The position numbers were made by a program, and so were the translations under genes. DNA of 64,000 bases from an uncultured Bacteroidales bacterium (GTDB lineage Bacteria > Bacteroidota > Bacteroidia > Bacteroidales > VadinHA17). The notes under the pieces are model-generated. The model was not told the origin of the DNA. It worked only from the letters and a program-made list of their open reading frames with translations, and did not search any database. Shown piece by piece: positions 1 to 64,000 of the stretch. Each line of letters begins with the position of its first letter. Position 1 is the first letter of the stretch. The stretch lies in the NCBI GenBank assembly GCA_963737255.1, contig CAVTSB010000001.1:648032-712031 (forward strand), in the 5' to 3' direction.

Positions 1-275
1 GCTGAAACAACTTCCTGTATTCCTCCTATAGCTACGGAGTAAAAGGGTATCTGGAACGAGGGGATTGCAACACCTATGTTAAAAGTCTTATGTTCCCTGA
101 GACTTTTGGCAATTATGTTCGGTTCAAAGTTAAGTTTTTTAACCAAGGCGAGTACACGACGTTTTGTCTCTGGATTCACATCATAGGAATCACGCAAAGC
201 TCTTGAGACAGTCGATTTAGAAAGATTGAGCTTCTTAGCTATGTCATTAATTGTCAAATGAGTATTTTCTTCCAT
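1..275 (-). CDS. LacI-family transcriptional regulator, N-terminal part (5' partial window edge)
   Basis: Reverse translation from the ATG at 275 gives MEENTHLTINDIAKKLNLSKSTVSRALRDSYDVNPETKRRVLALVKKLNFEPNIIAKSLR, a typical LacI/PurR HTH. It runs off the window edge. Confidence 0.8.
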   Translation of the reverse strand, partial: MEENTHLTINDIAKKLNLSKSTVSRALRDSYDVNPETKRRVLALVKKLNFEPNIIAKSLREHKTFNIGVAIPSFQIPFYSVAIGGIQEVVS

Positions 276-435
276 TCTTTATTTAACTTTTATTAAAATA
301 GATATTTTGTACTTGATTAAAGTCTAATAGTTCTGAAATAATAAATCACCGATATCGTTCCCGGAGGTTTTTTCAAAGATAGATGTTTACTCACATACCT
401 TTACATAAATTAGAACCTTAATTATTTTCACATCC

Positions 436-1404
436 ATGAAGTCAGTAATTAAATTTCTGGTTATTCTTTTTATCTCAGTTTCCTGTAGCTCAGAAAGAAA
501 GAAAATAGCATATATAAACTCATATCATAAAGGTTATCCACCTAGTGATCAAGTTATGCAAGGTATAATAGAAAGACTTCCATCTGATGAGTTTTACCTC
601 AGCATCTACTACATCGATTCAAAGCGAGTTACGTCAGAGGATGATCTTGCAACAAAAATTGATTCGATTCAAAACGAAATATTGGAATTTGAACCTGATG
701 TAATAATTGTATCTGATGATTATGCAGTGAAATACTTAATTAAACCATATTATAATACTAATAATAAGATCCCAGTGGTTTTTTGTGGTATCAACTGGTC
801 GGTCAACCAGTACGATCTCTCTTTTTTAAACACAACCGGAATGCTAGAAGTGTTACCACTTCGGGAATCATTGGTTTTTGTTAACCAATACTTTCCTGGT
901 GAGGTAAAGCTCGCTATACTTTCTGAAAACTCACTTTCTGAAAGAAATAATACTGCCCTTCTTGATACTTTGTATAAAAATCTAGGATTTGAACCTACTT
1001 ATTTTCTAACAGACAAATTCTCCGAATGGAAGGAGATGTTTATTAAAGCCAATGCGGAAGCGGATATAATTTATTTGCCAACTAATGGTTCAATAAAGGG
1101 ATGGGATCAACAGGAAGCCATAACCTTTATTCAGGAATTTATAAAGAAACCAATATTTACATGCGATGATTTTATGATGGATTATTGTGTTTTTGGTTTT
1201 ACAAAAGTTGCAAAAGAACAGGGTGTATGGGCAGCTGAGACTGCTAAACAGATCCTTAACGGTGTACCACCATCAAAGATTCCAGTAACTCAAAACAGAC
1301 TTACCAACACATGGTTTAATTCTGATTTAGCGCTGACTATTAGCTTTAAACCTGACACAATATGGCTTAAAAATTCAAATTTTATAAGGTCTGATTCTAA
1401 TTAA
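436..1404 (+). CDS. Lipoprotein resembling ABC-transporter substrate-binding (PF04392-like) periplasmic binding fold
   Basis: ORF of 322 aa with signal peptide and lipobox (FISVSCSS). The alternating beta-alpha pattern resembles type I periplasmic binding proteins. Family assignment is from memory only. Confidence 0.45.
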   Translation: MKSVIKFLVILFISVSCSSERKKIAYINSYHKGYPPSDQVMQGIIERLPSDEFYLSIYYIDSKRVTSEDDLATKIDSIQNEILEFEPDVIIVSDDYAVKYLIKPYYNTNNKIPVVFCGINWSVNQYDLSFLNTTGMLEVLPLRESLVFVNQYFPGEVKLAILSENSLSERNNTALLDTLYKNLGFEPTYFLTDKFSEWKEMFIKANAEADIIYLPTNGSIKGWDQQEAITFIQEFIKKPIFTCDDFMMDYCVFGFTKVAKEQGVWAAETAKQILNGVPPSKIPVTQNRLTNTWFNSDLALTISFKPDTIWLKNSNFIRSDSN

Positions 1405-1427
1405 AAATAATCTGTTATTTGCTGACT

Positions 1428-2369
1428 ATGAGTAAGATAAAACCAACAAAAATTAAAAACATCGCCATATTGGGTACTGGGAATATGGGACCGGGAATAG
1501 CTCTTGTTTTTGCACGTGCCCATTTTTCAGTAAAAGTATGGGGTCCAACTGAAAGCGATTTAGAGGTGGGTTTAGAAAACTATAATAGAAACATTGGGGA
1601 TATGGTTAGTCAAGGCGTATATGATGAGAAATTAGCCCATAGACTGATCTCTGAGATTAAATTTACCAGGGACCTTAAAAAGGCAGTATATAACGCCCAT
1701 CTTATTGTGGAAGCTATACCAGAAAACCTTGAGCTGAAGCAGGATATATTTGTTAAAGTCGAGAAATTGTGTACACCTCAGGCTATTATTGCTTCTAATA
1801 CGTCTACTTTGTTACCAACCGACTTATCTCAGAAATTAGAACATAAAAATAGATTGCTTGTTGCTCATTTCTGGAATCCTGCTTATCTAGCCCCTCTGGT
1901 TGAGGTATGTGGAAGTAGATTTACATCACCGGAAGTCATCGAAACTACTATGGAAGTTCTCAAGAATATTGGAAGTGAACCTGTCCTTATGCGCAAGGAG
2001 ATACTTGGATTTATCGGCAATAGGATTATGCATGCTATGAATAGGGAAGCCCTTGCTTTAATAAGTAATGGAGTTTGTAATCCCGAAGATATTGATAAAG
2101 TTGTACTATCAAGCTTCGGTCCTCGCTTTGCTAATCTTGGCCCAATGGAATACCTAGATTTCAGCGGGTTGGACCTGATAAAGAGTATCCAGATGTATTT
2201 GTATGCCAACTTAGATACAACAAAAGGGGTATTACCAGTCGTTGGTAGACTTGTTTCAGAAGGTAACATTGGCATTAAAACAGGAAAGGGACTCTTTGAT
2301 TGGACCAAAAAAGAAAACAATATTCGAGAAAACAGGGACAAGGAGTTTATTCGTAGATTAAAGAAATGA
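1428..2369 (+). CDS. 3-hydroxyacyl-CoA dehydrogenase family NAD-dependent dehydrogenase
   Basis: Rossmann motif ILGTGNMGPGIA, HFWNP motif and C-terminal HADH domain. ATG at 1428 is preferred over the TTG at 1419. Confidence 0.75.
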   Translation: MSKIKPTKIKNIAILGTGNMGPGIALVFARAHFSVKVWGPTESDLEVGLENYNRNIGDMVSQGVYDEKLAHRLISEIKFTRDLKKAVYNAHLIVEAIPENLELKQDIFVKVEKLCTPQAIIASNTSTLLPTDLSQKLEHKNRLLVAHFWNPAYLAPLVEVCGSRFTSPEVIETTMEVLKNIGSEPVLMRKEILGFIGNRIMHAMNREALALISNGVCNPEDIDKVVLSSFGPRFANLGPMEYLDFSGLDLIKSIQMYLYANLDTTKGVLPVVGRLVSEGNIGIKTGKGLFDWTKKENNIRENRDKEFIRRLKK

Positions 2370-3376
2370 GTCACCTCACAAAATATAATAGTGCCCAGTA
2401 TAGTCCAGATTCTGATAAAAATAATACTAAAACTATTAAAGTGGAACCATATATATTAATTATACTTCATAAACTGGAAGAATCTTTTGGCTTTTATGAT
2501 GTTCAAAGTTCCCAAAAGATTGATGTAATTAAAACAAGACCATATCCGCATGAAATTTGTCTTGATACAGGCCGTAGTAAAATTTATATTGCAGAAATGG
2601 GTGTCAGGGGTATAGAATCATTGGGCCCAGGAGGTCACACTATATCAGTCTTTGATGTAAGAACCCGACAGCTTGTAAGCCTTATTGATACCGGAAAATA
2701 TGACAGACCTCACGGAATAACAATTGCTGGAGATAGGCTTTATGTTACAAGTGAAAGCACCAAACACCTACTAGTTTTTAACATCATTGATGAAAACCTT
2801 CTCAATGCCATTTACCTAGACCAGAAGTGTGCGCACATGGTAACTACAAGCCCAGATGGGAACAATGCCTATACCGCAAATATCCTTTCAAACACAATTA
2901 CTGCTATTGATACCAACACATTAACAGTTCTTCACCATATTGATGTTCCAGAGAGACCCGAAGGAATGGTCTTTTCTCCTGACGGGAATCTTATTTATTG
3001 TGTTTGTCGTGAAGCAGGATGTGTCGCTATAATTGACAGGAGAACAGCAGAAATGATTGATAGAATTGACACCGGCAAAGGTCCTGTCAGAATAGCCATA
3101 TCTCCAGATGGGAGCACATTATATATCCCCCTCTTCCACTCGGCATCAGTTCAGTTTGCTAACACACATAACCGAAAAGTATTCAATACTCTCAATGTTG
3201 GCCCCCACCCAGCTGGAATATGTATTTCACCTGATGGTAAACTAATTTTTATATCTTGTGAGGAAGAAAACAGGGTTTATATCATTAGTTCTGAAAATGG
3301 AGAAATATTAAATAGGATTGAAACTGGAGCTGGTGCGGATGCAATGGTTTGCTTACATAAATCGGAAACCCATTAA
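2366..3376 (+). CDS. YVTN/YncE-like beta-propeller repeat protein
   Basis: Repeated SPDG..(L/A)Y(V/I) blades (SPDGNNAYTAN, SPDGNLIYCV, SPDGSTLYIP, SPDGKLIFIS). The start overlaps the upstream stop (ATGA). Confidence 0.6.
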   Translation: MSHLTKYNSAQYSPDSDKNNTKTIKVEPYILIILHKLEESFGFYDVQSSQKIDVIKTRPYPHEICLDTGRSKIYIAEMGVRGIESLGPGGHTISVFDVRTRQLVSLIDTGKYDRPHGITIAGDRLYVTSESTKHLLVFNIIDENLLNAIYLDQKCAHMVTTSPDGNNAYTANILSNTITAIDTNTLTVLHHIDVPERPEGMVFSPDGNLIYCVCREAGCVAIIDRRTAEMIDRIDTGKGPVRIAISPDGSTLYIPLFHSASVQFANTHNRKVFNTLNVGPHPAGICISPDGKLIFISCEEENRVYIISSENGEILNRIETGAGADAMVCLHKSETH

Positions 3377-3417
3377 CCAAAACTAGAACTTAATAAGCAG
3401 ATTAAACATAGTAGCAA

Positions 3418-4449
3418 ATGAAAGCACTGGTTCTCGAAGAATATAATAATCTGGTTTACCGGGACTGGCCTGAGCCAAGGATCACACCTGATGAGGTACT
3501 TGTCCGCATAAAGGCAGTAGGAATTTGTGGGAGTGATGTCCATGGAATGGATGGAAGTACAGGACGACGAATCCCCCCTATCGTTATGGGACACGAAGCG
3601 GCGGGGGTGATCACTGAAATTGGCAAAAATGTAAAAAACTGGAAAAAGGGTGATAGAATAACATTTGACTCGACGATATACCATTTAGATGATTGGTATA
3701 CACTGAAAGGATTATATAATTTGAGCGATGATCGAATGGTACTGGGCGTTTCTCCAAAAGATTACAGAAGACATGGAGCTTTCGCAGAGTATGTAAATGT
3801 ACCACAACATATACTGTATAGAATTCCTGAAAACGTATCATTTACCCAGGCTGCAATGGTTGAGCCCGTCGCAGTTGCAGCACACGCTGTTGAACTCTCT
3901 TCCCCAGCCTGGAATGCAAGTGTTGCAGTTATTGGCTCAGGAATGATAGGGCTATCTATAATTCAGGTTCTTCGGTCAAAGGGTTGTGGAAAATTGTTTG
4001 CAGTTGATACAGATCATTTCAAGCTGGATTTAGCTAAAAAACTTGGAGCTGATTTTGCATTTGATCCATCTCAGATAAATGTAAAGGAAGAAATTCGTAA
4101 CCTTACTTCAGAGAGAGGCGCCGACCACGTATTTGAAGCGGTAGGTATCGAGACGACTGTAGATATAGCAATAGAATCGGTGCGAAAGGGAGGTATTGTT
4201 ACTCTTGTAGGAAATCTATTACCGTCTGTTCGAATCCCTTTGCAGACAATTGTCACACGCCAGATCCGCCTTCAGGGGAGCTGTGCAATTTGTGGGGAAT
4301 ACCCGGATGTTCTTGATATGATTGCTCGGAAGGAAATTAATGTGCTTCCGTTCCTCTCAGCTGAAGCACCTTTATCTGAAGGAGCAGAATGGTTTAAAAG
4401 GCTCTACAATAAGGAACCTAACCTAGTAAAAGTAGTGCTTATCCCATAA
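3418..4449 (+). CDS. Zn-dependent alcohol/polyol dehydrogenase (MDR family)
   Basis: GICGSDVH and GHEAAGVITEIG zinc-binding motifs; GSGMIGL NAD-binding motif. Confidence 0.85.
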   Translation: MKALVLEEYNNLVYRDWPEPRITPDEVLVRIKAVGICGSDVHGMDGSTGRRIPPIVMGHEAAGVITEIGKNVKNWKKGDRITFDSTIYHLDDWYTLKGLYNLSDDRMVLGVSPKDYRRHGAFAEYVNVPQHILYRIPENVSFTQAAMVEPVAVAAHAVELSSPAWNASVAVIGSGMIGLSIIQVLRSKGCGKLFAVDTDHFKLDLAKKLGADFAFDPSQINVKEEIRNLTSERGADHVFEAVGIETTVDIAIESVRKGGIVTLVGNLLPSVRIPLQTIVTRQIRLQGSCAICGEYPDVLDMIARKEINVLPFLSAEAPLSEGAEWFKRLYNKEPNLVKVVLIP

Positions 4450-4465
4450 TATCATCTTAAAATAT

Positions 4466-5599
4466 ATGAATGACAGATTAAAAACTGCGATCGTTGGTAT
4501 AGGAAAAGTGACCGACTTGCATGCCAAGGCCCTATTAAATCTCAAGGAATCAAAACTTGTTGCTGTCTGCAGTTCAAGTAGTGAAAAAGCTGCAGCCTTC
4601 GCCCGGAAATATGAAATCAAGGGTTATAATAATGTGTCAGAAATGGTGATCAATGAAAATATTGATGTTGTGACAATATGTACTCCTCATCCATTTCATT
4701 GTGTTCCTGCATTGGAAGCAATGGATGCAGGCGCACATGTTCTTATTGAAAAACCATTTGCCTCATCTCTTGAAGATTGTGATGCTATGTTGTCAGTTTC
4801 AAAAGAGACTAAAAAACAGATAGGGGTTATATGCCAGCGTCGTTGGTATAAACCAGTATTGAGAGTTAAAACCGCGATTGACAGTGGTAAAATAGGTAGA
4901 CCTGTTTTCGCCACTGTTAATATGCTTGGCTGGCGTGATAAGCAATATTATGACAGTGATCCATGGCGTGGGTCATGGATAGGAGAAGGGGGTGGAGTTC
5001 TGGTCAACCAGGCTCCTCACCAGATTGACCTTCTGCAATGGTATATGGGAGAAATTGATGAATTATATGGTATATGTTCAAATCTAAACCACAACTACAT
5101 TGAGGTAGAAGATACTGCAAATGCTATAATAAAATTCAAAAGTGGCGCTATCGGTAATATCATCGTTTCAAATTCCCAGAAACCAGGTATTTACGGGAAA
5201 GTACAAGTTCATGGTGAAAATGGTGCATCTGTTGGTGTGCAGACTGACGGAGGCGCAATGTTTATAGCAGGGATGTCGTCTATACTAGAACCTCCGATTA
5301 ATGATCTGTGGACGGTTCCTGGTGAAGAAAATATGCTTAAAGAAATGGTAAGGGATGATTCTGATTTTTTTCTTTCACTTAAAAATCCGACGGAGTATTA
5401 TCATGAAAGGCAAATTGAAGACTTCCTCAGAGCAATTCTTGAGGAGAAAAAGCCTTTAATTTCCGGAGAGGATGGAAGAGTTACGGTAGAAATTTTTACA
5501 GCCATTTATCGCTCAACCCGCGACAATAAACCAATAAAATGGCCGCTTATGCCAGAAAATGGGAACGATTTTGATGGTAGGTTTTCAAAAATGCTTTAA
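4466..5599 (+). CDS. Gfo/Idh/MocA family oxidoreductase
   Basis: N-terminal Rossmann segment (TAIVGIGKV), EKP motif (HVLIEKPFA) and C-terminal alpha/beta domain. Confidence 0.8.
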   Translation: MNDRLKTAIVGIGKVTDLHAKALLNLKESKLVAVCSSSSEKAAAFARKYEIKGYNNVSEMVINENIDVVTICTPHPFHCVPALEAMDAGAHVLIEKPFASSLEDCDAMLSVSKETKKQIGVICQRRWYKPVLRVKTAIDSGKIGRPVFATVNMLGWRDKQYYDSDPWRGSWIGEGGGVLVNQAPHQIDLLQWYMGEIDELYGICSNLNHNYIEVEDTANAIIKFKSGAIGNIIVSNSQKPGIYGKVQVHGENGASVGVQTDGGAMFIAGMSSILEPPINDLWTVPGEENMLKEMVRDDSDFFLSLKNPTEYYHERQIEDFLRAILEEKKPLISGEDGRVTVEIFTAIYRSTRDNKPIKWPLMPENGNDFDGRFSKML

Positions 5600-5633
5600 A
5601 GAATAAAATAGAACAAGTAAACTTCATCACATC

Positions 5634-7055
5634 ATGCCGTTAATTATAGTTGGGATTGGGATATTACTGCTACTGATCCTAATAGTCAAATTTAAATGGA
5701 ACGCATTTTTTGCATTGCTTACAACATCACTTGTAGTCGGTTTACTTAATGGAATGAATTTGATTGAAGTGCTTGATTCTGTTCTTGCAGGGATAGGAGG
5801 AACACTGGGAAAAATTATTCTTATCTTGTCATTCGGAGCGATGCTCGGAAAACTTATTGAAGAAAGCGGCGCTGCTCATACTATAACTTACAAGTTAATT
5901 GGTTGGATGGGGCTGAAGAATGTTCAGTACGCAGTCCTAATCACTGGTTTCTTGGTTGGGATACCGATGATGTACAATGCTAGCTTTCTTGTCTTGATCC
6001 CTTTAATATACACAATTTCGACCACAACAAAATTACCACTATTATACCTTGGTATTCCACTTTCAGCTTCTCTTTCAATCGCTCATGGATATTTACCACC
6101 ACATCCCGCTCCAACATACGTTTCACTCATTTATGGTGCAAATATTAATTATGTATTATTAATTGGATTAATTCCAGTAATACCCGCTTGCCTGATAGCC
6201 GGAATTATACTGTCAAAATTCTTCAGGAAATTAAAAGTCTCTCCCCCTGAAGAACTTCATCGAGAGCATCAGTTTAAAAAAGAAGAATTACCGGGTTTGG
6301 GTATCAGCATCCTTGCTGCTCTTACGCCGGTATTACTTATGCTTTGTGGAGCAGCCGTTGATATGGTATTAGGGCCAGCTCCACCTAAAAGTGAATTACT
6401 TGCTAACGGTCATGCTAATCTGACAGCCTACTATCAACTATTATTCGAGAATAGGGGATTTAACGATAGTGTATCTCTAATATTTGCCTGGCTGATAACA
6501 GTCATAAAATTTCTTAGTGATGCCAATATTGCCCTAATGATAGCTGTATTTGTAGGGATCATTACACTCGGTCTGAGGAAAGGTAAAAAGATGGATGATG
6601 TTATGAAAAATATGGGCAAAGCGGTAGGTTCGATTGCAATGATAATTTTAATCATTGCTGCGGGAGGAGCTTTCTCCCAGGTGCTTAAAGATAGTCAGGT
6701 AAACGACTTTATACGTACTATTACCAGCGGTATGAATTTTAATCCACTTCTGCTTGCATTTTGTGTAGCTGCACTTTTAAGACTGGCAGTTGGATCAGCT
6801 ACTGTTGCTACAATGACAGCTGCTCCTATTATGCTACCGATTGCCATCCAAACAGGAATGTCTCCTGAACTAATGGTTCTTGCGACTGGATCGGGCAGCT
6901 TAATGTTTTCCCATTTCAACGATATCGGTTTCTGGATGTTCAAAGAGTATTATAACGTAAGTATTAAACAGACCTTCTTAATCTGGACAGTTATGGAGAG
7001 CATAGTGGGCATTATTGGCCTCCTCGCAGCTCTTTTGATGTCATTGATGTTGTGA
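5634..7055 (+). CDS. gntP: GntP-family gluconate/sugar-acid:H+ symporter
   Basis: 473 aa polytopic membrane protein with typical GntP N-terminus (LLLLILIVKFKWNAFFALL) and overall length. Confidence 0.75.
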   Translation: MPLIIVGIGILLLLILIVKFKWNAFFALLTTSLVVGLLNGMNLIEVLDSVLAGIGGTLGKIILILSFGAMLGKLIEESGAAHTITYKLIGWMGLKNVQYAVLITGFLVGIPMMYNASFLVLIPLIYTISTTTKLPLLYLGIPLSASLSIAHGYLPPHPAPTYVSLIYGANINYVLLIGLIPVIPACLIAGIILSKFFRKLKVSPPEELHREHQFKKEELPGLGISILAALTPVLLMLCGAAVDMVLGPAPPKSELLANGHANLTAYYQLLFENRGFNDSVSLIFAWLITVIKFLSDANIALMIAVFVGIITLGLRKGKKMDDVMKNMGKAVGSIAMIILIIAAGGAFSQVLKDSQVNDFIRTITSGMNFNPLLLAFCVAALLRLAVGSATVATMTAAPIMLPIAIQTGMSPELMVLATGSGSLMFSHFNDIGFWMFKEYYNVSIKQTFLIWTVMESIVGIIGLLAALLMSLML

Positions 7056-7351
7056 TAGATATAAATAGGGTAAGGATATATCCATTAACTACTCGAGCAT
7101 TATAAGTTCTGCCCTTGCTTCATATGCTCTTACAATTCACACTTTTTAACACTTATTTTCTACGATAGGAACACATGAACACTATAATAATCACATGATA
7201 GTTATTTAACGTAATAGTAAAAATGAACACAAGGTCATTTTTTTCTTATTTTATATTCTATCTCCTTGTATTTTAATAGTAAGTTCAAAAATAATTAATT
7301 CAATAAATTACTCTCAGTAAAAAAGGAAACTCGTATATCTTTTAATTATAA

Positions 7352-7381
7352 GCAACAAAAAACCCAAGACTATACTTGGGT
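7352..7381 (-). terminator. Rho-independent terminator after tRNA-Ala
   Basis: On the minus strand: ACCCAAG-TATAGT-CTTGGGT followed by TTTTTGTTGCT. Confidence 0.6.
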
Positions 7382-7387
7382 ATTTTG

Positions 7388-7461
7388 TGGAGATTAGGGG
7401 AATCGAACCCCTGACCTTGTGACTGCCAGTCACACGCTCTAGCCAACTGAGCTAAACCCCC
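7388..7461 (-). tRNA. tRNA-Ala (anticodon GGC)
   Basis: Manual cloverleaf: GGGGGTT acceptor with the G3:U70 Ala identity pair, D-arm GCTCAGTTGGCTAGAGC, anticodon arm TGTGA-CTGGCAG-TCACA, T-arm AGGGGTTCGATTCCCCT. Confidence 0.9.
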
Positions 7462-7531
7462 GAAAAACTGCCGCTAAATTAAGAAAAAATTAAAAATAAT
7501 GAAACAATCGAAAAATGCCAATCCTTATTAC

Positions 7532-7562
7532 TTTGCAGTAAACCCTCTAATTTGTACTTTTG
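7532..7562 (+). promoter_or_regulatory. Bacteroidetes-type promoter (-33 TTTG, -7 TACTTTTG) for the TonB gene
   Basis: TTTG at 7532-7535 and TACTTTTG at 7555-7562, 19 nt apart. This matches the TTTG / TAnnTTTG consensus. Confidence 0.45.
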
Positions 7563-7672
7563 CATGATATTTTTAAAACCAGAACTTTGTTCTGTACGTT
7601 ATAGGTTAATCTGAAATGGCATTGTTATTGACTGTGTATTTCGGAACAGCTTATTGAATCTCAGGTGAACAG

Positions 7673-8497
7673 GTGAAAGTTAAAGGAACAGATACAGGAA
7701 TATCCCGCAAGACAGATTACCAGGAATCGAAAGTATCGGATTTTGATGATCTTGTTTTTGAAAACCGTAACAGGGAATATGGTGCTTACCAGTTACGGAA
7801 AAGATATAATTCTGTCCTGCTTACAGGCCTTGTAATAGCTGTGTTCCTTGTTACAATAGCCGTTCTGATCCCGTTTTTGGCCAGGCCAGATTCTGAAAGG
7901 GTGGTTATGGTAGGGGCCGGATTCGGCCCTGTCAGGCTGGAAAACCTGGAACAGCCGGAGGAATTTTATGTTCCTCCTGCTGCCCCGCCTCCCGAGCCTG
8001 CCAAAATTCAGGAAGCCGTGAAATATGTTCCGCCGGTAGTCGTGGATACTCTTCCCCCGGTGGAACTGGCCATCTTGTCGACAGATGAAATTATTTCATC
8101 TCCCGAGGGAGAGATCATGGATTCAAATGAATTGGGATTCGGCGACGGGCTTATTGACGGAATGGGTGAAGGTTCCATGGAAGAGCCGCTTTTTCAGGTT
8201 GAAGTTATGCCTACCTTCAAGGGAGGCGACCTCACCAAATTCCGCGAATGGGTCGGAAAAAGAACAAACTATCCGCAGTCTGCCATTGACAATAGAATAC
8301 GGGGTACAGTCTTCCTGACCTTTATCGTGGAAAAGGATGGCGCGGTAACCAATGTGACTGTTACAAAGGGCGTTCACCCGATCCTCGATGAGGAGGCAAT
8401 AAAGGCAATTTCAGAATCGCCAAAATGGAGTCCGGGCCTGCAACGCGGACAACCAGTGAGAGTCAGATTCCTGATTCCATTGAGTTTTTTGAATTAA
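7673..8497 (+). CDS. tonB: Energy transducer TonB
   Basis: N-terminal anchor, Pro-rich spacer (PPAAPPPEPAK..VPPVVVD) and C-terminal TonB domain (GTVFLTFIVEKDGAVTNVTV). GTG start. Confidence 0.85.
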   Translation: MKVKGTDTGISRKTDYQESKVSDFDDLVFENRNREYGAYQLRKRYNSVLLTGLVIAVFLVTIAVLIPFLARPDSERVVMVGAGFGPVRLENLEQPEEFYVPPAAPPPEPAKIQEAVKYVPPVVVDTLPPVELAILSTDEIISSPEGEIMDSNELGFGDGLIDGMGEGSMEEPLFQVEVMPTFKGGDLTKFREWVGKRTNYPQSAIDNRIRGTVFLTFIVEKDGAVTNVTVTKGVHPILDEEAIKAISESPKWSPGLQRGQPVRVRFLIPLSFLN

Positions 8498-8587
8498 AAT
8501 GATATCAATCAGATGACTAAGTTACCTGTAATTGTAATTAAATGTTATTTTTTACGTTTAACAGCAAATAAATAACTTAATTCTATT

Positions 8588-9760
8588 ATGAAACGACTTA
8601 TCTCATGCCTTTCCATCCTGGTCATCATTCTTTCGGGATGCGGTTCTTCAAAAAAGCAGCTTGAAAGGGGAAATTACGATGCTGCAATCGACAAAGCGGT
8701 AAAACAATTGCGTAAAGATCCCCGCGATACAAAGCAGATAGCAATCCTTGACAGGTCATATAATATTGTAAATGAACAGGATAACGAGAGGATCAGGTTC
8801 CTTAAGCTGGAAGCAAAACCGGCAAACTGGGATGAGATCTATCAGGTAAGCAAAAGAATGAGCGACAGACAGGCTATGGTAAGGTCAGTTACCCCGCTAA
8901 CCCTTAGCGGGAGAACAATTGATTATCCATATGTTGACTATATGCCCGAAATGATAGCTGCAAAACGAAAATCAGCTGATTTCTACTATGCCCATGGTAA
9001 TGAACTGATGAATAACAAACTTAAGGATTCATACAGACAGGCATTCTATGAGTTTGTAAGGGCAAAGGAATACGTGGGTGATTATGAGGGTATAGATAAT
9101 AAAATACAGGATGCCAAATACCTGGGAATGAGCAGGGTACTGATAAGCCTGCAGAACAATTCAATGCTGAAATTTCCTCAGGAGTTTGAAGATGATCTTC
9201 TTGCGATCGATCTGCCAAGGCTGAACAGCGAATGGGTTGAGTACCATACCCAGGATCTGAATACGGAAACTCAATACGACTATTTCGTAAATGTGGTCGT
9301 CAGGAATATTGCAGTAAGCCCGGATGAGACGCTGCAACAGGATACCGTGGTCAAAAAGGATGTCCAGGACGGTTTTAATTATCAGCTCGACAAGAAGGGC
9401 AACGTTATGAAGGATTCGCTTGGGAACGACATCAAAACTATAAAATACAAGTCACTCCAGTGTGCACTGATTGAAACAATTCAGTCGAAAGCATGCCGTA
9501 TCGACGGAGATATCACTGTAGTACAGGCAAATCCTGAAAAAGTGCTTAAAAAAGATCCCCTTGGAGCGGAATCGAATTTCGAAAACAGGTCGGCGCGCGC
9601 GCTCGGAGATATCCAGGCATTAAGCCCTGCACAACTTGAAAAAACCAAGTTAAAGCCGGTGCCGTTTCCCGATGATATTGAGATGGTGCTGCGTTGTACG
9701 GATGCGCTAAAGCAGGCTATTAACGGGGCAATCCTGAGCAACAGAAGGTTCATTATTTAA
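8588..9760 (+). CDS. Hypothetical lipoprotein
   Basis: 390 aa ORF with lipobox LSGCGSS. No motif that I recognise. Confidence 0.5.
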   Translation: MKRLISCLSILVIILSGCGSSKKQLERGNYDAAIDKAVKQLRKDPRDTKQIAILDRSYNIVNEQDNERIRFLKLEAKPANWDEIYQVSKRMSDRQAMVRSVTPLTLSGRTIDYPYVDYMPEMIAAKRKSADFYYAHGNELMNNKLKDSYRQAFYEFVRAKEYVGDYEGIDNKIQDAKYLGMSRVLISLQNNSMLKFPQEFEDDLLAIDLPRLNSEWVEYHTQDLNTETQYDYFVNVVVRNIAVSPDETLQQDTVVKKDVQDGFNYQLDKKGNVMKDSLGNDIKTIKYKSLQCALIETIQSKACRIDGDITVVQANPEKVLKKDPLGAESNFENRSARALGDIQALSPAQLEKTKLKPVPFPDDIEMVLRCTDALKQAINGAILSNRRFII

Positions 9761-9787
9761 ACTGGATCAGCGGATACAATAAAGGAA

Positions 9788-9822
9788 AGTTGCAAGTTGC
9801 AAGTTGCATGTTGCATGTTGCC
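9788..9822. repeat. Heptanucleotide tandem array (3x AGTTGCA, then TGTTGCA, TGTTGCC)
   Basis: Direct reading of five contiguous 7-nt units, 44 nt upstream of the hflX start. Confidence 0.9.
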
Positions 9823-9865
9823 AAAATGACAGAGATCCGGTCCCGGTGAGAAAGGAAATAGTCAA

Positions 9866-11065
9866 ATGATAGAGACAGGGGAGAAGGGAGAAAGGGCGAT
9901 ACTTATCGGTTTAAATTATCCGGGGCAGGACGAGAGCCAGTCACTTGAATACCTGGCTGAACTTTCCTTCCTGGCTGAAACTGCCGGAGCCATACCGGTT
10001 AATACATATATTCAGAAATTAAAGGTTCCTGATGCCCGGACCTTTGTCGGCTCCGGAAAAATCGTTGAAATTGCCGGATATGTAACCGAGAATTCCATAG
10101 ATATTGCAATTTTCGATGATGAACTCACTCCCAGCCAGATGAGAAATATCGAAACGGCTCTTGGCTGCAGGATACTCGACAGAACAAATCTTATCCTCGA
10201 CATTTTTGCTCACCGTGCAAGAACTTCGCATGCGAGGACCCAGGTGGAACTGGCACAGTACCAGTATCTTTTACCGCGACTTACCGGCATGTGGACCCAC
10301 CTGGAAAGGCAAAGGGGAGGAATAGGGCTGAGAGGTCCGGGTGAAACAGAGATCGAGACCGACCGCAGGATCATCAGGGAAAGAATATTGCTTCTCAAGG
10401 CACAGCTTAAAAAGATTGACACCCAGATGTCGGTACAGCGGAAAAACCGGGGTAAAATGGTCAGGGTGGCGCTTGTCGGCTATACAAATGTAGGCAAATC
10501 GACCATAATGAACCTTCTGGGCAAATCGGAGGTATTCGCTGAAAATAAACTCTTTGCCACTCTCGATACCACAGTAAGAAAGGTAGTGATCGGCAACCTT
10601 CCATTCCTGCTCTCGGATACGGTCGGGTTTATCCGGAAGCTTCCCCACGATCTGGTAGAATCATTTAAATCGACTCTCGATGAGGTAAGGGAGTCCGATC
10701 TGCTGCTGCATATCGTGGATATATCCCACCCGGGTTTTGAAGAACAGATAACGGTTGTAAATGAGACTCTTAAGGATTTGGGATCGGCAGATAAACCGGT
10801 TATTATCGTTTTCAACAAGATAGATGCATTTACCTATGATGCCAGGGATGAAGATGACCTGACTCCGGTAACCAGGGAAAATTATTCACTGAGCGACCTT
10901 AAGAAGACCTGGATGGCTCTCGACAAGAACCACAGAACAATATTCATATCGGCAAAGAAGCGGGAGAATATTGGAGAGTTTAGGAAAATGCTGTACGAGG
11001 AAGTTAAGGGGATACATATTAAGAGGTATCCGTATAATGACTTTCTTTATGAATCCGAAACCTGA
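9866..11065 (+). CDS. hflX: GTPase HflX
   Basis: HflX N-domain, G1 GYTNVGKST, G3 DTVGF, G4 NKID. Confidence 0.9.
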   Translation: MIETGEKGERAILIGLNYPGQDESQSLEYLAELSFLAETAGAIPVNTYIQKLKVPDARTFVGSGKIVEIAGYVTENSIDIAIFDDELTPSQMRNIETALGCRILDRTNLILDIFAHRARTSHARTQVELAQYQYLLPRLTGMWTHLERQRGGIGLRGPGETEIETDRRIIRERILLLKAQLKKIDTQMSVQRKNRGKMVRVALVGYTNVGKSTIMNLLGKSEVFAENKLFATLDTTVRKVVIGNLPFLLSDTVGFIRKLPHDLVESFKSTLDEVRESDLLLHIVDISHPGFEEQITVVNETLKDLGSADKPVIIVFNKIDAFTYDARDEDDLTPVTRENYSLSDLKKTWMALDKNHRTIFISAKKRENIGEFRKMLYEEVKGIHIKRYPYNDFLYESET

Positions 11066-11095
11066 GGAGATACCGGGATCTACTTAGTAAATGCT

Positions 11096-12085
11096 TTAGT
11101 ATAGCTTATTCGCCGACATATACTCGGCAATCTGTACTGCATTGGTTGCGGCACCCTTGCGGATATTGTCCGAAACGATCCACAGGTTCAGGCATTTCTC
11201 CTTTGACAAATCCCTTCTGATCCTGCCAACAAAAACCTCATCCCTGTTGTGCGAAAGTATCGGCATCGGATACTTGAACTCCTCAGGGTTATCGTAAACC
11301 ACTACACCCGGAAAATTGCTGAGGAGCGACCTTACGTCATCAATATCATATTCATTCTCAAATTCGATATTTACAGCTTCGGAGTGACCTCCGACAACAG
11401 GTATCCTTACCACTGTGGCCGTAACCATAATACTCTGGTCTTCAAGAATCTTACGGGTTTCATCTATAAGCTTCTGCTCTTCAGTAGTGTAACCGTCTGG
11501 CTGAAATGTCCCTCCGTGAGGAAAACAGTTCATGTCGATCTGGTACTGGTATGCCATTTCCCCTTTTATTCCGAGCCTTTCATTTTCCATCTGGGCAACC
11601 GCCTTGACTCCGGTTCCGGTAACTGACTGATAGGTGGCTATCACAAGCCTTTTAATTTTATATTTGTCGTGAAGGGGAGCCAGGGCCATAACCATCTGGA
11701 TCGTGGAGCAGTTTGGATTTGCAATTATCCTGTCACCTTTTTTTATTGCATGACCGTTGATTTCGGGAACTACCAGGGGAACATTCTGGTTCATCCTCCA
11801 GGCTGATGAATTGTCAATGACTATTATTCCGTTCTCTGCAAATACGGGAGCCCACTCCTTTGAAGTTGACGCGCCCGCGGAAAATATGGCAAAAACCGGT
11901 CTGGCTTCGACTGCTTCCTTCACGCTTACAACCTTAACAGCCTTCCCCCTGAATTCGATCTCTTTTCCCACCGACCGCTCTGATGCGGCAGGTATCAATT
12001 CCGTAACCGGGAAATTTCTCTCTTCCAGAACTTTGATCATAGTTCTGCCGACCATTCCGGTGGCTCCAACAACAGCTGTCTTCAT
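11096..12085 (-). CDS. asd: Aspartate-semialdehyde dehydrogenase
   Basis: VGATGMVG NAD motif and active-site NPNCSTIQ. Confidence 0.9.
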   Translation of the reverse strand: MKTAVVGATGMVGRTMIKVLEERNFPVTELIPAASERSVGKEIEFRGKAVKVVSVKEAVEARPVFAIFSAGASTSKEWAPVFAENGIIVIDNSSAWRMNQNVPLVVPEINGHAIKKGDRIIANPNCSTIQMVMALAPLHDKYKIKRLVIATYQSVTGTGVKAVAQMENERLGIKGEMAYQYQIDMNCFPHGGTFQPDGYTTEEQKLIDETRKILEDQSIMVTATVVRIPVVGGHSEAVNIEFENEYDIDDVRSLLSNFPGVVVYDNPEEFKYPMPILSHNRDEVFVGRIRRDLSKEKCLNLWIVSDNIRKGAATNAVQIAEYMSANKLY

Positions 12086-12144
12086 TTCTTTTTTTTGTAA
12101 GGATTATTGTAATTTCTTATCTTTACTGTTACTTAAAAAACTGT

Positions 12145-12152
12145 CAAAACTA
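12145..12152 (-). promoter_or_regulatory. -7 box TAGTTTTG upstream of asd
   Basis: Plus-strand CAAAACTA, which is TAnnTTTG on the minus strand, about 60 nt upstream of the asd ATG. Confidence 0.35.
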
Positions 12153-12178
12153 ACTTTTTTTTCAATTCGTCCCGCTGC

Positions 12179-14540
12179 ATGAATAAAGTTATTTTGCTGG
12201 TTTTGTTAATGCCATTTACGGCATTCGGCCAGATTGTGGAAAATTTTGAACAGGGCGCCGGCACAGGTTGGATCCAAAGCCCTGAAGGACACTGGATTAA
12301 TGATGATGTAAACCCCATTTCGGGAAACTTCTCATTGCACCATTCATTTGACAATTCCGGATCGGGAACTGATGTGACCGGAGTTGCAATCAATGATCTC
12401 CACCCTGGTGACGGACTTTCCAGATGGAGTTTCTGCATCAGGCACGGATGCGATGCTTCGTCTTCAAATTGCTGGGGGGTATACCTGATGTCTGACATAA
12501 ATCCCGAATCGCTACGGATGGATCGTGCTGCAAAAGGATTTGCGGCCGGCGTCAACCTTACCGGAAATGACGATACGCTGCGGCTCTGGAAAGTAAGGGA
12601 TGGCACTTTTTATCCTGTTGTTGCCACTGGTTTAAACTGGCAGACCGGGGCAGGAACCCAGGCTGCGATGAAAATTGTTGTTGAACGGTCGCAATCAGGG
12701 CAGTGGACCATACGGGTATCCGATCTCAGTAATCTCTTAATAAGTTCATCTTCCGGGATTGACAATGAATTATTTTATCCGGGATGGTTTAGCCTGTACT
12801 ATAAATATTCGTCTGCACGCGACAGGCTTCTCTGGCTCGATGATGTGAGCATTGAGGGAACCTTTTATGTAGAGGAACCACCCCCGGATGTCCCCCCGGT
12901 ACATGTCTCTCCCGGAGATATTGTTATTTCCGAAATAATGGCTGACCCTCTTCCGGTCGTGTCGCTTCCGGGAAAAGAGTACCTGGAGATCAGCAACACG
13001 ACTGATAAACCGGTCAAAATCCAGGACTGGCATCTCACCGACGGGAATCAAAAGTTCTATTTACCGGGAATGGTATTATTTCCCGGGAAGCCGGTGATAG
13101 TATGCCATGAAAGGGATGCACCATTGTTTGGAAGCTATGGTGAAACAATGGGGCTGAAATCATTTCCTGCACTGACTGACGGAGGTAAGGTGCTGGCAAT
13201 AAATGACAGCACAGGAAAGCTTATCCACGGTATCAAATATTCTTACGACTGGTACGGTGATGAACTGAAGTCAGACGGAGGCTGGTCGCTTGAAATGATC
13301 GATATGAAGTTCCCGTTCTATCAGGAAGGAAACTGGCACGCGTCGCTTTCAAAGGAAGGCGGAAGTCCCGGGAAACCGAATTCGGTTTCCCATAGTAATC
13401 CTGACATGGAATTCTTTGGAATTGAAAATGTTTTTCCTGACGACAGCAGCACTGTCAGGATTAAGTTTTCCGAAACACTTACCGGGCTTGCTGAAGAGAA
13501 GTCAGAAGTGAAGATCGGCGATGATGAAATCGCTGACCTGGCCCATGAGGATCCCCTTTTGCAGGAATACATCATAATTCCCGAAAAACCACTTGAGCGC
13601 GAAACCATTTATACGGTCTCAGTAAGCGATGAAATAACCGACTTTGCAGGAAACCGGGCAGAAAGGAATGGATTCAGCTTCGGCATCACTGAGCGGGCCC
13701 TTACGGGAGATCTTATGTTCAATGAGCTGTTATTTAATCCGGCACCGGGGGAACCTGATTACATTGAGTTTATAAATGTTTCGGGAAGGATAGTTGATGC
13801 ATCCAGGCTGATGGTGGTGTCGGTAAATGATGAAACAAATGATACTTCGGATATTTATAATCTGTCATCTGAGCAGAGGTGTATACTCCCGGGCAGCTTT
13901 TATGCTGTGACAACTGACAGGGACAGGGTGCTTGAAAGGTTTTATTCGGCTGATCCGAATCAGGTGTTTGAGGTATCATCACTGCCTTCAATGCCTGATG
14001 ATAAGGGGCATCTCGTTCTCTTCAGCCGCGAGCTTGACAAAATTGACGAAGTGAGGTATGATGAGGATATGCATTACCCGCTTTTACAGGCGACTGAAGG
14101 GATCTCGCTTGAAAAGGTAAGGCCGCAGCCAGGGTTCGGCCGGTGAAATATACTGGCATTCAGCTTCGGAATCGTCGGGATGGGGAACGCCGGGGGCCGT
14201 GAATTCAGTTTTTTCGGAGGAGCCGGCGGGTGATGACCGGGTAATTCTTTCCTCAACCAGAATAACTACCGATAATGACGGGATTGAGGATTTGCTTGTG
14301 ATCGATCTGAATCTCGCGGGTAACGGCAACGTTGTTTCGGTGATGATCTTTGATGAGTCAGGTGGTATGGTGAAAAGACTAACAGATAATCTCCTTGCGG
14401 GTCAGAAGGCTTCAATTGTGTGGGACGGAACGGATGATGGAGGGAGGCTCGTCAGAAGAGGAATCTATATTCTGCTGATTTCAGCCTTTGATGATGAGGG
14501 GAAAAGGCTGAGGTGGAAGAAGGTGTGTGCTGTTATTTAA
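12179..14540 (+). pseudogene. Large secreted lamin-tail-domain (LTD) protein with C-terminal FlgD-Ig/T9SS-sorting-like domain, interrupted by a frameshift
   Basis: ORF 12179-14146 has two LTD-like segments (ISEIMADP..YLEISN; MFNELLFNPAPGEPDYIEFIN). It stops at 14144, and the reading continues in the +1 frame from 14121 (GRSQGSAGEIYWHSASESSGWGTPGAVNS...) to 14540. Confidence 0.7.
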
Positions 14541-14552
14541 ATAGAATTTCGG

Positions 14553-14596
14553 ATTGCGGATTTGTGATTTCGGATTGAGTTGTAGAAATCCGCAAT
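14553..14596. terminator. Bidirectional hairpin between convergent genes
   Basis: ATTGCGGATTT (14553-14563) pairs with AAATCCGCAAT (14586-14596). Confidence 0.5.
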
Positions 14597-15411
14597 TATA
14601 ACGACGCTATCAATTCGGTCATAATGATCGTCATCCTGGCTTCTGCCTTTTCAGCTTCTCTCTGAACGGATTCATGAGTCGTATACACAATCTTCCCTTC
14701 GATTCCAAGATCGGTGATGATACTCACCGCAAAGCAGGGAAGCCCCATATGCCTGGCAACAATAACCTCTGGAACGGTCGACATTCCCACAGAATCGGCT
14801 CCGATGGCACGGAAATACCTGTATTCGGCAGGAGTTTCAAAAGTAGGACCGGTTGTACCAAGATAGATCCCTTTATGTACCCTGATTCCATTTTTCTTTG
14901 CAATTTCCTCGGCCCTGTTTATCAGCGACCGGTTGTATGAACCGCTCATGTCAGGGAAGCGGGGTCCGATACGTTCATCATTTTGTCCGACCAGCGGATT
15001 GGGCATGAGGTTGATATGATCGGTTATAATCATTATATCCCCGATCTGAAAGTCAGGATTTAAACCGCCTGCTGCATTGGAAAGGAACAGATTCCGGATG
15101 CCAAGGTATTTCAGGACCCTGATGGGCATTGCAACCTGTTCGGAACTGTACCCTTCATAATAATGGAACCTTCCCTTCATGGCAACGATTTTCTTTCCGC
15201 CGAAATCGCCCGATATAAGCTTTCCCGCGTGTCCTTCGACCGTTGAAACGGGGAAATTCGGAATATCACGGTAGTCGATCTCAACCGGATTTTTGATCGC
15301 TGTTGAAAGTCCTCCCAATCCGGTGCCCAGGATTATGCCTGCATCAGGCCTTTGAATGCCATTAGTTCTGAGGAACTCCGCTGTTTCTATTATTTTTTCT
15401 AACATATTCAA
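14596..15411 (-). CDS. Purine nucleoside phosphorylase (trimeric PNP family)
   Basis: Motifs GTGLGG, VEGHAG, SNAAGGLNP and VGMSTVPEV. The start may be the second ATG, at 15405. Confidence 0.85.
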   Translation of the reverse strand: MNMLEKIIETAEFLRTNGIQRPDAGIILGTGLGGLSTAIKNPVEIDYRDIPNFPVSTVEGHAGKLISGDFGGKKIVAMKGRFHYYEGYSSEQVAMPIRVLKYLGIRNLFLSNAAGGLNPDFQIGDIMIITDHINLMPNPLVGQNDERIGPRFPDMSGSYNRSLINRAEEIAKKNGIRVHKGIYLGTTGPTFETPAEYRYFRAIGADSVGMSTVPEVIVARHMGLPCFAVSIITDLGIEGKIVYTTHESVQREAEKAEARMTIIMTELIASL

Positions 15412-16462
15412 TAATCAGATTTTCAAACCGGGGACCTGCATTGTTTAAAAACTTTACACGGATGGGGATATAAAAAAATGTCGTTTTCAGAGGGAGTGCA
15501 ATATTAGTAAATTCCCTGATCCTTACAGCATCCTTTTCAGTGGTAACTATATACTTTTCTGAGGATTTGAGATGATTCACAGCACGCGTTATCTTCTCAA
15601 TATCCGGGCCGGTATAACAATGATGATCGGGAAAATCAATGTGTTCGAGTTCACTGAAATATTTCCCGAGATACTTCTTAATCGGACCCGAAGAAGCTAT
15701 CCCGGTTACCAGGACAACTCCGCGATTTCCACGATCCTCATGAGAAAGTGAGAACTGACCGGAAAAGCTGTCTTTAAACAGGGGTAACGGGGCGTCATAC
15801 TTAAGCGAGGTGAAGAAGACTTCCTTGCCGCCATAAATTTTAAGCTCCCGGGTAATTTCATCAATTGTTCCTGCAGAGATGTCTTCCGGCGATTTTGTAA
15901 CCAGTATCATGTCTGCCCGTTTTATATTTTTCTTGCTCTCCCTCAGATAACCGTAGGGCATAAGCTGGTCCCTTGTCATCAGTCTGTTAAAATCAGTAAG
16001 CAGGATTGAAAAACCGGGTTTCAGGCTTCTGTGCTGAAAACCGTCATCCATTATTACTGCCTCTGTTAAGGGGAATTCTTTTAAAATGGCTTTGATTCCG
16101 TTGACCCTGTCACGATCGACGGCGACCAGGATGTCAGAAAATTTCCGGGCGATCTGTAATGGTTCGTCGCCCGACTCAATTACAGTTGATGATGGAGTAA
16201 CGACCCGGAAACCGGTTGATTTCCTCCTGTATCCCCTGCTTAAAACAGCCACCCTGAATTTTTCACGTAACAGCCTGACAAGGTATTCGGTATGAGGCGT
16301 TTTGCCCGTGCCGCCGACAGTGATATTTCCGGCACAGATGATTGGGATGCTGAATTCAGCCGAGGTCAGGAATCCCTTATCGTAAAGAAAATTTCTGAGA
16401 TCCGTGACAAGCCGGTAAAGAAGTGAGAACGGATAGAGGAAGAGATATTTTCTTTTTCCCAT
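15362..16462 (-). CDS. lpxK: Tetraacyldisaccharide 4'-kinase
   Basis: P-loop GNITVGGTGKTP and SRGY motif. Confidence 0.85.
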   Translation of the reverse strand: MGKRKYLFLYPFSLLYRLVTDLRNFLYDKGFLTSAEFSIPIICAGNITVGGTGKTPHTEYLVRLLREKFRVAVLSRGYRRKSTGFRVVTPSSTVIESGDEPLQIARKFSDILVAVDRDRVNGIKAILKEFPLTEAVIMDDGFQHRSLKPGFSILLTDFNRLMTRDQLMPYGYLRESKKNIKRADMILVTKSPEDISAGTIDEITRELKIYGGKEVFFTSLKYDAPLPLFKDSFSGQFSLSHEDRGNRGVVLVTGIASSGPIKKYLGKYFSELEHIDFPDHHCYTGPDIEKITRAVNHLKSSEKYIVTTEKDAVRIREFTNIALPLKTTFFYIPIRVKFLNNAGPRFENLIIEYVRKNNRNSGVPQN

Positions 16463-16465
16463 AAA

Positions 16466-18235
16466 TTAGTGTACCTCAATAAAATAAGGTAATCTTGCCT
16501 GGACCCCCGAAAGATTTTTTAACTCCTGAAGAGTATTATAGAATTTAATGTTTTCGCCGAGTTCATTTTTCAGGAACCTCATTTTTATCTCACCCGTTAA
16601 CTGGGACAGGAGTCTTGAATATGGATCAACAAGCGCCGGCAATTCACGTATTGAATATGTTTCAATCTCTGCAAGGCTTGCCGCTTCATCTATCGATGCC
16701 TTCAATCCGCCAAACATGTCGACCAGGCCTATATCAATCGCACTCGATCCGCTCCATACTCTTCCCTGTCCTATGCTGTCAACCGAGCCGGTGCTCATCT
16801 TTCTGCCATCCGATACTTTGCTCACAAAATCGGAGTAAATATTTTCAATGCTTTTCTGCATTACCTCTTTTTCGTAAATATCCATCGGCCTGTAAACCGA
16901 GGGAAAGTCGGCATTCTCGTTTGTGCTGACTGTCTCCGTCGTGATCCCAAGCTTCTCATCCATCAGACGGCCCGCGTTGGGAAGCAGTCCGAAAACACCT
17001 ATCGATCCGGTTATTGTTGCAGGATTTGCAAGGATCTTTGTTCCCGGTGCAGAGATGAAATAACCGCCCGAGGCAGCATAGTTTCCCATTGAGATTACCA
17101 CAGGCTTGACTTTGGCAGCAAGTTCAAGCTCCCTCCAGATGATGTCGGAGGCTATTGCACTTCCTCCGGGTGAATTTACCCTCAGTACAATGGCTTTCAC
17201 CGTTGTATCCTTCCTCTCTTTCCTGATAACCTCTGCATATGAGTTCCCTCCGATATTGTTTTCATTCCCTTTGCCCATAACGATCGTTCCTTCAGCATAA
17301 ATTACCGAGATTTTGTTTTTTGCCGAAACCATCCTGTTCGGGTCCGGTACTTTCGAGTACCTGGTCATCGAAACCATCTGGATCTTGTCGTCTGTAGTCA
17401 GGCCTGAACGGATTTTTAAAGTATCGATCAGTGCATCGCGGTAAATGAGCCCGTCAACAAGGCCATTTTCAAATGCGCCGGATGCAAAATAGCCCGTAAG
17501 GTTATCGGCCAGCTTATTAAGATTTTCAGGGGTGATCCCTCTTGATTCCGAGATTTTGGTAATTACATGTGACCAGATCGATCCGATGTAGCTTTTTATC
17601 TGTTCCTCATTTTCCTTGCTTAGCCCGTCAAGAATAAAGGGTTCAACAGCCCCCTTGAATTTACCGTGACGTGTAACCTGAACTTCGACGCCGATCTTCT
17701 CAAGCGCTTTTTTGTAGAACATTACTTCCCCGCTAAGCCCTTTAAAATCGATTGTTGAAGATGGATTAATAAAGACTTTATCGGCAGCGGTCGACAAATA
17801 ATAACCTTCCTGTGACATAAGGTAATCGGAGTAGGCGATCACAAATTTACCGTCGGCCCTGAATTTTTCAAGAGCTTCCCTTATTTCTCCGGTAGTCGCC
17901 CAGCCTGAAGGCAAAAGCCCGTTTTCAATGAGGATCCCCTTTATTTTATCATCAGCCGAGGCCTTTTTTATGTTCAGAAGTATTTCATTTAATCCGGGAG
18001 CGGGAGTAACGGTCATATCTATAAAATCGAAGCCTGCAAACGGATTTTTGCTTCCTCTGTCAGGGATCGGTACGCCGGCCTTAAGTACCAGTATTGAATT
18101 TTCTGATACTGAGGCCGGTTTATCTCCGGTTGCAACCAGAGCGCTCAGGCTGGCCAGCATTACCACAAAGAAAAGGATAGTCACCAGAATAATTCCGGTT
18201 ATTGTCGCAAGTGTATAGATCAGGAAATTTTTCAT
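16466..18235 (-). CDS. sppA: Signal peptide peptidase SppA, 67K type
   Basis: 589 aa with an N-terminal TM segment and two ClpP/crotonase-like halves (LRVNSPGGSA, AASGGYFIS). Confidence 0.85.
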   Translation of the reverse strand: MKNFLIYTLATITGIILVTILFFVVMLASLSALVATGDKPASVSENSILVLKAGVPIPDRGSKNPFAGFDFIDMTVTPAPGLNEILLNIKKASADDKIKGILIENGLLPSGWATTGEIREALEKFRADGKFVIAYSDYLMSQEGYYLSTAADKVFINPSSTIDFKGLSGEVMFYKKALEKIGVEVQVTRHGKFKGAVEPFILDGLSKENEEQIKSYIGSIWSHVITKISESRGITPENLNKLADNLTGYFASGAFENGLVDGLIYRDALIDTLKIRSGLTTDDKIQMVSMTRYSKVPDPNRMVSAKNKISVIYAEGTIVMGKGNENNIGGNSYAEVIRKERKDTTVKAIVLRVNSPGGSAIASDIIWRELELAAKVKPVVISMGNYAASGGYFISAPGTKILANPATITGSIGVFGLLPNAGRLMDEKLGITTETVSTNENADFPSVYRPMDIYEKEVMQKSIENIYSDFVSKVSDGRKMSTGSVDSIGQGRVWSGSSAIDIGLVDMFGGLKASIDEAASLAEIETYSIRELPALVDPYSRLLSQLTGEIKMRFLKNELGENIKFYNTLQELKNLSGVQARLPYFIEVH

Positions 18236-18264
18236 CTGTTAAAATGCTTTATTAAAATGAGTTA

Positions 18265-18272
18265 CAAATATA
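18265..18272 (-). promoter_or_regulatory. -7 box TATATTTG upstream of sppA
   Basis: Plus-strand CAAATATA lies about 30 nt upstream of the sppA ATG. It sits inside the ORF-track 5' extension of folK, which argues for the folK GTG start at 18338. Confidence 0.4.
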
Positions 18273-18337
18273 AAAAAAACAATGGTTCAAGGTGGCAGAC
18301 TCGGGTGGAATTTATAAATTTAACCAAATTCATTTTC

Positions 18338-18868
18338 GTGGAGAAAAATGTATTTCTTGGCATCGGGACAAATCTTGGCAACAGGGAATATTATCTTGAC
18401 AGGGCGCTTGAAGCTATCGGTGCATCTGCCGGGGAAGTGAGCGCTGTTTCAAGGATCTATGAAACGGAGCCCTGGGGATTCAAATCGAAGAATAAATTCC
18501 TGAACATGGCTGTCAGGATCAATACTGACCTGGAACCTGAAGAATTGCTTCATACGGTTCTGGAAATAGAGAAACAGCTTGGAAGAAAAAGATAGACCAA
18601 AAGGTACTCTTCAAGAACCGTTGACATAGACATTCTCCTTTACGGCGACCGTGTGATAATGGAGCAGTGCCTGCAGGTCCCTCATCCAAAGCTCGGCCAA
18701 AGACGATTTGTGCTTGTCCCGTTATGCGACATAGCCGCTGAAATAGTTCATCCAGTGCTTATGAAGACCTTTGCCAGGTTACTTGGGGAGTGCGCGGATG
18801 AGAATAAAGTAGAAGTCTTTTCTTCCACCCCGGGACCTCACAACAATCCGTTATCGGCGAAGCTGTAG
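18338..18868 (+). pseudogene. folK: HPPK (2-amino-4-hydroxy-6-hydroxymethyldihydropteridine pyrophosphokinase) with an in-frame TAG
   Basis: VFLGIGTNLG...ETEPWG...LGRKR-TAG-TKRYSSRTVDIDILLYG...VPHP is collinear with FolK. The stop at 18593-18595 is in the same frame as the downstream ORF (18653-18868). Confidence 0.75.
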
Positions 18869-19521
18869 AAATCCTTTTCGGAAATGATAATATGATCGAG
18901 AAGCTGGATATCCATAAGATTACCGGCTTCCTTTATTTTCCGGGTGATCTTTGAGTCGGATTCACTTGGATTGAGGTTTCCCGAGGGATGGTTATGACAT
19001 ACGATGATCCCGGACGCAAGGTATTCGACAGCTTTTTTCATGATTATCCTCACATCGGTTACGGTACCACTGATACCACCCTGGCTCAGTTTCATTTTGT
19101 CGATCACCCTGTTGGAGCGGTTAAGGAAGAGAACCCAGAACTCTTCGTGCGGCAGGTCGGAAAGCAGGGGCTGGAAAATATCAGCCACGTCTTTTGAGCA
19201 CTTTATCTGATTTGAATCAGGTGCTTCGGCAAGTTTTCGCCTTCTGCCGAGTTCGAGGGCTGCCGAGATTGTTACAGCCCGTGCAGGACCGATCCCGTGG
19301 ATCTTTCTCAGGTCAGCGACCGAAAGTTTCCCAAGGGAGACCAGGTTGTTGTTTACAATGCTCAGCAGTTCCCTTCCAAGGTCGACGGCTGATTTTTTCC
19401 TTGTGCCGGAGCTTATGAGAATTGCAAGCAATTCGGCATCGCTCAGGCTGGAAATACCTTTACTGATAAGTTTTTCCCTGGGTCTGTCCTCGACAGCCCA
19501 GTCGGTGATTTTAAGAGACAT
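18838..19521 (-). CDS. radC: RadC-family JAB/MPN domain protein
   Basis: HhH region (IHGIGPARA) and JAMM motif HNHPSG. Confidence 0.85.
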   Translation of the reverse strand: MSLKITDWAVEDRPREKLISKGISSLSDAELLAILISSGTRKKSAVDLGRELLSIVNNNLVSLGKLSVADLRKIHGIGPARAVTISAALELGRRRKLAEAPDSNQIKCSKDVADIFQPLLSDLPHEEFWVLFLNRSNRVIDKMKLSQGGISGTVTDVRIIMKKAVEYLASGIIVCHNHPSGNLNPSESDSKITRKIKEAGNLMDIQLLDHIIISEKDFYSFADNGLL

Positions 19522-19586
19522 GCAGCGATAGGAATGATTACATCATAAAATTAGGAAAGTAATTTGAATTAAGGCGAATTCAGGAT

Positions 19587-19612
19587 AAAAAAAAGGGCTG
19601 ATTTTTCAGCCC
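19587..19612 (-). terminator. Rho-independent terminator after rpsT
   Basis: On the minus strand: GGGCTG-AAAAAT-CAGCCC followed by TTTTTTTT. Confidence 0.7.
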
Positions 19613-19640
19613 CCGGAGGTATTGAATTTTTTTCCTTTAG

Positions 19641-19895
19641 TTACTGTAAGCTGTTTACATGCTTAACCAGGGAGGATTTCAGGTTCGATGCCTTGTTCTT
19701 ATGAATGATATTCTTTTTTGCAAGCTTGTCGAGCATTGCATTCAGCTTTGGAAGCATAACTCCTGCCTCTTCTTTGCTGGTTGTGCTGCGAATCGTCTTA
19801 AGCGCATTACGCATAGTCTTTGCGTAATACTTGTTGCTTTCATTTCTTGACCTGATCTGCCTTATCCGTTTAATTGATGACCTGTGATTTGCCAT
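19641..19895 (-). CDS. rpsT: 30S ribosomal protein S20
   Basis: [13 protein letters not shown]... is the typical S20 N-terminus; 84 aa and basic. Confidence 0.9.
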
Positions 19896-19931
19896 TCTTA
19901 AATTAATTAATTACCTGTTTGTAATACTTTG

Positions 19932-20003
19932 TAGTCCATAGGGGAATCGAACCCCTGTTACCAGGATGAAAACCTGACGTCCTAACCACTAGACGAATGG
20001 ACC
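19932..20003 (-). tRNA. tRNA-Glu (anticodon UUC)
   Basis: Manual cloverleaf: GGTCCAT-TC-GTCTAGTGGTTAGGAC, anticodon arm TCAGG-TTTTCAT-CCTGG, T-arm AGGGGTTCGATTCCCCT. The 1:72 pair is G:U. Confidence 0.85.
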
Positions 20004-20070
20004 AGTGTAAAGAACTTTTAAATGCGGATGCAAAGAAACGATGTTTTTTTTGATCTGCAAAATATTTTAT

Positions 20071-20541
20071 CTAAAAAACATACCTGACCGACAGGGCACT
20101 GTTTATTCCTCCCCAGCCGGTCGAGCCAATGAGGTTTAATGAGGGCAGCAGATCGAGTGAAAGATTAAGCGGGATCTCATCAAAGGTGTATTCCAGTCCT
20201 ATTATTCCGTCAATTCCCACCACAGGGCCGGTATATGCTATATCAAGCCTGGGATTGTATCCGGCGTTCCAGACTCCGACATGTGCCCCGACACCCCAGT
20301 ACCAGTTAAGGGCGGGATATTCGCCTGTCCAGTGCTCAAATTCATAAAGTCCGGTGACAAGAAATCCTCTCCAACGGCTTGCAAGGATGCCCTCGATGGC
20401 ATTTGTTTCGTTAAGGAAGTGTTTAACCGTTACTCCGGCCGGAATCCCTGCCCTTAGTCCGAGCGCTGTACGATAATCCTGTGCTTTTGTTGTAACCGCC
20501 ATCATCAGGGCGAAAATCAGAAACAAGTAAGTCTTTTTCAT
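20071..20541 (-). CDS. Small outer-membrane beta-barrel protein
   Basis: Signal peptide ending in AQ, alternating hydrophobic beta-strand pattern and C-terminal ..VRYVF. Confidence 0.6.
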   Translation of the reverse strand: MKKTYLFLIFALMMAVTTKAQDYRTALGLRAGIPAGVTVKHFLNETNAIEGILASRWRGFLVTGLYEFEHWTGEYPALNWYWGVGAHVGVWNAGYNPRLDIAYTGPVVGIDGIIGLEYTFDEIPLNLSLDLLPSLNLIGSTGWGGINSALSVRYVF

Positions 20542-20601
20542 TTTATTAATTTTTCAAAATTGGGTTTGTGTTAATATGTAATTCTACAACGGATCAACCC
20601 T

Positions 20602-21967
20602 TCATTTGTTACACAATAATTCTTCGGAAACTGACTTCAGATCACATCCGTCAAAATCGCCCGAGCTCATAAACAGGTAGACGGGAGATTGGAAATGGCG
20701 GTTTCTGATCTCTTCAAAAAGATCTCCCGAATTATCGTAAACCAACAGGTTTGTTCCTCCGAATGCTTCAGATACCGTCTCTTTTGATAGGGGCTGGAGC
20801 TTTTTGATCTCAAACTGTTGAGGGTTAAAATAGATAAATGCAAAAGTTGCAATGTCGGAGCGTGTCTTTATAATTTGGCAGGAAGTCAAAATTCAGGCTT
20901 GAATAAGTATGCAGTTCGAAGCAGGCTATCAGGTTCCGGCCGGGATATCTCGAAGCCACCGCTTCAATTGTTGCTTTTACCTTTGAAGGCGAATGGGCAA
21001 AATCGAGAAAAGCTGTTCCATTTTCATTTTCGACAAGTCGTTGCAGCCTCTTTGAAGTTCCGGCGAAGCTTTGAATGGAATTGTAAAAATCGTCCTCTGT
21101 AATTCCTGAAGCCAGGCAGGCTTCTTTTGCAGCGGAAAGATTCTGCATATTGTGTTCACCAAACACCAGTAAAGGCAGGGTCCTGTTATGAGTGGCCGCG
21201 AAAAAGCCCTTTTTATTCTGAAAATGGCCGTGTACCCTGTACGGTATCTTCCTGATGTTTCCGGATGCTTCATCCGCAATCTTTTTTACCTCTGTGTCGT
21301 CGGCGAAGTAGATCAGGGCGCCTCCGGGTGAAATTTTTCCCGCGAATATCCTGAACTGTTCAACATAATTTTCAAATGTAGGGAAAACATTCATATGATC
21401 CCATGCAATGCCGTTGAGTACAGCAATATCAGGCATATAGAGGTGAAACTTCGGACGTCTGTCGATTGCCGATGTAAGGTATTCGTCACCTTCAAGCACC
21501 GCAATCTGTGAATCGTCCGACAAGCCAACCATGGTATCATAACCGTCAATCTGCGAACCAACCATGAAATCAAACCTGATTCCCAGGGTTTTAAAAACAT
21601 GCATTATCATTGCAGTTGTGGTTGTTTTTCCATGACTTCCGGCTACAACAATGCGTGTTTTATTTTTTGTCTGATTATATATGAACTCAGGGAATGACAT
21701 TATTTTTAATCCCAGTGCTTCAGCTTTCTGCAGCTCAGGATTGTCAGCCCTGGCATGCATGCCCAGGATAACAATATCGATGTCGCCTGTTATTAATTCG
21801 GGAAACCACCCCGGCTTTTCAGGAAGGAGTCCATAATTAGCAAGTCCTGAACGCGATGGTTCAAATATCTCGTCATCCGATCCGCTAACGGAATATCCTT
21901 TCAGGTGGAGGGCAATTGCAAGATTGTGCATCACCGCTCCGCCAATGGCAATAAAGTGCAATCTCAT
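20602..21967 (-). pseudogene. mpl: UDP-N-acetylmuramate:L-Ala-gamma-D-Glu-meso-DAP ligase (Mpl), frameshifted near the C-terminus
   Basis: ORF 20825-21967 is Mur-ligase-like (GSHGKTTTT, ..ELHTYSSLNFDFLPNYKDTL). The expected continuation SDIATFAFIYFNPQQFEIKKL... is in the +1 frame (ORF 20602-20889). Confidence 0.7.
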
Positions 21968-21968
21968 C

Positions 21969-22832
21969 CTAGACGTCGCAGATCAGGATACATTTTTTAA
22001 GCGAAGCCAGTTTGTCCTTTTCGGCAGGCACAAATTCCTGTCCGACATATCCTTTAAAGCCTGATTTAACCACAGCTTTCATGATTGCCGGATAATAGAG
22101 TTCCTGGGTTTCATCAAGCTCATGCCTTCCGGGAACGCCTCCTGTGTGGATATGCCCGATATGACGGATATATTTCGTAATGTTATCAATCACATTGCCC
22201 TCCATGATCTGCATATGGTAAATGTCATACAGCAGTTTAAACCTTTCCGATCCGACCATTTCACACAGTGCAGCCCCCCAGGAAGTCTTGTCACATTGAT
22301 AGTCCTTGTGGCCATAGCTGTTCAGCAATTCCATAATAATGGTAACACCGTGCTTTTCGGCTGAGGGCATAAGCTTGCGAAGCCCCGTCGCGCAGTTAAT
22401 AAGTCCTTCATTATCGTTTAAGCCTTCCCTGTTACCTGAGAAACAGATAAGATTGGGAACCCCTGCCGCGGCAGCTTTCGGGATCATTGCTTCAAAATCG
22501 GCAATAAGTTTTTCATGGTTGGCTATCCTGTTGAATCCTTTCGGAATTCCCCAGTCGGTAGCATATCCGACAGCGCATTTAAGTCCTGCGGCCGAAACCG
22601 TTGCCCAGTCCTTTTCATTTAAGAGCTCGATCGATTCAATCCCCATTTCCCTGCAGGCCATAGCAAAATCGGTGAGAGGTATATCACCATAGCACCACTG
22701 GCTCACTGAGTGATGAATATTACCTTTCAGGGGAGGCACGGCTCCATCGATCCCCTCCAGGACACTGAATGGTTTACCTGCAGTTACAACGGCAGCACCT
22801 GCCATGGTACCAATCATATTTCTTCTTGTCAT
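21969..22832 (-). CDS. Tat-signal xylose-isomerase-like TIM-barrel protein (sugar phosphate isomerase/epimerase family)
   Basis: The N-terminus MTRRNMIGTMAGAAVV is twin-arginine-like. The body is typical of the AP-endonuclease-2 / hydroxypyruvate-isomerase-like barrel. Confidence 0.7.
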   Translation of the reverse strand: MTRRNMIGTMAGAAVVTAGKPFSVLEGIDGAVPPLKGNIHHSVSQWCYGDIPLTDFAMACREMGIESIELLNEKDWATVSAAGLKCAVGYATDWGIPKGFNRIANHEKLIADFEAMIPKAAAAGVPNLICFSGNREGLNDNEGLINCATGLRKLMPSAEKHGVTIIMELLNSYGHKDYQCDKTSWGAALCEMVGSERFKLLYDIYHMQIMEGNVIDNITKYIRHIGHIHTGGVPGRHELDETQELYYPAIMKAVVKSGFKGYVGQEFVPAEKDKLASLKKCILICDV

Positions 22833-22932
22833 GGTAAATAAGTTTTATGGAGCTAAAGTAGGAATTTTAAGCCAATCGGCCAATGGCGGGAAAACAGAAA
22901 GATGATAATTGGCACCTTGCGGGTAAAAGTTT

Positions 22933-22940
22933 TATATTTG
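22933..22940 (+). promoter_or_regulatory. -7 box TATATTTG upstream of the PLD-family gene
   Basis: Exact TAnnTTTG match 31 nt upstream of the ATG at 22971. Confidence 0.4.
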
Positions 22941-22970
22941 TGAGAGGCAAATCAGACAGGGGAAGATTTA

Positions 22971-24158
22971 ATGAAAATTCCTTCAGTACCTGAATATAAA
23001 AATGGTCACTCAATTGAGCTTCTGCGAAGCGGTGAAACTTTTTTCACGGCAAACATAAGAGAAATTGACAAAGCCAGGCATTTTATTCATTTTCAGTCGT
23101 ATATTATCGATGAGGATGAAACAGGCATGCGTATTATTGACGCTCTAGTAAAGGCAGCCGGCAGAGGCGTCAGGACGTACCTGCTGGTTGATGCATTCGG
23201 GACCAAGTATCTTTCAGGTGAGCTCCTTAAAAAAATCGATGATTCCGGTATCCTTTTCAGGTTTTTCTCCCCGGCATTTATTACGGAGGGATTTCACCTG
23301 AGCCTGAGGCTTCATCACAAAGTCCTGCTGGTTGATGGGGAAGTGGCAATAGTAGGCGGGATGAACTTTGCCGACCGCTACCATGGTACAAGTAAGAAGA
23401 AGGAATGGCTCGATTTTGCACTTTTGATAAAGGGACCTGAATGTGCCCGGATAAACAATATCCTCCGGAAACACTGGAATAAAACCTTCCTTGCCAAAAG
23501 TGAACGCGCGCAGGAGTCTGTTCACAACGTTAAAATATATAAGGAGAATATTAAGCTCAGGATACTTGAGAACAACTGGTACCGGAATAAGATCGAGATC
23601 CTGAGGAGTTACCGCACCGCCTTTAAGTTTGCACAGGACAGGATGATAATCTTCGCAAGCTACTTTCTGCCGGGCAGGAATGAACGCAGGCTCCTGAAAA
23701 TGGCCGGGAAACGGGGGGTTGATATTACAATCGTACTTGCCGCGGATTCTGATGCCCCGATATTTAAAAGAGCTACCGGATTCCTCTATGATTTCATTCT
23801 GCGAAGCAACATTAAGATCTATGAATACCTGCCATCAAACCTGCATGCCAAGGTAGCGACGATTGATGGTAAGTGGGTAACGATCGGCAGCTATAACCTG
23901 AATCACATAAGCGATTACGGGAGCATAGAGATGAATGTAAATGTTCTTGACGCCTCCTTTACCAGGGAGTTTGAAAACCTGCTCCTCAGGATCATCAGGG
24001 ATGATTGCCGGCAGGTTACTATTGAGGATTACCTGAGGAGGAGAACCATGATCTCCCGTTTTACCGGCTGGCTCTCCTATCAGATGATCAGGATCCTTAT
24101 GCGGTGGATGGCTCAGATGACGTCAAAGAAGAAGCAAAAGACTTCTTTTCAGAACTGA
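22971..24158 (+). CDS. Phospholipase D / cardiolipin synthase family protein
   Basis: Two HKD motifs: HHKVLLVDGEVAIVGGMN and HAKVATIDGKWVTIGSYNLN. Confidence 0.85.
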   Translation: MKIPSVPEYKNGHSIELLRSGETFFTANIREIDKARHFIHFQSYIIDEDETGMRIIDALVKAAGRGVRTYLLVDAFGTKYLSGELLKKIDDSGILFRFFSPAFITEGFHLSLRLHHKVLLVDGEVAIVGGMNFADRYHGTSKKKEWLDFALLIKGPECARINNILRKHWNKTFLAKSERAQESVHNVKIYKENIKLRILENNWYRNKIEILRSYRTAFKFAQDRMIIFASYFLPGRNERRLLKMAGKRGVDITIVLAADSDAPIFKRATGFLYDFILRSNIKIYEYLPSNLHAKVATIDGKWVTIGSYNLNHISDYGSIEMNVNVLDASFTREFENLLLRIIRDDCRQVTIEDYLRRRTMISRFTGWLSYQMIRILMRWMAQMTSKKKQKTSFQN

Positions 24159-25012
24159 TGGAACGACATCGATATGAATTCCAGCACTGTCGGCAGGGCG
24201 GTTCTCCAGTATGTCCAGGTGTGCCCGCCGTCGCGGATCCTGAATTCATGAGGGATCTCCTTCTTACGCATTGCTATGTGGGCCAATGAATTGCCTTCAA
24301 ACAGAAAATCATCATCACCGCAATCGATATACCACCTGACAGCTTTTTTCTGATCATCAGGAATATTCTCAATCAGGCTTAGCACGCTGTATTTTTTAAA
24401 ATATGCTTCCTTGTCGTTATCGGTTATTCCTTCCACTCCCTGCCACAGCCTGTAGTTTTTGAGCTCCGCGATGTTTCTGGGTCCGGTGGCTGCACTAAGG
24501 GGGCATGCAGATGAAAATAACTCCGGGTGATGGAGTGCATAAACGAAGGTGCCTTCGCCGCCCATCGACAATCCGGCTATTGCGCGGTATCTTTTATCAC
24601 TCCTGATCCTGTAGTTTTTCTCAACATACGGTATGAACTCATCGAAAAAGAAATCCTCATATCTCCATTCCCCTTTAACATCATTTACATAACCTCTTTT
24701 CCCGGTATTTGCATCGGGCATCACAACGATCATCGGGGTAGCCTTACCGGCGTTTATTGCATTATCGGCAATGTTAAGGATCTCGCCGAACTGCACCCAT
24801 CCGGTCTGGTCATCACCTGCACCGTGAAGCAGGTAAAGCACAGGGTAGCTGCGCTGGGATGTTTCATAATCGGGAGGAAGGTAGATTGCATACTTTCTGT
24901 CCATTTTAAGGATCTTACTGGTCACCAAAAGGTTGTCCATTACCTTCCCGGTCTGGCCGGAAATGGCGGATACCATCATCAAAAGGATGACGGCGAAGGT
25001 TACTTTTTTCAT
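24149..25012 (-). CDS. Secreted esterase (esterase D / CE1-like alpha/beta hydrolase)
   Basis: Signal peptide, YLLHG motif and nucleophile elbow GLSMGG. Confidence 0.75.
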   Translation of the reverse strand: MKKVTFAVILLMMVSAISGQTGKVMDNLLVTSKILKMDRKYAIYLPPDYETSQRSYPVLYLLHGAGDDQTGWVQFGEILNIADNAINAGKATPMIVVMPDANTGKRGYVNDVKGEWRYEDFFFDEFIPYVEKNYRIRSDKRYRAIAGLSMGGEGTFVYALHHPELFSSACPLSAATGPRNIAELKNYRLWQGVEGITDNDKEAYFKKYSVLSLIENIPDDQKKAVRWYIDCGDDDFLFEGNSLAHIAMRKKEIPHEFRIRDGGHTWTYWRTALPTVLEFISMSFHQF

Positions 25013-25215
25013 AGGATAGGTTATTTTTTGAACTGTTAAACTAAGCGATCGAAATATATCAAAAAAAACCGTTTTCCGTACTCGCGGTCAAAAATGAATT
25101 TTTAGTAAGCTCCGGGAAAGAGCGAGACTGGGGAAAAACAAGTTTGCTAATCTGTTTGTTATGAAATAGAAGGAACAATAGATTTTCTTATTATTGTAAA
25201 GTAAAAACAAACACT

Positions 25216-26073
25216 ATGAAGATCAATCTCTTCAACATAGCCTGCTTCAGGGTCGACGGGGGTGCCATGTTTGGTGTAGTTCCGAAAGCGCTTTGGTCGC
25301 GTGTTTACCCCTCTGACGAGAACAACCTGATTGTACTTTCCCTCCGCTCACTGGTTGTCGAAACCGAAGGTCATGTTATACTTGTCGATACCGGCTGGGG
25401 CGACAAGCAGGATGAGAAATTCTTCCGTCATGTCTACCTTCACGGAGGAGAAGGACTGACAGACGGTCTTAAAAACCTGGGTTACAAACCTGAAGATATA
25501 ACCGATGTGTTCCTCACGCATCTTCATGCCGATCATTGCGGGGGAGGAGTAATGCGAGACAAAACCGGAGGGTATGCCCTTACCTTTCCAAATGCAACCT
25601 ATCATGTAAGCCGTGCACAATGGGAGTGGGCCGTGAAAAATAATCCCAGGGAGGAAGATGCATTCCTGGAGGAGAATATTATTCCGATCTCTGACAGCGG
25701 AAAACTGAAGCTTGTGGATCAGGAAGGTGAACTGTTCAAAGGATTTTCAGTAAGGATCTGCAACGGGCATACTCCGGGACTGATGATCCCTGATATCGAC
25801 TATGAAGGAAGGAGGCTCATTTACACAGGCGACCTTATTCCGACGGTAGCACATATCCCCCTGATCTGGAATATGAGCTACGATATTGAATCGCTTAAGA
25901 CGATCGAAGAGAAGAGCAGGCTTTTGGATGAAGCTCTGAAAAACAATTATATTCTTGTCTTTCAGCATGATGAAAAAATCGAATGTTGCAATCTTGAAAT
26001 GACTCCAAAGGGGATAAGGGCTAAAGACAAATTCAGCTTCCCTGAAATAAGCTATATAGTAAAACCAAACTAA
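25216..26073 (+). CDS. MBL-fold metallo-hydrolase
   Basis: HLHADHCGG metal-binding motif. Confidence 0.8.
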   Translation: MKINLFNIACFRVDGGAMFGVVPKALWSRVYPSDENNLIVLSLRSLVVETEGHVILVDTGWGDKQDEKFFRHVYLHGGEGLTDGLKNLGYKPEDITDVFLTHLHADHCGGGVMRDKTGGYALTFPNATYHVSRAQWEWAVKNNPREEDAFLEENIIPISDSGKLKLVDQEGELFKGFSVRICNGHTPGLMIPDIDYEGRRLIYTGDLIPTVAHIPLIWNMSYDIESLKTIEEKSRLLDEALKNNYILVFQHDEKIECCNLEMTPKGIRAKDKFSFPEISYIVKPN

Positions 26074-26137
26074 ATAATTCATAAGCATTAAATTGACCGG
26101 GTATGATTTATATAATAATTATCCGCCCTTTTATTCT

Positions 26138-26145
26138 TATATTTG
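26138..26145 (+). promoter_or_regulatory. -7 box TATATTTG upstream of the fumarase gene
   Basis: Exact TAnnTTTG match about 15 nt before the first possible start. Confidence 0.4.
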
Positions 26146-26159
26146 ATTAAGACTTCCCA

Positions 26160-27812
26160 TTGAACGTTAAAGATCTAATTTCTAATGAAATAACATCAGC
26201 CATGGCAGACTTCATCTATGAAAAACCTTTCCAGATTGAAAAGGATTCAACTAGGTACTCATTTCTGACGAAAGAGCATATTAAAACAGTTGAATATGAC
26301 GGCAGGAAAATACTGAAAGTTGATCCCAGGGGACTGGTGATGCTGGCAAAGAAAGCAGTTTCAGACCTGTCTTTTTTTCTGAGGACCTCTCATCTCGAAA
26401 AGCTGCGAAAGATTATTGATGATCCTGAGGCAACTGATAATGACAGGTTTGTCGCCTGGCTGATGCTGCAGAACACGGTCATTTCTTCGGAGGAAATTCT
26501 TCCATGGTGCCAGGATACAGGCACGGCAATAGTTATCGGAAAGAAAGGTGAAAATGTATTTACCGGGGTCAATGATGCTGAACATCTGTCGAGAGGTATT
26601 TTTGAGACTTACAGGGAAAAGAACCTGAGATATTCGCAGGTTGTGCCATTCAGCATGTTCAACGAAAAAAACAGCGGTACCAATCTCCCGGCGCAGATCG
26701 ATATCTACTCTGTACAGGGTAATACTTATGAGTTCCTTTTCATAACGAAGGGGGGCGGTTCAGCAAACAAGACATTCCTCTATCAGCAAAGCAAATCGCT
26801 TCTAAACGAAGAATCGCTGACAAGATTTGTGAAGGAAAAGTTAAAAGAGCTGGGAACTTCGGCATGCCCGCCTTATCATCTTGCACTTGTAATCGGAGGA
26901 ACATCGGCTGAAGCCACTTTAAAGGCAGTCAAGGAAGCATCGGCCGGTTACTATGATCATTTACCGGTTACGGGCAACGCCAGCGGACGGGCATTCAGGG
27001 ACACCGGTTGGGAGGAGAGAATTGAAAAGATCTGCCATGAGTACGGAGTAGGCGCCCAGTTCGGAGGCAAGTACTTTGTGCATGATGTCAGGGTTATACG
27101 TATGCCCCGCCATGCAGCCTCGTGTCCTGTGGGACTTGGAGTAAGCTGCAGTGCCGACAGGAACATAAAGGCAAGGATCGATGAGAACGGGATATTCCTC
27201 GAAGAGCTTGAAAAGGATCCGGCCAGGTTTATGCCGGAAAAGGCACCTGAACTGGAAAAACCTGTCGAGATCAATCTTGACCGGCCAATGAAGGAAGTGC
27301 TTTCGGAGTTAACAAAATATAAGGTAAAGACAAGGTTAAGTCTTACAGGTACCCTGGTAGTTGCCCGTGATATCGCCCATGCGGAGATAAAGAAAATGTT
27401 AGACGATGGCAAGCCAATGCCCGACTATTTCAGGAACCATCCGGTTTATTACGCCGGTCCGGCAAAGACTCCGGCGGGAATGGCTTCAGGCAGCTTCGGG
27501 CCGACAACCGCTGGCAGGATGGATTCGTATGTTGACCTTTTCCAGCGTTACGGCGGATCGCTCATTATGCTCGCCAAAGGTAACCGTTCCCGTCAGGTTA
27601 TTGATTCATGTAAAAAATATGGAGGCTTCTATCTTGGTTCTATAGGTGGTCCCGCTGCCATACTTGCCGCAGAAAACATAAAATCGGTCGAGGTTATTGA
27701 TTTTGAAGATCTGGGCATGGAGGCAGTGAGGAGGATCAGGGTTGAGAATATGCCTGCCTTCATCATAACCGACGACAAGGGAAATGATTTTTTTGATGAG
27801 TATAATAAATGA
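26160..27812 (+). CDS. Class I (Fe-S) fumarate hydratase, single polypeptide
   Basis: About 550 aa with both the N-terminal catalytic and C-terminal beta domains ([24 protein letters not shown]). The start is uncertain: TTG at 26160 or ATG near 26202. Confidence 0.85.
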
Positions 27813-27832
27813 ATAATAAGAGACCTCACCAC

Positions 27833-28068
27833 AACCACTAAGGAGAAAGCACCTCACCCCAACCCCTCAGGAGAAAGCACCTCACCCCAACCCCTCAGGA
27901 GAAAGCACCTCACCCCAACCAATAAGGTGAAAGCACCGCACCCCAACCAATAAGGAGAAAGCACCTCACCCCAACCAATAAGGAGAAAGCACCTCACCCC
28001 AACCAATAAGGTGAAAGCACCTCACCCCAACCAATAAGGTGAAAGCACCTCACCCCAAGGGATTGTTG
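27833..28068. repeat. Tandem array, 8 full plus 1 partial copies of a 28-bp unit
   Basis: Units start at 27833, 27861, 27889, 27917, 27945, 27973, 28001, 28029 and 28057. The consensus is ACCTCACCCCAACCAATAAGG(A/T)GAAAGC; two copies carry CCCCTCAGG. There are no spacers. Confidence 0.95.
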
Positions 28069-28075
28069 AATAAGT

Positions 28076-28214
28076 CCTTTTTAACCGCAAAGAACGCAAA
28101 GATGTCGCAAAGAACGCAAAGCTAAGACACATAAATTCAGCTCTTTGCGAACTTTGCGTCTTTCCTTTGCGCCCTCTGCGGTTAAAGGATTTTGACTTAT
28201 TCAACAGCCCCCTC
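28076..28214. repeat. 139-bp imperfect palindrome with 4x CGCAAAG / 4x CTTTGCG arms
   Basis: TTGAATAAGTC...AACCGCAAAGAACGCAAAG... mirrors ...CTTTGCGCCCTCTGCGGTTAAAGG...GACTTATTCAA. Confidence 0.9.
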
Positions 28215-28253
28215 TAAAACTAAGTTGTTAATATGAGATAATAAATACAAAAA

Positions 28254-28682
28254 ATGGTTTATCTGGGAAGAGCAAAAGTCAAGGATATGTTCATTGATGC
28301 TAAGCCTGAATTATTCAAACTTGCACGAGGCTACAGAAAGGATCCGACAGAAGCTGAAAAAGTCCTGTGGGAACATTTACGATTATTTCGCAAAGATGGA
28401 TTTGTATTTCGAAGGCAACATCCAGTCGTCTTTTTTGTCGCTGATTTTTATTGCCACAGTATCAAACTGGTTGTTGAGGTGGATGGGGGAATTCACACCA
28501 ACCCCCGGGTACAGGAGTATGACGAAAACAGATCCGGTGAACTGGATAGGTATGGGATCACTGTCATGAGGCTTAAAAATGAAGAAATCATAAATAATTT
28601 AGAGCAAGTTCTGTCACGAATTCGATTGTATATTAGTGAGTTATCCTCCCCCTCCCACGGGGAGGGGGATAAGAGGGGGTGA
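28254..28682 (+). CDS. DUF559 (Vsr-like / PD-(D/E)xK fold) endonuclease-domain protein
   Basis: AEKVLWEHLR...FRRQHPV..FVADFYCHSIKLVVEVDGGIH...D..R...L...G..V.R is the characteristic DUF559 core. The 3' end and stop codon lie inside the downstream repeat. Confidence 0.8.
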   Translation: MVYLGRAKVKDMFIDAKPELFKLARGYRKDPTEAEKVLWEHLRLFRKDGFVFRRQHPVVFFVADFYCHSIKLVVEVDGGIHTNPRVQEYDENRSGELDRYGITVMRLKNEEIINNLEQVLSRIRLYISELSSPSHGEGDKRG

Positions 28683-28765
28683 GGTCCTTCCTTTCCAGGA
28701 GGGGGATAAGAGGGGGTGAGGTTCTTTGCCCTCGGGGGAGGGGGATAAGAGGGGGTGAGGTGCTT
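28647..28765. repeat. 10-bp-stem triloop hairpin plus 3 copies of GGAGGGGGATAAGAGGGGGTGAGGT
   Basis: Hairpin TCCCCCTCCC-ACG-GGGAGGGGGA (28647-28669). Repeat copies start at 28661, 28698 and 28737. Confidence 0.9.
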
Positions 28766-28905
28766 CGCAGGGTATCGGTCAGGGTTAACGGTCTTCCCAT
28801 AAAGCGGGGTGGGAAAGGGTGAGGCAGGTGTCCGTTAAATTTTTTTAATACTGTTCTGCATTTGCAATGTTTTTTCTATCTTGACGCAAATTTTTGTCCT
28901 GAAAA

Positions 28906-30444
28906 ATGAAGAAGTTTCTGCTATGGTTCACTCCCGGCCTGATCGTCGGAGTTATAATTATTCTGGGTGCGGGTAAGGTAATAACATCTACGTCAACCAA
29001 CGATTATTGCGTTTCGTGTCATATTCACCCGATGGCTGATGCCGAATGGAAAAAATCGGTTCATTATGAAACCGAATCAGGATACCGGGTGGCATGCGTT
29101 GAATGTCATCTTCCACCCAAAGGTGACGGATACCTGTGGGCAAAGGGTACTACCGGCTTACGCGATCTCTGGAGCTTCTGGACGAAGGATTCCGCCTCTT
29201 TCGACTGGGTTGAACGAGGCAGGCTGGAAATCGCACGGGGGCATGTTTACGAAAGCAGCTGCATAAAGTGCCATGAGAACCTTTTCCCCCCGGCCCTTAC
29301 CAAAGAAGGGGAGGATGCACACCTTTATTATACACAGCAGGAAAAAACACCTGATCTCCATTGCATAAACTGCCATCTGAACGCTGGCCATTACATAGAA
29401 GGCTATACACATGGAAGCAACACCACTTTCGGGGCTACTTCGTCGGCTCCCAGGGAGATCTATTCAGTCCCTACGCCTGTCAATGCTTTTGAAAACTATG
29501 TGGAGAAAATACCGGCATCATCAATTTCTTTTAATATGGTCGCAATTCCCGGGGGTACCTTTAAAATGGGAAGTCCGGCTGACGAGCCATTCAGGAAGGA
29601 AAATGAAGGTCCTGTCAGGGAAGTTGAGCTGAGTCCCTTCTTCATGGCTGAAGTTGAAGTAACATGGGATGAGTACCTGGCTTTCTATGTTCAGACAGCT
29701 GCAGAGGGCCGCACTACTGACACTGAAGGGTTGAGGAACCAGCAGGCATCGTCTGAGGATGTTGACGCCATTTCAGGAGCCACACCGCCATACGGACAGC
29801 CCGACCAGGGATGGGGATTGGGACAGAGGCCGGCAATTTCATTCTCATTTCATGCGGCAGAAACATATTGCAGGTGGTTATCGCAGGTTACAGGCAAGAC
29901 CTACAGGCTGCCTACCGAAGCTGAGTGGGAATATGCCTGCAGAGCAGGGTCGGAAGGGCCTTATTTCTTTGACGGCGATCCGAAGAAGTTTGAAAAAAGC
30001 GGGCTGAGGGCCAGACTATCGAAGAATGACACAGCCATAATAAATACCTACGTGGTTTATAAAGAGAACAGCCCTGGCAAGACTCAGACACCTGATTTTG
30101 TCAGGCCCAATCCCTTTGGTTTAAGGAATATGGCAGGTAACGTTGCGGAATTTTGTGCCGACTGGTATCAGGCCGATGCTTATTCACAGTATCCCGATGG
30201 GGTAGTTAAAGATCCTTCAGGGCCGGAAAGCGGGGAGGAGCATGTCGTAAGGGGAGGAACTTTTATCAGTACCGCTGGTGCACTTCGTAGCGCTGCACGC
30301 GACTATACCAGGACAGAAGCCTGGCTCAAAACTGACCCGCAGATGCCCAAAAGCATCTGGTGGTACTCTGATTGCTTTAATGTCGGTTTCAGGGTAGTTT
30401 GCGAATTTGACAGCAAAACAGGGAACGTAACTCCCTCAAACTGA
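28906..30444 (+). CDS. Fusion protein: N-terminal TM anchor plus NapC/NirT-type tetraheme cytochrome c, C-terminal FGE/SUMF1-like domain
   Basis: Four CxxCH motifs (CVSCH, CVECH, CIKCH, CINCH) follow one TM helix. The C-terminal half has FGE-sulfatase-fold signatures (GGTFKMGS, YRLPTEAEWEYACRAG, NVAEFCADWY, VVRGGTF). Confidence 0.8.
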   Translation: MKKFLLWFTPGLIVGVIIILGAGKVITSTSTNDYCVSCHIHPMADAEWKKSVHYETESGYRVACVECHLPPKGDGYLWAKGTTGLRDLWSFWTKDSASFDWVERGRLEIARGHVYESSCIKCHENLFPPALTKEGEDAHLYYTQQEKTPDLHCINCHLNAGHYIEGYTHGSNTTFGATSSAPREIYSVPTPVNAFENYVEKIPASSISFNMVAIPGGTFKMGSPADEPFRKENEGPVREVELSPFFMAEVEVTWDEYLAFYVQTAAEGRTTDTEGLRNQQASSEDVDAISGATPPYGQPDQGWGLGQRPAISFSFHAAETYCRWLSQVTGKTYRLPTEAEWEYACRAGSEGPYFFDGDPKKFEKSGLRARLSKNDTAIINTYVVYKENSPGKTQTPDFVRPNPFGLRNMAGNVAEFCADWYQADAYSQYPDGVVKDPSGPESGEEHVVRGGTFISTAGALRSAARDYTRTEAWLKTDPQMPKSIWWYSDCFNVGFRVVCEFDSKTGNVTPSN

Positions 30445-30772
30445 ACGGGTAACCACAAATGTTGTGACCGTGGCAATAAAATTGCCGTACAGGCTTGTTT
30501 TTACCAAACAAGTTATTTATATTGCATGGCTTTAACATTTTTTAAGAACCCTGAATCTGAATTTTCGAAAAACCTAACCTGAATCTGAGAACTTAAAGAA
30601 AGATAGGCAATAAGGAATGAGACATAATGAGTGTAAGTTTTACACTTACTCTTATAATGTGTTTTTGATTTTCTTTTTTAACTGAACAGAACTGATTACC
30701 CTGAATTGAGAAACAACCAACACAAATCCTAATATCTAACTAATTTTTATTAACCACTAACAGTGTAACAGT

Positions 30773-33700
30773 ATGAAAAAAACTCCTAGCTGCTTTTGGT
30801 CTTACGGACCAAATGTGAGTTTTCGCAGGTTTCTTCTGCCGGCGAAAATTGTAGTTATTCTTCTGTTCTGCAGTCTGGCAATTCCTAACCTTGCCACCGC
30901 TGCAGATTACCCTGCTGTTGAAGATCAGCAGGTCAGGATCACTGGTACTGTGACTGATGCTACAACCGGAGAAGCGATGCCGGGTGTAAACATTCAGGTA
31001 CAGGGAACCAGCATCGGTGCCATCACCGATATTGACGGTAAGTATGCTCTCGAGAATGTTGACCGTGGTGCTACCCTCATTTTTACATTTATCGGTTATG
31101 ATTCACAGCAGGTAGCTCTGAGCGGCCGGGTTGTTGTCGACGTAGCCCTGGTCCAGGAAGTGACCGACCTCGATGAAGTTGTTGTTGTGGGTTATGCAAC
31201 CCAGAAACGTGCAAACGTTGTGGGATCAGTAACATCAATTTCAGGCCAGTCTATTCAGTCCATTCCTTCTGTTTCAGTTTCAACTGCCATAGCAGGTCGT
31301 CTGCCTGGGTCCATTGTTATCCAGGAAACCGGCGAACCGGGCAACCTTGGAGCAAGGATATTGGTACGTGGCCGTTCTACAATATCAAGGAATGATAGGT
31401 ATGCTAACACAGGTCCGCTTGTAATAATTGATGGTGTGCAGGGACGTTCTATGGATGAGATCGATCCGATGGATATAGCATCACTTTCGGTGCTGAAAGA
31501 TGCTTCTGCCGCTATTTACGGAGCATCTGCTGCAAACGGGGTTATTCTGATAACGACCAAAAGTGGCGCTGAAGGAAAACCGAGACTGAACTATCAGTTC
31601 TACCAGGGTTTTATGACTCCGACAGTTGTGCCCGAAACAACTAATGCTGCCGAGTATGCCACTATGCTTTCGGAGTACCAAGATTACCAGGGAAAATCAC
31701 GCACATACACCGATGAGGAAATTGCACTTTTTGCAAGCGGTGATGATCCGTGGGGACACCCGAATACTGATTGGTATGGCGATCTGATAAAGAATTGGAC
31801 AACCACGTACCGGCATAATCTCACGATCGATGGTGGCTCAAAGGGTATGACATACTATGTTTCACTCGGTCTGAAAGGTGACGAGTCATTTTATAAGCAG
31901 TCAACAACCAGTTACAAGCAGTATAATGTTCGCGCAAAGATCAATCTGCCTATCAATAGTTGGTTAAATACCGGGCTTGATATCGCCGGCTTCCTGAATA
32001 ACCGTATATATCCTTATAAGAGTGCGGATGCAATCGTCGGCCAGTCAACCCGTCTGTTGCCAACTCAATGGTCCTTCTGGCCTAATGGTCTGCCCGGACC
32101 TGATATTGAATATGGCGATAACCCTGTTGTCACTTCCACTTTTGCAGGTGGCAAGAACGACCAGAAAACATACAGGATGCAGAGCACTTTCAGCTTTAGC
32201 ATCACTCCTCCTGTTATTAAAGGACTGGCTATTAACGGGGCCTTCAGCTTTGACCTTACAAACTACTATAACAAGGCATTTTACAAGCCATGGACATTGT
32301 ATTTCCCTGACAAGAATGCTCCGATTGATCCTGCTACGGGTTATTACCCGCTGTATCCAAGTCTCAGGGGCCTTTCATCACCTGAGAACAATGAAAGATA
32401 TGACAGGACTATCAACCAGACGGGGAATGTTAACGTCACCTACACAAAGAAGTTTGGTGACCATAACCTAAATATCTATGCCGGTTATGAGCAGTATACA
32501 AATAATTATAACCGCCTTGTCGGCTACCGCAAATACTATATTTCCGATCTTATCCAAACAATGGATGCGGGGTCAGATGCTGAAAAAAACTCTTCAGGTT
32601 ATGCAACAATTTATGCCCGGAAATCATGGATCGGCCGTGCTACATATGACTACAAAGGAAAATACCTTGCTGAAATCCTGTTCCGTCGCGACGGTTCCCT
32701 CAAATTCCCTCCGGAAAGCCGCTGGGGTAACTTCCCGGGATTCCTTGTCGGATGGCGTGCATCTGAAGAAGGATTCTGGAAGGAAAGCCTTCCGTTTATC
32801 AATTACTTCAAGCTGAGGGCATCATATGGAAAAATGGGGATGGACCCCGGAGATCCGTTTCAGTACATGAACAAATTCGGGCTGTCATCCGGAATGGTAT
32901 TCGGAACAGGTACCTCAATTGAAACTACAGTCGGACCTCCTTCAATTGCAAACCCCAACATAACATGGGAGACTCAGACAACAAAGAACGTCGGGTTCGA
33001 TTCGAAATTCCTGAACGACCTCTTCCATCTTAATTTTGAGTACTTCTATAATATCAGGGAAGATATTCTCTTTCCGAGGGATGCAACGGTTCCGGGATTT
33101 TCAGGGCTTTCACTTCCCGATGAAAATATCGCACGTGTTGATAACCAGGGTTTTGAAATTGAACTGGGATTCCATAAAACCCTGGGAAGTGATGTCAGGC
33201 TCGACCTTTCCGCAAATTTCAGCCATAGCCGCAATAAGGTTGTTTTCATGGATGAACCTGAAGTTTTAATGCCATGGCAGGTAAGAGAAGGCCGTCCATA
33301 TGTATTAAATAATGATAACCTGATGTACAAGGCTATCGGCATTTATGCCGATCAGGCAGATCTTGATACCTACGTGCACCTACCTAATGCAAAACCCGGT
33401 GATGTTATATTCGAAGATGTCAGCGGCGACGGTGAGATAACAAATGACGACAGGATATTCCTTGATAAGTTTGATATGCCTGAGAATTACTATGGTATCA
33501 CACTTGATGTCGGGTATAAGGCATTTACACTTACGGTTCTCGTTCAGGGACAGGGTGAATTCTGGAAGCTGAACTATTATGATAACCGTCGTGGTGAAGC
33601 AGGTAATTATTTTAAATGGCATTACGATAACAGGTGGACACCGGATAATATTCACACCGATGTGGCAAGAGCCTATAACCGGGATGACTTATACTGGTCA

Positions 33701-33952
33701 AATGATGTAAGGAGAAGTACTTACTGGTATGACAACTTCGCCTTTGCCCGGTTGAAAAATGTGGTTCTTACCTACAATGTACCGAACAGATTGTACAGGT
33801 CTTTGGGGATACAGAACGCAAATGTATATTTTTCAGGGAACAACCTTGCGCTTCTTTACAGTGCAACAAAAACTTACGATCCGGAAGTAAATCATCCTGG
33901 TGTATACCCTGCTATGAGAACATTTGCTGTAGGAGCTAATATTACATTTTAA
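30773..33952 (+). CDS. susC: SusC/RagA-family TonB-dependent outer-membrane transporter
   Basis: CarboxypepD_reg-like N-domain (ITGTVTDATTGEAMPGVNIQV), plug (VVVGYATQKR) and C-terminal ..GANITF. No STN domain. Confidence 0.9.
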   Translation: MKKTPSCFWSYGPNVSFRRFLLPAKIVVILLFCSLAIPNLATAADYPAVEDQQVRITGTVTDATTGEAMPGVNIQVQGTSIGAITDIDGKYALENVDRGATLIFTFIGYDSQQVALSGRVVVDVALVQEVTDLDEVVVVGYATQKRANVVGSVTSISGQSIQSIPSVSVSTAIAGRLPGSIVIQETGEPGNLGARILVRGRSTISRNDRYANTGPLVIIDGVQGRSMDEIDPMDIASLSVLKDASAAIYGASAANGVILITTKSGAEGKPRLNYQFYQGFMTPTVVPETTNAAEYATMLSEYQDYQGKSRTYTDEEIALFASGDDPWGHPNTDWYGDLIKNWTTTYRHNLTIDGGSKGMTYYVSLGLKGDESFYKQSTTSYKQYNVRAKINLPINSWLNTGLDIAGFLNNRIYPYKSADAIVGQSTRLLPTQWSFWPNGLPGPDIEYGDNPVVTSTFAGGKNDQKTYRMQSTFSFSITPPVIKGLAINGAFSFDLTNYYNKAFYKPWTLYFPDKNAPIDPATGYYPLYPSLRGLSSPENNERYDRTINQTGNVNVTYTKKFGDHNLNIYAGYEQYTNNYNRLVGYRKYYISDLIQTMDAGSDAEKNSSGYATIYARKSWIGRATYDYKGKYLAEILFRRDGSLKFPPESRWGNFPGFLVGWRASEEGFWKESLPFINYFKLRASYGKMGMDPGDPFQYMNKFGLSSGMVFGTGTSIETTVGPPSIANPNITWETQTTKNVGFDSKFLNDLFHLNFEYFYNIREDILFPRDATVPGFSGLSLPDENIARVDNQGFEIELGFHKTLGSDVRLDLSANFSHSRNKVVFMDEPEVLMPWQVREGRPYVLNNDNLMYKAIGIYADQADLDTYVHLPNAKPGDVIFEDVSGDGEITNDDRIFLDKFDMPENYYGITLDVGYKAFTLTVLVQGQGEFWKLNYYDNRRGEAGNYFKWHYDNRWTPDNIHTDVARAYNRDDLYWSNDVRRSTYWYDNFAFARLKNVVLTYNVPNRLYRSLGIQNANVYFSGNNLALLYSATKTYDPEVNHPGVYPAMRTFAVGANITF

Positions 33953-33973
33953 TTAATGCGAAATCTCTGAAAC

Positions 33974-35866
33974 ATGAAAAAAATAACTAGATGTATTTTA
34001 TCGATAGCAGTGCTGCTGTTTTTCGCTACATCATGTACTGATGTGCTGGACCAACAGGCTGTTGACGCTTTCAATCAGGATGTCGTTTTCGCCGACATTA
34101 ATATTGTGAAAGCCTATATTGGGAAATGTTACGACAGGATGGGGGGAAATACCAACAATGGTATTCTGGGCATGCGCGAGGACCTTCTCTCATCTGCTAC
34201 TGATCAGACATTGTGCATCCATCGCCCGGCTAACTACGTCGATCTCAAGGGGACAATGAGTCCCGACCAGCTCGGATTTTATGTCAATACCGGTATGGGA
34301 GGATATCTGAGGTGGACAGATCTGTATGCAAATATTCAGAATCTGAATACCGTTATAGCAGGTATCGATGATGTACCTGTTGTTACAGCCAGTGAGGAGA
34401 CACTTAAAGCCCGGCTGAAAGGTGAGGCTTATTTCATCAGGGCTTTTATGTATTCACAACTGATGTTTGGCCACGGCGGTGTGGTAATCAATAAACAACC
34501 TTTCGGACTTCAGGATGATTTCTCTACACTTGTACGCTCTTCAATAGAAGAAACAAAAGATGCCATCCTGGAGGATATCGATGAGGCAATAACACTTTTA
34601 GCAGGTAAAACAACAGACCAGGGCAGAGCAACTGCTGCGGCTGCCGCTGCACTGAGGTCAAGGGTTCTTCTTTTCTGTGCAAGCAAACTTACCAATGGTG
34701 GTTATGCTGCCCAGGCTACAAATCCTCTTGTTTCATTCCCGGCTGGTTCGCAGACCGCCTTACTTCAGGCTGCCAGAGATGCTGCCAAAGGTGTCATGGA
34801 TGGAACTTATGGAACATTCAGCCTGGCCGGGAGTACGGCCGATCCGGTTCTTCCGTTAACCGAGGCTCAAGTTAAATCATATGCCGAAAACTATCAGAAA
34901 ATCTTCACTCAGAAAGGAGCCTGGAATAGTGAAACAATATGGGGAATTCAGTATCCGATAACAGGAGGTAATAATAACGTATGTAACAGGTGGAACGGAC
35001 CTTGCGGTTATCATAACTGGGGTAACAATAATCCTACTGAACCAGCTGTGAGAAGCTTTGAGATGGCTGATGGAACCGAGTTCAACTGGCTGGCATATAA
35101 CCCGGGTGGAGATCAATTTACTGCACGTACGGCTACTGCCGCAGAGCTCGCCGCAGACCCGCTCAAGAACCCTTTTAACGGCCGTGAACCACGCTTCTAT
35201 GCAATTGTGCTTTATCATGGCGCCCCATGGCAAGCAAGAGGTGACCTGCCAGCATATGCAGAAACCGGACATATTTATAACAACGACGGTACGCTGAAAT
35301 CGAACGGGACCGATTCGAGGCAGGGACTTATTGAGGCCTGGAACGGTACGAAGACAGGTTATTACCTCAAGAAATTCATGGATCCGGAAACTGCCGGACA
35401 ATATTACAATAATACCAATACATGGGTTGAATTCCGTTATGCAGAAATACTGCTGAATTATGCAGAAGCATGTATTGAACTGGCAGTTCTCGGACAAGCA
35501 GCTGATCTGCAGAATGGTCTCGATGCACTCAATATGGTAAGAAACAGGGCAGGATTGCCTGACCGGGTGACTGCTGACCCCCTGGTTGCACGCGATTATT
35601 TACGTCATGAAAGGGCAATTGAATTCTTCGGTGAAGGACATCGTTGGTACGATACACGCCGCTGGATGATCCGTGATATAGTCACAACAAATGTCTATGG
35701 CATGAAGATCAAGCAGTACCTCAATGGCAATATGGAATGGAAGCTCGATATTGAGGACAAGGAAGATGACAGGAGTTGGGCAGGAGATCATTTCTACTGG
35801 CTGGCGATCCCAAGGGCTGAAATTCAAAAAGCTCCACAAACGATCCAAAACCCCGGATTCAACTAG
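33974..35866 (+). CDS. susD: SusD/RagB-family nutrient-binding lipoprotein
   Basis: Lipobox FATSCTD, the RAF.Y..L and EIxLNYAEA motifs, and C-terminal ..IQNPGFN. Confidence 0.9.
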   Translation: MKKITRCILSIAVLLFFATSCTDVLDQQAVDAFNQDVVFADINIVKAYIGKCYDRMGGNTNNGILGMREDLLSSATDQTLCIHRPANYVDLKGTMSPDQLGFYVNTGMGGYLRWTDLYANIQNLNTVIAGIDDVPVVTASEETLKARLKGEAYFIRAFMYSQLMFGHGGVVINKQPFGLQDDFSTLVRSSIEETKDAILEDIDEAITLLAGKTTDQGRATAAAAAALRSRVLLFCASKLTNGGYAAQATNPLVSFPAGSQTALLQAARDAAKGVMDGTYGTFSLAGSTADPVLPLTEAQVKSYAENYQKIFTQKGAWNSETIWGIQYPITGGNNNVCNRWNGPCGYHNWGNNNPTEPAVRSFEMADGTEFNWLAYNPGGDQFTARTATAAELAADPLKNPFNGREPRFYAIVLYHGAPWQARGDLPAYAETGHIYNNDGTLKSNGTDSRQGLIEAWNGTKTGYYLKKFMDPETAGQYYNNTNTWVEFRYAEILLNYAEACIELAVLGQAADLQNGLDALNMVRNRAGLPDRVTADPLVARDYLRHERAIEFFGEGHRWYDTRRWMIRDIVTTNVYGMKIKQYLNGNMEWKLDIEDKEDDRSWAGDHFYWLAIPRAEIQKAPQTIQNPGFN

Positions 35867-35887
35867 AAAATTGAACTGTGAAATAAA

Positions 35888-35917
35888 GGAGGCGCCCATT
35901 TAAGGCGCCTCTTTTTA
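35888..35917 (+). terminator. Rho-independent terminator after susD
   Basis: GGAGGCGCC-CATTTAA-GGCGCCTCT followed by TTTTT. Confidence 0.75.
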
Positions 35918-36048
35918 TGTGCGCCCGGCATGGGCGATAACTACAGGGTGAAAGTCCCGGGTGCAGCTTGACAATAGGAAGAGTTACCCAAAAGCAAGGG
36001 TGTCGGTAGGTTGAATTCGAAGCCAGAATCCTGGTCTGGTCCGAAGGA

Positions 36049-37815
36049 TTACCTGTAAAAAGCATAATACCAGAACGTATTCCCGAATTTCTGACGCAAA
36101 GCCGGTTCGGCGGATTTCAGGTTGTTACCATACTGCTGAAATGTCTGGAGAAACTGATTAAACCTTTGTGCAGTCCGGGGATCCGGACGGAGAGTCCCCT
36201 CATTGGGTAGTGGACCCAGATTCAATGTCTTGTAAGCTTCAGCTGCCTCCTGTATATGAACAGGGATCTTTGTGAATCCGTATTTGCCAAGGCCCTCAAG
36301 CTGAGCAGAGATCCCCATATAATCTTTCTTAAGCAGCATAAAGGCAAGCTTATATTCAAATGCTTTTCTGTTTAAGGAATCGTATGATAGGATCCTTTCT
36401 ACATTAATGTAAGGGTCATCGGTTATAGAAAAGAAATCGTGCTGAATCTTTTCCTTTCTTTTCAAACCAAGCTGCGGATCTGATTCAACGGCTGAATCAT
36501 TGAAAAGCAATTTTTCCCACGCTTTTGCTTCGGTCCTGTAAAAAAGTGTCTTTTTTAATGTTGAAATATATTTGGCGGCTACCTCATAATTGCCATTTAC
36601 TAACTCGGTTTTGATAAGCATTCTCAGATCTTCCGGCGAGAGCCCTTTCATTATCATGTTTTCATACGCCCATCTTTGTGCCTCATTTATCACTCCTATA
36701 GTGTAATAAAAATATCCTCCCCGCCTGAGTATTTCCCCCGACATCTCCCACTTCAGGAAAAGGGTCTGCCCTTCGGGATTTTGCCTGAACTGAAAAAGCT
36801 GATCATTCAGTCTGCCCGTCTCACAAAGTGCAATATTATTCAGGTATATTGTAAGAATGTTATTCGATTTATTTTTTTTGTTGAAATCAATAACTTCATC
36901 GTACTTTCCCTGGCAAAACAACTTTTCAACAATAAAATATTGCCGTGTCTTATTGTCAAAACGGAGGATCGAGACAGTGATGATGGCCATCAATAATACA
37001 ACTGACGGTATGAGTTTCCCAATAATCCCTTTGATCTTAAACCTGTTAAATGAGTGGATCCTTATCCGTGAAATTAACGGCAGGATAATTATCAACCCGG
37101 CGAAGGCCAGAAATAAGCGGGATTGAAAACCTGCCCCGGCATCAGTAAACGGAAAGGTTAAAAGTGTTTCTGCAGACCGGAACAGAACGTATTCTTTGAG
37201 AATAAAAAGAATCAGTAATGCTGTAAGCCAAAGCAACAGGATCATATACCATTCCTTTTTCAGTGAACTTATTGAAAAATGCAGGGAGTACATCAGAATA
37301 AAGACCCATGAAAATCCCCCGGTAATCCAATAAAGAACAGGGAAGATTATAATAGAAGGCCATCCTTTCAGGTATCTGATTGTAAGATAGAATATAGCCA
37401 GCTGGATAAGCAGACCAAGACTGTTGTAAAGCAGGTACTGGTAATTAGTGTGGAAATAGAAGAGTGCAGCGCCAAAGAAGAGTGGGATTACAATTGAATC
37501 ACTGCCCGTCAGAATTCCGGTGATTTTTGAGACCAGGAATACCAGAAGGCAGATGACAGTTCCAACAATTGCCGCTCCGGCTGCAGGATAATAATAAAAT
37601 GATGTCAGAAAGTCTGAAGTGTAAACAAGCAATGATCCGGGCTGATTCAGATGTCCGGCAAGATAATCGCCGGAGAATACAAAAAGAGTCAGTTTTTCCT
37701 GGTAATATGCAGCATAATCCGCAAAGAATGAAAAGAAAATGAAGACTGACGCAAATAATATCAGGTAAGGCAAAAAGCTGAAAAAACTATTGTTTGATTT
37801 CTTAAGCTGATTCAT
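36049..37815 (-). CDS. Polytopic membrane protein (about 9-10 TM) with C-terminal soluble helical/TPR-like domain, possibly DUF6057-like
   Basis: 588 aa. The N-terminal ~300 aa are strongly hydrophobic helices and the C-terminal half is helical-repeat-like. The family name is from memory only. Confidence 0.5.
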   Translation of the reverse strand: MNQLKKSNNSFFSFLPYLILFASVFIFFSFFADYAAYYQEKLTLFVFSGDYLAGHLNQPGSLLVYTSDFLTSFYYYPAAGAAIVGTVICLLVFLVSKITGILTGSDSIVIPLFFGAALFYFHTNYQYLLYNSLGLLIQLAIFYLTIRYLKGWPSIIIFPVLYWITGGFSWVFILMYSLHFSISSLKKEWYMILLLWLTALLILFILKEYVLFRSAETLLTFPFTDAGAGFQSRLFLAFAGLIIILPLISRIRIHSFNRFKIKGIIGKLIPSVVLLMAIITVSILRFDNKTRQYFIVEKLFCQGKYDEVIDFNKKNKSNNILTIYLNNIALCETGRLNDQLFQFRQNPEGQTLFLKWEMSGEILRRGGYFYYTIGVINEAQRWAYENMIMKGLSPEDLRMLIKTELVNGNYEVAAKYISTLKKTLFYRTEAKAWEKLLFNDSAVESDPQLGLKRKEKIQHDFFSITDDPYINVERILSYDSLNRKAFEYKLAFMLLKKDYMGISAQLEGLGKYGFTKIPVHIQEAAEAYKTLNLGPLPNEGTLRPDPRTAQRFNQFLQTFQQYGNNLKSAEPALRQKFGNTFWYYAFYR

Positions 37816-37842
37816 TTTTCTGATAAGAGGATTTAAGGTGCA

Positions 37843-39318
37843 TCAGTTATCCGGCATTCCGGCCTGAACGGCAGGCATCCCGGCACTTCTCCTGATCTCC
37901 CCCGGACCGACCCTGATCTTAACGAGCGAAAATTCAGGTATGTTGTAACTTTTAAGGAAACGGTGGTAGAATTCAGGATCTTTTTGCGGCATGATAAATG
38001 GTTTGGCTGAATTCCCGTTTTCATCCATATATGAGATGAAAGGACGGGTGGTCAGGCCGTCGATACGCTTGCTGCTGAACAGCATCCATCTGCCGTTTGA
38101 TGACCATGAGTGATAACTGTCGGTCCGGTCGCTGTTCAGGGAAAGAGGGTAAGCTTTCAGGGAATCGAGGTCAATTGACCACAGATCGGCTTCCTTGTGC
38201 CAGATGGGGAAGCAACCATAGTCGTGAAGAGTGATCACCATGAATCTCCCGTCGGGCGAGATCCTGGGGAACGAAACGCTTTTCCCCTGTTCTGAAGCAT
38301 TAAAAACAAGTTCAGGCTCACCGGTGTGGCGGGTTGCTAGGTCGAATGGTACCCTGAACAGGTCGTAGTGTATTTCCTGGTACTCAAAGTTTTCCCCTGC
38401 AAGGGGAGCCCGGCAGAAATAGAGCCAGCGGCCGTCAGGCGACCATTCGGGATAGGTGTCCATGTATTTTTCCTTTTCAGGAAGGTTTGCATCCAGCATA
38501 ATGTTCTTTTCTACATCATAAATAAACAGGGATGATTCGAGGTCACTTACTTCCACTTTCTTATTCAGGGCAGAATGGAACTGCTGGACAATCCTGTTGG
38601 ATGAAAAAGCAACGTAATTTCCTGAAGGATGCCAGCGGGGATAAACGGCCCCGTTTTTCATTGCGTCGGTTTTCAGGTTGTACTTTTTAAATTCACCGTC
38701 TCTGAAGAAATAGGTACCGCCAAAACTGCCCCTCATGTGAAAGAGGAAATCGTCCGATCTTCCGTTGTTGAACGAATGGCAGTTAATGCAATTCTGATCA
38801 ACGACGCTGTTTTCGATTATTGAGGTTTCCTTAAAGCTTTCGATGCTTCGCTGCCTGATGCTTATCTCTTTCCAGCTTTCATAACCGGGATAGAGCAGCC
38901 TGTAGCTAATGTAGGGATCGACGGGCTCGGCGGCAATGAAGTTTGTTATTGTTTTATATTTCGACCAGTTCCCGTTTTTGTCCTTCAGGAATATGTCGAT
39001 TTTCAGATCATTCCCTTTGTTGCTGCCAAGGAGCTTTCTCCATTTCTTCTGTGGTATACTGACGATCCCGTTCCTGGTTCCGGTTTCAATTACTGATTTA
39101 CCGCCTGAAGAAAATCTGACAAAATATGCCTTTGCATCCTGGTTGATTTTGAAGTTTAAAGGAGCAATATTGTACGGGATTGTAATTCCGGAATAGTCGG
39201 GGTCGATAGGGGGCAGATCATTCAGTTCGGAAATTTTCCCGCCTGGTTTATTCCCGCAGCCATAAAGTGCAGAGATAAGGATTATTAAATAGAATTTATA
39301 TTTTAATATCCGGGTCAT
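37843..39318 (-). CDS. Lipoprotein with one CxxCH motif and TolB/PD40-like beta-propeller repeats
   Basis: Lipobox LYGCGN after the start MTRIL at 39318, CINCH motif, and repeated W(S/H)P(D/S)G(R/N) blades (WHPSGNY, WSPDGRW, ISPDGRF, WSSNGRW). Confidence 0.65.
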   Translation of the reverse strand: MTRILKYKFYLIILISALYGCGNKPGGKISELNDLPPIDPDYSGITIPYNIAPLNFKINQDAKAYFVRFSSGGKSVIETGTRNGIVSIPQKKWRKLLGSNKGNDLKIDIFLKDKNGNWSKYKTITNFIAAEPVDPYISYRLLYPGYESWKEISIRQRSIESFKETSIIENSVVDQNCINCHSFNNGRSDDFLFHMRGSFGGTYFFRDGEFKKYNLKTDAMKNGAVYPRWHPSGNYVAFSSNRIVQQFHSALNKKVEVSDLESSLFIYDVEKNIMLDANLPEKEKYMDTYPEWSPDGRWLYFCRAPLAGENFEYQEIHYDLFRVPFDLATRHTGEPELVFNASEQGKSVSFPRISPDGRFMVITLHDYGCFPIWHKEADLWSIDLDSLKAYPLSLNSDRTDSYHSWSSNGRWMLFSSKRIDGLTTRPFISYMDENGNSAKPFIMPQKDPEFYHRFLKSYNIPEFSLVKIRVGPGEIRRSAGMPAVQAGMPDN

Positions 39319-39348
39319 TGAAATTTCTTGAATGATCAGGGGAACGTG

Positions 39349-39356
39349 CAAATTTA
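39349..39356 (-). promoter_or_regulatory. -7 box TAAATTTG upstream of the 39318 start
   Basis: Plus-strand CAAATTTA. Its position supports the ATG at 39318 over the ORF-track start at 39351. Confidence 0.4.
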
Positions 39357-39415
39357 ATATATTTTTGTTCGGAAATTAAAACAAAGCGATAGGATTACCT
39401 GCCTTAACCAAAAGA

Positions 39416-39471
39416 AATACGTATTATAATACGTATTAAAATTTAAAGAAATATGTCTTTTAATACGTATT
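39416..39471. promoter_or_regulatory. Three copies of the perfect 10-bp palindrome AATACGTATT
   Basis: Copies at 39416-39425, 39428-39437 and 39462-39471. The outer copies extend to a 13-bp inverted repeat, AGAAATACGTATT / AATACGTATTTCT. Confidence 0.6.
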
Positions 39472-39966
39472 TCTCTACTGATTGTCAAATGCTCCTAAAA
39501 TTCGAAATCCACACACCTTTCCCCTCCTTCAAAAGCTGTTCTTTATACACAACTTTATAAACTAACCCTTGATGTAAGATACAATTTTCCACGAATCAGA
39601 GGTTATGAATCTGGAGTATCCATGAAGTGGATAAATATTAATAAGCTCCGATGCTTGTACTTTGCATCCTTGGCCTCTAAGTCTCTCTCCATTCACTCTT
39701 ACTTCTTTTCTTTTTCGCCGTAGGCGATTAATTATTGTAAAAAAACAATCACCATATTTATTTTTACCGCGAAGCGGTTAAACAATTGCTTTCCTGTTTA
39801 ACCTCTACGAGGTAAAAAATCATCTCTGGAATCTCCGCCTACAACAGTTTAAGCCCTACGGGCTAGATTTAACCTCCAGCTGTGCTGGCTAACTCTTTCA
39901 GAGCATAAAATAAAAGATGTGTATAAAGATTAGCCCTCCGGGAGGGGGAGCTTAAAATACAGCACC

Positions 39967-40015
39967 GTGCTCTGAGCCCTGTGCCCTGTGCCCTGAACCC
40001 TGTGCCCTGAGCTTC
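39967..40015. repeat. Heptanucleotide tandem array, 7 units of G(T/A)(G/A)CCCT type
   Basis: GTGCTCT GAGCCCT GTGCCCT GTGCCCT GAACCCT GTGCCCT GAGCTTC, read directly. Confidence 0.9.
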
Positions 40016-40068
40016 CCCACGGGAAGTGTCCGGTCTCATTGTTAAAAATCTTTAAATCGGAGTGAATC

Positions 40069-40100
40069 TTTGGTTTTTTAATTCACTATATTTACATTTG
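40069..40100 (+). promoter_or_regulatory. Bacteroidetes-type promoter (-33 TTTG, -7 TACATTTG)
   Basis: TTTG at 40069-40072 and TACATTTG at 40093-40100 with a 20-nt spacer, about 60 nt upstream of the ATG at 40164. Confidence 0.55.
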
Positions 40101-40163
40101 GTTACATTCTCTATCCTTGAAAAGCAGTTGTTTTAAGTTCTCATAAATCTAATCTGATCGAAT

Positions 40164-41577
40164 ATGAAAAAATCAAGTATTTCAAGACGTAATTTTCTTG
40201 GCAAGGCTGCTACCGTGGGAGTTGCAGGCATTGTTGTGCCAACGATCATTACAAGCTGTGCCCGTGAAACAAAGAAAGTAGTTGAAGTGCCCGCTTTTCT
40301 GGACCAGGCTCCCGACGGACCGGTTATCAAGGCAGGTGTTATTGGTTGCGGCGGTCGGGGAACCGGAGCAGCAATAAACTTCCTTAATGCAGGCCCGAGT
40401 CTGCAGATCACTGCCCTGGGTGACACGTTCCAGGATCGGGTTGACGCCTGCAAGGCCAGGATACTTAAAGAAAAGGGCCAGGAAGTACCGGCTGAAAATT
40501 GTTTTGTAGGGTTCGATGCTTTTCAGAAGGTGATTGATTCAGGAGTTGATCTTGTTATTCTGGCCACTCCGCCATCTTTCCGTCCTGAGCATCTTGCAGC
40601 GGCAGTTACCGCCAAAAAGCACATATTTGCTGAAAAACCAGTATGTGTCGACCCCACAGGTGCAAGATCGGTAATGGCTACTGCAAAGAAAGCTGAAGGA
40701 ATGGAGCTGAGCATTGCAACTGGTACCCAGCGCCGTCACCAGCGCGATTACGTTGCAAACTGGCAGCAGGTTCAACAGGGAATGATCGGTGAACTGACAG
40801 GCGGTAATATCTGGTGGAACGGAGGAAAACTCTGGCATCGCGACAACGATCCGTCATGGAGCGAAATGGAGTGGATGATCCGCGACTGGGTTAACTGGAC
40901 ATGGCTGTCAGGTGACCACATTGTTGAACAGCACGTTCATAATATTGATGTCATGAACTGGTTCTTCGGGGCACACCCCACAAAGGCAGTGGGCATGGGC
41001 TCAAGGCTGCGCCGGGTAACAGGCGATCAGTATGATAATTTCAGCATTGATTACGTATTTGAGGATGGCAGGCATGTTCACAGCATGTGCCGTCAGATAA
41101 ATGGTTGCGCCAACAATGTTTCTGAAAGATTGCAGGGAGCAAAAGGATCAACCAACTGCCAGAACACTATACTTGACCTCGCCGGAACCGAACTGTGGAA
41201 ATATGACTATCCCCTCGATGCCGACGGCAAACCGACAAGCCGCGTAGCTTGACCCGTATGTTCAGGAACATATCGACCTGATCACAGCCATCCGTACGGG
41301 CAAAGTATTCAATGAACTGGAAGCCACGGCAGTCTCAACATTGATCGGTATTATGGGACGTATCTCTGCTTATACAGGGAAAGAGACTACATATGAAGAG
41401 ATGATGAACTCCGACCTTAAGCTTGGCCCAACAGTATTTGCATTCGGTCCGGTTGATATTGCAAAAGAAGTTCCGATTGCAGGTTTGCCTTATATTCCCC
41501 CGACAGCTGAAGAGCTGGCAGCTCAGGCTAAAAGACGGGCTGAAAGGGAGGCTCAAAGACAAACGAGTCAGAATTAA
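40164..41577 (+). pseudogene. Tat-signal Gfo/Idh/MocA oxidoreductase interrupted by a +1 frameshift at 41247-41252
   Basis: The N-terminus SRRNFLGKAATVGVAG is a Tat signal, followed by a Rossmann domain. ORF 1 stops at TGA 41250-41252. The conserved continuation LDPYVQEHIDLITAIRTGK...STLIGIMGRISAYTGKE runs in the +1 frame to 41577. Confidence 0.75.
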
Positions 41578-41595
41578 ATCATAAGACTATCTTTT

Positions 41596-42540
41596 ATGAA
41601 TAGCTCAAGAAGAGAATTTATAAAGAAAACAACAACAGGTGCTGCAATTCTGGCAGCACCTGCTTTTCTCGGATCATCCAAAGTATCGGGTCAGCAGAAA
41701 GCTACTGATGCCACTGCCCCTTTCAGGCTGAAATATGCCCCCGGTCTGGGGATGTTCCGTCAGCACGCGGGACAGGACCCGGTTGACAACATTAAGTTCT
41801 GTCACGATATGGGTTTCAGAGCCGTTTTCGATAACAGCCTTATGCGAAGGGAACCCGAACTTCAGTTACGGATCGTGAATGAACTGAAACGCCTGGATAT
41901 GGATCTGGGTCCTTATGTACTGCGGGCTGATTCGGGGAAAACAGATTTTGTCCTTAATACCCAGGAGGTCCGCGATACTCTGATCGCCAGTATGAAAGAG
42001 GGCGTCGAAGTTTCAAAAAGAACCGGCGCAAAACAGGCCCTGGTAGTTCTGGGCAGGTATGATGTAAAGCTCCACAGGGATTACCAGACTGCAAACGCGA
42101 TCGACAACCTGAGGTACTGCTGTGATATAATGGAACCTGAGGGGATAACAATAGTACTGGAGCCGCTCAACAATTATATCAATCATCCGGGACTATTTCT
42201 TACAGGCATTCCGCAGGCATATTCCATTTGCCGGGCAGTGAACAGGCCTTCATGCAAAATCGTTAACGACATTTATCATCAGCAGATCAGCGAAGGAAAC
42301 CTGATACCCAACATAGAGGCGGCATGGAGTGAAATCGCGGCTTTCCATCTCGGCGACAATCCGGGAAGAAATGAACCCACAACAGGCGAGATTAATTACA
42401 AGAGTATCTTTAAGTATCTCTATAACAAGAAATACGATGGTACTCTGTGTATGGAGCATGGTATAAGCCAGAGAGGCACAAAGGAAGGCGAAGCACGGGT
42501 TATCCAGGCCTACCGGGAATGCGATAGCTTTGAGGTATAA
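41596..42540 (+). CDS. Tat-signal xylose-isomerase-like TIM-barrel protein
   Basis: SRREFIKKTTTGAAILAAPAFLGS Tat signal, with a body of the sugar phosphate isomerase/epimerase family. Confidence 0.7.
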   Translation: MNSSRREFIKKTTTGAAILAAPAFLGSSKVSGQQKATDATAPFRLKYAPGLGMFRQHAGQDPVDNIKFCHDMGFRAVFDNSLMRREPELQLRIVNELKRLDMDLGPYVLRADSGKTDFVLNTQEVRDTLIASMKEGVEVSKRTGAKQALVVLGRYDVKLHRDYQTANAIDNLRYCCDIMEPEGITIVLEPLNNYINHPGLFLTGIPQAYSICRAVNRPSCKIVNDIYHQQISEGNLIPNIEAAWSEIAAFHLGDNPGRNEPTTGEINYKSIFKYLYNKKYDGTLCMEHGISQRGTKEGEARVIQAYRECDSFEV

Positions 42541-42570
42541 TTACAATAGATTAAATTACAGTTTTAATAA

Positions 42571-42598
42571 GCAGAGGCGTTGCATGCAACGCCTCTGC
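42571..42598. terminator. Perfect 28-nt palindrome, bidirectional terminator
   Basis: GCAGAGGCGTTGCA|TGCAACGCCTCTGC, flanked by T-runs on both strands and lying between convergent genes. Confidence 0.8.
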
Positions 42599-42601
42599 CT
42601 T

Positions 42602-43780
42602 TTAATCCAACAGATGCTCAATCGGTTTTGTTCCTTCCGGACCAACAATTGTCACTTTGATCTTCGCGCCGGTGACATCACATTTCAGGTAGGCATTGTT
42701 GCTGTTCACAATCACGGGAAATGTTGTTTTTCCTGCAACAGGCGCATTATATGAATACCTGTGGGTGTGCCCGCTGAATACAACATCAACTTTTGCCTCA
42801 TTCAGAAGCGGTAAAAGGGTTTCATCAAGATGCAGTGTGCCATGCCAGTTACTGACGCCCGGGGGCATGTGAAGCATCACGATCCTGACTGCAGCATCCC
42901 TGAATTCCTTTGCCTGGATTGCTCCCCTGAGCCAGGCTGCCTGGGCTTCCCTGTAGGCATCGAAATCAGCAAGACCGCTATATTCTATATCAGAGTCGGG
43001 TTTATCCTCCCCGCAGTCAAGCACCAGAAATGCAACCTCGCCTGCATTGAAAGTCCGGTATACCCTTCCCTCCTTCAGCGGGAAATAGTCCATGAGGAAA
43101 TCGGAATAGGTCCCCCTGGTCTCATGATTGCCCCTGTTGAAGGCGATCGGAATCCTCTTTGCAAATAAATCCACCGAGGCGTCAACGAAATCAGTCATAA
43201 GCTGCTCCTCACTGTTAATTGCCGTCGACATATCGCCGTTAAAGAATACCATATCGAGCGAGGAAAAATCAACATCCTTGCAGAGGTCCCTCATAAACTG
43301 AGCCCTGCCGTGAAGGTCGTTAAACATAATGAATGACACTGTATCGTCCTGGTGGCTGAAAGTTGTGAATGAAAGGGAATTCCTGCTGTACGCGGCATTG
43401 GCAACGGTTATTCCGTAAACTACCCGGCTATCTGTCTGCCAGTTAATCACTTCTTTTGAAAAAACGGCATAGCGGTACTTTGTTCCCGGCTCCAGATCCT
43501 CAATCCGCACCTTATGAAGGTTCGAGGCAGCTTGTTTGCGTCCGTAGCGTGAGTTGTAATAACGCGGCCGTTCCTTTCCGTAGAAATGACTGCCGTCGTC
43601 GGGAGCGATCTCAACCCATGATACGGCATTTTTGTTTGTCATCCAGACGATTGTCACACCGGTTTCGCTCATATCGGTAAGCCATGGACCGTGTGTGATC
43701 TTAAAACTATCCTGGGAGTATCCCCTGAAGCTCAGGGCAAGAACCAGAAATATTAAAACTGAAGTTTTCCTTTGCATCAT
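42602..43780 (-). CDS. Secreted metallophosphoesterase (purple-acid-phosphatase-like)
   Basis: Signal peptide, FN3-like N-domain, and calcineurin-like motifs GDMS, GNHE and GHTH. Confidence 0.8.
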   Translation of the reverse strand: MMQRKTSVLIFLVLALSFRGYSQDSFKITHGPWLTDMSETGVTIVWMTNKNAVSWVEIAPDDGSHFYGKERPRYYNSRYGRKQAASNLHKVRIEDLEPGTKYRYAVFSKEVINWQTDSRVVYGITVANAAYSRNSLSFTTFSHQDDTVSFIMFNDLHGRAQFMRDLCKDVDFSSLDMVFFNGDMSTAINSEEQLMTDFVDASVDLFAKRIPIAFNRGNHETRGTYSDFLMDYFPLKEGRVYRTFNAGEVAFLVLDCGEDKPDSDIEYSGLADFDAYREAQAAWLRGAIQAKEFRDAAVRIVMLHMPPGVSNWHGTLHLDETLLPLLNEAKVDVVFSGHTHRYSYNAPVAGKTTFPVIVNSNNAYLKCDVTGAKIKVTIVGPEGTKPIEHLLD

Positions 43781-43797
43781 TTATTTAAGTTAAAAAA

Positions 43798-43894
43798 GAG
43801 GCTATCTCAAAATCCCTTGTTTTTCACCCCTAAAGGGAACTTTTAAGAACCACCCTCAGGGGCGCAGGGGGTGAAAATGGGTTGAGATAGCCTC
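43798..43894. repeat. 97-bp composite inverted repeat
   Basis: The outer 13-bp arms GAGGCTATCTCAA / TTGAGATAGCCTC enclose the inner 10-bp arms TTTTCACCCC / GGGGTGAAAA. Confidence 0.85.
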
Positions 43895-43908
43895 CGGATT
43901 GTCAACTA

Positions 43909-45705
43909 CTAATAGCCCGGATTCTGGATAAGGAGACTGTTCTTATTCATCTCATCCCTCAGTATCGGGAAGAAATATGCTTTATCCTCCCATTTCCAGG
44001 TCTCAAATACCTTTGGAGTTATTGTCGGAACGGCGGCCGTGGTATGATCGGCTTCGTTCATCTTATAAACCACATCGACACTGTGCACGGGATGATAAGC
44101 GAGCGGCCCGATGACCCAGCGGCGGACATCAAAGAAACGCTGCTCTTCGAATGCAAGCTCTATTCGTCTCTCATGGCGGTAGCGTTCGCGCAGGGCATCA
44201 CCGGTTTCAGTAATGTCTGGCATTCCGGCCCTCTTCCTTATCATATTCAGGTAGGTCCTGGCTTCGTCTTCCTGGCCAAGTTCAATGCAGGCTTCGGCAT
44301 AGTTCAGCAAAACCTCTCCATATCTCATCCAGCGCCATGGAACGGTTTGGAAGAAATATTGAGCATCAACTGCAGGATCCTGGAATTTGCGAAGGTAGTA
44401 ACCCGGATAACCGCCGTTCCAGTTTTCAATGGTACTTTGCCGGGTATCAACACCATAATATACCTTTATTGCCTGTGTCGCTTCATCCCATCTTTCCCAT
44501 TTGCCGACCTGTACGATGCCGACAGGATCAATTCCCTGCACGTCAGCGGTGCGGGGTTTCCAATAAGCACCTTCATAAAGGATTGAAGCATAGAACCGTG
44601 GTTCACGGTTGGCATACGGGGCGGCGGCATGTTCCGGATTGGTCCAGTCGAACTTTGTACCATCTTTCATTTCGTAATCATCAACAATGTCGCCTATCGG
44701 GGCATTGGTTCCCCAGTTGTGCCATCCGTTCGGCCCGCTCACCAGTCCCAGATACTGTTGCTGGTTTGAGGTGAAATACTTGACAAAAATATCCTCTTCA
44801 GTGTTCTTGGCGATAAACAGTTCAGCAATGTTCCTTGCAACAGAGTCGGAGGGTGCCGGCGTGGCTTTATAAAGGCCATAGATCCCAAGGTCGATAACAG
44901 CTTTGGCTGCATCGCGGGCAGCTTCCCAGCGGGTCTGCCTGCTTCCGCCTGTATATCCAACAAGCTCGGGATTTGCATAACCGGTGAAGACCGTTGTATT
45001 ATAGAGGTCGCTGGCAGCATAAAGCAGGACCCGCGCCTTCAGGGTCATGGCAGCGCCTCTGGTGGCACGCCCCTTATTATCGCCGCTTTGAACTTCCGGC
45101 AACATTTCTGCGGCAAGGTCGCATTCCTCAGTCATGAAGTTTACACAATCCTCATAGGAGCTGCGGGCAATCTGGAAATCATCAGTCAATCCGTAAGGAT
45201 CGGTAATTATTGGAACTCCTCCATATACCGAAGTGAGCAGGTGATAGAGGTAGGCTCTCAGAAAATGAACTTCTCCCGTCATCCGGTCCTTCATCGTTTT
45301 GCCGTCTACAATGGCGTCCCCGAATGGAACTTTATCGACGTTGGCAAAAAAGATATTGCAGTACCTGATCGATTTGTAAAGGTCATTCCAGGTCCTGTAC
45401 CTGCTTGGGGTACTCCAGCCCGGGATCTGGTCAACAGTAAGAAGGCAGTTGTTGAAGTTTTTTGATGCGCCGTTGCCCCGGTAGTGGGCTTCATCAACGA
45501 TGTTCGATTTCAGTCTTCCGGGTGATGCAGGCTCATCAAGCCTCCAGTAAATCTGGTTGATAAAAGTCTCCACCAATGCCGGATCGTTCCAGACATCGAC
45601 CTCCGAAAATTCTGTAAGAGGTTTTGTTTCAAGAAAATCTTGACTACACGAAGCCATAAATGCGGCCACGAATAGAAATATCAGGATGTTTATTTTGTTT
45701 CTCAT
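43909..45705 (-). CDS. susD: SusD/RagB-family nutrient-binding lipoprotein
   Basis: Lipobox FMASCSQD, the LLNYAEACIELG motif, and C-terminal ..IQNPGY. Confidence 0.9.
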   Translation of the reverse strand: MRNKINILIFLFVAAFMASCSQDFLETKPLTEFSEVDVWNDPALVETFINQIYWRLDEPASPGRLKSNIVDEAHYRGNGASKNFNNCLLTVDQIPGWSTPSRYRTWNDLYKSIRYCNIFFANVDKVPFGDAIVDGKTMKDRMTGEVHFLRAYLYHLLTSVYGGVPIITDPYGLTDDFQIARSSYEDCVNFMTEECDLAAEMLPEVQSGDNKGRATRGAAMTLKARVLLYAASDLYNTTVFTGYANPELVGYTGGSRQTRWEAARDAAKAVIDLGIYGLYKATPAPSDSVARNIAELFIAKNTEEDIFVKYFTSNQQQYLGLVSGPNGWHNWGTNAPIGDIVDDYEMKDGTKFDWTNPEHAAAPYANREPRFYASILYEGAYWKPRTADVQGIDPVGIVQVGKWERWDEATQAIKVYYGVDTRQSTIENWNGGYPGYYLRKFQDPAVDAQYFFQTVPWRWMRYGEVLLNYAEACIELGQEDEARTYLNMIRKRAGMPDITETGDALRERYRHERRIELAFEEQRFFDVRRWVIGPLAYHPVHSVDVVYKMNEADHTTAAVPTITPKVFETWKWEDKAYFFPILRDEMNKNSLLIQNPGY

Positions 45706-45716
45706 AATCTCTGATT

Positions 45717-48700
45717 TTAAAAGGTTACATTAACTCCCAGGTTGAAAGTCTTATTAAGAGGGTAGGCTGTGACGGAATTAGATTCCGGATCAAAATCAGT
45801 CAGCTTATCAAGTGTAAGCAGGTTTATCCCGTTAAAATAGACTCTCAGTCCGTTTATACCAAGCTTGCTGATCGCGTTCGGAAAACTATAGCCGAGTTCA
45901 AAATTTTTGAGCCTCATATAGTTGGTGTTCTGAAGCCAGTAAGTATTATTTTCGTTGTCTCTCCAGTATTCACCGTAGCGGTTCCATGTCCTGGGTTTTG
46001 ATGAGTTGATATTGTCTGCAGTCCATCTGCCTTCTGTATCAGCTGCGAGGAAGTTCCCCGACTCACCCTGCATCTCGTAATACCTGTTCACAACTGCACC
46101 GGTAGCCCATTGTACAAAAATGGCAGAATAGAAGTTCCTGTAAGAAAGATTGAGGTTCATACCTCCGGTAAATGTCGGCAGATCAGTCTTGTATTGCATG
46201 ACCCTGTCGAGGCCGTCAATTTTCTCATCCTTGTTGACATCCTCGAAAATAATATCTCCCGGACGTGCTCCGGCCCAATGCGGATAAGCGGCAACTGCTT
46301 CATCATCCTTGAAAACACCGATAGCCCTGTAATAGAGTGAGGAATTCATTGGATGACCGGTCGATTGCTGGTACTCAGGTATTCCTGGTGTTTCATCCCA
46401 GAATTTTATCCTGTTTTTCTGAAAACCGCTGTTTATTGAGACGTCATATGTAAAATTGCCCACCTTGTTATTATAGCCGACAGTGAATTCAAATCCCTGG
46501 TTGACGACTTTCCCGATATTCTCGCGTGGCAGTGTTAATCCGGTTGTTGCCGGAACTGAAGCATTCCTGTAGGTCAGAATATTAGTACGGAGGTTATAAA
46601 AATAGTCTCCTGACAAAGTCAGTCTGCCTTTAAAAAGCTGTGCATCAAAGCCTATATTTGACTGGTTGGCAACTTCCCAGGTAACATCAGGATTCGGAAT
46701 ACGGAGTTCACTCAGGATCTTGTTTTCAACGCTGTTGTTGAAGGTATATATCCCGTTCAGCGAACTGTTGTAGCCGTAGCTTGCAAGATACTGATAGGTA
46801 GCGATACGGTCATTACCTGTCTGTCCCCATGATCCGCGCAGCTTAAAATAGTTGACAATTGAAATGTTGTTTTTCCAGAAGTCTTCTTCCGACACCCTCC
46901 ATCCAAGGGAGACACCCGGGAAAAATCCGAATCTTTTACCCTCAGGGAATATATAGGAGCCATCATATCTCCAGACAAATTCCGCGAGATATTTTTGCAT
47001 ATAATTGTAATTGACCCTACCGAAATAATTGAGCCTGGCGCTGATCCCTGCAGATCCCGTATTGGTTTTTTCAAGGTCGCCGCCGGCAAAAAGCTGGTCG
47101 ATTGCAGTGGAAACAAAGTATTTACGGAATGCCGAAAACTCCATATCTTCCCCGTCGATCATCTCCGAACCGACCAGGATCTTGAAATCATGATTCCCTC
47201 CAAAATTATGTTCATAGTTTATGAGACCGTTAAGCGTGGTCCTTCTGCTGTCACCCATCTCCTGGGTAAGCTGAGGAGTGGAGAATCCTTTTTTCCCGAC
47301 AACCAGAACCGGATCGTTGTTTTCATCATAAGTTACTCCGTCCCAGTTGTACAGATACCAGGGTGTTTGCCATAGTTTCCCGTTTTCAATGGTTTTATCT
47401 ATTGCGGCATTACCTGTAAATGTCAATCCCCTGACCCATGGAATGGTGATGTCGAGTTTCAACCTGCTTTCGAATACATAAGTTTTTGTTTTATCATAGC
47501 CGGTCTGGCTTGTAGTTACCACAACCGGATTGTTCCCGTACTCGATGTCGGGCCCGTTCAGACCATTCGGCCAATAGGCAACGGAGGTCGGATAACCTCT
47601 CATGAGCATTGCAAAAATGTTGCTGGCAGAACGGGTCGGATAGTTCCTGTTTTCCTGGCGACCTGAAATATCAAAGCTCAGGTTGATATTCTTTGAAATT
47701 TTGCCATCAATATTGCTTCTGAAATTTGCCTGGGAATAGTTGGTTGCACTGTTCTTATAAATTGCATCCTGAAAATTTCCGCCAATTGAAACAAAGTACT
47801 TAAGGCTTTCAAATCCCCCGGTCACTGAAAAATTGGCTGACTGCTGCAGTGCGGCACGCTTGAATGTGGTGCCGAACCAGTCGGTGTTCGGATATGACCA
47901 TGGATCGGAACCGTCGGCATATTTCCCGATCTGTTCTTCAGTGTATCTCGGACTTTTCCCGGCATAAACATCAATTTCATTAAGCAAAGTTGCATATGTC
48001 GACGCATCAGCCATTTTGGGAATAACTGTCGGCATGCTCCATCCCTGGTTGAAGGTCAGATTAACCTGCGATTTCCCCATTGAACCACGTTTGGTGGTAA
48101 TAAGTATAACGCCGTTAGCGGCCTGCGCACCATAGATAGCGGCTGAAGCATCCTTCAATACGGTAACGCTTTCAATGTCATCGGGATTCAGGCGCTGCAT
48201 GCTTCTGTTTGCAATACCGTCGACAACGATGAGGGGAGAGTTGTCTCCGAGAGTATTCATTCCCCTGATCCTCAGAGTTGAGTTGTCATTTCCCGGTTCG
48301 CCGGAACGGGTAACAACAACAAGTCCCGGTAATCTCCCGGCAAATGTGTTTGTAAAGTTGATCGTCGAGGATGCTTTCAGGCTTTCAGCTTTAACAGCGC
48401 TTATGGAGCCTGTTATCGTAGCAGCTTTTTGGGTGCCGTAACCGACCACGACAACTTCCTGAAGTGAGGTAGTCTCCTGAACAAGTGCAACATCAACAGT
48501 CGTTTTGCCTCCCACAGAAATTTCCTGGGAAACATATCCGATAAATGAGAATACAAGGGTTGAATTCCTGTCAGTTAATTCTATGGTATATTTTCCGTCA
48601 CTGTCAGAGATTGCACCTGTAACGGTACCTTTTGCCTGAATATTTACACCCGGCATTACATCACCGCTTGCTGCGTCGGTAATTGTTCCTGATACCCGCA

Positions 48701-48863
48701 ACTGCTGCTGATCCCCCGTGTCGGGGATATCTGCCGACAGGATATTGGCCGGTAGTGCCGGCACCAATACCATCAGCAGAATCGTCAGTTTAATGATCCT
48801 TAAAAGATTCTTCGAACCGGTACCCGTACAGACCGGCCCAAACAAATAGTTTTTTTGTTTCAT
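45717..48863 (-). CDS. susC: SusC/RagA-family TonB-dependent transporter
   Basis: CarboxypepD_reg-like domain, plug (VVVGYGTQKA) and C-terminal ..GVNVTF. ATG at 48863 (MKQKNYLF) is preferred over the TTG at 48914. Confidence 0.9.
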   Translation of the reverse strand: MKQKNYLFGPVCTGTGSKNLLRIIKLTILLMVLVPALPANILSADIPDTGDQQQLRVSGTITDAASGDVMPGVNIQAKGTVTGAISDSDGKYTIELTDRNSTLVFSFIGYVSQEISVGGKTTVDVALVQETTSLQEVVVVGYGTQKAATITGSISAVKAESLKASSTINFTNTFAGRLPGLVVVTRSGEPGNDNSTLRIRGMNTLGDNSPLIVVDGIANRSMQRLNPDDIESVTVLKDASAAIYGAQAANGVILITTKRGSMGKSQVNLTFNQGWSMPTVIPKMADASTYATLLNEIDVYAGKSPRYTEEQIGKYADGSDPWSYPNTDWFGTTFKRAALQQSANFSVTGGFESLKYFVSIGGNFQDAIYKNSATNYSQANFRSNIDGKISKNINLSFDISGRQENRNYPTRSASNIFAMLMRGYPTSVAYWPNGLNGPDIEYGNNPVVVTTSQTGYDKTKTYVFESRLKLDITIPWVRGLTFTGNAAIDKTIENGKLWQTPWYLYNWDGVTYDENNDPVLVVGKKGFSTPQLTQEMGDSRRTTLNGLINYEHNFGGNHDFKILVGSEMIDGEDMEFSAFRKYFVSTAIDQLFAGGDLEKTNTGSAGISARLNYFGRVNYNYMQKYLAEFVWRYDGSYIFPEGKRFGFFPGVSLGWRVSEEDFWKNNISIVNYFKLRGSWGQTGNDRIATYQYLASYGYNSSLNGIYTFNNSVENKILSELRIPNPDVTWEVANQSNIGFDAQLFKGRLTLSGDYFYNLRTNILTYRNASVPATTGLTLPRENIGKVVNQGFEFTVGYNNKVGNFTYDVSINSGFQKNRIKFWDETPGIPEYQQSTGHPMNSSLYYRAIGVFKDDEAVAAYPHWAGARPGDIIFEDVNKDEKIDGLDRVMQYKTDLPTFTGGMNLNLSYRNFYSAIFVQWATGAVVNRYYEMQGESGNFLAADTEGRWTADNINSSKPRTWNRYGEYWRDNENNTYWLQNTNYMRLKNFELGYSFPNAISKLGINGLRVYFNGINLLTLDKLTDFDPESNSVTAYPLNKTFNLGVNVTF

Positions 48864-49118
48864 AGTTAGATTATTTTGAAGTTTTAAGTAGTATTTTGTT
48901 CTTTCGACTTTCAATGGGTTCTTTATCTCATAGGCTTGACGGATTTAGGTTAGACTTAGGGTAAAATGGGTTATATTTATAAAATTGTGATCAGGAACTG
49001 AGGTAAATGAAAGACTAAACTAATTATCTAACGACGGGTCAAATTTAACAAGACAATCGGGATTATTACAAAAATGTTACATTATAAAAGGAAGAAAATT
49101 ATTAAAGATTGTTAAAGG

Positions 49119-49146
49119 GGAGACCGGAGACGGGAGACCCGAGACC
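49119..49146. repeat. Heptanucleotide tandem array (GGAGACC GGAGACG GGAGACC CGAGACC)
   Basis: Read directly; lies 93 nt upstream of the ATG at 49239. Confidence 0.85.
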
Positions 49147-49238
49147 GAAGTGGATTTTAATTATTTTTCGTTACTTTACCTTCTGAAATTGTTACAATCG
49201 AAAGGTTAGCGAAATTCATTCCCACTAAATATAATGCC

Positions 49239-50495
49239 ATGAGAAAATTATTTTTGGCACTGTTTTTAGCCCTATTATCAATGGGCTTTTCAGAAGCCCA
49301 GGAAAAAAGCGTAAAACCATACCTTCGGATCCCGGTTATTGATCTTGACAATGAAACGTCACGGCAGGTTGTTGTCGATAAGGAAAACGGACAATACCTC
49401 GGACACCCCACAACAGTACTGCTCGAGGATGGAAAAACAATTCTTACGGTTTATCCGAAAGGACATGGTAAAGGAGCAATTGTTTACAAGAAAAGCACTG
49501 ACGGCGGACTTACATGGAGTGACCGTATACCTGTGCCCGAAAGCTGGAAGACTTCACTTGAAGTGCCTACAATCTTCAGGGTGATTGACCCTGCCGGTAA
49601 AAAAAGACTGATCGTATTCTCCGGATTGTTCCCTGCCAGGCTTGCCTGGTCTGAGGATGACGGAAAAACATGGAGTGAGCTGGAAAAGGCAGGCGACTGG
49701 GGCGGCGTTGTTGTAATGGCTTCACTCGCACCCCTCACTACGGGGAAAGGCCACTATATGGCATTGTTCCATGATGACCTGAGATTTATGACAGCTGACG
49801 GACAGGCAATATATGCTGAAGACAGGAAAACCAACAACCAGATATTGTTCACTCTTTTTAAAACCTTCTCATACGATGGCGGGCTCACCTGGTCGGCCCC
49901 CGAGCCAATCCTTAGCAGAAGGGATATCAATCTGTGCGAGCCGGGTCTGGTCAGATCTCCTGACGGGAAGCAACTTGCCGTGCTCCTGAGGGAAAATGCA
50001 AGGAGGGCAAACTCACAGATCATATTTTCGAAGGATGAGGGGAAGACGTGGACCGATCCCAGACCGCTCCCAAATGAACTCAACGGCGACAGGCATGTTA
50101 TTAAATACACACCTGACGGCAGGCTTCTCGTGGTATTCAGGGATATAAGTCCGTTGAGCTTCAGGAAAGACCTTGAAAAGGCGGCAAAGGAGAGGAATGA
50201 AGTCAACATGAGCAAAGTTGCGGCTGAAATCGGGCAGGGTAGTCCGACGGAAGGCGATTGGGCAGGATGGGTCGGTACGTGGAAAGACCTGGTAAAGGGG
50301 AAAAAAGGAGAGTACCGCATAAGGTTCAAAGATAATATGCACAGCTGGGATTGCTGTTACCCGGGTGTTGAGCTGCTTCCCGACGGGACATTTGTAACAA
50401 CCACCTACGGGCATTGGGAAAAGGATGTTCAGCCCTATATAATCAGTGTTAGGTTTAAAATGGAAGAGCTCGATGGGAAATTAAAAGGGAGATAA
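49239..50495 (+). CDS. BNR/Asp-box repeat protein (sialidase-like six-bladed propeller)
   Basis: Signal peptide and four Asp-boxes: STDGGLTW, SEDDGKTW, SYDGGLTW and SKDEGKTW. Confidence 0.75.
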   Translation: MRKLFLALFLALLSMGFSEAQEKSVKPYLRIPVIDLDNETSRQVVVDKENGQYLGHPTTVLLEDGKTILTVYPKGHGKGAIVYKKSTDGGLTWSDRIPVPESWKTSLEVPTIFRVIDPAGKKRLIVFSGLFPARLAWSEDDGKTWSELEKAGDWGGVVVMASLAPLTTGKGHYMALFHDDLRFMTADGQAIYAEDRKTNNQILFTLFKTFSYDGGLTWSAPEPILSRRDINLCEPGLVRSPDGKQLAVLLRENARRANSQIIFSKDEGKTWTDPRPLPNELNGDRHVIKYTPDGRLLVVFRDISPLSFRKDLEKAAKERNEVNMSKVAAEIGQGSPTEGDWAGWVGTWKDLVKGKKGEYRIRFKDNMHSWDCCYPGVELLPDGTFVTTTYGHWEKDVQPYIISVRFKMEELDGKLKGR

Positions 50496-50551
50496 ATGCA
50501 GAAGAAGAGACAAACTTATCATAAATCAACTAATTAATAAATTATGAAACC

Positions 50552-50604
50552 CACATGATTGACAAAGTCACAAACACGAATAAAATATAATTATCAATCA
50601 TGTG
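50552..50604. other. Inverted repeat CACATGATTGA / TCAATCATGTG with a 31-nt loop
   Basis: 11-bp perfect arms at 50552-50562 and 50594-50604, between the BNR gene and the lactonase-like gene. Confidence 0.6.
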
Positions 50605-50639
50605 TGGTTCCATCATACCTTTAAAGTCAAAATTATATA

Positions 50640-51761
50640 ATGATGAAAAGACACTTTAAGTTCATTTCAATCCTTTTGATTTTCACAGGCTTTACTTTTA
50701 CATCCTGCAAGGAAAACTCCACCCTGTTTGTAAGCGGATTCACCGGGAAAGAAGTTGAAAAAGGATTTTCAGTTTTTGAATTCAACAGCAGAAGCGGAGA
50801 ATTAAAGCTGGTTTCCGAGGCGGATGTAGGCCCCAGCCCTTCATACTTTTGTTATTCTGCAAAAAACCAACTTTTTTACCTGATAAATGAAGTTATGGAG
50901 TTCAGGGGGACATTTGGCGGCGGACTTTCAACGTTTAGATATGATGCCGCTACCGGTCAGATGCAGAAGCAGAATGAGATCCTGATACCCTATGGGGGCC
51001 CCTGTTTTATTTCCATGTCACCCGACAGCGGGTACCTTTTTGTGGCAAACTATCCGAACGGCTCCGTTGCGGTTGTAAGACTTGACAGCAGTGGCATACC
51101 CGAAAGCATAAGCGACACCATATTATATAATAAAGCTGAGCCTGATGCTTCACATGCACATATGATCCTGAACGATCCTTCGGGCAGAAATATCTACGTT
51201 ACCGATCTGGGCCTTGACAGGATAGTCGCCTATGATTTTGACTCCAGGGAAGGGAGGCTCAATCAGCGACAGAATGGGATTGCAACGGTTCCTGAAGGTT
51301 ACGGCCCGAGACATTTTGCCTTTGGTCCGGATGGGACAAAACTTTATTTAATCAATGAACTGGGATCGAAGATGATGGTATTCGACATCGGCGGGGGCGA
51401 AGGCTTCAGGCTTCTGCAGACATTGCCAACCGTGAAGGAGGGATCTGAAGTCAATAACTATTGCGCCGACGTGCACATAAGCAGCGATGGAAAATTCCTG
51501 TATGGTTCGAACAGGGGTGATAACTCGATCGTGACATTTACCATCGGAGCTGAAGGTCTTCTGAGCCTTGCCGGATATTCTTCGTGCGGCGGCGACTGGC
51601 CGAGGAATTTTGTGATTGATCCGTCGGGCAAATGGCTGCTGGTCGGAAATCAGAAATCAAACTATATTTCCGTCTTAAGAATTGATAATAAAACCGGCTT
51701 GCCCTCAGAGGTTGTGAAAAATGTGCCTGTAAACAGCCCGGCCTGCCTTAAGTTTTACTGA
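50640..51761 (+). CDS. Lactonase-type 7-bladed beta-propeller lipoprotein (6-phosphogluconolactonase-like family)
   Basis: Lipobox FTFTSCKE, and repeats resembling the PF10282 family (GPSPSYF, GGPCFISMSPD, GYGPRHFAFGPDG, GDWPRNFVIDPSG). Confidence 0.7.
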   Translation: MMKRHFKFISILLIFTGFTFTSCKENSTLFVSGFTGKEVEKGFSVFEFNSRSGELKLVSEADVGPSPSYFCYSAKNQLFYLINEVMEFRGTFGGGLSTFRYDAATGQMQKQNEILIPYGGPCFISMSPDSGYLFVANYPNGSVAVVRLDSSGIPESISDTILYNKAEPDASHAHMILNDPSGRNIYVTDLGLDRIVAYDFDSREGRLNQRQNGIATVPEGYGPRHFAFGPDGTKLYLINELGSKMMVFDIGGGEGFRLLQTLPTVKEGSEVNNYCADVHISSDGKFLYGSNRGDNSIVTFTIGAEGLLSLAGYSSCGGDWPRNFVIDPSGKWLLVGNQKSNYISVLRIDNKTGLPSEVVKNVPVNSPACLKFY

Positions 51762-52291
51762 TTGGCATACTGACCGCAATCGTGTTCCGTCATGATTATA
51801 TCAGTAATGTCATACCCTGATTCGGTGGCCTTTTTGAAAAGCCTGTCAAGGGTATCCTTATCAAGCTTATTTTCCCTTGCAAGGATCCAGAGGTATTTGA
51901 ATGAAGGTTCTCCTATCAGGACATAATTATAGTCCTTGTCGAGATCCATGATCCAGTAGTTTCCCTTAAATGGCCAGAAAAACTGAACCTTCAGTTTGGC
52001 AGGCACATTCCTGTCAGGAATTGTCGCCACGCCTTTTGCGGTTTTTATTTTTGCAGGGTCCGATATTAACCGGCCTTTATTCACGACAGTTATTTTTCCA
52101 TCATCCCTTAATATGTAGGTTGCCGTTATACATTTAAGTTTCGATTCGAAGGAGAACGGTTTCCTTGCGATCTCGTACCATGTTCCTGCATATTTTTTCA
52201 GATCCACCGCCGGTACCACAGCCAGGCTTTTCTGTCCATGTGAAGAATTAAACCACATAATAAGTATCATGATCAGGGGTAATTTTTTCAT
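51755..52291 (-). CDS. Bacterial lipocalin (Blc-like)
   Basis: GTWYEIAR lipocalin motif, 178 aa, signal peptide. Confidence 0.8.
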   Translation of the reverse strand: MKKLPLIMILIMWFNSSHGQKSLAVVPAVDLKKYAGTWYEIARKPFSFESKLKCITATYILRDDGKITVVNKGRLISDPAKIKTAKGVATIPDRNVPAKLKVQFFWPFKGNYWIMDLDKDYNYVLIGEPSFKYLWILARENKLDKDTLDRLFKKATESGYDITDIIMTEHDCGQYANQ

Positions 52292-52315
52292 TTTGATCAG
52301 GTTCTGTTAAGAATA

Positions 52316-52323
52316 CAAAATTA
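52316..52323 (-). promoter_or_regulatory. -7 box TAATTTTG upstream of the lipocalin gene
   Basis: Plus-strand CAAAATTA, 25 nt upstream of the ATG at 52291. Confidence 0.4.
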
Positions 52324-52496
52324 ATAAAAGTTATTCATGACAACCGGAGTATCTTAAAGAGTTAATATCTAAAGGTTTGTTCAGTAAGAAAATACCGATG
52401 CGGATTATGGCATGAGGCAAACTTTCCATTCCATTTATTTCTGACTCTAAAATTTTCTTTGTATCATTATTACCCGTTTTATGGAGGACTGTGCAG

Positions 52497-54056
52497 ATGA
52501 ACAGAAATGAATTGATTAAGACTCTGGAGGACCATCAGTCCACGGAGTGGGATATCATTGTGACAGGAGGGGGAGCCACCGGCCTGGGTATTGCCTTTGA
52601 TGCTGCCACGAGGGGATATAAGACGCTTTTACTTGAACAGTCCGACTTTTCAAAGGCCACATCGTCGAGGAGCACGAAGCTTGTTCACGGCGGCGTCCGT
52701 TACCTTGCCCAGGGTGATATTCTGCTTGTGACCGAAGCCTTGCATGAACGGGGATTAATGCTCAAGAATGCCCCTCATCTTACTGCCAACCAGGAATTTA
52801 TCATCCCCGTTTACACTTTATGGGATGTATTTTTATACTTTGTCGGTCTGAAGTTTTACGATCTGCTTGCGGGCAGGCTGAGCATGGGGAAATCTTATTT
52901 CATCAGCAGGTCAAAAACAATTGCCCGTTTGCCTGTCTTGAAATCGGAGAGCCTTAAAGGTGGAATTGTTTACCATGATGGCCAGTTTGACGACTCACGG
53001 ATGGCGATTGCCCTTGCTGAAAGGTGTGTCGCCTCCGGCGGGACAGTTCTGAACTATTTCAGGGTAATCAGTCTTATAAAGGATGAAAAAGGTAAAATAG
53101 AGGGGATTACAGCCAGGGATCAGATCTCAGGTAAAGAGTATATAATACATTCAAAGCTTGTAATAAATGCTACAGGTGTGTTTGCTGATGAAATTCACCG
53201 GATGGATAATCCTGCTGCTAAACCTACGATCCGTCCGAGTCAGGGGGTTCATGTTGTTATCGACAGCTCTTTCCTCAGGAGCAATTCAGCAATAATGATC
53301 CCGAAAACTGATGACGGCAGGGTGCTTTTTGCAATTCCCTGGTATGGCAAGGTGGTAGTCGGGACCACAGACACGCCACTGGATCATATCGGACTGGAAC
53401 CAAAAGCCCTTGATGAAGAGATCAGTTTCATTCTTAAAACGACCGCAAAATATCTTACACGACCTCCCCAAAGGAGTGATGTTCTATGCATCTTCGCAGG
53501 ATTGCGTCCGCTAGCGGCAAATCCTGACAATCCGGGCGCCACCAAAGAAGTTTCAAGGAGGCACAAGATCACTTTATCACGTTCGGGACTGCTCTCGATA
53601 ATTGGCGGCAAATGGACCTCCTACAGGCGAATGGCTGAGGAAACCATAAACAGGGCAATAAAATCAGGATTGATTGAAAAGAGGGAATGCAGGACCAAAA
53701 CCTTGAAATTATTTGACAATGGTATCAGTCTGAAATCTGACAGGCTAAAGATTTATGGAACAGGTGGAGCTGAAATTGAAAAAATGATAGAGAATCAACC
53801 CTCGCTGGGTCTTCCTGTTGACCCAAGATTCCCTTACACCAGGGCGGAGATCATCTGGATTTGCAGAAATGAGATGCCACAGACCCCTGAGGATGTGCTT
53901 GCCCGCAGAACGAGGGCTCTGTTCCTGGATGCCAGGGCAAGTCTTGAGATAGCTCCTGAAATTGCAATTCTTCTTGCAAAGGAACTTGGATTAGACAGGA
54001 CCTGGCAGGATGAGCAGCTTGAAAATTATAAAAATGTAATCAATAACTACTTGTAG
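52497..54056 (+). CDS. glpD: FAD-dependent glycerol-3-phosphate dehydrogenase
   Basis: DIIVTGGGATGLG FAD motif and GlpD-type C-terminal domain. ATG at 52497 (a GTG at 52491 is also possible). Confidence 0.85.
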   Translation: MNRNELIKTLEDHQSTEWDIIVTGGGATGLGIAFDAATRGYKTLLLEQSDFSKATSSRSTKLVHGGVRYLAQGDILLVTEALHERGLMLKNAPHLTANQEFIIPVYTLWDVFLYFVGLKFYDLLAGRLSMGKSYFISRSKTIARLPVLKSESLKGGIVYHDGQFDDSRMAIALAERCVASGGTVLNYFRVISLIKDEKGKIEGITARDQISGKEYIIHSKLVINATGVFADEIHRMDNPAAKPTIRPSQGVHVVIDSSFLRSNSAIMIPKTDDGRVLFAIPWYGKVVVGTTDTPLDHIGLEPKALDEEISFILKTTAKYLTRPPQRSDVLCIFAGLRPLAANPDNPGATKEVSRRHKITLSRSGLLSIIGGKWTSYRRMAEETINRAIKSGLIEKRECRTKTLKLFDNGISLKSDRLKIYGTGGAEIEKMIENQPSLGLPVDPRFPYTRAEIIWICRNEMPQTPEDVLARRTRALFLDARASLEIAPEIAILLAKELGLDRTWQDEQLENYKNVINNYL

Positions 54057-54087
54057 CGCAGGTAACAGGTATTAAAACTGACCTTAT

Positions 54088-55584
54088 ATGAACGATTTTA
54101 TTCTTGCATTGGATCAGGGAACAACCAGCTCGAGGGCAATTGTGTTCGACAGGAACGGTTTGCCGGCCGCAACGGCCCAAAAGGAATTTAAGCAAATTTA
54201 TCCTAAGCCGGGCTGGGTGGAACATGATCCGGAGGAGATCTGGTCGAGCCAGGCAGGCGTGGCTTCGGAAGCTTTGGCCAGGGCAGGACTTAAAAGCACG
54301 GATATTGCGGCAATTGGCATAACCAACCAGAGAGAAACAACGGTAGTATGGGACCGTGCAACCGGCAAGCCTGTTTATAATGCTATAGTGTGGCAGGACC
54401 GAAGGACGGCAGGTTTTTGCGACAATCTGAAAAATGAAGGATACGGAAAAACAATACTTGACCGGACAGGACTTATCATTGACGCCTACTTTTCGGCTAC
54501 CAAGGTGCGCTGGATACTCGACAATGTGAAAGATGCCAGGGAACTTGCCGGCAAGGGGAGGCTTGCTTTCGGAACCGTCGATACCTGGCTTATCTGGAAC
54601 CTGACGCAGGGCAGGCTTCATGTGACCGACGTTTCGAATGCTTCAAGGACAATGCTGTTCAATATTCATACTCTGAGCTGGGACAAGGAGCTGCTTGCGA
54701 TCTTTGATATTCCCGGATCTATGCTTCCGGAGGTCAGGTCCTCAAGCGATATTTACGGAGTTACTTCCGGACAATTTGCATCGGAGATACCCATTGCAGG
54801 TATAGCAGGCGACCAGCAGGCAGCACTTTTCGGACAGATGTGCACTGAACCAGGGATGGTAAAGAACACCTATGGCACAGGGTGCTTTATGATGATGAAC
54901 ATAGGGAGTAAACCTATTGAGTCAAAGAGCAGGCTGCTTACAACGGTGGCCTGGAAAATCGGAAATGAAACCACTTATGCACTTGAGGGGAGTATCTTTA
55001 TTGCGGGGGCAGTTGTCCAGTGGCTCCGCGACAGTATGGGGATAATTGCCGTTTCCGGGGATGTGGAGACACTTGCGGCAAAAGTAAGCGGCAGTGAGGG
55101 AGTCTATTTTGTACCTGCTTTCGCGGGTTTGGGCGCCCCGCACTGGAACCAGCATGCCAGGGGAACCATTGTGGGAATTACCCGCGGATCGACCTCTGCC
55201 CATATAGCAAGAGCAGCACTTGACAGCATTGCATTCCAGACACTCGAGGTATTGCTTGCCATGCAGAACGATTCAGGTATTGATATCCGGGAATTGCGTG
55301 TTGACGGAGGTGCAACGGTCAACAACAACCTTATGCAGTTCCAGTCCGACCTGTTGAGGGCAAAAGTTGTAAGACCGAGGATAACTGAAACGACAGCCCT
55401 GGGCGCTGCATATCTGGCCGGGATTGCAGTAAAATACTGGAACGGGATGGAGGAAATCAAAAAGCAATGGCAGATCGACAAGATATTTGCCCCGCAGATG
55501 GAAGCTGCGAAAACCGAATCTTTGATCAAAGGCTGGTACCGCGCCGTGAAGGCTGCTGAATTCTGGGCTTCAGCGGATGGATAA
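54088..55584 (+). CDS. glpK: Glycerol kinase
   Basis: [30 protein letters not shown] and [13 protein letters not shown] are canonical GlpK motifs. Confidence 0.95.
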
Positions 55585-55604
55585 CAACTCGTAAGTAAAA
55601 AAAA

Positions 55605-55673
55605 GGCAACAGGCAGTTGGCAGTTGGCCCCGCAACCTGCAACCTGCAACCCGCACCCTGCAACCAGTAACAC
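55605..55673. repeat. Two adjoining heptanucleotide arrays (GGCAACA GGCAGTT GGCAGTT, then GCAACCT x2, GCAACCC, GCACCCT, GCAACCA, GTAACAC)
   Basis: Read directly; fills most of the glpK-glpF spacer. Confidence 0.9.
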
Positions 55674-55697
55674 TTAACTAATCATCACTAATTAACT

Positions 55698-56408
55698 ATG
55701 AATCCATTTTTTGCAGAATTTTTCGGAACCGCCATAATTATAGTATTCGGCGGTGGTGTAGTATCCAATGTTCTTTTGAGCAAAACAAAGGGTAACAATA
55801 GTGGCTGGATCGTAATAACCTTCGGGTGGGCCATTGGAGTATTCACCGGAGTATTGATATCGGCTCCGGTGAGCGGGGCACATCTTAATCCGGCTGTTAC
55901 CCTGGCCCTTGCAATAGCACATAAGTTTTCCTGGAGCATGGTGCCGCTCTATTGTTGTGCCCAGGTCCTGGGAGCCATGTTCGGGGCGGGGCTGGTATGG
56001 CTGGCTTATAAAAAGCATTTTGATATTACCGAAGATGCGGATTCAAAGCTGGCTGTCTTTTCCACCATGCCTAATATACGGAGCTATTGGTACAATGTTG
56101 TTACTGAAATAATAGGCACTTATGTCCTGGCACTTGCAGTTCTCTATATGGCTGAGCCGGAAGTGGGTCTGGGCGCCTTGAATGCATTGCCCGTAGCGCT
56201 GGTAGTACTCGGTATTGGGCTGTCGCTCGGCGGACCGACAGGATATGCCATCAATCCGGCCCGTGACATTGGTCCCCGGATAATGCACTTTTTGCTGCCC
56301 ATTCCAAATAAACGGAACAGTGACTGGAGTTACTCCTGGGTTCCGATCCTCGGTCCCTGTATCGGGGCTGCACTTGCAGCTTTAATGTTCCTGATTTTTA
56401 CTAATTGA
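55698..56408 (+). CDS. glpF: MIP-family glycerol uptake facilitator
   Basis: Two NPA boxes (HLNPAVT, AINPARD) and six TM helices. Confidence 0.9.
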   Translation: MNPFFAEFFGTAIIIVFGGGVVSNVLLSKTKGNNSGWIVITFGWAIGVFTGVLISAPVSGAHLNPAVTLALAIAHKFSWSMVPLYCCAQVLGAMFGAGLVWLAYKKHFDITEDADSKLAVFSTMPNIRSYWYNVVTEIIGTYVLALAVLYMAEPEVGLGALNALPVALVVLGIGLSLGGPTGYAINPARDIGPRIMHFLLPIPNKRNSDWSYSWVPILGPCIGAALAALMFLIFTN

Positions 56409-56433
56409 GAAAGCGGAATATCCATAAATTGTT

Positions 56434-56441
56434 TAATTTTG
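56434..56441 (+). promoter_or_regulatory. -7 box TAATTTTG upstream of the first small OMP paralog
   Basis: Exact TAnnTTTG match 29 nt before the ATG at 56470. Confidence 0.35.
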
Positions 56442-56469
56442 ATTTAACGTACAATTTAATCCCGGACCT

Positions 56470-57018
56470 ATGAGAAAAACCGTACTGGCCGTCTTCGGGG
56501 TATGCCTGATTACGACGCAACTGGCTGCACAGCGGGTACCTTTTGGTAAAGGGTATACGGTTGTTAATCTTGGAGTTGGACTAGGCTCAACCTGGTATTC
56601 AGGAACATACTATCATGCCAGGTTATTGCCTCTGTCAGCTTCGGTGGAATTTGGCCTTGCCGACTATGTCCTTGAAAAGGGAGCAATCGGGGCTGGTCCG
56701 TATATCGGATATACCACGCTGAAGAACGAATATAATGACGGGGGGTACAATTATTCCATGGTTCTCATGGGATTAAGGAGCAATTTCCATTATCCGCTTG
56801 TGGATAACCTCGACACATACGCCAGTCTTTTCCTTGGATATAATATTATAAGTTCGGAGGGTTTCGGGATCCCGGCCGGACCTCCGGAATCGGGTGGATT
56901 AAGAACTGCCTTTTATGTAGGCGGAAGGTATTATTTCATGGAAACCCTGGCCTTTATGGCAGAGATCGGGTATGGGATATCTTATCTCAACGTAGGAATA
57001 GCATTTACTTTTTTTTAA
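56470..57018 (+). CDS. Small outer-membrane beta-barrel protein, paralog A
   Basis: Signal peptide ..QLAAQ, the NLG(V/I)G(L/I)GST.YSG motif, and a C-terminal aromatic residue. Clearly paralogous to 57178-57720. Confidence 0.65.
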   Translation: MRKTVLAVFGVCLITTQLAAQRVPFGKGYTVVNLGVGLGSTWYSGTYYHARLLPLSASVEFGLADYVLEKGAIGAGPYIGYTTLKNEYNDGGYNYSMVLMGLRSNFHYPLVDNLDTYASLFLGYNIISSEGFGIPAGPPESGGLRTAFYVGGRYYFMETLAFMAEIGYGISYLNVGIAFTFF

Positions 57019-57026
57019 TTCAAAGA

Positions 57027-57044
57027 TTTAATCTTCGGATTAAA
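57027..57044 (+). terminator. AT-rich hairpin with TTCG loop after paralog A
   Basis: TTTAATC-TTCG-GATTAAA. The following T-run is weak, so function is uncertain. Confidence 0.3.
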
Positions 57045-57100
57045 GTTTAATTTAACGAAAATTAAACAAAGCAAATCCGGGATTGTTATTATGATATCTT

Positions 57101-57179
57101 TATTAACGATTTAAAACACTTGCTATTATTAACGATTTAAAAGCACTTGCTATTATTAACGATTTAAAACACTTGCTAT
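57101..57179. repeat. Three tandem copies of a 26/27-bp unit, TATTAACGATTTAAAA(G)CACTTGCTAT
   Basis: Copies at 57101-57126, 57127-57153 and 57154-57179. The last two bases of copy 3 are the A and T of the start codon of paralog B. Confidence 0.9.
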
Positions 57180-57720
57180 GAAAAAATTTTTACTTCTCGT
57201 TGTGATCGTATGTTTTTCCGTTGCACAGCTCGCAGCCCAGGAACCAACTTTTGAAAAAGGTGACAAGGTACTTAATCTTGGTATTGGAATCGGGTCCACA
57301 TTGTATTCAGGTTCCCTTTACAAAAGCGGTCTCCCACCTATCTCAGCCTCCCTTGAATTCGGGGTTAATGATGAAGTCATTGATAAAGTGGTTATCGGAG
57401 TCGGCCCTTACCTTGGATACTCTTCCTACAAGTGGAGTAATTACTACAAGTATACTAACATGGTCCTGGGAGCAAGGGGTTTACTTCATTATCCGTTGGC
57501 TAATAAACTTGACACTTATGCAGGTCTTTTATTGGGATACAACATTGTAACTGTTAAAGATCTGGATCCTTATATTGGCGACTTCAGCGGATCATCAAGC
57601 GGAATAGCCTGGTCATTGTTCATCGGCGGAAGGTACTATTTCTCAGATGCTTTTGGAGTTATGGCTGAACTTGGATATGGGATCACCTATCTTAATCTTG
57701 GCGTTGCCCTTAAGTTCTGA
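57178..57720 (+). CDS. Small outer-membrane beta-barrel protein, paralog B
   Basis: 180 aa, collinear with paralog A (QLAAQ, NLGIGIGSTLYSG, LDTYAGLLLGYNI, GGRYYF, ELGYGITYLNLG). Confidence 0.65.
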   Translation: MKKFLLLVVIVCFSVAQLAAQEPTFEKGDKVLNLGIGIGSTLYSGSLYKSGLPPISASLEFGVNDEVIDKVVIGVGPYLGYSSYKWSNYYKYTNMVLGARGLLHYPLANKLDTYAGLLLGYNIVTVKDLDPYIGDFSGSSSGIAWSLFIGGRYYFSDAFGVMAELGYGITYLNLGVALKF

Positions 57721-57798
57721 TCGGATTAGTTTTAGTGTTATTCACCTGCCATTGCTGAGACCGGCTTAAACCGGAATTCCCGGCCTATAAAATAAAAT

Positions 57799-57822
57799 GC
57801 CCGGAATTAAATTATTCCGGGC
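57799..57822. terminator. Bidirectional terminator hairpin
   Basis: GCCCGGAAT-TAAATT-ATTCCGGGC with T-runs on both strands, between convergent genes. Confidence 0.75.
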
Positions 57823-57849
57823 ACTTTTGCATTTATTGACTTTCACTAT

Positions 57850-58833
57850 TTATCTGCCGAGTTCTACAACTGCATACTTTGAAATTCTCCAGAACTCTGC
57901 CGGATCCTTTATTTCAATATAACTGATCAGATTTTCGTTTTCACGAACCAACTGGTAAGATCCAGATGGATGCTCGGTGATCAGTTTCACTGACTTTGAG
58001 TTTACAGGAATAGTTTTTGTTTCGGTGACATCGATTTCAGCGAATAAACTATCGGGAAAATCTTCCATAAGATTCTCTTTCCTGCCAAGGCCAAGAAATC
58101 CGCCTTCTTTATAAACAAGACCTCTTTCTTTCAGATCCTTGTATGTGCCCGATGCGAGGTAAGCCTGATTCAGCTTACCTACCTGGTCGCTTATTGTTTC
58201 ATCCTTCATCGTAAGCGTATCTTTGTAGGCAAATACCCTGGTATTCAGCTGTTCAATCTCGAAATCCTTGTTGACAAGCGTGGCTTTAAGATCGGATATT
58301 TCAGTCTCATGCTGCTGCATTGTTGCCTCAAGATCGGCAATCCTTGTCTGCAAGCCTGTTATCGTTGTCCCTGATTTCTTAAGCTGGGCGTTCAGCGAAG
58401 CGATCTTCTTTTTGTTTTCATCGATCAGAGTGTTGATGCTTTTGATATCCTCAAGTATCTGATCCTTTTTTGCCTTTGAGAATTCTGAGTCCGTTGTCTT
58501 TACAGAAAGTATGTTTTCCTTCTGTTTAATGGCTCCGAGGTTTTTTTCGATCTCATCAAAGGTGGCCAGCCAGTCGTTGATCATTGAATCGCGGGCTGTG
58601 AGCTGTTCCGTAAAAGCTGTTTTCTGGTTTTCCATTAATGCCAGCTGGGTATTATGATCGCGGTTGTACCGGGAATAGAAAAATATTCCAAGTGCAATCA
58701 GCAGGGCAAACGCAATAAGTCCGGCCGTCAGGGCTCCCCTTGTAACGCCTTCCTTTTTGGCGGCCATTACCCGGTTTGTTACTACCGAGTTTTCATTGGT
58801 CGATTTTGGGTCATTAAATTCTTTGTTTTCCAT
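57850..58833 (-). CDS. Membrane-anchored coiled-coil protein, function unknown
   Basis: One TM helix (LTAGLIAFALLIALGIFFY), a long heptad-rich segment of about 150 aa, and a C-terminal globular domain. Confidence 0.6.
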   Translation of the reverse strand: MENKEFNDPKSTNENSVVTNRVMAAKKEGVTRGALTAGLIAFALLIALGIFFYSRYNRDHNTQLALMENQKTAFTEQLTARDSMINDWLATFDEIEKNLGAIKQKENILSVKTTDSEFSKAKKDQILEDIKSINTLIDENKKKIASLNAQLKKSGTTITGLQTRIADLEATMQQHETEISDLKATLVNKDFEIEQLNTRVFAYKDTLTMKDETISDQVGKLNQAYLASGTYKDLKERGLVYKEGGFLGLGRKENLMEDFPDSLFAEIDVTETKTIPVNSKSVKLITEHPSGSYQLVRENENLISYIEIKDPAEFWRISKYAVVELGR

Positions 58834-59060
58834 TTTAGTTCTTCTTTTAATTAGTATTTAAAATTTGTTTGTTTTAGATCTCCTTATATTGGCATAAAGC
58901 AATTCAGGTCAATTTTTTTTAAGTTGTATAGCAATTTATTTTAAGCTGTCTTTATAATTACAAACCTTGGGCCGGTATTATCGCATATCATTAAATGCCT
59001 AAATATCAGCAATTTGATAAAAACAATGAAGTCTGTAGATTGTTCAATTTGATTATTTTA

Positions 59061-59075
59061 TTCTCATTTTGAGAA
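59061..59075. promoter_or_regulatory. Palindrome TTCTCA-TTT-TGAGAA (copy B)
   Basis: Perfect 6-3-6 inverted repeat, 60 nt downstream of the activator stop and about 230 nt upstream of the coiled-coil gene start. Its flanks resemble those of copy A at 63563. Confidence 0.5.
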
Positions 59076-59134
59076 AACGGTCAAATCGAGGATAATGCAC
59101 AAGCGGGAGACGAAGCAATCTCATTCAACAAGTG

Positions 59135-60484
59135 CTACTCCTTCTCTTCCTTAAGGATCCTGTATATTGTAGAGACACCGATATCAAGCTTTTTGGCTGT
59201 GGCGCCGATATCATTGTTGAACTTCCTGAGGGTTGCTCTGATGATCCTGAGCTCATATTCCCGGAGCGTCAGGTCATCGCCGGCAACAACAGAAAGGGTT
59301 TCGTCCATGTCAAGCACAAAATCACCGGCTTCAAGCTCTTCCCTTACCGACAGGGTGGCTGCAAGCTCGACAAGTGACTTTAGTTCCCTTACATTTCCGG
59401 GGAACGAATAACTCAGCAGTTTTTTCTGGGCTTCAGCTGAGAGCTTTTTTAACGGAAGGTCATTTTCTTTACAGTAACTGCCAATGAAATGCCTTGCAAG
59501 TATCAGGATATCGTTTGCTCTCTCGCGCAAAGGGGGTAGCTCGATGGGCAATCCTAAAAGCCTGTAGTACAAATCCTCCCTGAACTTTCCTTTTTTCACT
59601 TCCTCCTTCAGGTTCTTATTGGTGGCAGCAATGATACGGCAATCGGTCTTTACAGGCTTATTACTCCCTATTCTTACTATCTCTTTTTCCTGCAGAACCC
59701 TGAGCAGTTTTGACTGCAGGTTCTGTTCCATTTCACCGATTTCATCGAGGAAGAGAGTGCCTCCGTCAGCTTCCTCGAACCGGCCGATCCGCCTGAACGA
59801 AGCTCCGGTGAAAGCTCCTTTTTCATGTCCGAAGAGCTCGCTTTCAATAAGCTCAGAAGGGATCGCGGGAACATTTACGGCCACAAAGGATTTATCCTTG
59901 CGTTTCGAGTTATAATGAATAGCTTTTGCTACAAGCTCTTTCCCGGTCCCTGTCTCACCTGTTATTATCACCGTGATATTTGTGTCGAGCGCTTTGTCTA
60001 TCAGTTCAAACACGCTCTTGATGGCAGGGCTTTCGCCAAGCAGACTTTGCCTGAAGCTGTATTTTTTCTGTATCTCTTTCCGTAGCGACGAGATCTCATT
60101 TTTAAGAACAATATCCTTACTCAGATTCTGAATAGTATTAAGCAGGCGGTCCTTTATATCAGGCGATTTGGTTATATAGTCATATGCACCCTCCTTCAGC
60201 AGGGTCACAACGAGGTCGATATCCTCCTGCTCCGATATCAGGATGACCTGGATCTCGGAATTTTCCTGCCGGATCCTTTTCAGAACCTCCAGCCCCGAAA
60301 TATCTGGCAGCCTGTAATCAAGCGTTACAATATCGGGTGATTCATGGAGCGAATTTAAAAAATCACGTGCATTGAAAAAGCTCTTTACCTGGTAATCAGG
60401 AATTAAAGACAATGTATAAACAAGGAGTTTATTATACCATTCATTGTCTTCCACAACGAAAATCTTGACAGGTTTTTCACTCAT
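59135..60484 (-). CDS. Sigma-54-dependent response regulator (NtrC family: REC, AAA+, Fis-type HTH)
   Basis: REC domain with DYRLPD, Walker A GETGTGKE, the GAFTGA motif (EKGAFTGA), and a C-terminal HTH. ATG at 60484. Confidence 0.9.
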   Translation of the reverse strand: MSEKPVKIFVVEDNEWYNKLLVYTLSLIPDYQVKSFFNARDFLNSLHESPDIVTLDYRLPDISGLEVLKRIRQENSEIQVILISEQEDIDLVVTLLKEGAYDYITKSPDIKDRLLNTIQNLSKDIVLKNEISSLRKEIQKKYSFRQSLLGESPAIKSVFELIDKALDTNITVIITGETGTGKELVAKAIHYNSKRKDKSFVAVNVPAIPSELIESELFGHEKGAFTGASFRRIGRFEEADGGTLFLDEIGEMEQNLQSKLLRVLQEKEIVRIGSNKPVKTDCRIIAATNKNLKEEVKKGKFREDLYYRLLGLPIELPPLRERANDILILARHFIGSYCKENDLPLKKLSAEAQKKLLSYSFPGNVRELKSLVELAATLSVREELEAGDFVLDMDETLSVVAGDDLTLREYELRIIRATLRKFNNDIGATAKKLDIGVSTIYRILKEEKE

Positions 60485-60558
60485 AGATCTTTTGTACCCG
60501 AAAACTGATAATCGCGTCAAATTGCAAATTACAAAATAATGCCCGGATTTGCGGGGTT

Positions 60559-62985
60559 TTAATTCATTTTTGCAATATGTTCGTTCAGCAGGCCGCTTAC
60601 AGCCCGGAATTCGTTGCGGGAACTCTCCAGTAAACTCTCCACAGATACCGTATCGGTACTGTTATTGTTTCTGCAGTTTTTTTCAATGCTGGTAAGGAGG
60701 CTGCTGAGATCCGAAGCACCCAGATGCCGGCATGGAGGGAGTATTTTGTGGGCCAGGTTGGCCACTGACTCCCATTGCCGGGCAACGACAGCTTCCTGCA
60801 TTTCATTCAGAAGTTTTTCAGTGGTGACAATGAATGAGAGCAGCATCTGTTTCACAAACTGGTCATCGCCACCTGAAATGTGATACAAGCCATGCAAATC
60901 GAGCTTTCCCGTACTTCCGGATCCTGGTCTGCCATTACTTCCTGTTTCAGTAAGGGTGACAGGTGAGTTTTTCCTTATAACCGCCTGGATTGTAGTAAGC
61001 AGCATTTCTTCGGTAAATGGTTTCTGTAGAAAGGCATTCATCCCTGCCTTTCTGTACTTATGCCACTCATCATTAAGCGGGGCAGCCGAAATGAATATTA
61101 TCGGCATATCCTGGTCATTAATTTTCATCTCATTCCGGATGAACTGCGTGGTCCTGAATCCGTCTATACCTGGCATCCGCATATCCATGAATAAAATGTC
61201 GAACCGGTCCTCCTTCAGTATTTCCAACGCATCCATACCGTTTACAACCTCATGGCATTCAACATTCCATCTGTTCAATATTTTTCGGAAGAGCAGACGA
61301 TTGTATTCTTCATCATCGACAACCAGGATTTTCAGTCCTGTGATCTCCTCAGGAACCGGTATCGGCGGAGCAATCTCTTTTCTGATTTGTTTTTCGTCGC
61401 CGGTCAGGTACGGCATCCTGCATATAATTTTTGTTCCCTGGTTCTTTTTACTTGTCAGCTCGATTGTCCCGTTATGTAGTTCCACAAGCTTTTTGACGAT
61501 TGATAATCCCAGTCCCGTACCTCCGAATTTTCGGGTGGTACTCATTTCTGCCTGGGTAAAATCTTCAAAAATGGAGTCCAGTTTCGATTCGTCAATGCCG
61601 ATTCCTGTGTCTGTAAATTCCATAATAAGGTCGATTTCCCCCTCCGCCTTTCTAACGCTGCCCGCGGTAAAATGGACAGTACCGTTTTTTGTGAACTTGA
61701 CTGAATTGCTTACCAGATTGATTATGATCTGTTTCAGCCTGTAAGGATCGCCAAGGAGGACATCGGGAGTACCGGGACTTATTGAAAAGGTAAGATGGGT
61801 GTTATTCTGTATTGCCTGTCTCTCAAACAGGGCATGCATATCACTGAGTGTCCGGCTGATGCTGAAGTGCACCTTTTCGAGAGAAAGCTTGTTATTCTGC
61901 AGCTTTGAAAAATCGAGGATATCATCAATTATCTTCAGAAGATGGTCAGAAGATGATTTAATTATCCTCAGAGAGCGGGATGTATTCTCATCGGATGGTT
62001 CGTGCAGGAGCTGTTCGGTAAATCCTGAAATTGCAGTTACAGGGGTCCGGATCTCATGGCTCATATTTGCCATGAAAAGCTCTTTGGTTCTTGCCAGTTT
62101 TTCCGCTTCCTCCTTTGAATTCTCAAGTGCAACCTGATATGCATACGCTTTCCGCACATACCTTATTATTATATAGAGCACCAGCACCGCAAGCAAACCT
62201 CCGGATATCGTCAGCATGATCAGCCACCTGTAAGTCTTGGCGGCTACAAGGTTGGCTTCCACTGCCTTAGCCTTTATATGGTCGTAAACCTCATTTTCCA
62301 TTTTGGTCATGAGGTCGTAGAATTTTTCGGTTATCTCGCTGCTGTTGACAGCCAGCTGCGATTCCTGGGATATCAATTCGTCTTTCGTGGTTCGGTTTTC
62401 CCTGGCAATCTTATTCAGATCGTCAACTATCGCCTGTTCATTAATTGGACTTTCGGGAGGCCGGCTGAAAACCCTCTTCAGGATCCCTCTCTCTTTTTTC
62501 TGACTGTTCTCTGTGACAGTAGTAAACTGGTCGGATAACTGCCTCATGTATTCCATTACCTTGTTGTCGTTGTAAAGAACCAGCAGATCGTTCCAGATTA
62601 TTATGTTCTCTTCAATAAGGTTGCTTATCGTATCGGTCTGGGCCAGCAATACCGAATCATTTATGCATTCGGCCTTTAACCTGCTTACCTTTTCGTCAAT
62701 ATTGGAGATGATCGTATAGTAGGGCTCAATATCCGAGGAATTTCTGGTTATTGAATAGATCCTGACGCTGTTCCCTGCTTTCTCAAGATCCATGGAAATG
62801 TCGCGTATACTAAGCAACCTGAGCTCGGGATTTTCATCTATCCTGATCGATGAAACAATTGAAGAAAGGTTCCGGTAAAGCAAATAACAAGTAGCTGACA
62901 ACAGTATGACAGCAATGATCATTATAAATCCAATTTTAAACTGAATCGAATTTCGCTTCAGGTACCTGAAAAAAGGATTTGTCAT
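60559..62985 (-). CDS. Hybrid sensor histidine kinase (periplasmic sensor, HisKA, HATPase_c, REC, HPt)
   Basis: Two TM helices flank a sensor region of about 220 aa. H-box SHEIRTPV, G-boxes DTGIGI/GGTGLGL, REC (VVDDEEYN...DMRMPGIDG) and a C-terminal HPt-like segment (HKILPPCRHLGA). Confidence 0.9.
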   Translation of the reverse strand: MTNPFFRYLKRNSIQFKIGFIMIIAVILLSATCYLLYRNLSSIVSSIRIDENPELRLLSIRDISMDLEKAGNSVRIYSITRNSSDIEPYYTIISNIDEKVSRLKAECINDSVLLAQTDTISNLIEENIIIWNDLLVLYNDNKVMEYMRQLSDQFTTVTENSQKKERGILKRVFSRPPESPINEQAIVDDLNKIARENRTTKDELISQESQLAVNSSEITEKFYDLMTKMENEVYDHIKAKAVEANLVAAKTYRWLIMLTISGGLLAVLVLYIIIRYVRKAYAYQVALENSKEEAEKLARTKELFMANMSHEIRTPVTAISGFTEQLLHEPSDENTSRSLRIIKSSSDHLLKIIDDILDFSKLQNNKLSLEKVHFSISRTLSDMHALFERQAIQNNTHLTFSISPGTPDVLLGDPYRLKQIIINLVSNSVKFTKNGTVHFTAGSVRKAEGEIDLIMEFTDTGIGIDESKLDSIFEDFTQAEMSTTRKFGGTGLGLSIVKKLVELHNGTIELTSKKNQGTKIICRMPYLTGDEKQIRKEIAPPIPVPEEITGLKILVVDDEEYNRLLFRKILNRWNVECHEVVNGMDALEILKEDRFDILFMDMRMPGIDGFRTTQFIRNEMKINDQDMPIIFISAAPLNDEWHKYRKAGMNAFLQKPFTEEMLLTTIQAVIRKNSPVTLTETGSNGRPGSGSTGKLDLHGLYHISGGDDQFVKQMLLSFIVTTEKLLNEMQEAVVARQWESVANLAHKILPPCRHLGASDLSSLLTSIEKNCRNNNSTDTVSVESLLESSRNEFRAVSGLLNEHIAKMN

Positions 62986-63416
62986 TAATCCAAAGTTACT
63001 GAAAATTTGTTTTCAATAAATTGCTGCAGGTAAAGGCTGCAAAGCGCCGGCGCCAGGTGATCCTTCACAACGAAGTAATCGTAGGGCACCTGAGTGCTTT
63101 TCTCCTTGACCGCCTTTGACTGCGACAGAAGTACAACCATTGTATCGCATGAAAGTTCTTTCAGCAGTTTAATGACATGGGCAGCGTTGATACCGTCCCC
63201 GAGATAATAATCAACAAATACTATTGTATTGTTACACTCTATTTCCTTCGATTTCACTTTCCTGATATACTCATTCGCATCCGTAAATGAGTGCAGCACA
63301 AGCTGGTGCTTACCTTTAAGCAGGAGTGAGTTTACACTTTGCTGGATGGCGTTCGATAACATATGGTTATAATACTCATTATCTTCGATTACAAGCACGT
63401 TTATTGTTTCCTTCAT
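62985..63416 (-). CDS. Stand-alone receiver (REC) domain protein
   Basis: VLVIEDNEYY...IVFVDYYLGD...; 143 aa from the ATG at 63416. Its stop overlaps the kinase start (TAATG). Confidence 0.7.
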   Translation of the reverse strand: MKETINVLVIEDNEYYNHMLSNAIQQSVNSLLLKGKHQLVLHSFTDANEYIRKVKSKEIECNNTIVFVDYYLGDGINAAHVIKLLKELSCDTMVVLLSQSKAVKEKSTQVPYDYFVVKDHLAPALCSLYLQQFIENKFSVTLD

Positions 63417-63450
63417 GATGCCTCCGTTTTTCTGTTCGAATAGTATTACT

Positions 63451-63465
63451 CCAACAATGTGCCAG
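63451..63465 (-). promoter_or_regulatory. Sigma-54-like element CTGGCACATTGTTGG (perfect -24 TGGCAC, imperfect -12)
   Basis: Reverse complement of 63451-63465, 35-50 nt upstream of the REC ATG. The -12 region reads TTGG and sits 1 nt closer than the TGGCAC-N5-TTGC consensus. Confidence 0.35.
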
Positions 63466-63562
63466 CTTTTTGATCGAACCTGATAAAAAATGTAACACAT
63501 TTAATATTAATATATTACAATCTGATTTATCTGCTTCCCGATAATTCAATATCAGTAGTATT

Positions 63563-63577
63563 TTCTCAATTTGAGAA
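63563..63577. promoter_or_regulatory. Palindrome TTCTCA-ATT-TGAGAA (copy A)
   Basis: Perfect 6-3-6 inverted repeat (17 bp with flanks), about 100 bp upstream of the sigma-54-like -24 box. Confidence 0.5.
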
Positions 63578-63684
63578 ACATTGGAGAATTAAATTAATCC
63601 CGTGTACTTGCACCTCTTACCCGGCGGTCTGCCTCCTTCGTCAGGGTTTTGTAAGGTAATACCGGGGGGTGTGATCACGTATTA

Positions 63685-64000
63685 TTATCTCTGCAGCGAA
63701 ACCATTGTCCTGATCAGACTTGCGGCCCAGGAATAGATATTATGTTCCAGGATGACCTGTCTCATCTGTTTCATCCTGTGGTTCTGTCCTTTCTTTGACA
63801 TCTCAATCGCAGTTTTGATGGCATCAGCCATTTGCTCTATGTCATAGGGATTTATTATTATGGCCCCCTGGAGTTCCTGGCTTGCGCCTGCGAACCGGCT
63901 AAGGATCAGCACTCCGTCGTTGCTGTTACGTGAAGCCACAAACTCCTTTGCCACCAGGTTCATTCCATCGTGAAGCGAAGTTACCATACACAGGTTTGCC
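63685..64000 (-). CDS. otsA: Trehalose-6-phosphate synthase (GT20), C-terminal part (partial at window edge)
   Basis: VTSLHDGMNLVAKEFVA...GVLILSRFAGA...AIIINPYD is the conserved OtsA C-terminal core. Confidence 0.85.
   Translation of the reverse strand, partial: ANLCMVTSLHDGMNLVAKEFVASRNSNDGVLILSRFAGASQELQGAIIINPYDIEQMADAIKTAIEMSKKGQNHRMKQMRQVILEHNIYSWAASLIRTMVSLQR

Follow-up and report, generated by a model that had tools for sequence, protein, structure and literature searches.

The repeats that flank the DUF559 gene in the 64-kb stretch of DNA analysed here (the window) are copies of the published G/C-rich intrastrand triplex motif (TM, alias PIT or BoxC) and not novel, a correction to the preliminary description of the locus. 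We give about an even chance to reading the locus as a TM-DUF559 cassette, that member of a TM repeat family which carries a gene, in a repeat-nuclease partnership of the REPIN/RAYT kind with a different enzyme and a different repeat. A REP/RAYT-like architecture with another nuclease had already been proposed, and it is supported by inverted flanks at other DUF559 genes and by a dispersed family of gene-less TMs at metagenome loci and in Escherichia coli. BoxC/PIT/TM elements have been known since the 1990s; hundreds of genomes carry them, E. coli K-12 with about 20 copies and Microcystis with more than 400. We know of no established function, origin or protein partner for them, and of no established function for small stand-alone DUF559 proteins, which are part of a large family; the DUF559-TM link offers a candidate partner for each side. 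The repeats were reportedly described by Bachellier et al. in the 1990s and by Hoyne et al. in 2000.

The TM pattern comprises a pyrimidine arm, a 3- to 6-nt loop, a purine arm and, beyond a linker of about 3 nt, a third block, rich in G, that mirrors the purine arm (PMC4666352). Holder et al. (2015; PMC4666352) observed the E. coli TM_ECO triplex in vitro by CD and NMR, found no triplex footprint in vivo, reported TM loci to be unusually unstable in E. coli and described solo TMs as intergenic and in either orientation. TM doublets in E. coli are mostly tail-to-tail (PMC4666352), whereas pairs in DUF559 cassettes point their tails outward. The main text of that paper names no associated enzyme or mobility gene, DUF559, endonucleases or Bacteroidota; its Table S2 names ycjD among flanking genes. 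A DUF559-TM association was not reported in the open-access papers and bioRxiv searched, including papers citing PMC4666352. The repeats in the window have the same architecture as the published elements and share the core GGGGTGAGG with TM_ECO, and DUF559-linked TMs are likewise intergenic, multicopy, single or in inverted doublets and tied to local instability; unlike the published elements, the copies in the window are mostly decayed and tandemly amplified. CCWGG/CCSGG sites in TM loops were considered as Vsr-type targets and set aside as a trivial outcome of the CC...GG arm ends. Coordinates of the features are collected in Table 1.

Table 1. Features of the DUF559 locus and of a probable related element in the window
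Feature	Coordinates	Strand	Description
Left array	27823-28058	-	8.4 tandem 28-bp units; TRF, 94% matches, score 388
Last left-array unit	28048-28058		CCTCACCCCAA; surviving tail and linker of original left TM
CGCAAAG-rich palindrome	28059-28211	.	153 nt; arms 28059-28076 / 28194-28211 and inner CGCAAAG arms
Cassette leader	28212-28253	+	CTCTAAAACTAAG..., AT-rich, up to ATG; CTTWAA type
DUF559 gene	28254-28682	+	142 aa; Pfam DUF559 PF04480, E = 4e-30
Three right-hand repeat units	28659-28690, 28696-28727, 28735-28766	+	spacing 37 and 39 nt
Right TM unit 1	28647-28684	+	intact; 10-bp stem
Unit 1, pyrimidine arm	28647-28656		TCCCCCTCCC
Unit 1, loop			ACG
Unit 1, purine arm	28660-28669		GGGAGGGGGA
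Unit 1, linker			TAAG
Unit 1, third-strand tail	28674-28684		AGGGGGTGAG(G)
Right units 2 and 3	28696-28766	+	tandem copies, tails intact; hairpin lost (unit 2), 5 bp left (unit 3)
Probable decayed ORF-less TM pair	43821-43877	+	TTTTCACCCC-TAAA-GGGAA-CTTTTAAGAACCA-CCCTCAGGGG-CGCA-GGGGGTGAAAA

In right unit 1, 9 of 10 triplets are permitted under the purine-motif rule. This TM encodes residues ~132-142 of the DUF559 protein, and the stop codon TGA (28680-28682) lies inside its GGGGTGAGG; the three right-hand units, their spacing and the position of the stop codon in the first had been described correctly. The 21-nt segment GGGGGATAAGAGGGGGTGAGG of unit 1 is identical in L001, L003 and L137 and in 99 metagenome stretches, and the segment is unchanged across orthologues with saturated synonymous sites. 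The end of unit 3 is GGGGTGAGGTGCTT, which matches the left-array 14-mer exactly in inverse orientation. At up to 2 mismatches this 14-mer has 8 minus-strand copies in the left array and 3 plus-strand copies in the right array and none elsewhere in the window; the 11 matches compare with 0.21 expected, and 11 were reached in 0 of 100 shuffles. The inverted 14-nt match noted earlier stands, with its innermost left copy at 28043-28056 and not at 28053-28066. All 10 exact copies of the 9-mer core GGGGTGAGG in the window (0.34 expected) lie at the DUF559 locus.

On the left, the 8.4 copies of a 28-bp unit were recovered by TRF, but the coordinates first given for them (27833-28068) were shifted by +10. 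The units derive from a decayed TM: they have lost the hairpin but keep an AA linker and the tail complement CCTCACCCC, which reads GGGGTGAGG on the minus strand; no fold, as triplex or hairpin, was found on either strand. L137, the closest relative, has an intact TM, CCTCACCCCAACCCCTCTCCCGGGGGAGAGGGG, after four such units, and on its right side two units vs three in the window. Relatives have one intact TM on each side of the DUF559 gene, in inverted orientation. The arrays arose by secondary amplification of decayed units, from an ancestral state with one intact TM per side. A CTTWAA-type leader follows the left TM in all 17 gene-bearing cassettes of the window's TM flavour, and the leader in the window is identical in L137.

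A palindrome had also been noted between array and gene; it is present, but is longer than the 139 bp, and differently bounded from the 28076-28214, initially assigned. Its RNA fold is predicted at -66.4 kcal/mol vs -31.4 in shuffles (z = -10.2). It had been counted as part of one nested system, but L137 has a TM hairpin there instead, with sequence to both sides identical to that of the window, and 54 viral contigs and L067 carry elements of the same class. The palindrome is evidently an unrelated, later hairpin-repeat element that occupies the exact place of the 22-nt left TM hairpin. The possibility that it belongs to the cassette, perhaps as the arms of a lost small gene, was rejected because of the plain TM hairpin in the closest relative and the independent occurrence of the class on many contigs. 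An Rfam scan of 27700-28950 (E up to 10) returned chance-level matches only, leaving palindrome and units without an RNA family; a promoter scan of the locus found no sigma-70-like promoter, and a terminator scan of the arrays called only weak G-T-rich minus-strand stems.

The 142-aa DUF559 ORF was confirmed at the position first given (Table 1). Pfam matches of the protein are DUF559, MTES_1575 and DUF2726 only, with no HUH/Y1 transposase. Sequence matches in the PDB include 3HRL (E = 2e-30) and 3R3P, which is I-Bth0305I (E = 2e-6). The AlphaFold model (pLDDT 81) has a disordered tail at residues 135-142 and only short helices at the N-terminus; Foldseek with this predicted model gave TM values of 0.87 to 3HRL and 0.79 to 3R3P, and a weak match to 1VSR (E = 0.09). 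Residues E35, D64, D77, H81 and D90, at the five Vsr/EDxHD catalytic positions, are invariant. The protein is predicted to be a single-domain Vsr-like/EDxHD-type PD-(D/E)XK nuclease, and its gene evolves under purifying selection (dN/dS 0.07-0.31).

The gene sits free-standing and intergenic, with fumarase on one side and a cytochrome gene on the other. Its neighbours are fumarase, a lactamase_B-fold protein, a cytochrome/FGE-sulfatase fusion and a large TonB-dependent-receptor-like ORF (the last by comparison with L001). Comparison of the fumarase site in relatives, proposed in the preliminary description, found repeats at the orthologues L001, L137, L139 and L140; in L001, L137 and L140 each side has an intact TM hairpin. 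The gene has the same site and the same orientation relative to fumarase in five orthologous lineages, and this orientation is also unchanged in all six listed contigs bearing P0006 (L140-L145). The cassette's position downstream of fumarase probably predates the divergence of several lineages. The same cassette, with a 76% identical protein (P0003), is found at a different locus; cassettes 87 to 92% identical have unrelated flanks on both sides; and two DUF559 copies are present in 5 of the 80 genome-collection loci listed.

These 80 loci are the DUF559 loci among the matches listed from a scan of the genome collection; they come from several phyla, and the best of them is 62% identical. The same kind of inverted flanking unit was found at DUF559 genes in many genomes, as the note on this locus had anticipated. 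Across the 80 listed loci, TM density at the ends of the gene is 23 to 40 times that at least 1 kb away, and Y/R hairpins number 4.1 and 4.0 per kb at the two ends vs 0.09-0.14 per kb more than 1 kb off. Tails point outward upstream in 25 vs 12 cases and downstream in 39 vs 12. Strict TMs in the listed genome loci number 114 in real sequence and 0 in reversed sequence, with 0.80 per kb near the gene vs 0.035 per kb elsewhere. The third-strand rule is conserved as well: 57 of the 80 hairpins within 250 nt of listed DUF559 genes have 100% allowed triplets, and the mean allowed share among the 80 is 0.93 vs 0.69 with shuffled tails. Over many arm sequences in the listed loci the three strands covary: of 128 purine-arm As, 122 are partnered by A or T in the third strand, and of 333 Gs, 298 by G.

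The two TM arms of a locus co-vary: an inverted match score of at least 12 between arms was found in 54% of listed loci vs 8% of cross-locus pairs and 2% of random pairs of the same geometry. At L020, paralogous ORFs are 74% identical while their TMs are 96 to 100% identical, and the similarity stops at the TMs. The listed genome loci contain 28 solo TMs, whose resemblance to the flanking TMs of their own locus is 0.57 vs 0.22. The layout occurs in Bacteroidota, in an Anaerolineales MAG (L023) and in a Patescibacteria MAG (L069); a TM is recognisable at the ends of only about one-third to one-half of the DUF559 genes in the subfamily.

E. coli ycjD is 44% identical to the DUF559 protein (E = 4e-25) and shares the layout; it has a degenerate TM over its stop codon and TM_ECO #9 downstream in the same orientation, and one of the 23 TMs of K-12 lies at ycjD. 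The proposed co-occurrence of repeat and gene was found in part: TM load tracks the gene across E. coli genomes, with a median of 17 TM places in ycjD-positive genomes (n = 37) vs 3 in ycjD-negative genomes (n = 23; naive MWU p = 3e-9), but the split follows phylogroups, and the association is confounded by phylogeny and rests on few independent events. Independent pattern-based counts concur (1-2 TMs in B2 strains, 20-23 in K-12). Phylogroup E lacks ycjD yet has 11-12 TMs, one ycjD-negative genome has 19, and two genomes whose ycjD allele is divergent reach only 10-11. The consistent DUF559-TM pairing across phyla, ycjD included, makes the gene family a testable candidate enzyme for TMs, and K-12 makes the question testable, as ycjD is dispensable, phylogroups are polymorphic for the cassette and the positions of 23 TM sites are known.

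Gene-less TMs exist beyond E. coli, in line with the dispersed repeat family suggested earlier. Among 62 distinct metagenome loci with the window's TM flavour, the gene is present in 12 and absent in 50. At least 24 of these 50 are inverted TM pairs, with spacers of 7 to 71 nt and a leader-like start; about two-thirds of the spacers in ORF-less TM pairs begin like the cassette leader, and some gene-less spacers retain the ATG or the last codons of the ORF. The gene-less inverted pairs look like ORF-less miniatures, and the leader and ORF-end remnants in their spacers point to deletion derivatives rather than never-occupied sites.

Several features of the TM-DUF559 cassette parallel REP/REPIN-RAYT systems. 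In both, inverted copies of a short structured repeat stand on either side of a lone enzyme gene that is under purifying selection, and further copies, single or as inverted doublets, are dispersed with a genome-specific sequence. Vertical inheritance of the gene and a lower repeat load without it may be further parallels; here the gene keeps one site in five lineages, but some loci have two copies and a close homologue lies at another site, and the E. coli split in repeat load follows phylogroups and has counter-examples. They differ in the enzyme, an HUH/Y1 transposase there and a Vsr-like PD-(D/E)XK nuclease here; in the repeat, REP with a GTAG/CGTC tag there and a hairpin with a triplex-forming tail here; and in that some genomes have several DUF559 copies, with no known strand-transfer mechanism.

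We infer that the nuclease binds or cuts TMs, and would picture the spread of copies as follows. The ancestral cassette would have comprised an inverted TM with its tail outward, a leader of ~35 nt, the DUF559 ORF and a TM over or after the stop codon, again with its tail outward. The Vsr-like nuclease would recognise the TM when it folds, as a hairpin alone or together with the fold-back triplex, in DNA that is single-stranded or supercoiled, and would nick or cut at or beside it. A PD-(D/E)XK nuclease alone is unable to transpose DNA, so spread must depend on host repair; repair against other TM copies, by recombination, template switching or slippage, could keep the TMs of one genome alike, seed new solo TMs and ORF-less TM pairs, occasionally move the gene, and make the window locus locally unstable (tandem amplification, deletions, hairpin swaps). 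Later remodelling here would have amplified TM-derived units in tandem on both sides, with loss of most hairpins, and swapped in the unrelated palindromic element for the left hairpin. The reported instability of TM loci in E. coli fits a nuclease acting there, and the partnership also draws support from Milman et al., who report a 14-fold excess of DUF559 in the set of genes that inverted repeats overlap. Points against it are the tail-to-tail doublets of E. coli, the lack of a triplex footprint in vivo, the DUF559 genes that have no recognisable TM, the E. coli counter-examples and the single, decayed, further copy in the window.

More tentatively, and with odds we place somewhat against it, small DUF559 proteins such as YcjD might be the missing enzymes of BoxC/PIT/TM across many phyla: structure-specific Vsr-like nucleases that recognise a hairpin or triplex within one DNA strand and create, homogenise and disperse the repeats through break repair. 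If true, this would be a second repeat-enzyme symbiosis beside REPIN-RAYT, mechanistically distinct from it, and would explain the genomic instability reported at TM loci. A nuclease acting on folded TMs would be a natural enzyme reading non-B DNA structure and a new route for the spread and persistence of short structured repeats; it would also account, in annotation, for the many spurious 'GEGxGVR / GWGEV' peptide tails and small ORFs across TMs.

DUF559 could instead be a selfish, free-standing homing endonuclease: gene-less TM pairs would be its cutting sites, into which repair copies the gene, and the TMs would arise and spread by another process and gain nothing from it. The preliminary description knew of no homing function for enzymes of this type, but the fold has a homing precedent in I-Bth0305I of the EDxHD family, to which the protein is linked by sequence, by fold and by the five catalytic positions. 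Gene-less inverted TM pairs share the geometry of an unoccupied site, near-identical cassettes stand in unrelated contexts and TMs persist in ycjD-less E. coli lineages. We nevertheless consider homing unlikely, given a gene held at one site under strong purifying selection with saturating synonymous divergence, unlike the gain-decay-loss cycle of homing genes. The gene also lies outside any intron or intein, with no intron RNA family match in Rfam, and between structured repeats; its single-domain product is without the separate NUMOD/HTH DNA-binding region of I-Bth0305I; the spacers of solo pairs resemble a leader plus ORF-end remnants, as in deletion derivatives; and TM load is lower in E. 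coli without ycjD.

A host housekeeping role, which we rate as distinctly improbable, would make DUF559 a Vsr-like repair or structure-processing nuclease acting on T:G mismatches or on hairpin or triplex replication blocks, with the TMs regulatory, protective or by-products. Caulobacter VsrA, which has a DUF559 domain, is an SOS-induced, DNA-damaging Vsr-like nuclease tied to cytosine methylation (literature); it shares superfamily and catalytic residues with Vsr and the present protein and is a case of DNA damage in vivo by a protein with a DUF559 domain. The strong purifying selection on the gene and its stable synteny would suit such a role, and PIT elements can block DNA polymerase in vitro (literature), so an enzyme clearing them would be useful. 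Here, however, no cytosine-5 methyltransferase gene was found among the neighbours of the DUF559 gene, the Vsr model PF03852 did not match the protein at E up to 0.01, and the repeat context is undescribed for Vsr proteins. PIT elements have neither promoter nor terminator activity in E. coli (literature), and a housekeeping role leaves the inverted geometry, the arm covariation, the ORF-less miniatures and the cassettes at different sites unexplained.

It is very improbable that the module works at the RNA level, with the flanking hairpins governing the processing, stability or translation of the transcript and the Vsr-like protein binding RNA as RAP-domain proteins do. RAP-type mitoribosomal proteins hold Foldseek ranks 4-7 and 9, the Vsr-like FASTKD4 binds RNA without nuclease activity (literature), and the right hairpin lies at the mRNA 3' end. 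Yet all catalytic residues are invariant, conservation of the third-strand rule is strong although purine-motif triplexes do not form in RNA (literature), the left unit, as a reverse complement, is a different sequence on the mRNA strand, and solo TMs lie in either orientation within intergenic DNA. We give almost no credence to a programmed inversion switch in which the inverted TMs flip a gene segment on and off: the 14-fold DUF559 excess of Milman et al. concerns predicted programmed-inversion targets, and 8 inverted 14-mers face 3 in the window, but the orientation relative to fumarase is constant, no invertase gene is adjacent, and solo TMs and the triplex rule would go unexplained.

Among mobile elements, pairs of MITEs and autonomous transposons also have gene-bearing and ORF-less forms with common inverted, structured ends, and the subterminal hairpins, the right one abutting the stop codon, recall the ends of IS200/IS605. 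Unlike MITE partners and IS200/IS605, the DUF559 protein has no transposase fold, and TM-DUF559 ends are recognisable across phyla, as would be unusual in an IS family. Inspection by eye saw no target-site duplication at the cassettes.

The window holds at most one other TM copy, decayed and 15 kb from the cassette. Related motifs had been noted in two other places; the mini-hairpins at 39.7-40.0 kb proved mostly unrelated, but the 43.8-kb motif is a probable decayed member. That element (Table 1) is intergenic, lies inside a 13-bp outer stem at 43798-43894 and has a DNA fold z of -4.3. Its alignment with solo TM pairs covers the tail complement, the CTTTTAA leader and the tail. It is probably a decayed ORF-less TM pair, an assignment that is moderate rather than firm.

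The DUF559 locus in the window is an old, remodelled copy of a gene-bearing cassette, in which a leader and a DUF559 open reading frame (ORF) lie between two inverted triplex motifs (TMs) with their tails outward. All components named in the preliminary description are present, as determined by repeat finding, ORF and Pfam analysis, folding, and 14-mer counting. Two of its coordinates were 10 nt too high, the corrected values being 27823 for the start of the left array and 28043-28056 for the innermost 14-mer on that side. The 14-mer GGGGTGAGGTGCTT (up to 2 mismatches) occurs eight times on the minus strand at the left and three times on the plus strand at the right. These 11 matches, compared with 0.21 expected, all lie at the DUF559 locus, with none elsewhere in the 64 kb.

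Features of the window, with positions and supporting evidence
Feature	Position	Evidence
Left array, 8.4 × 28-bp unit	27823-28058	Tandem Repeats Finder
Palindrome, 153 nt, between left array and ORF	28059-28211	Fold vs shuffled sequence, z = -10.2
DUF559 ORF, 142 aa	28254-28682	PF04480, E = 4e-30
Right array, 2.8 × ~38-bp unit	28658-28765	Tandem Repeats Finder
Downstream gene, NapC/NirT-type multihaem cytochrome and FGE-sulfatase domain fusion, 512 aa	28906-30444	
Intergenic chain of mini-hairpins	39700-40030	
GTGCCCT × 6 heptamer array	39967-40009	
Outer stem, 13 bp, perfect	43798-43894	
Probable decayed ORF-less TM pair	43821-43877	
AAGTTGC × 5	9787-9821	
GGCAGTT × 2.4, then GCAACCT × 4.9	55612-55665	
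26-bp unit × 3, TTATTAACGATTTAAAACACTTGCTA	57100-57179	

At an orthologous locus (L001; DUF559 72% and fumarase 83% identical), the DUF559 gene is bounded by single units, one per side: on the left, CCTCACCCC-AA followed by the hairpin CCCCTCTCC-loop-GGAGAGGGG, and on the right, hairpin-ATAAGA-GGGGGTGAGG. The G-rich tail mirrors the purine arm in these units and could sit antiparallel on it as the third strand of a purine-motif triplex (G.G, A.A, T.A). Searching the literature by repeat sequence led to a described class, named BoxC, then PIT (potential intrastrand triplex), and then TM. Escherichia coli K-12 contains 23 copies of the form CCCTCNCCC-N3-6-GGGNGAGGG-N3-GGGNGAGGG; TMs form triplexes in vitro and mark unusually variable genomic loci, their function is not known, and no genetic-mobility activities were found near the copies (PMC4666352). 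The triplex rule was evaluated in 80 hairpins with stems of at least 6, located within 250 nt of DUF559 genes. All triplets are allowed (100%) in 57 of the 80, and the mean allowed fraction is 0.93, compared with 0.69 for composition-matched shuffled tails. The third-strand partner is A or T for 122 of 128 purine-arm A residues and G for 298 of 333 G residues. Many different arm sequences obey this rule, mostly with a linker of 3 nt, so the DUF559-flanking units are genuine TMs showing three-way covariation. In the window, right unit 1 retains a full 10-bp stem with 9 of 10 triplets allowed and right unit 3 a stem of 5 bp; hairpins are gone from right unit 2 and the entire left array.

The association was assessed at 80 DUF559 loci picked, among the matches listed, by protein similarity only; these are mostly from Bacteroidota, with others from Anaerolineales, Caldilineaceae, Patescibacteria, Calditrichaceae, and Longimicrobiaceae. 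Pyrimidine/purine hairpins, their tails mostly directed outward from the gene, reach densities per kb of 4.1 within 150 nt upstream and 4.0 around the stop codon, compared with 0.09 to 0.14 at distances over 1 kb. A strict TM detector returned 114 TMs in real sequence and 0 in reversed sequence, with 0.80 per kb near the DUF559 gene versus 0.035 per kb elsewhere. Inverted matches between the two flanks of one gene were found in 54% of cases, versus 8% across loci and 2% for random segments of the same geometry. At L020, paralogous ORFs are 74% identical and their TMs 96 to 100%, and the similarity stops at the TMs. The association is not universal, as a TM is recognisable at only one-third to one-half of these genes, depending on the detector. 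Of 33 strict cases, 15 have the stop codon upstream of the TM, 2 in its linker (TAA), 11 in its tail (TGA), and 5 past its end; the TM-encoded protein tail is predicted to be disordered. Given an ORF that extends into the TM by varying amounts and a tail predicted to be disordered, the 'SPS..GEG..' tails of homologues represent translated repeat and not a protein motif.

Metagenome contigs were scanned for the TM flavour of this lineage, yielding 99 stretches, of which 80 were retrieved and gave 62 distinct judgeable loci. DUF559 is present at the TM in 12 of these and absent in 50. At least 24 of the gene-less loci are inverted TM pairs, tails outward and 7 to 71 nt apart (mode, 26); others are single hairpins with both tails. 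All 17 gene-bearing cassettes of this flavour have a CTTWAA leader after the left TM, and the spacers of gene-less pairs usually open with it, some retaining an ATG or the last ORF codons. The gene-less pairs resemble miniature cassettes lacking the ORF, related to the full cassette as MITEs are to transposons or REPINs to RAYT loci. The 43.8-kb motif of the window, previously suggested to belong to the repeat family, is probably a decayed pair of this sort. It lies in the loop of an outer stem, GAGGCTATCTCAA...TTGAGATAGCCTC, with a minus-strand gene on either side; the element may have inserted into a terminator hairpin formed by this stem. On a 6.3-kb contig without DUF559 (L154), positions 5340-5460 contain one TM hairpin and, after it, five tandem linker-plus-tail units, GGGGGATAAGAGGGGGTGAGGTTAATGTCT; tail-unit amplification therefore needs no gene in cis. 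There is some sequence evidence that the cassette moves between sites: a homologue (P0003, 76% identical) lies in the same cassette with ispG/gcpE and RNase R as its neighbours, and several cassettes are 87 to 92% identical with unrelated flanks on both sides.

In the closest relative (L137; protein 89% identical), four degenerate 28-bp units, an intact TM, CCTCACCCCAACCCCTCTCCCGGGGGAGAGGGG, and a leader exactly as in the window lie on the left, and two units lie on the right. Relative to L137, the window has its 22-nt left hairpin precisely swapped for the CGCAAAG palindrome, its left array grown to 8.4 units, and its right array to 3; the more distant orthologues L139 and L140 have one or two left units. 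As the relatives differ at these features, amplification of the arrays is recent and specific to this lineage; the palindrome is an intruder, not a cassette component. Such palindromes belong to a separate, widespread class of 9- to 10-nt periodic CGCAAAG/CTTTGCG repeats. The exact core AACCGCAAAGNNCGCAAAG occurs in 54 IMG/VR viral contigs (L083-L136), many as 60- to 110-nt hairpins, and a homologue lies at 190-290 of L067. No Rfam family matched the palindrome, and we know of no name for the class. Another small palindrome, GCCTTGCTTCGCCGAAGCGGCTACGCRAAGGCGAAGG, was found inside the TM hairpin loop at two independent loci (L169, ~1130-1216; L203, ~1800-1890), which, with the hairpin swap in the window, suggests that TM hairpins are preferred landing sites of other palindromic elements. 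DUF559 lies downstream of fumarase in five lineages. With dN/dS of 0.07 to 0.31 at this site, and the 21-nt TM segment GGGGGATAAGAGGGGGTGAGG unchanged between several of these lineages despite largely saturated synonymous sites, protein and DNA element are both under maintenance.

The family profile matches two PDB entries: 3HRL (E = 2e-30), from a Neisseria DUF559 protein, and 3R3P (E = 2e-6), which is I-Bth0305I, founding member of the EDxHD homing endonucleases. The AlphaFold model (pLDDT, 81) has TM-scores of 0.87 and 0.79 to these structures, followed by RAP-domain proteins and Vsr. The five catalytic positions of Vsr/I-Bth0305I correspond to E35, D64, D77, H81, and D90, none of which varies in the family alignment. 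The protein lacks a separate DNA-binding domain, as would fit a target that is a DNA structure or a short site and not a long sequence.

E. coli YcjD and the window protein share 44% identity. The ycjD stop codon lies inside the loop of a degenerate TM, and a perfect TM in the same orientation (TM_ECO #9) lies ~170 nt downstream, preceded by a partial duplicate of the ycjD 3' end, GGAGACGGTGCTGGAGAATATTC..., and then a degenerate tail, GGGTTAGGGG (L082, 1740-1920; K-12, 1351239-1351419). Tandem 3'-end duplications of this kind are seen in L003, L008, L154, and the window. Full-length ycjD is present in 3,377 of 5,426 complete E. coli genomes, and TMs occur in almost all of these. Among 60 genomes sampled at even spacing, those with ycjD have 10 to 23 TM places (median, 17; n = 37) and those without it 1 to 19 (median, 3; n = 23). 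A naive Mann-Whitney test gives P = 3e-9, with a split that follows phylogroups and so reflects few independent events, a serious caveat. The independent pattern-based TM_ECO counts of Holder et al. agree with this split: 1-2 in B2 (CFT073, UTI89, and others), 11 in O157:H7, 20-23 in K-12 and derivatives, 27 in E24377A, and 30 in W (PMC4666352). The fabI-sapF site holds ycjD in phylogroups A, B1, and C and two other sequence types, and the five-gene eefRABCD efflux operon in the rest; ycjD alleles of ST69 and ST182 have a 12-nt insertion at the TM-overlapping 3' end (PMC12817139). Counter-examples exist: phylogroup E genomes without ycjD still have 11 to 12 TMs, and no more than 10 to 11 are present in two genomes whose ycjD allele is divergent.

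The best-supported reading is a long-term partnership of the REPIN/RAYT type between a Vsr-like nuclease and the TM. The nuclease would nick the TM structure-specifically, and the ensuing repair could lead to TM copying, homogenisation, and slippage. That DUF559 is purely a homing gene, with TM pairs serving merely as landing sites, is unlikely; a housekeeping nuclease, either Vsr-like or clearing DNA structures, has a precedent in Caulobacter VsrA and is slightly less likely again. An RNA-level module is very improbable, and an inversion switch most improbable of all; predicted inversion targets are enriched for DUF559, but its orientation is constant in all orthologues seen. The TM repeat and the DUF559 family were each already known, and their association seems to be the new part. 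We found no report of it in open-access literature and bioRxiv, including papers citing the TM study, which lists ycjD without comment as a TM-flanking gene (PMC4666352). The repeat-nuclease partnership would bring together an orphan protein family and an unexplained repeat, first described in the 1990s, in one hypothesis testable in E. coli K-12.

The fused cytochrome and FGE-sulfatase parts downstream of DUF559 are called as separate adjacent genes in L001 (6205-7537), where an IU_nuc_hydro/FmdE gene separates them from DUF559. The 39.7- to 40.0-kb mini-hairpins of the window, initially regarded as related motifs, are mostly unrelated to the TM family, apart from one weak TM-like mini-unit at ~39934; the chain consists of the tri- and tetraloop hairpins gccGTAggc, ccgcGAAgcgg, cctcTACgagg, gcccTACgggc, and cttccccACGggaag.

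Follow-up and report, generated by a model that had tools for sequence, protein, structure and literature searches.

The tetraheme cytochromes of the NapC/NirT type (NrfH, CymA, NapC and TorC) usually act in the oxidation of quinol, and TorC-type proteins dock their reductase through a C-terminal extra domain. Among proteins with the fold of formylglycine-generating enzyme (FGE), PvdO is periplasmic and is needed for the oxidation of dihydropyoverdine, and FGE-like genes of the NirV type are found together with those of further redox enzymes in the periplasm. We know of no flavin-binding role for this fold. Dehydrogenases of the GFO/IDH/MocA type already carry bound NAD(P) when they are exported, and no free nicotinamide pool exists outside the cytoplasm. 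To our knowledge, re-oxidation of the bound NAD(P)H in periplasmic GFO enzymes has been described solely for those that use a second substrate. The motif for flavinylation by ApbE is D-x-x-[S/T]-G-A-[S/T] (PMC12052999), and in Shewanella, the NapC/NirT protein CymA supplies an ApbE-flavinylated urocanate reductase (PMC8238504). Two surveys of flavinylation (PMC8238504, PMC11334425) make no mention of the FGE fold, and PF03781 is not among the entries in the part of the PMC8238504 supplements that was accessible. The literature searched also contained no description of a NapC/NirT-FGE or tetraheme-FGE protein, of a Gfo/Idh/MocA protein with FGE/SUMF1, or of flavinylation or ApbE with either FGE or GFO.

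The window (the whole 64-kb stretch of DNA that was analysed) carries a gene in which a NapC/NirT tetraheme domain is fused to an FGE-like domain. The Pfam search of the fusion protein matched only Cytochrom_NNT (PF03264, aa 6−163, 89.2 bits against a cut-off of 24.1) and FGE-sulfatase (PF03781, aa 210−467, 156.5 bits against 23.3); none of the known flavinylated domains (FMN_bind, NqrB/RnfD, DUF2271, DUF3570, Flavodoxin_4 and FMN_red) was found. The N-terminal hydrophobic stretch formed one long helix in the AF2 model, and the heme motifs following it were CVSCH (aa 35−39), CVECH (64−68), CIKCH (119−123) and CINCH (153−157). The single TM helix and four CxxCH motifs in NapC/NirT arrangement that had been proposed from the DNA alone (hereafter the sequence-only reading) were thereby confirmed. 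In an alignment of 150 sequences, the CxxCH motifs were invariant together with the additional His residues H41, H53, H139 and H162. K80 and D87, which align with K82 and D89 of NrfH (phmmer, 2j7a_C), were also invariant, in agreement with the earlier proposal of a module for electron entry from the quinone pool. The N-terminus of the fusion is a NapC/NirT quinone-pool module, for which heme binding and quinone turnover are predicted. The NCBIfam equivalogs for NrfH, NapC/NirT and TorC were rejected as identities (67 vs 134, 47 vs 311 and 71 vs 478 bits, respectively), and the match to the TorC model was confined to the N-terminal part of the fusion. A scan for promoters and terminators near the fusion gene gave no signal exceeding shuffle expectation.

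Table 1. Coordinates of the fusion gene, its parts and the neighbouring genes within the window.
Feature	Coordinates	Strand	Basis or remark
NapC/NirT tetraheme + FGE-like fusion, whole gene	28906..30444	+	512 aa, ATG start; full-length relatives
N-terminal TM anchor, aa ~5-27	28918..28986	+	hydrophobic; AF2 helix aa 2-28
NapC/NirT tetraheme domain, aa 6-163	28921..29394	+	PF03264, invariant columns
CxxCH motifs	29008-29022, 29095-29109, 29260-29274, 29362-29376	+	
K80...D87, equivalents of the NrfH menaquinol-site K82/D89	29143..29166	+	phmmer alignment to 2j7a_C
Inter-domain linker, aa ~165-209	29398..29532	+	pLDDT <50 at aa 165-182; variable in alignment
FGE-sulfatase-fold domain, aa ~210-500, without catalytic Cys pair	29533..30405	+	PF03781, Foldseek
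ApbE-type motif D287-A-I-S-G-A-T293	29764..29784	+	translation against published motif
T293 codon, proposed FMN attachment site	29782-29784	+	
RGGTFISTAGALRSAARD, counterpart of the FGE catalytic Cys-pair region, no Cys, aa 449-466	30250..30303	+	
Subfamily signature DPQxPKSxWWYSD...VGFR, aa 477-496	30334..30393	+	invariant columns
Inserted block between fusion gene and GFO	30773..39351	mixed	
SusC	30773-33952	+	
SusD	33974-35866	+	
DUF6057	36049-37815	-	
PD40 protein	37843-39351	-	
TAT-signal GFO/IDH/MocA oxidoreductase, conserved partner	40164..41574	+	Pfam; TAT motif SRRNFLG
TAT-signal xylose-isomerase-like TIM barrel (AP_endonuc_2), frequent third operon member	41596..42540	+	
7-bladed beta-propeller lactonase	50640..51761	+	after GFO + TIM barrel in relatives

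Full-length relatives of the fusion were found in their hundreds in Bacteroidales, Acidobacteriota, Latescibacteria and KSB1, with the heme motifs kept in all. All 120 of the full-length Bacteroidales relatives had four CxxCH motifs, and 119 more fusions, at 50−63% identity, came from phyla other than that of the Bacteroidales. The sequence-only reading had allowed that the two halves might be separate genes in relatives and that the CxxCH motifs might not be conserved. Neither was the case: the halves were fused across phyla and the motifs were invariant among homologs, and a missed stop or an assembly artefact was ruled out by the 120 and 119 fusions from two independent searches together with the invariant heme motifs. 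Relatives of the FGE-like part alone numbered in the thousands; these stand-alone proteins carry signal peptides and are encoded in the same operon type. The signature DPQxPKSxWW was common to the fusions and the stand-alone subfamily and was not present in generic FGE-sulfatase proteins. Besides the NapC/NirT module of the window protein, two PSCyt1 domains were fused to the FGE-like subfamily at two loci (L109, L126), PSCyt1 was combined with FGE-sulfatase in P0446, and a cytochrome-c-like segment with one CxxCH, without Pfam confirmation, preceded the FGE-like domain in L104. c-type cytochromes have joined the FGE-like subfamily independently.

The alignment of the FGE-like domain with the FGE of T. 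curvata (6s07, E = 6e-27) stopped at 'KGGSFLCH' versus 'RGGTFIST'. The catalytic, Cu-binding Cys pair is missing in the fusion, and the same applies to the aligned relatives; formylglycine formation by the FGE-like domain is therefore unlikely, as had been argued before. The accompanying description of the domain as Cys-less was correct for the region of the catalytic pair and not for the domain as a whole, which contains C322, C345, C417, C490 and C499. The top Foldseek match of the fusion model was PvdO (5hha, TM 0.75 normalised to target), with FGEs next (E ~1e-17) and PorK and SUMF2 also among the structural matches of the FGE-like domain. PvdO was the best NCBIfam match as well, though far under the cut-off. 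Assignment to the PvdO equivalog (NF051459) was rejected, as the score of 101.4 bits fell far short of the required 500, and there were no pvd genes nearby. EgtB, OvoA and SenA scored 39−72 bits against cut-offs of 360−420, over the FGE-like part only, the N-terminus being a cytochrome and not DinB-like. PorK/GldK and GldJ were likewise rejected (GldK 99 vs 350, GldJ 51 vs 458), with no gld or por neighbours. In databases, such proteins are called 'formylglycine-generating enzyme family protein' or 'SUMF1/EgtB/PvdO family nonheme iron enzyme', names that refer to the fold only.

The gene neighbourhood was compared with those of the relatives. SusC starts 328 bp from the fusion gene on the same strand, exactly as the sequence-only reading had stated, but the SusC/SusD pair did not hold up as a functional neighbour. 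Among the approximately 57 Bacteroidales loci with downstream DNA, SusC was the next gene in 29, the loci with the inserted block, while in 27 a GFO was directly downstream. At fusion loci from other phyla, SusC/SusD was never adjacent, and a GFO of ~450 aa was directly downstream in 14 of the 14 with downstream DNA, at a distance of 57−90 bp in L081 and L082 (Acidobacteriota) and L083 (Latescibacteria). SusC/SusD as a conserved partner was therefore rejected: it is present in only a subset of Bacteroidales and acts like an insertion between the fusion and the GFO. The same GFO adjoined the stand-alone FGE-like gene at no fewer than 18 metagenome loci and at five of five further loci, four of which were from named cultured species of Pedobacter, Flagellimonas, Anseongella and Pontibacter; one stand-alone locus (L098) had SusC/SusD at its flank. 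GFO identity across phyla was 56−60%. The partnership between the FGE-like fusion and the TAT-GFO is well supported. The TIM-barrel gene was also present in the operons of Pedobacter, Flagellimonas and Pontibacter, and the window lactonase has been moved away from the GFO and TIM-barrel genes by a second SusC/SusD insertion.

Within the window, the GFO gene has a 1-nt frameshift near 41248; tblastn placed aa 1−362 in frame 1 and aa 363−449 in frame 2, and the HMM scores for the two pieces were 750 and 150. Identification as a BT2158-type glycoside 3-dehydrogenase was rejected (24−31 bits for the BT_2158 family against a cut-off of 750), as was IolG, for which the score was also under the cut-off. 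The closest solved structure matched at only E = 3e-10. The GFO is distantly related to the dehydrogenases of inositol and glycosides, and its clade presumably binds NAD(P), judging from Pfam. The genes upstream of the fusion were not retained as partners. Synteny of the class I fumarate hydratase, MBL-fold, esterase and PLD-like genes was confined to close Bacteroidales relatives, and a nucleoside-hydrolase/FmdE gene was upstream in most Bacteroidales relatives only and absent elsewhere; the window has DUF559 in its place.

Within the FGE-like domain, the sequence DAISGAT matches the published ApbE motif exactly, with a chance rate of 0.003 per 512 aa, and the motif was canonical in 119 of the 120 Bacteroidales relatives. 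In the 150-sequence alignment, G291, P294 and P295 were invariant and T293 was at least 90% conserved. The terminal Thr/Ser of the motif was conserved in fusions and stand-alone proteins across phyla. The preceding residues varied, with mostly G-P-T in the non-Bacteroidales fusions and G-A-T or, in many, R-P-T in the stand-alone proteins. An ApbE gene adjoined the FGE-like gene at loci L081, L082, L101, L103, L104, L106, L112, L117, L119, L121, L125, L141, L164 and L167, compared to none of about 32 generic FGE-sulfatase loci (Fisher p = 0.001). A dedicated ApbE was found at 14 of 42 loci with a deviant motif versus 0 of 11 with the canonical one (p = 0.026). In the ApbE operons, the FGE-like protein was the only one to bear a motif-like sequence, and another ApbE target was rejected as no further protein had even a loose version of it. 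There was no ApbE gene in the window or beside the fusion in 80 Bacteroidales loci, so these organisms must be assumed to encode a housekeeping ApbE at another genomic site. Despite its strong conservation, the motif loop has a pLDDT <50 in the cofactor-free model, which fits a loop that may become ordered upon binding of a cofactor or partner. Lying C-terminal to a signal-anchor and a c-type heme domain, the putatively flavinylated domain would be extracytosolic. The sequence-only reading had included neither the TAT-GFO partner nor the ApbE-type motif, nor the stand-alone relatives that occur in their thousands in operons of this type.

Most likely, the fusion wires the neighbouring periplasmic sugar-type dehydrogenase into the respiratory quinone pool, and it probably does so via a covalent flavin, a link undescribed for the FGE fold. 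With slightly better than even confidence, the fusion is postulated to serve a periplasmic dehydrogenase as its membrane-anchored subunit for electron transfer, with the FGE-fold domain as an FMN-carrying adaptor and the GFO as the catalytic part. The catalytic subunit would be a TAT-exported GFO with tightly bound NAD(P), like the periplasmic glucose-fructose oxidoreductase, and the FGE-fold domain would be a redox adaptor and not a formylglycine maker. FMN would be joined to T293 by a phosphoester bond within the conserved DAISGAT loop. Electrons would pass from a periplasmic sugar or cyclitol to the bound NAD(P)H of the GFO and on to the covalent FMN, the four c-type hemes and finally menaquinone at K80/D87, and the menaquinol could be re-oxidised in Bacteroidales via fumarate reductase or cytochrome bd. 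In this scheme, we infer that the FGE-like domain is actually flavinylated and physically touches the GFO, and we likewise infer the substrate and the direction of the electrons. An unknown periplasmic redox reaction had previously been ascribed to the coupling of the quinone module with the FGE fold. The quinone module of that proposal is real; however, since the GFO is the universally conserved dehydrogenase neighbour, the GFO, rather than the FGE-like domain itself, is the more likely catalyst of the reaction. A broader proposal, to which somewhat less than even confidence is attached, is that the FGE fold includes a large unrecognised class of ApbE-flavinylated electron-transfer domains, in which a covalent FMN on a flexible loop would re-oxidise the tightly bound NAD(P)H of TAT-exported GFO 'nicotinoproteins' and pass single electrons to c-type hemes. 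The heme acceptor would then be NapC/NirT, leading to menaquinone, in anaerobes and a PSCyt-type cytochrome c in aerobes.

Several other explanations were weighed against this scheme. The FGE-like domain could carry no flavin and be a non-redox docking scaffold, comparable to pFGE/SUMF2 or PorK/GldK, that holds the GFO or another partner at the tetraheme module. The conserved loop would then be a protein-protein interface, and the ApbE of related operons would serve another protein. Binding is a widespread use of the FGE fold, the structural matches included PorK and SUMF2, and the C-terminal docking domain of TorC-type proteins offers a parallel; the lack of ApbE near the Bacteroidales fusions and the non-canonical motif in many relatives also agree with a scaffold. 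This explanation is nevertheless considered unlikely. Hemes cannot take hydride from NAD(P)H, so that a two-electron to one-electron converter is required somewhere, a role that the covalent FMN would fill in the favoured scheme. Moreover, no other protein of the ApbE operons has even a loose motif, a chance origin of the exact canonical motif is very improbable and its terminal Thr/Ser is kept across phyla. Catalysis by the FGE-like domain itself, driven by the hemes, was judged less likely again. An example would be a dehydrogenation, similar to that linked to PvdO, of a glycan or small molecule imported by SusC/SusD. In favour of such catalysis, PvdO (named dihydropyoverdine dehydrogenase in NCBIfam) was the best structural and NCBIfam match, and SusC/SusD adjoins the fusion in the window as well as at 29 related loci and flanks one stand-alone locus. 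SusC/SusD does not, however, adjoin the fusion beyond Bacteroidales or at half of the loci within that order, the PvdO model reached only 101 bits against 500, and the universally conserved dehydrogenase neighbour already brings a catalytic site. In two proteins (P0126 and P0188), the FGE-like domain has in addition been shortened by loss of its N-terminal third, with the C-terminal motifs and the motif loop retained.

Electrons could also flow in the opposite direction to that proposed, because quinol oxidation is the usual activity of NapC/NirT proteins. The fusion, as a menaquinol dehydrogenase similar to NrfH or CymA, would then deliver electrons via FMN to the GFO, which would reduce a periplasmic keto-sugar or similar compound. 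The characterised NrfH, CymA, NapC and TorC all oxidise quinol, the K/D quinol site is conserved, and chains from CymA to a flavinylated reductase exist (PMC8238504). Reversed polarity was still regarded as improbable, and a shade more so than catalysis by the FGE-like domain: the lactonase and a gene context of dehydrogenase type point to oxidation of the substrate, and aerobic relatives carry PSCyt1 fusions, which are most likely acceptors for terminal oxidases. At textbook potentials, transfer from menaquinol (about -74 mV) to NAD(P) (-320 mV) would also be uphill. An anaerobic maturation enzyme linked to the respiratory chain, oxidising a residue of the exported GFO or of sulfatases and passing the electrons to the quinone pool, appears very improbable. 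While protein modification is known for FGE-fold enzymes and NirV-type FGE-like genes lie beside other periplasmic redox enzymes, the catalytic Cys pair is missing, and a Cys-type sulfatase was not a conserved neighbour in the approximately 170 loci, with a single case (L081) ~6 kb away. The associations with ApbE and cytochromes indicate steady-state electron transfer instead.

If the favoured scheme is correct, a flavinylated, heme-wired FGE-fold adaptor would provide a general answer to the re-oxidation of periplasmic NAD(P)H. A new fold would join the short list of ApbE substrates. Under the broader proposal, there would be a new, widespread coupling of periplasmic NAD(P)-dependent sugar oxidation to respiration, and thousands of genes annotated as 'formylglycine-generating enzyme family protein' would gain a function. 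The common misannotation as FGE or 'nonheme iron enzyme' would be corrected in Bacteroidota, Acidobacteriota, Planctomycetota-type organisms and others. Periplasmic oxidation of sugars or cyclitols would be tied to menaquinone in anaerobic Bacteroidales of sediments, fens and digesters. Since there are cultured carriers (Pedobacter, Pontibacter and Flagellimonas), the idea can be tested directly.

Compared to the known systems, the fusion shares with NrfH, CymA and NapC the single N-terminal TM helix, four CxxCH motifs, a PF03264 score over threshold and the equivalents of K82/D89. It differs from them in its C-terminal 300-aa FGE-fold domain and in probably working as a quinone reductase, and it has CHIH where NrfH has CHxM at heme 1. 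TorC similarly combines a membrane tetraheme module with a periplasmic C-terminal domain for one dedicated, co-encoded partner enzyme; in TorC, these are a monohaem cytochrome and a molybdoenzyme reductase, and in the fusion, an FGE fold and a GFO-type dehydrogenase. Like the ApbE substrates (NqrC, RnfG, the FMN_bind domain of UrdA/fumarate reductase, DUF2271 and DUF3570), the FGE-like domain is predicted to be extracytosolic, has the motif, has apbE beside some of its relatives and would function with a periplasmic oxidoreductase on one side and quinones or membrane cytochromes on the other. The logic of discovery is that used for DUF2271 and DUF3570 (PMC8238504). Unlike these substrates, the domain has an FGE/C-type-lectin-like fold and not FMN_bind, many of its relatives have G-P-T or R-P-T, and its flavinylation is predicted only.

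PvdO resembles the fusion in being periplasmic, in lacking the FGE Cys pair and in its link to an oxidation; the fusion differs in its hemes, its pairing with a GFO and the lack of a pyoverdine gene context. With FGE/SUMF1, the fusion shares the fold (PF03781, 6s07 at E = 6e-27), but it has no Cu-binding Cys pair or sulfatase context and would be located on the periplasmic face of an anaerobe. The proposed oxidation of a sugar in the periplasm is similar to that by LacABC, ThuAB, the BT2158-type TAT-GFO and the glucose-fructose oxidoreductase (GFOR) of Zymomonas. As in GFOR and BT2158, the enzyme is a TAT-exported protein of GFO fold with bound NAD(P), the latter presumed for the window GFO, and as in LacABC, electron disposal would be linked to cytochrome c. 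The TIM-barrel 'sugar phosphate isomerase/epimerase' alongside, and a DUF1080 protein in L081, are also reminiscent of glycoside 3-dehydrogenase systems (PMC8121099). LacABC is FAD/GMC-based, unlike the system with the GFO partner, and in GFOR and BT2158 a second substrate serves to recycle NAD(P), whereas the proposed system would use a respiratory link.

The open reading frame, the Pfam matches and the positions of the four CxxCH motifs agreed in placing a NapC/NirT-type cytochrome and an FGE-fold domain in one protein, and the observation of a cytochrome-FGE fusion is therefore confirmed. The FGE-like domain had also been called Cys-less. This held for the stretch that aligned to the catalytic Cys pair of true FGEs, RGGTFISTAGALRSAARD, which contains no cysteine, but not for the whole domain, in which five other cysteines were found. 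The SusC gene starts 328 bp 3' of the fusion gene on the same strand, as described.

Features of the fusion protein and its surroundings in the window
Feature	Position	Strand	Remark
Fusion ORF	28906-30444	+	512 aa
Hydrophobic N-terminal anchor	aa 2-28		modelled helix (AF2)
CxxCH motifs (n=4)	start aa 35, 64, 119, 153
Cytochrom_NNT	aa 6-163		Pfam, 89 bits
FGE-sulfatase	aa 210-467		Pfam, 157 bits
DUF559 (endonuclease-like) gene	28254-28682		upstream of fusion
First inserted block	30773-39351		SusC, SusD, DUF6057, PD40
GFO	40164-41574	+	beyond SusC/SusD block
TIM barrel	41596-42540		beyond SusC/SusD block
Second inserted block	42602-50495		purple-acid-phosphatase-like gene, SusD, SusC, BNR-repeat gene
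Lactonase	50640-51761		past second SusC/SusD insertion

All 120 of the 120 relatives in the protein search were full-length fusions (78-98% identity, uncultured Bacteroidales). When P0124, a representative with 50% identity, was used as the query, 119 further fusions were found, which came from Acidobacteriota, Terriglobia, Latescibacteria and KSB1 where the source gives an organism. In a 150-sequence alignment, the heme cysteines and histidines were invariant, as were the extra histidines H41, H53, H139 and H162, and K80 and D87. Thus, the two halves are not separate genes in all relatives and the heme motifs are conserved, so the fusion is genuine. K80 and D87 aligned to K82 and D89 of Desulfovibrio NrfH, which line the menaquinol site in the NrfH structure. 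The first heme motif was CxxxCH (e.g. CDQTCH) instead of CxxCH in P0363 and in 47 of the 119 P0124-like fusions, a sizeable non-Bacteroidales minority.

To describe the gene neighbourhood, ORFs from 80 Bacteroidales genome loci were clustered. The fusion gene was followed by SusC-SusD-DUF6057-PD40, the window arrangement, in 29 loci, and directly (27-200 bp) by a GFO/IDH/MocA oxidoreductase (GFO) with a TAT signal in 27. In the latter, the next genes encode a xylose-isomerase-like TIM barrel with a TAT signal, and then a lactonase. A GFO of ~450 aa lay 57-90 bp 3' of the fusion in two Acidobacteriota genomes and in Latescibacteria, and of the non-Bacteroidales fusion loci that include DNA downstream of the fusion gene, all 14 had GFO there. 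The conserved neighbour of the fusion is therefore GFO, not SusC/SusD; the sequence-only reading stood in its structural part (architecture and missing Cys pair) but not in its neighbourhood part. The GFO proteins were 56-60% identical across phyla, so GFO is an orthologous, co-inherited partner of the fusion.

The uninterrupted gene order was fusion, GFO, TIM barrel, lactonase, glpD, glpK and glpF. In the window this order is broken by two separate SusC/SusD-containing blocks, and PUL-type cassettes seem to insert repeatedly at the fusion locus. The DUF559 gene is bordered by G-rich repeats (27906-28016 and 28650-28770) with three copies of GGGAGGGGGATAAGAGGGGGTGAGGT and related hairpins. Since 53 of the 80 relatives have a nucleoside-hydrolase/FmdE fusion gene directly upstream instead, DUF559 and the repeats look like a small mobile insertion. 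The gene at this place in the relatives, absent from the window, is conserved and divergent, and encodes an unusual domain pairing of inosine-uridine nucleoside hydrolase and FmdE in 477 aa with a signal peptide (e.g. L026, a Bacteroidales locus, 6724-8157, minus strand).

The GFO partner carries a twin-arginine signal. Its relationship to IolG (69 bits, cut-off 355) is only distant, as is that to the glycoside 3-dehydrogenase family of BT2158 (24-31 bits, cut-off 750), and a search for a close solved structure found none. In the window GFO, a single-base frameshift near 41248 separates residues 1-362 from residues 363-449, which are read in the next frame. Both halves were 86-89% identical to intact relatives, so either the frameshift is an error of sequencing or assembly, or the gene is a very recent pseudogene.

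Two signatures of the fusions, D-A-x-[ST]-G-[AP]-T-P-P-[YWF]-G...PDQGWG and DPQxPKSxWWYSD...VGFR, were absent from canonical FGE-sulfatase proteins. The same signatures were very common in stand-alone signal-peptide proteins of 300-400 aa, labelled 'formylglycine-generating enzyme family protein' in the database, from Pontibacter, Pedobacter, Anseongella, Arcticibacter, Solitalea and Flagellimonas among others. The stand-alone gene directly adjoined the same GFO clade, 5' or 3', in at least 18 metagenome loci and in five of five further genome loci, often with the TIM barrel. The conserved core is thus FGE-like plus GFO, and the cytochrome is a variable add-on. In two Cytophagia-like contigs (L100, 5123-5770; L105, 4149-4796), a lipoprotein of 215 aa that has a single CxxCH and a Tll0287-like Pfam match, a candidate electron carrier or sensor, lay directly 5' of the stand-alone gene.

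In the two Acidobacteriota loci, a gene for ApbE, the periplasmic FAD:protein FMN transferase, lay directly 5' of the fusion. With an HMM built from these two genes, ApbE was found at ten stand-alone loci, no more than ~1.3 kb from the FGE-like gene, compared with none of ~32 loci of generic FGE-sulfatase genes (Fisher p = 0.001). Operons of FGE-like, GFO, ApbE and TIM barrel (Pedobacter frigoris) and of FGE-like, GFO and ApbE (Pontibacter toksunensis) were seen. No ApbE was present in the 64-kb window or beside any Bacteroidales fusion (80 loci).

ApbE recognizes D-x-x-[S/T]-G-A-[S/T], whose final residue receives the FMN (PMC12052999). In the window protein, D287-A-I-S-G-A-T293 lies in the middle of a subfamily-specific loop; two matches in 325,038 residues of 858 neighbouring proteins give an expectation of 0.003 per 512 aa. 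The canonical motif was present in 119 of 120 Bacteroidales fusions. Fusions of other phyla mostly had D-A-x-T-G-P-T, and the stand-alones D-A-V-S-G-A-T (39/120) or D-A-V-[ST]-R-P-[TS] (about 60/120), with the terminal Thr/Ser retained throughout. A relaxed motif was searched for in the other proteins of ApbE-containing loci and none was found. ApbE was adjacent in 14 of 42 deviant-motif loci and 0 of 11 canonical-motif loci (p = 0.026, no phylogenetic correction), the pattern to be expected if canonical sites were served by a housekeeping ApbE and deviant G-P-T/R-P-T sites by a dedicated one.

Confidence in the AF2 model was high as a whole (mean pLDDT 80.6, pTM 0.80) and was low only in the linker (aa 165-182) and in aa 267-287 and 290-302, the motif loop. 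As G291, P294, P295, Q301, G302, W303 and G304 in this loop were nevertheless invariant in the 150-sequence alignment, the model suggests a segment that may order only upon cofactor or partner binding. The FGE fold is not known to bind flavin. Two low-GC fusion lineages (P0126, P0188) have lost the strand region 'GGxFxMGSPxDEPxRxxDEGP' in the N-terminal part of this domain (alignment columns ~250-275) and retain the flavinylation-type loop and DPQxPKSxWW, which suggests that the loop and C-terminal half may carry the function.

Members of the subfamily were also fused to other heme domains. Pfam confirmed a pair of planctomycete-type PSCyt1 domains at both L109 and L126, the latter with a NapC/NirT-like hexaheme protein upstream; P0446 combined PF07635 with PF03781, and at L104 the FGE-like domain was preceded by a cytochrome-c-like segment with a single CxxCH, whose PSCyt1 identity was not confirmed by Pfam. 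These repeated independent fusions argue for electron exchange between the FGE-like domain and hemes. Near stand-alone FGE-like/GFO operons of aerobic Bacteroidota, cytochrome-c-fused periplasmic dehydrogenase-type genes were observed (L167, 2030-5458 and 11865-13002; L108, 4395-5888), namely DUF7133-HEAT-cytochrome c proteins and a fusion of cytochrome c to a PQQ-type glucose/sorbosone dehydrogenase (GSDH), a hint that periplasmic sugar-oxidising respiratory modules cluster together.

With the architecture, heme and quinol-site residues, cross-phylum gene pair, motif, and ApbE and cytochrome associations established, an electron path can be postulated. By analogy to GFOR and BT2158 (PMC8121099), the TAT-exported GFO would oxidise a periplasmic sugar, glycoside or cyclitol with tightly bound NAD(P). 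FMN on T293 would accept the hydride and pass single electrons to the hemes, which would reduce menaquinone at the K80/D87 site. The direction from substrate to quinone is favoured by thermodynamics on textbook potentials, by the PSCyt1-type fusions, whose cytochromes c most likely act as electron acceptors, and by the lactonase and dehydrogenase gene context. This mechanism is concrete and testable in cultured organisms.

The fusion is a genuine, conserved and uncharacterised feature, and as far as the literature searched shows, the FGE-like/GFO/(ApbE)/cytochrome module is undescribed. Two published flavinylation surveys, in which new ApbE substrates were discovered by the same logic, make no mention of FGE, sulfatase, GFO or NapC (PMC8238504, PMC11334425); orphan apbE genes remained in 4% of genomes (PMC8238504).

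The C-terminal half lacks the defining features of FGE (no Cys pair, no sulfatase context) and those of PvdO, EgtB/OvoA/SenA and GldK/J; PvdO is its nearest structural relative. The N-terminal half is a genuine member of the NapC/NirT family, yet falls outside every characterised equivalog. With its GFO and TIM barrel, the gene context is similar to that of periplasmic 3-keto-glycoside pathways, but the GFO is of a different clade. Like TorC, the fusion joins a tetraheme module to a partner-specific C-terminal domain. CymA with UrdA is a precedent for a NapC/NirT cytochrome with an ApbE-flavinylated module (PMC8238504), and the fusion, if flavinylated, would work like the chains from CymA to FMN-domain reductases.
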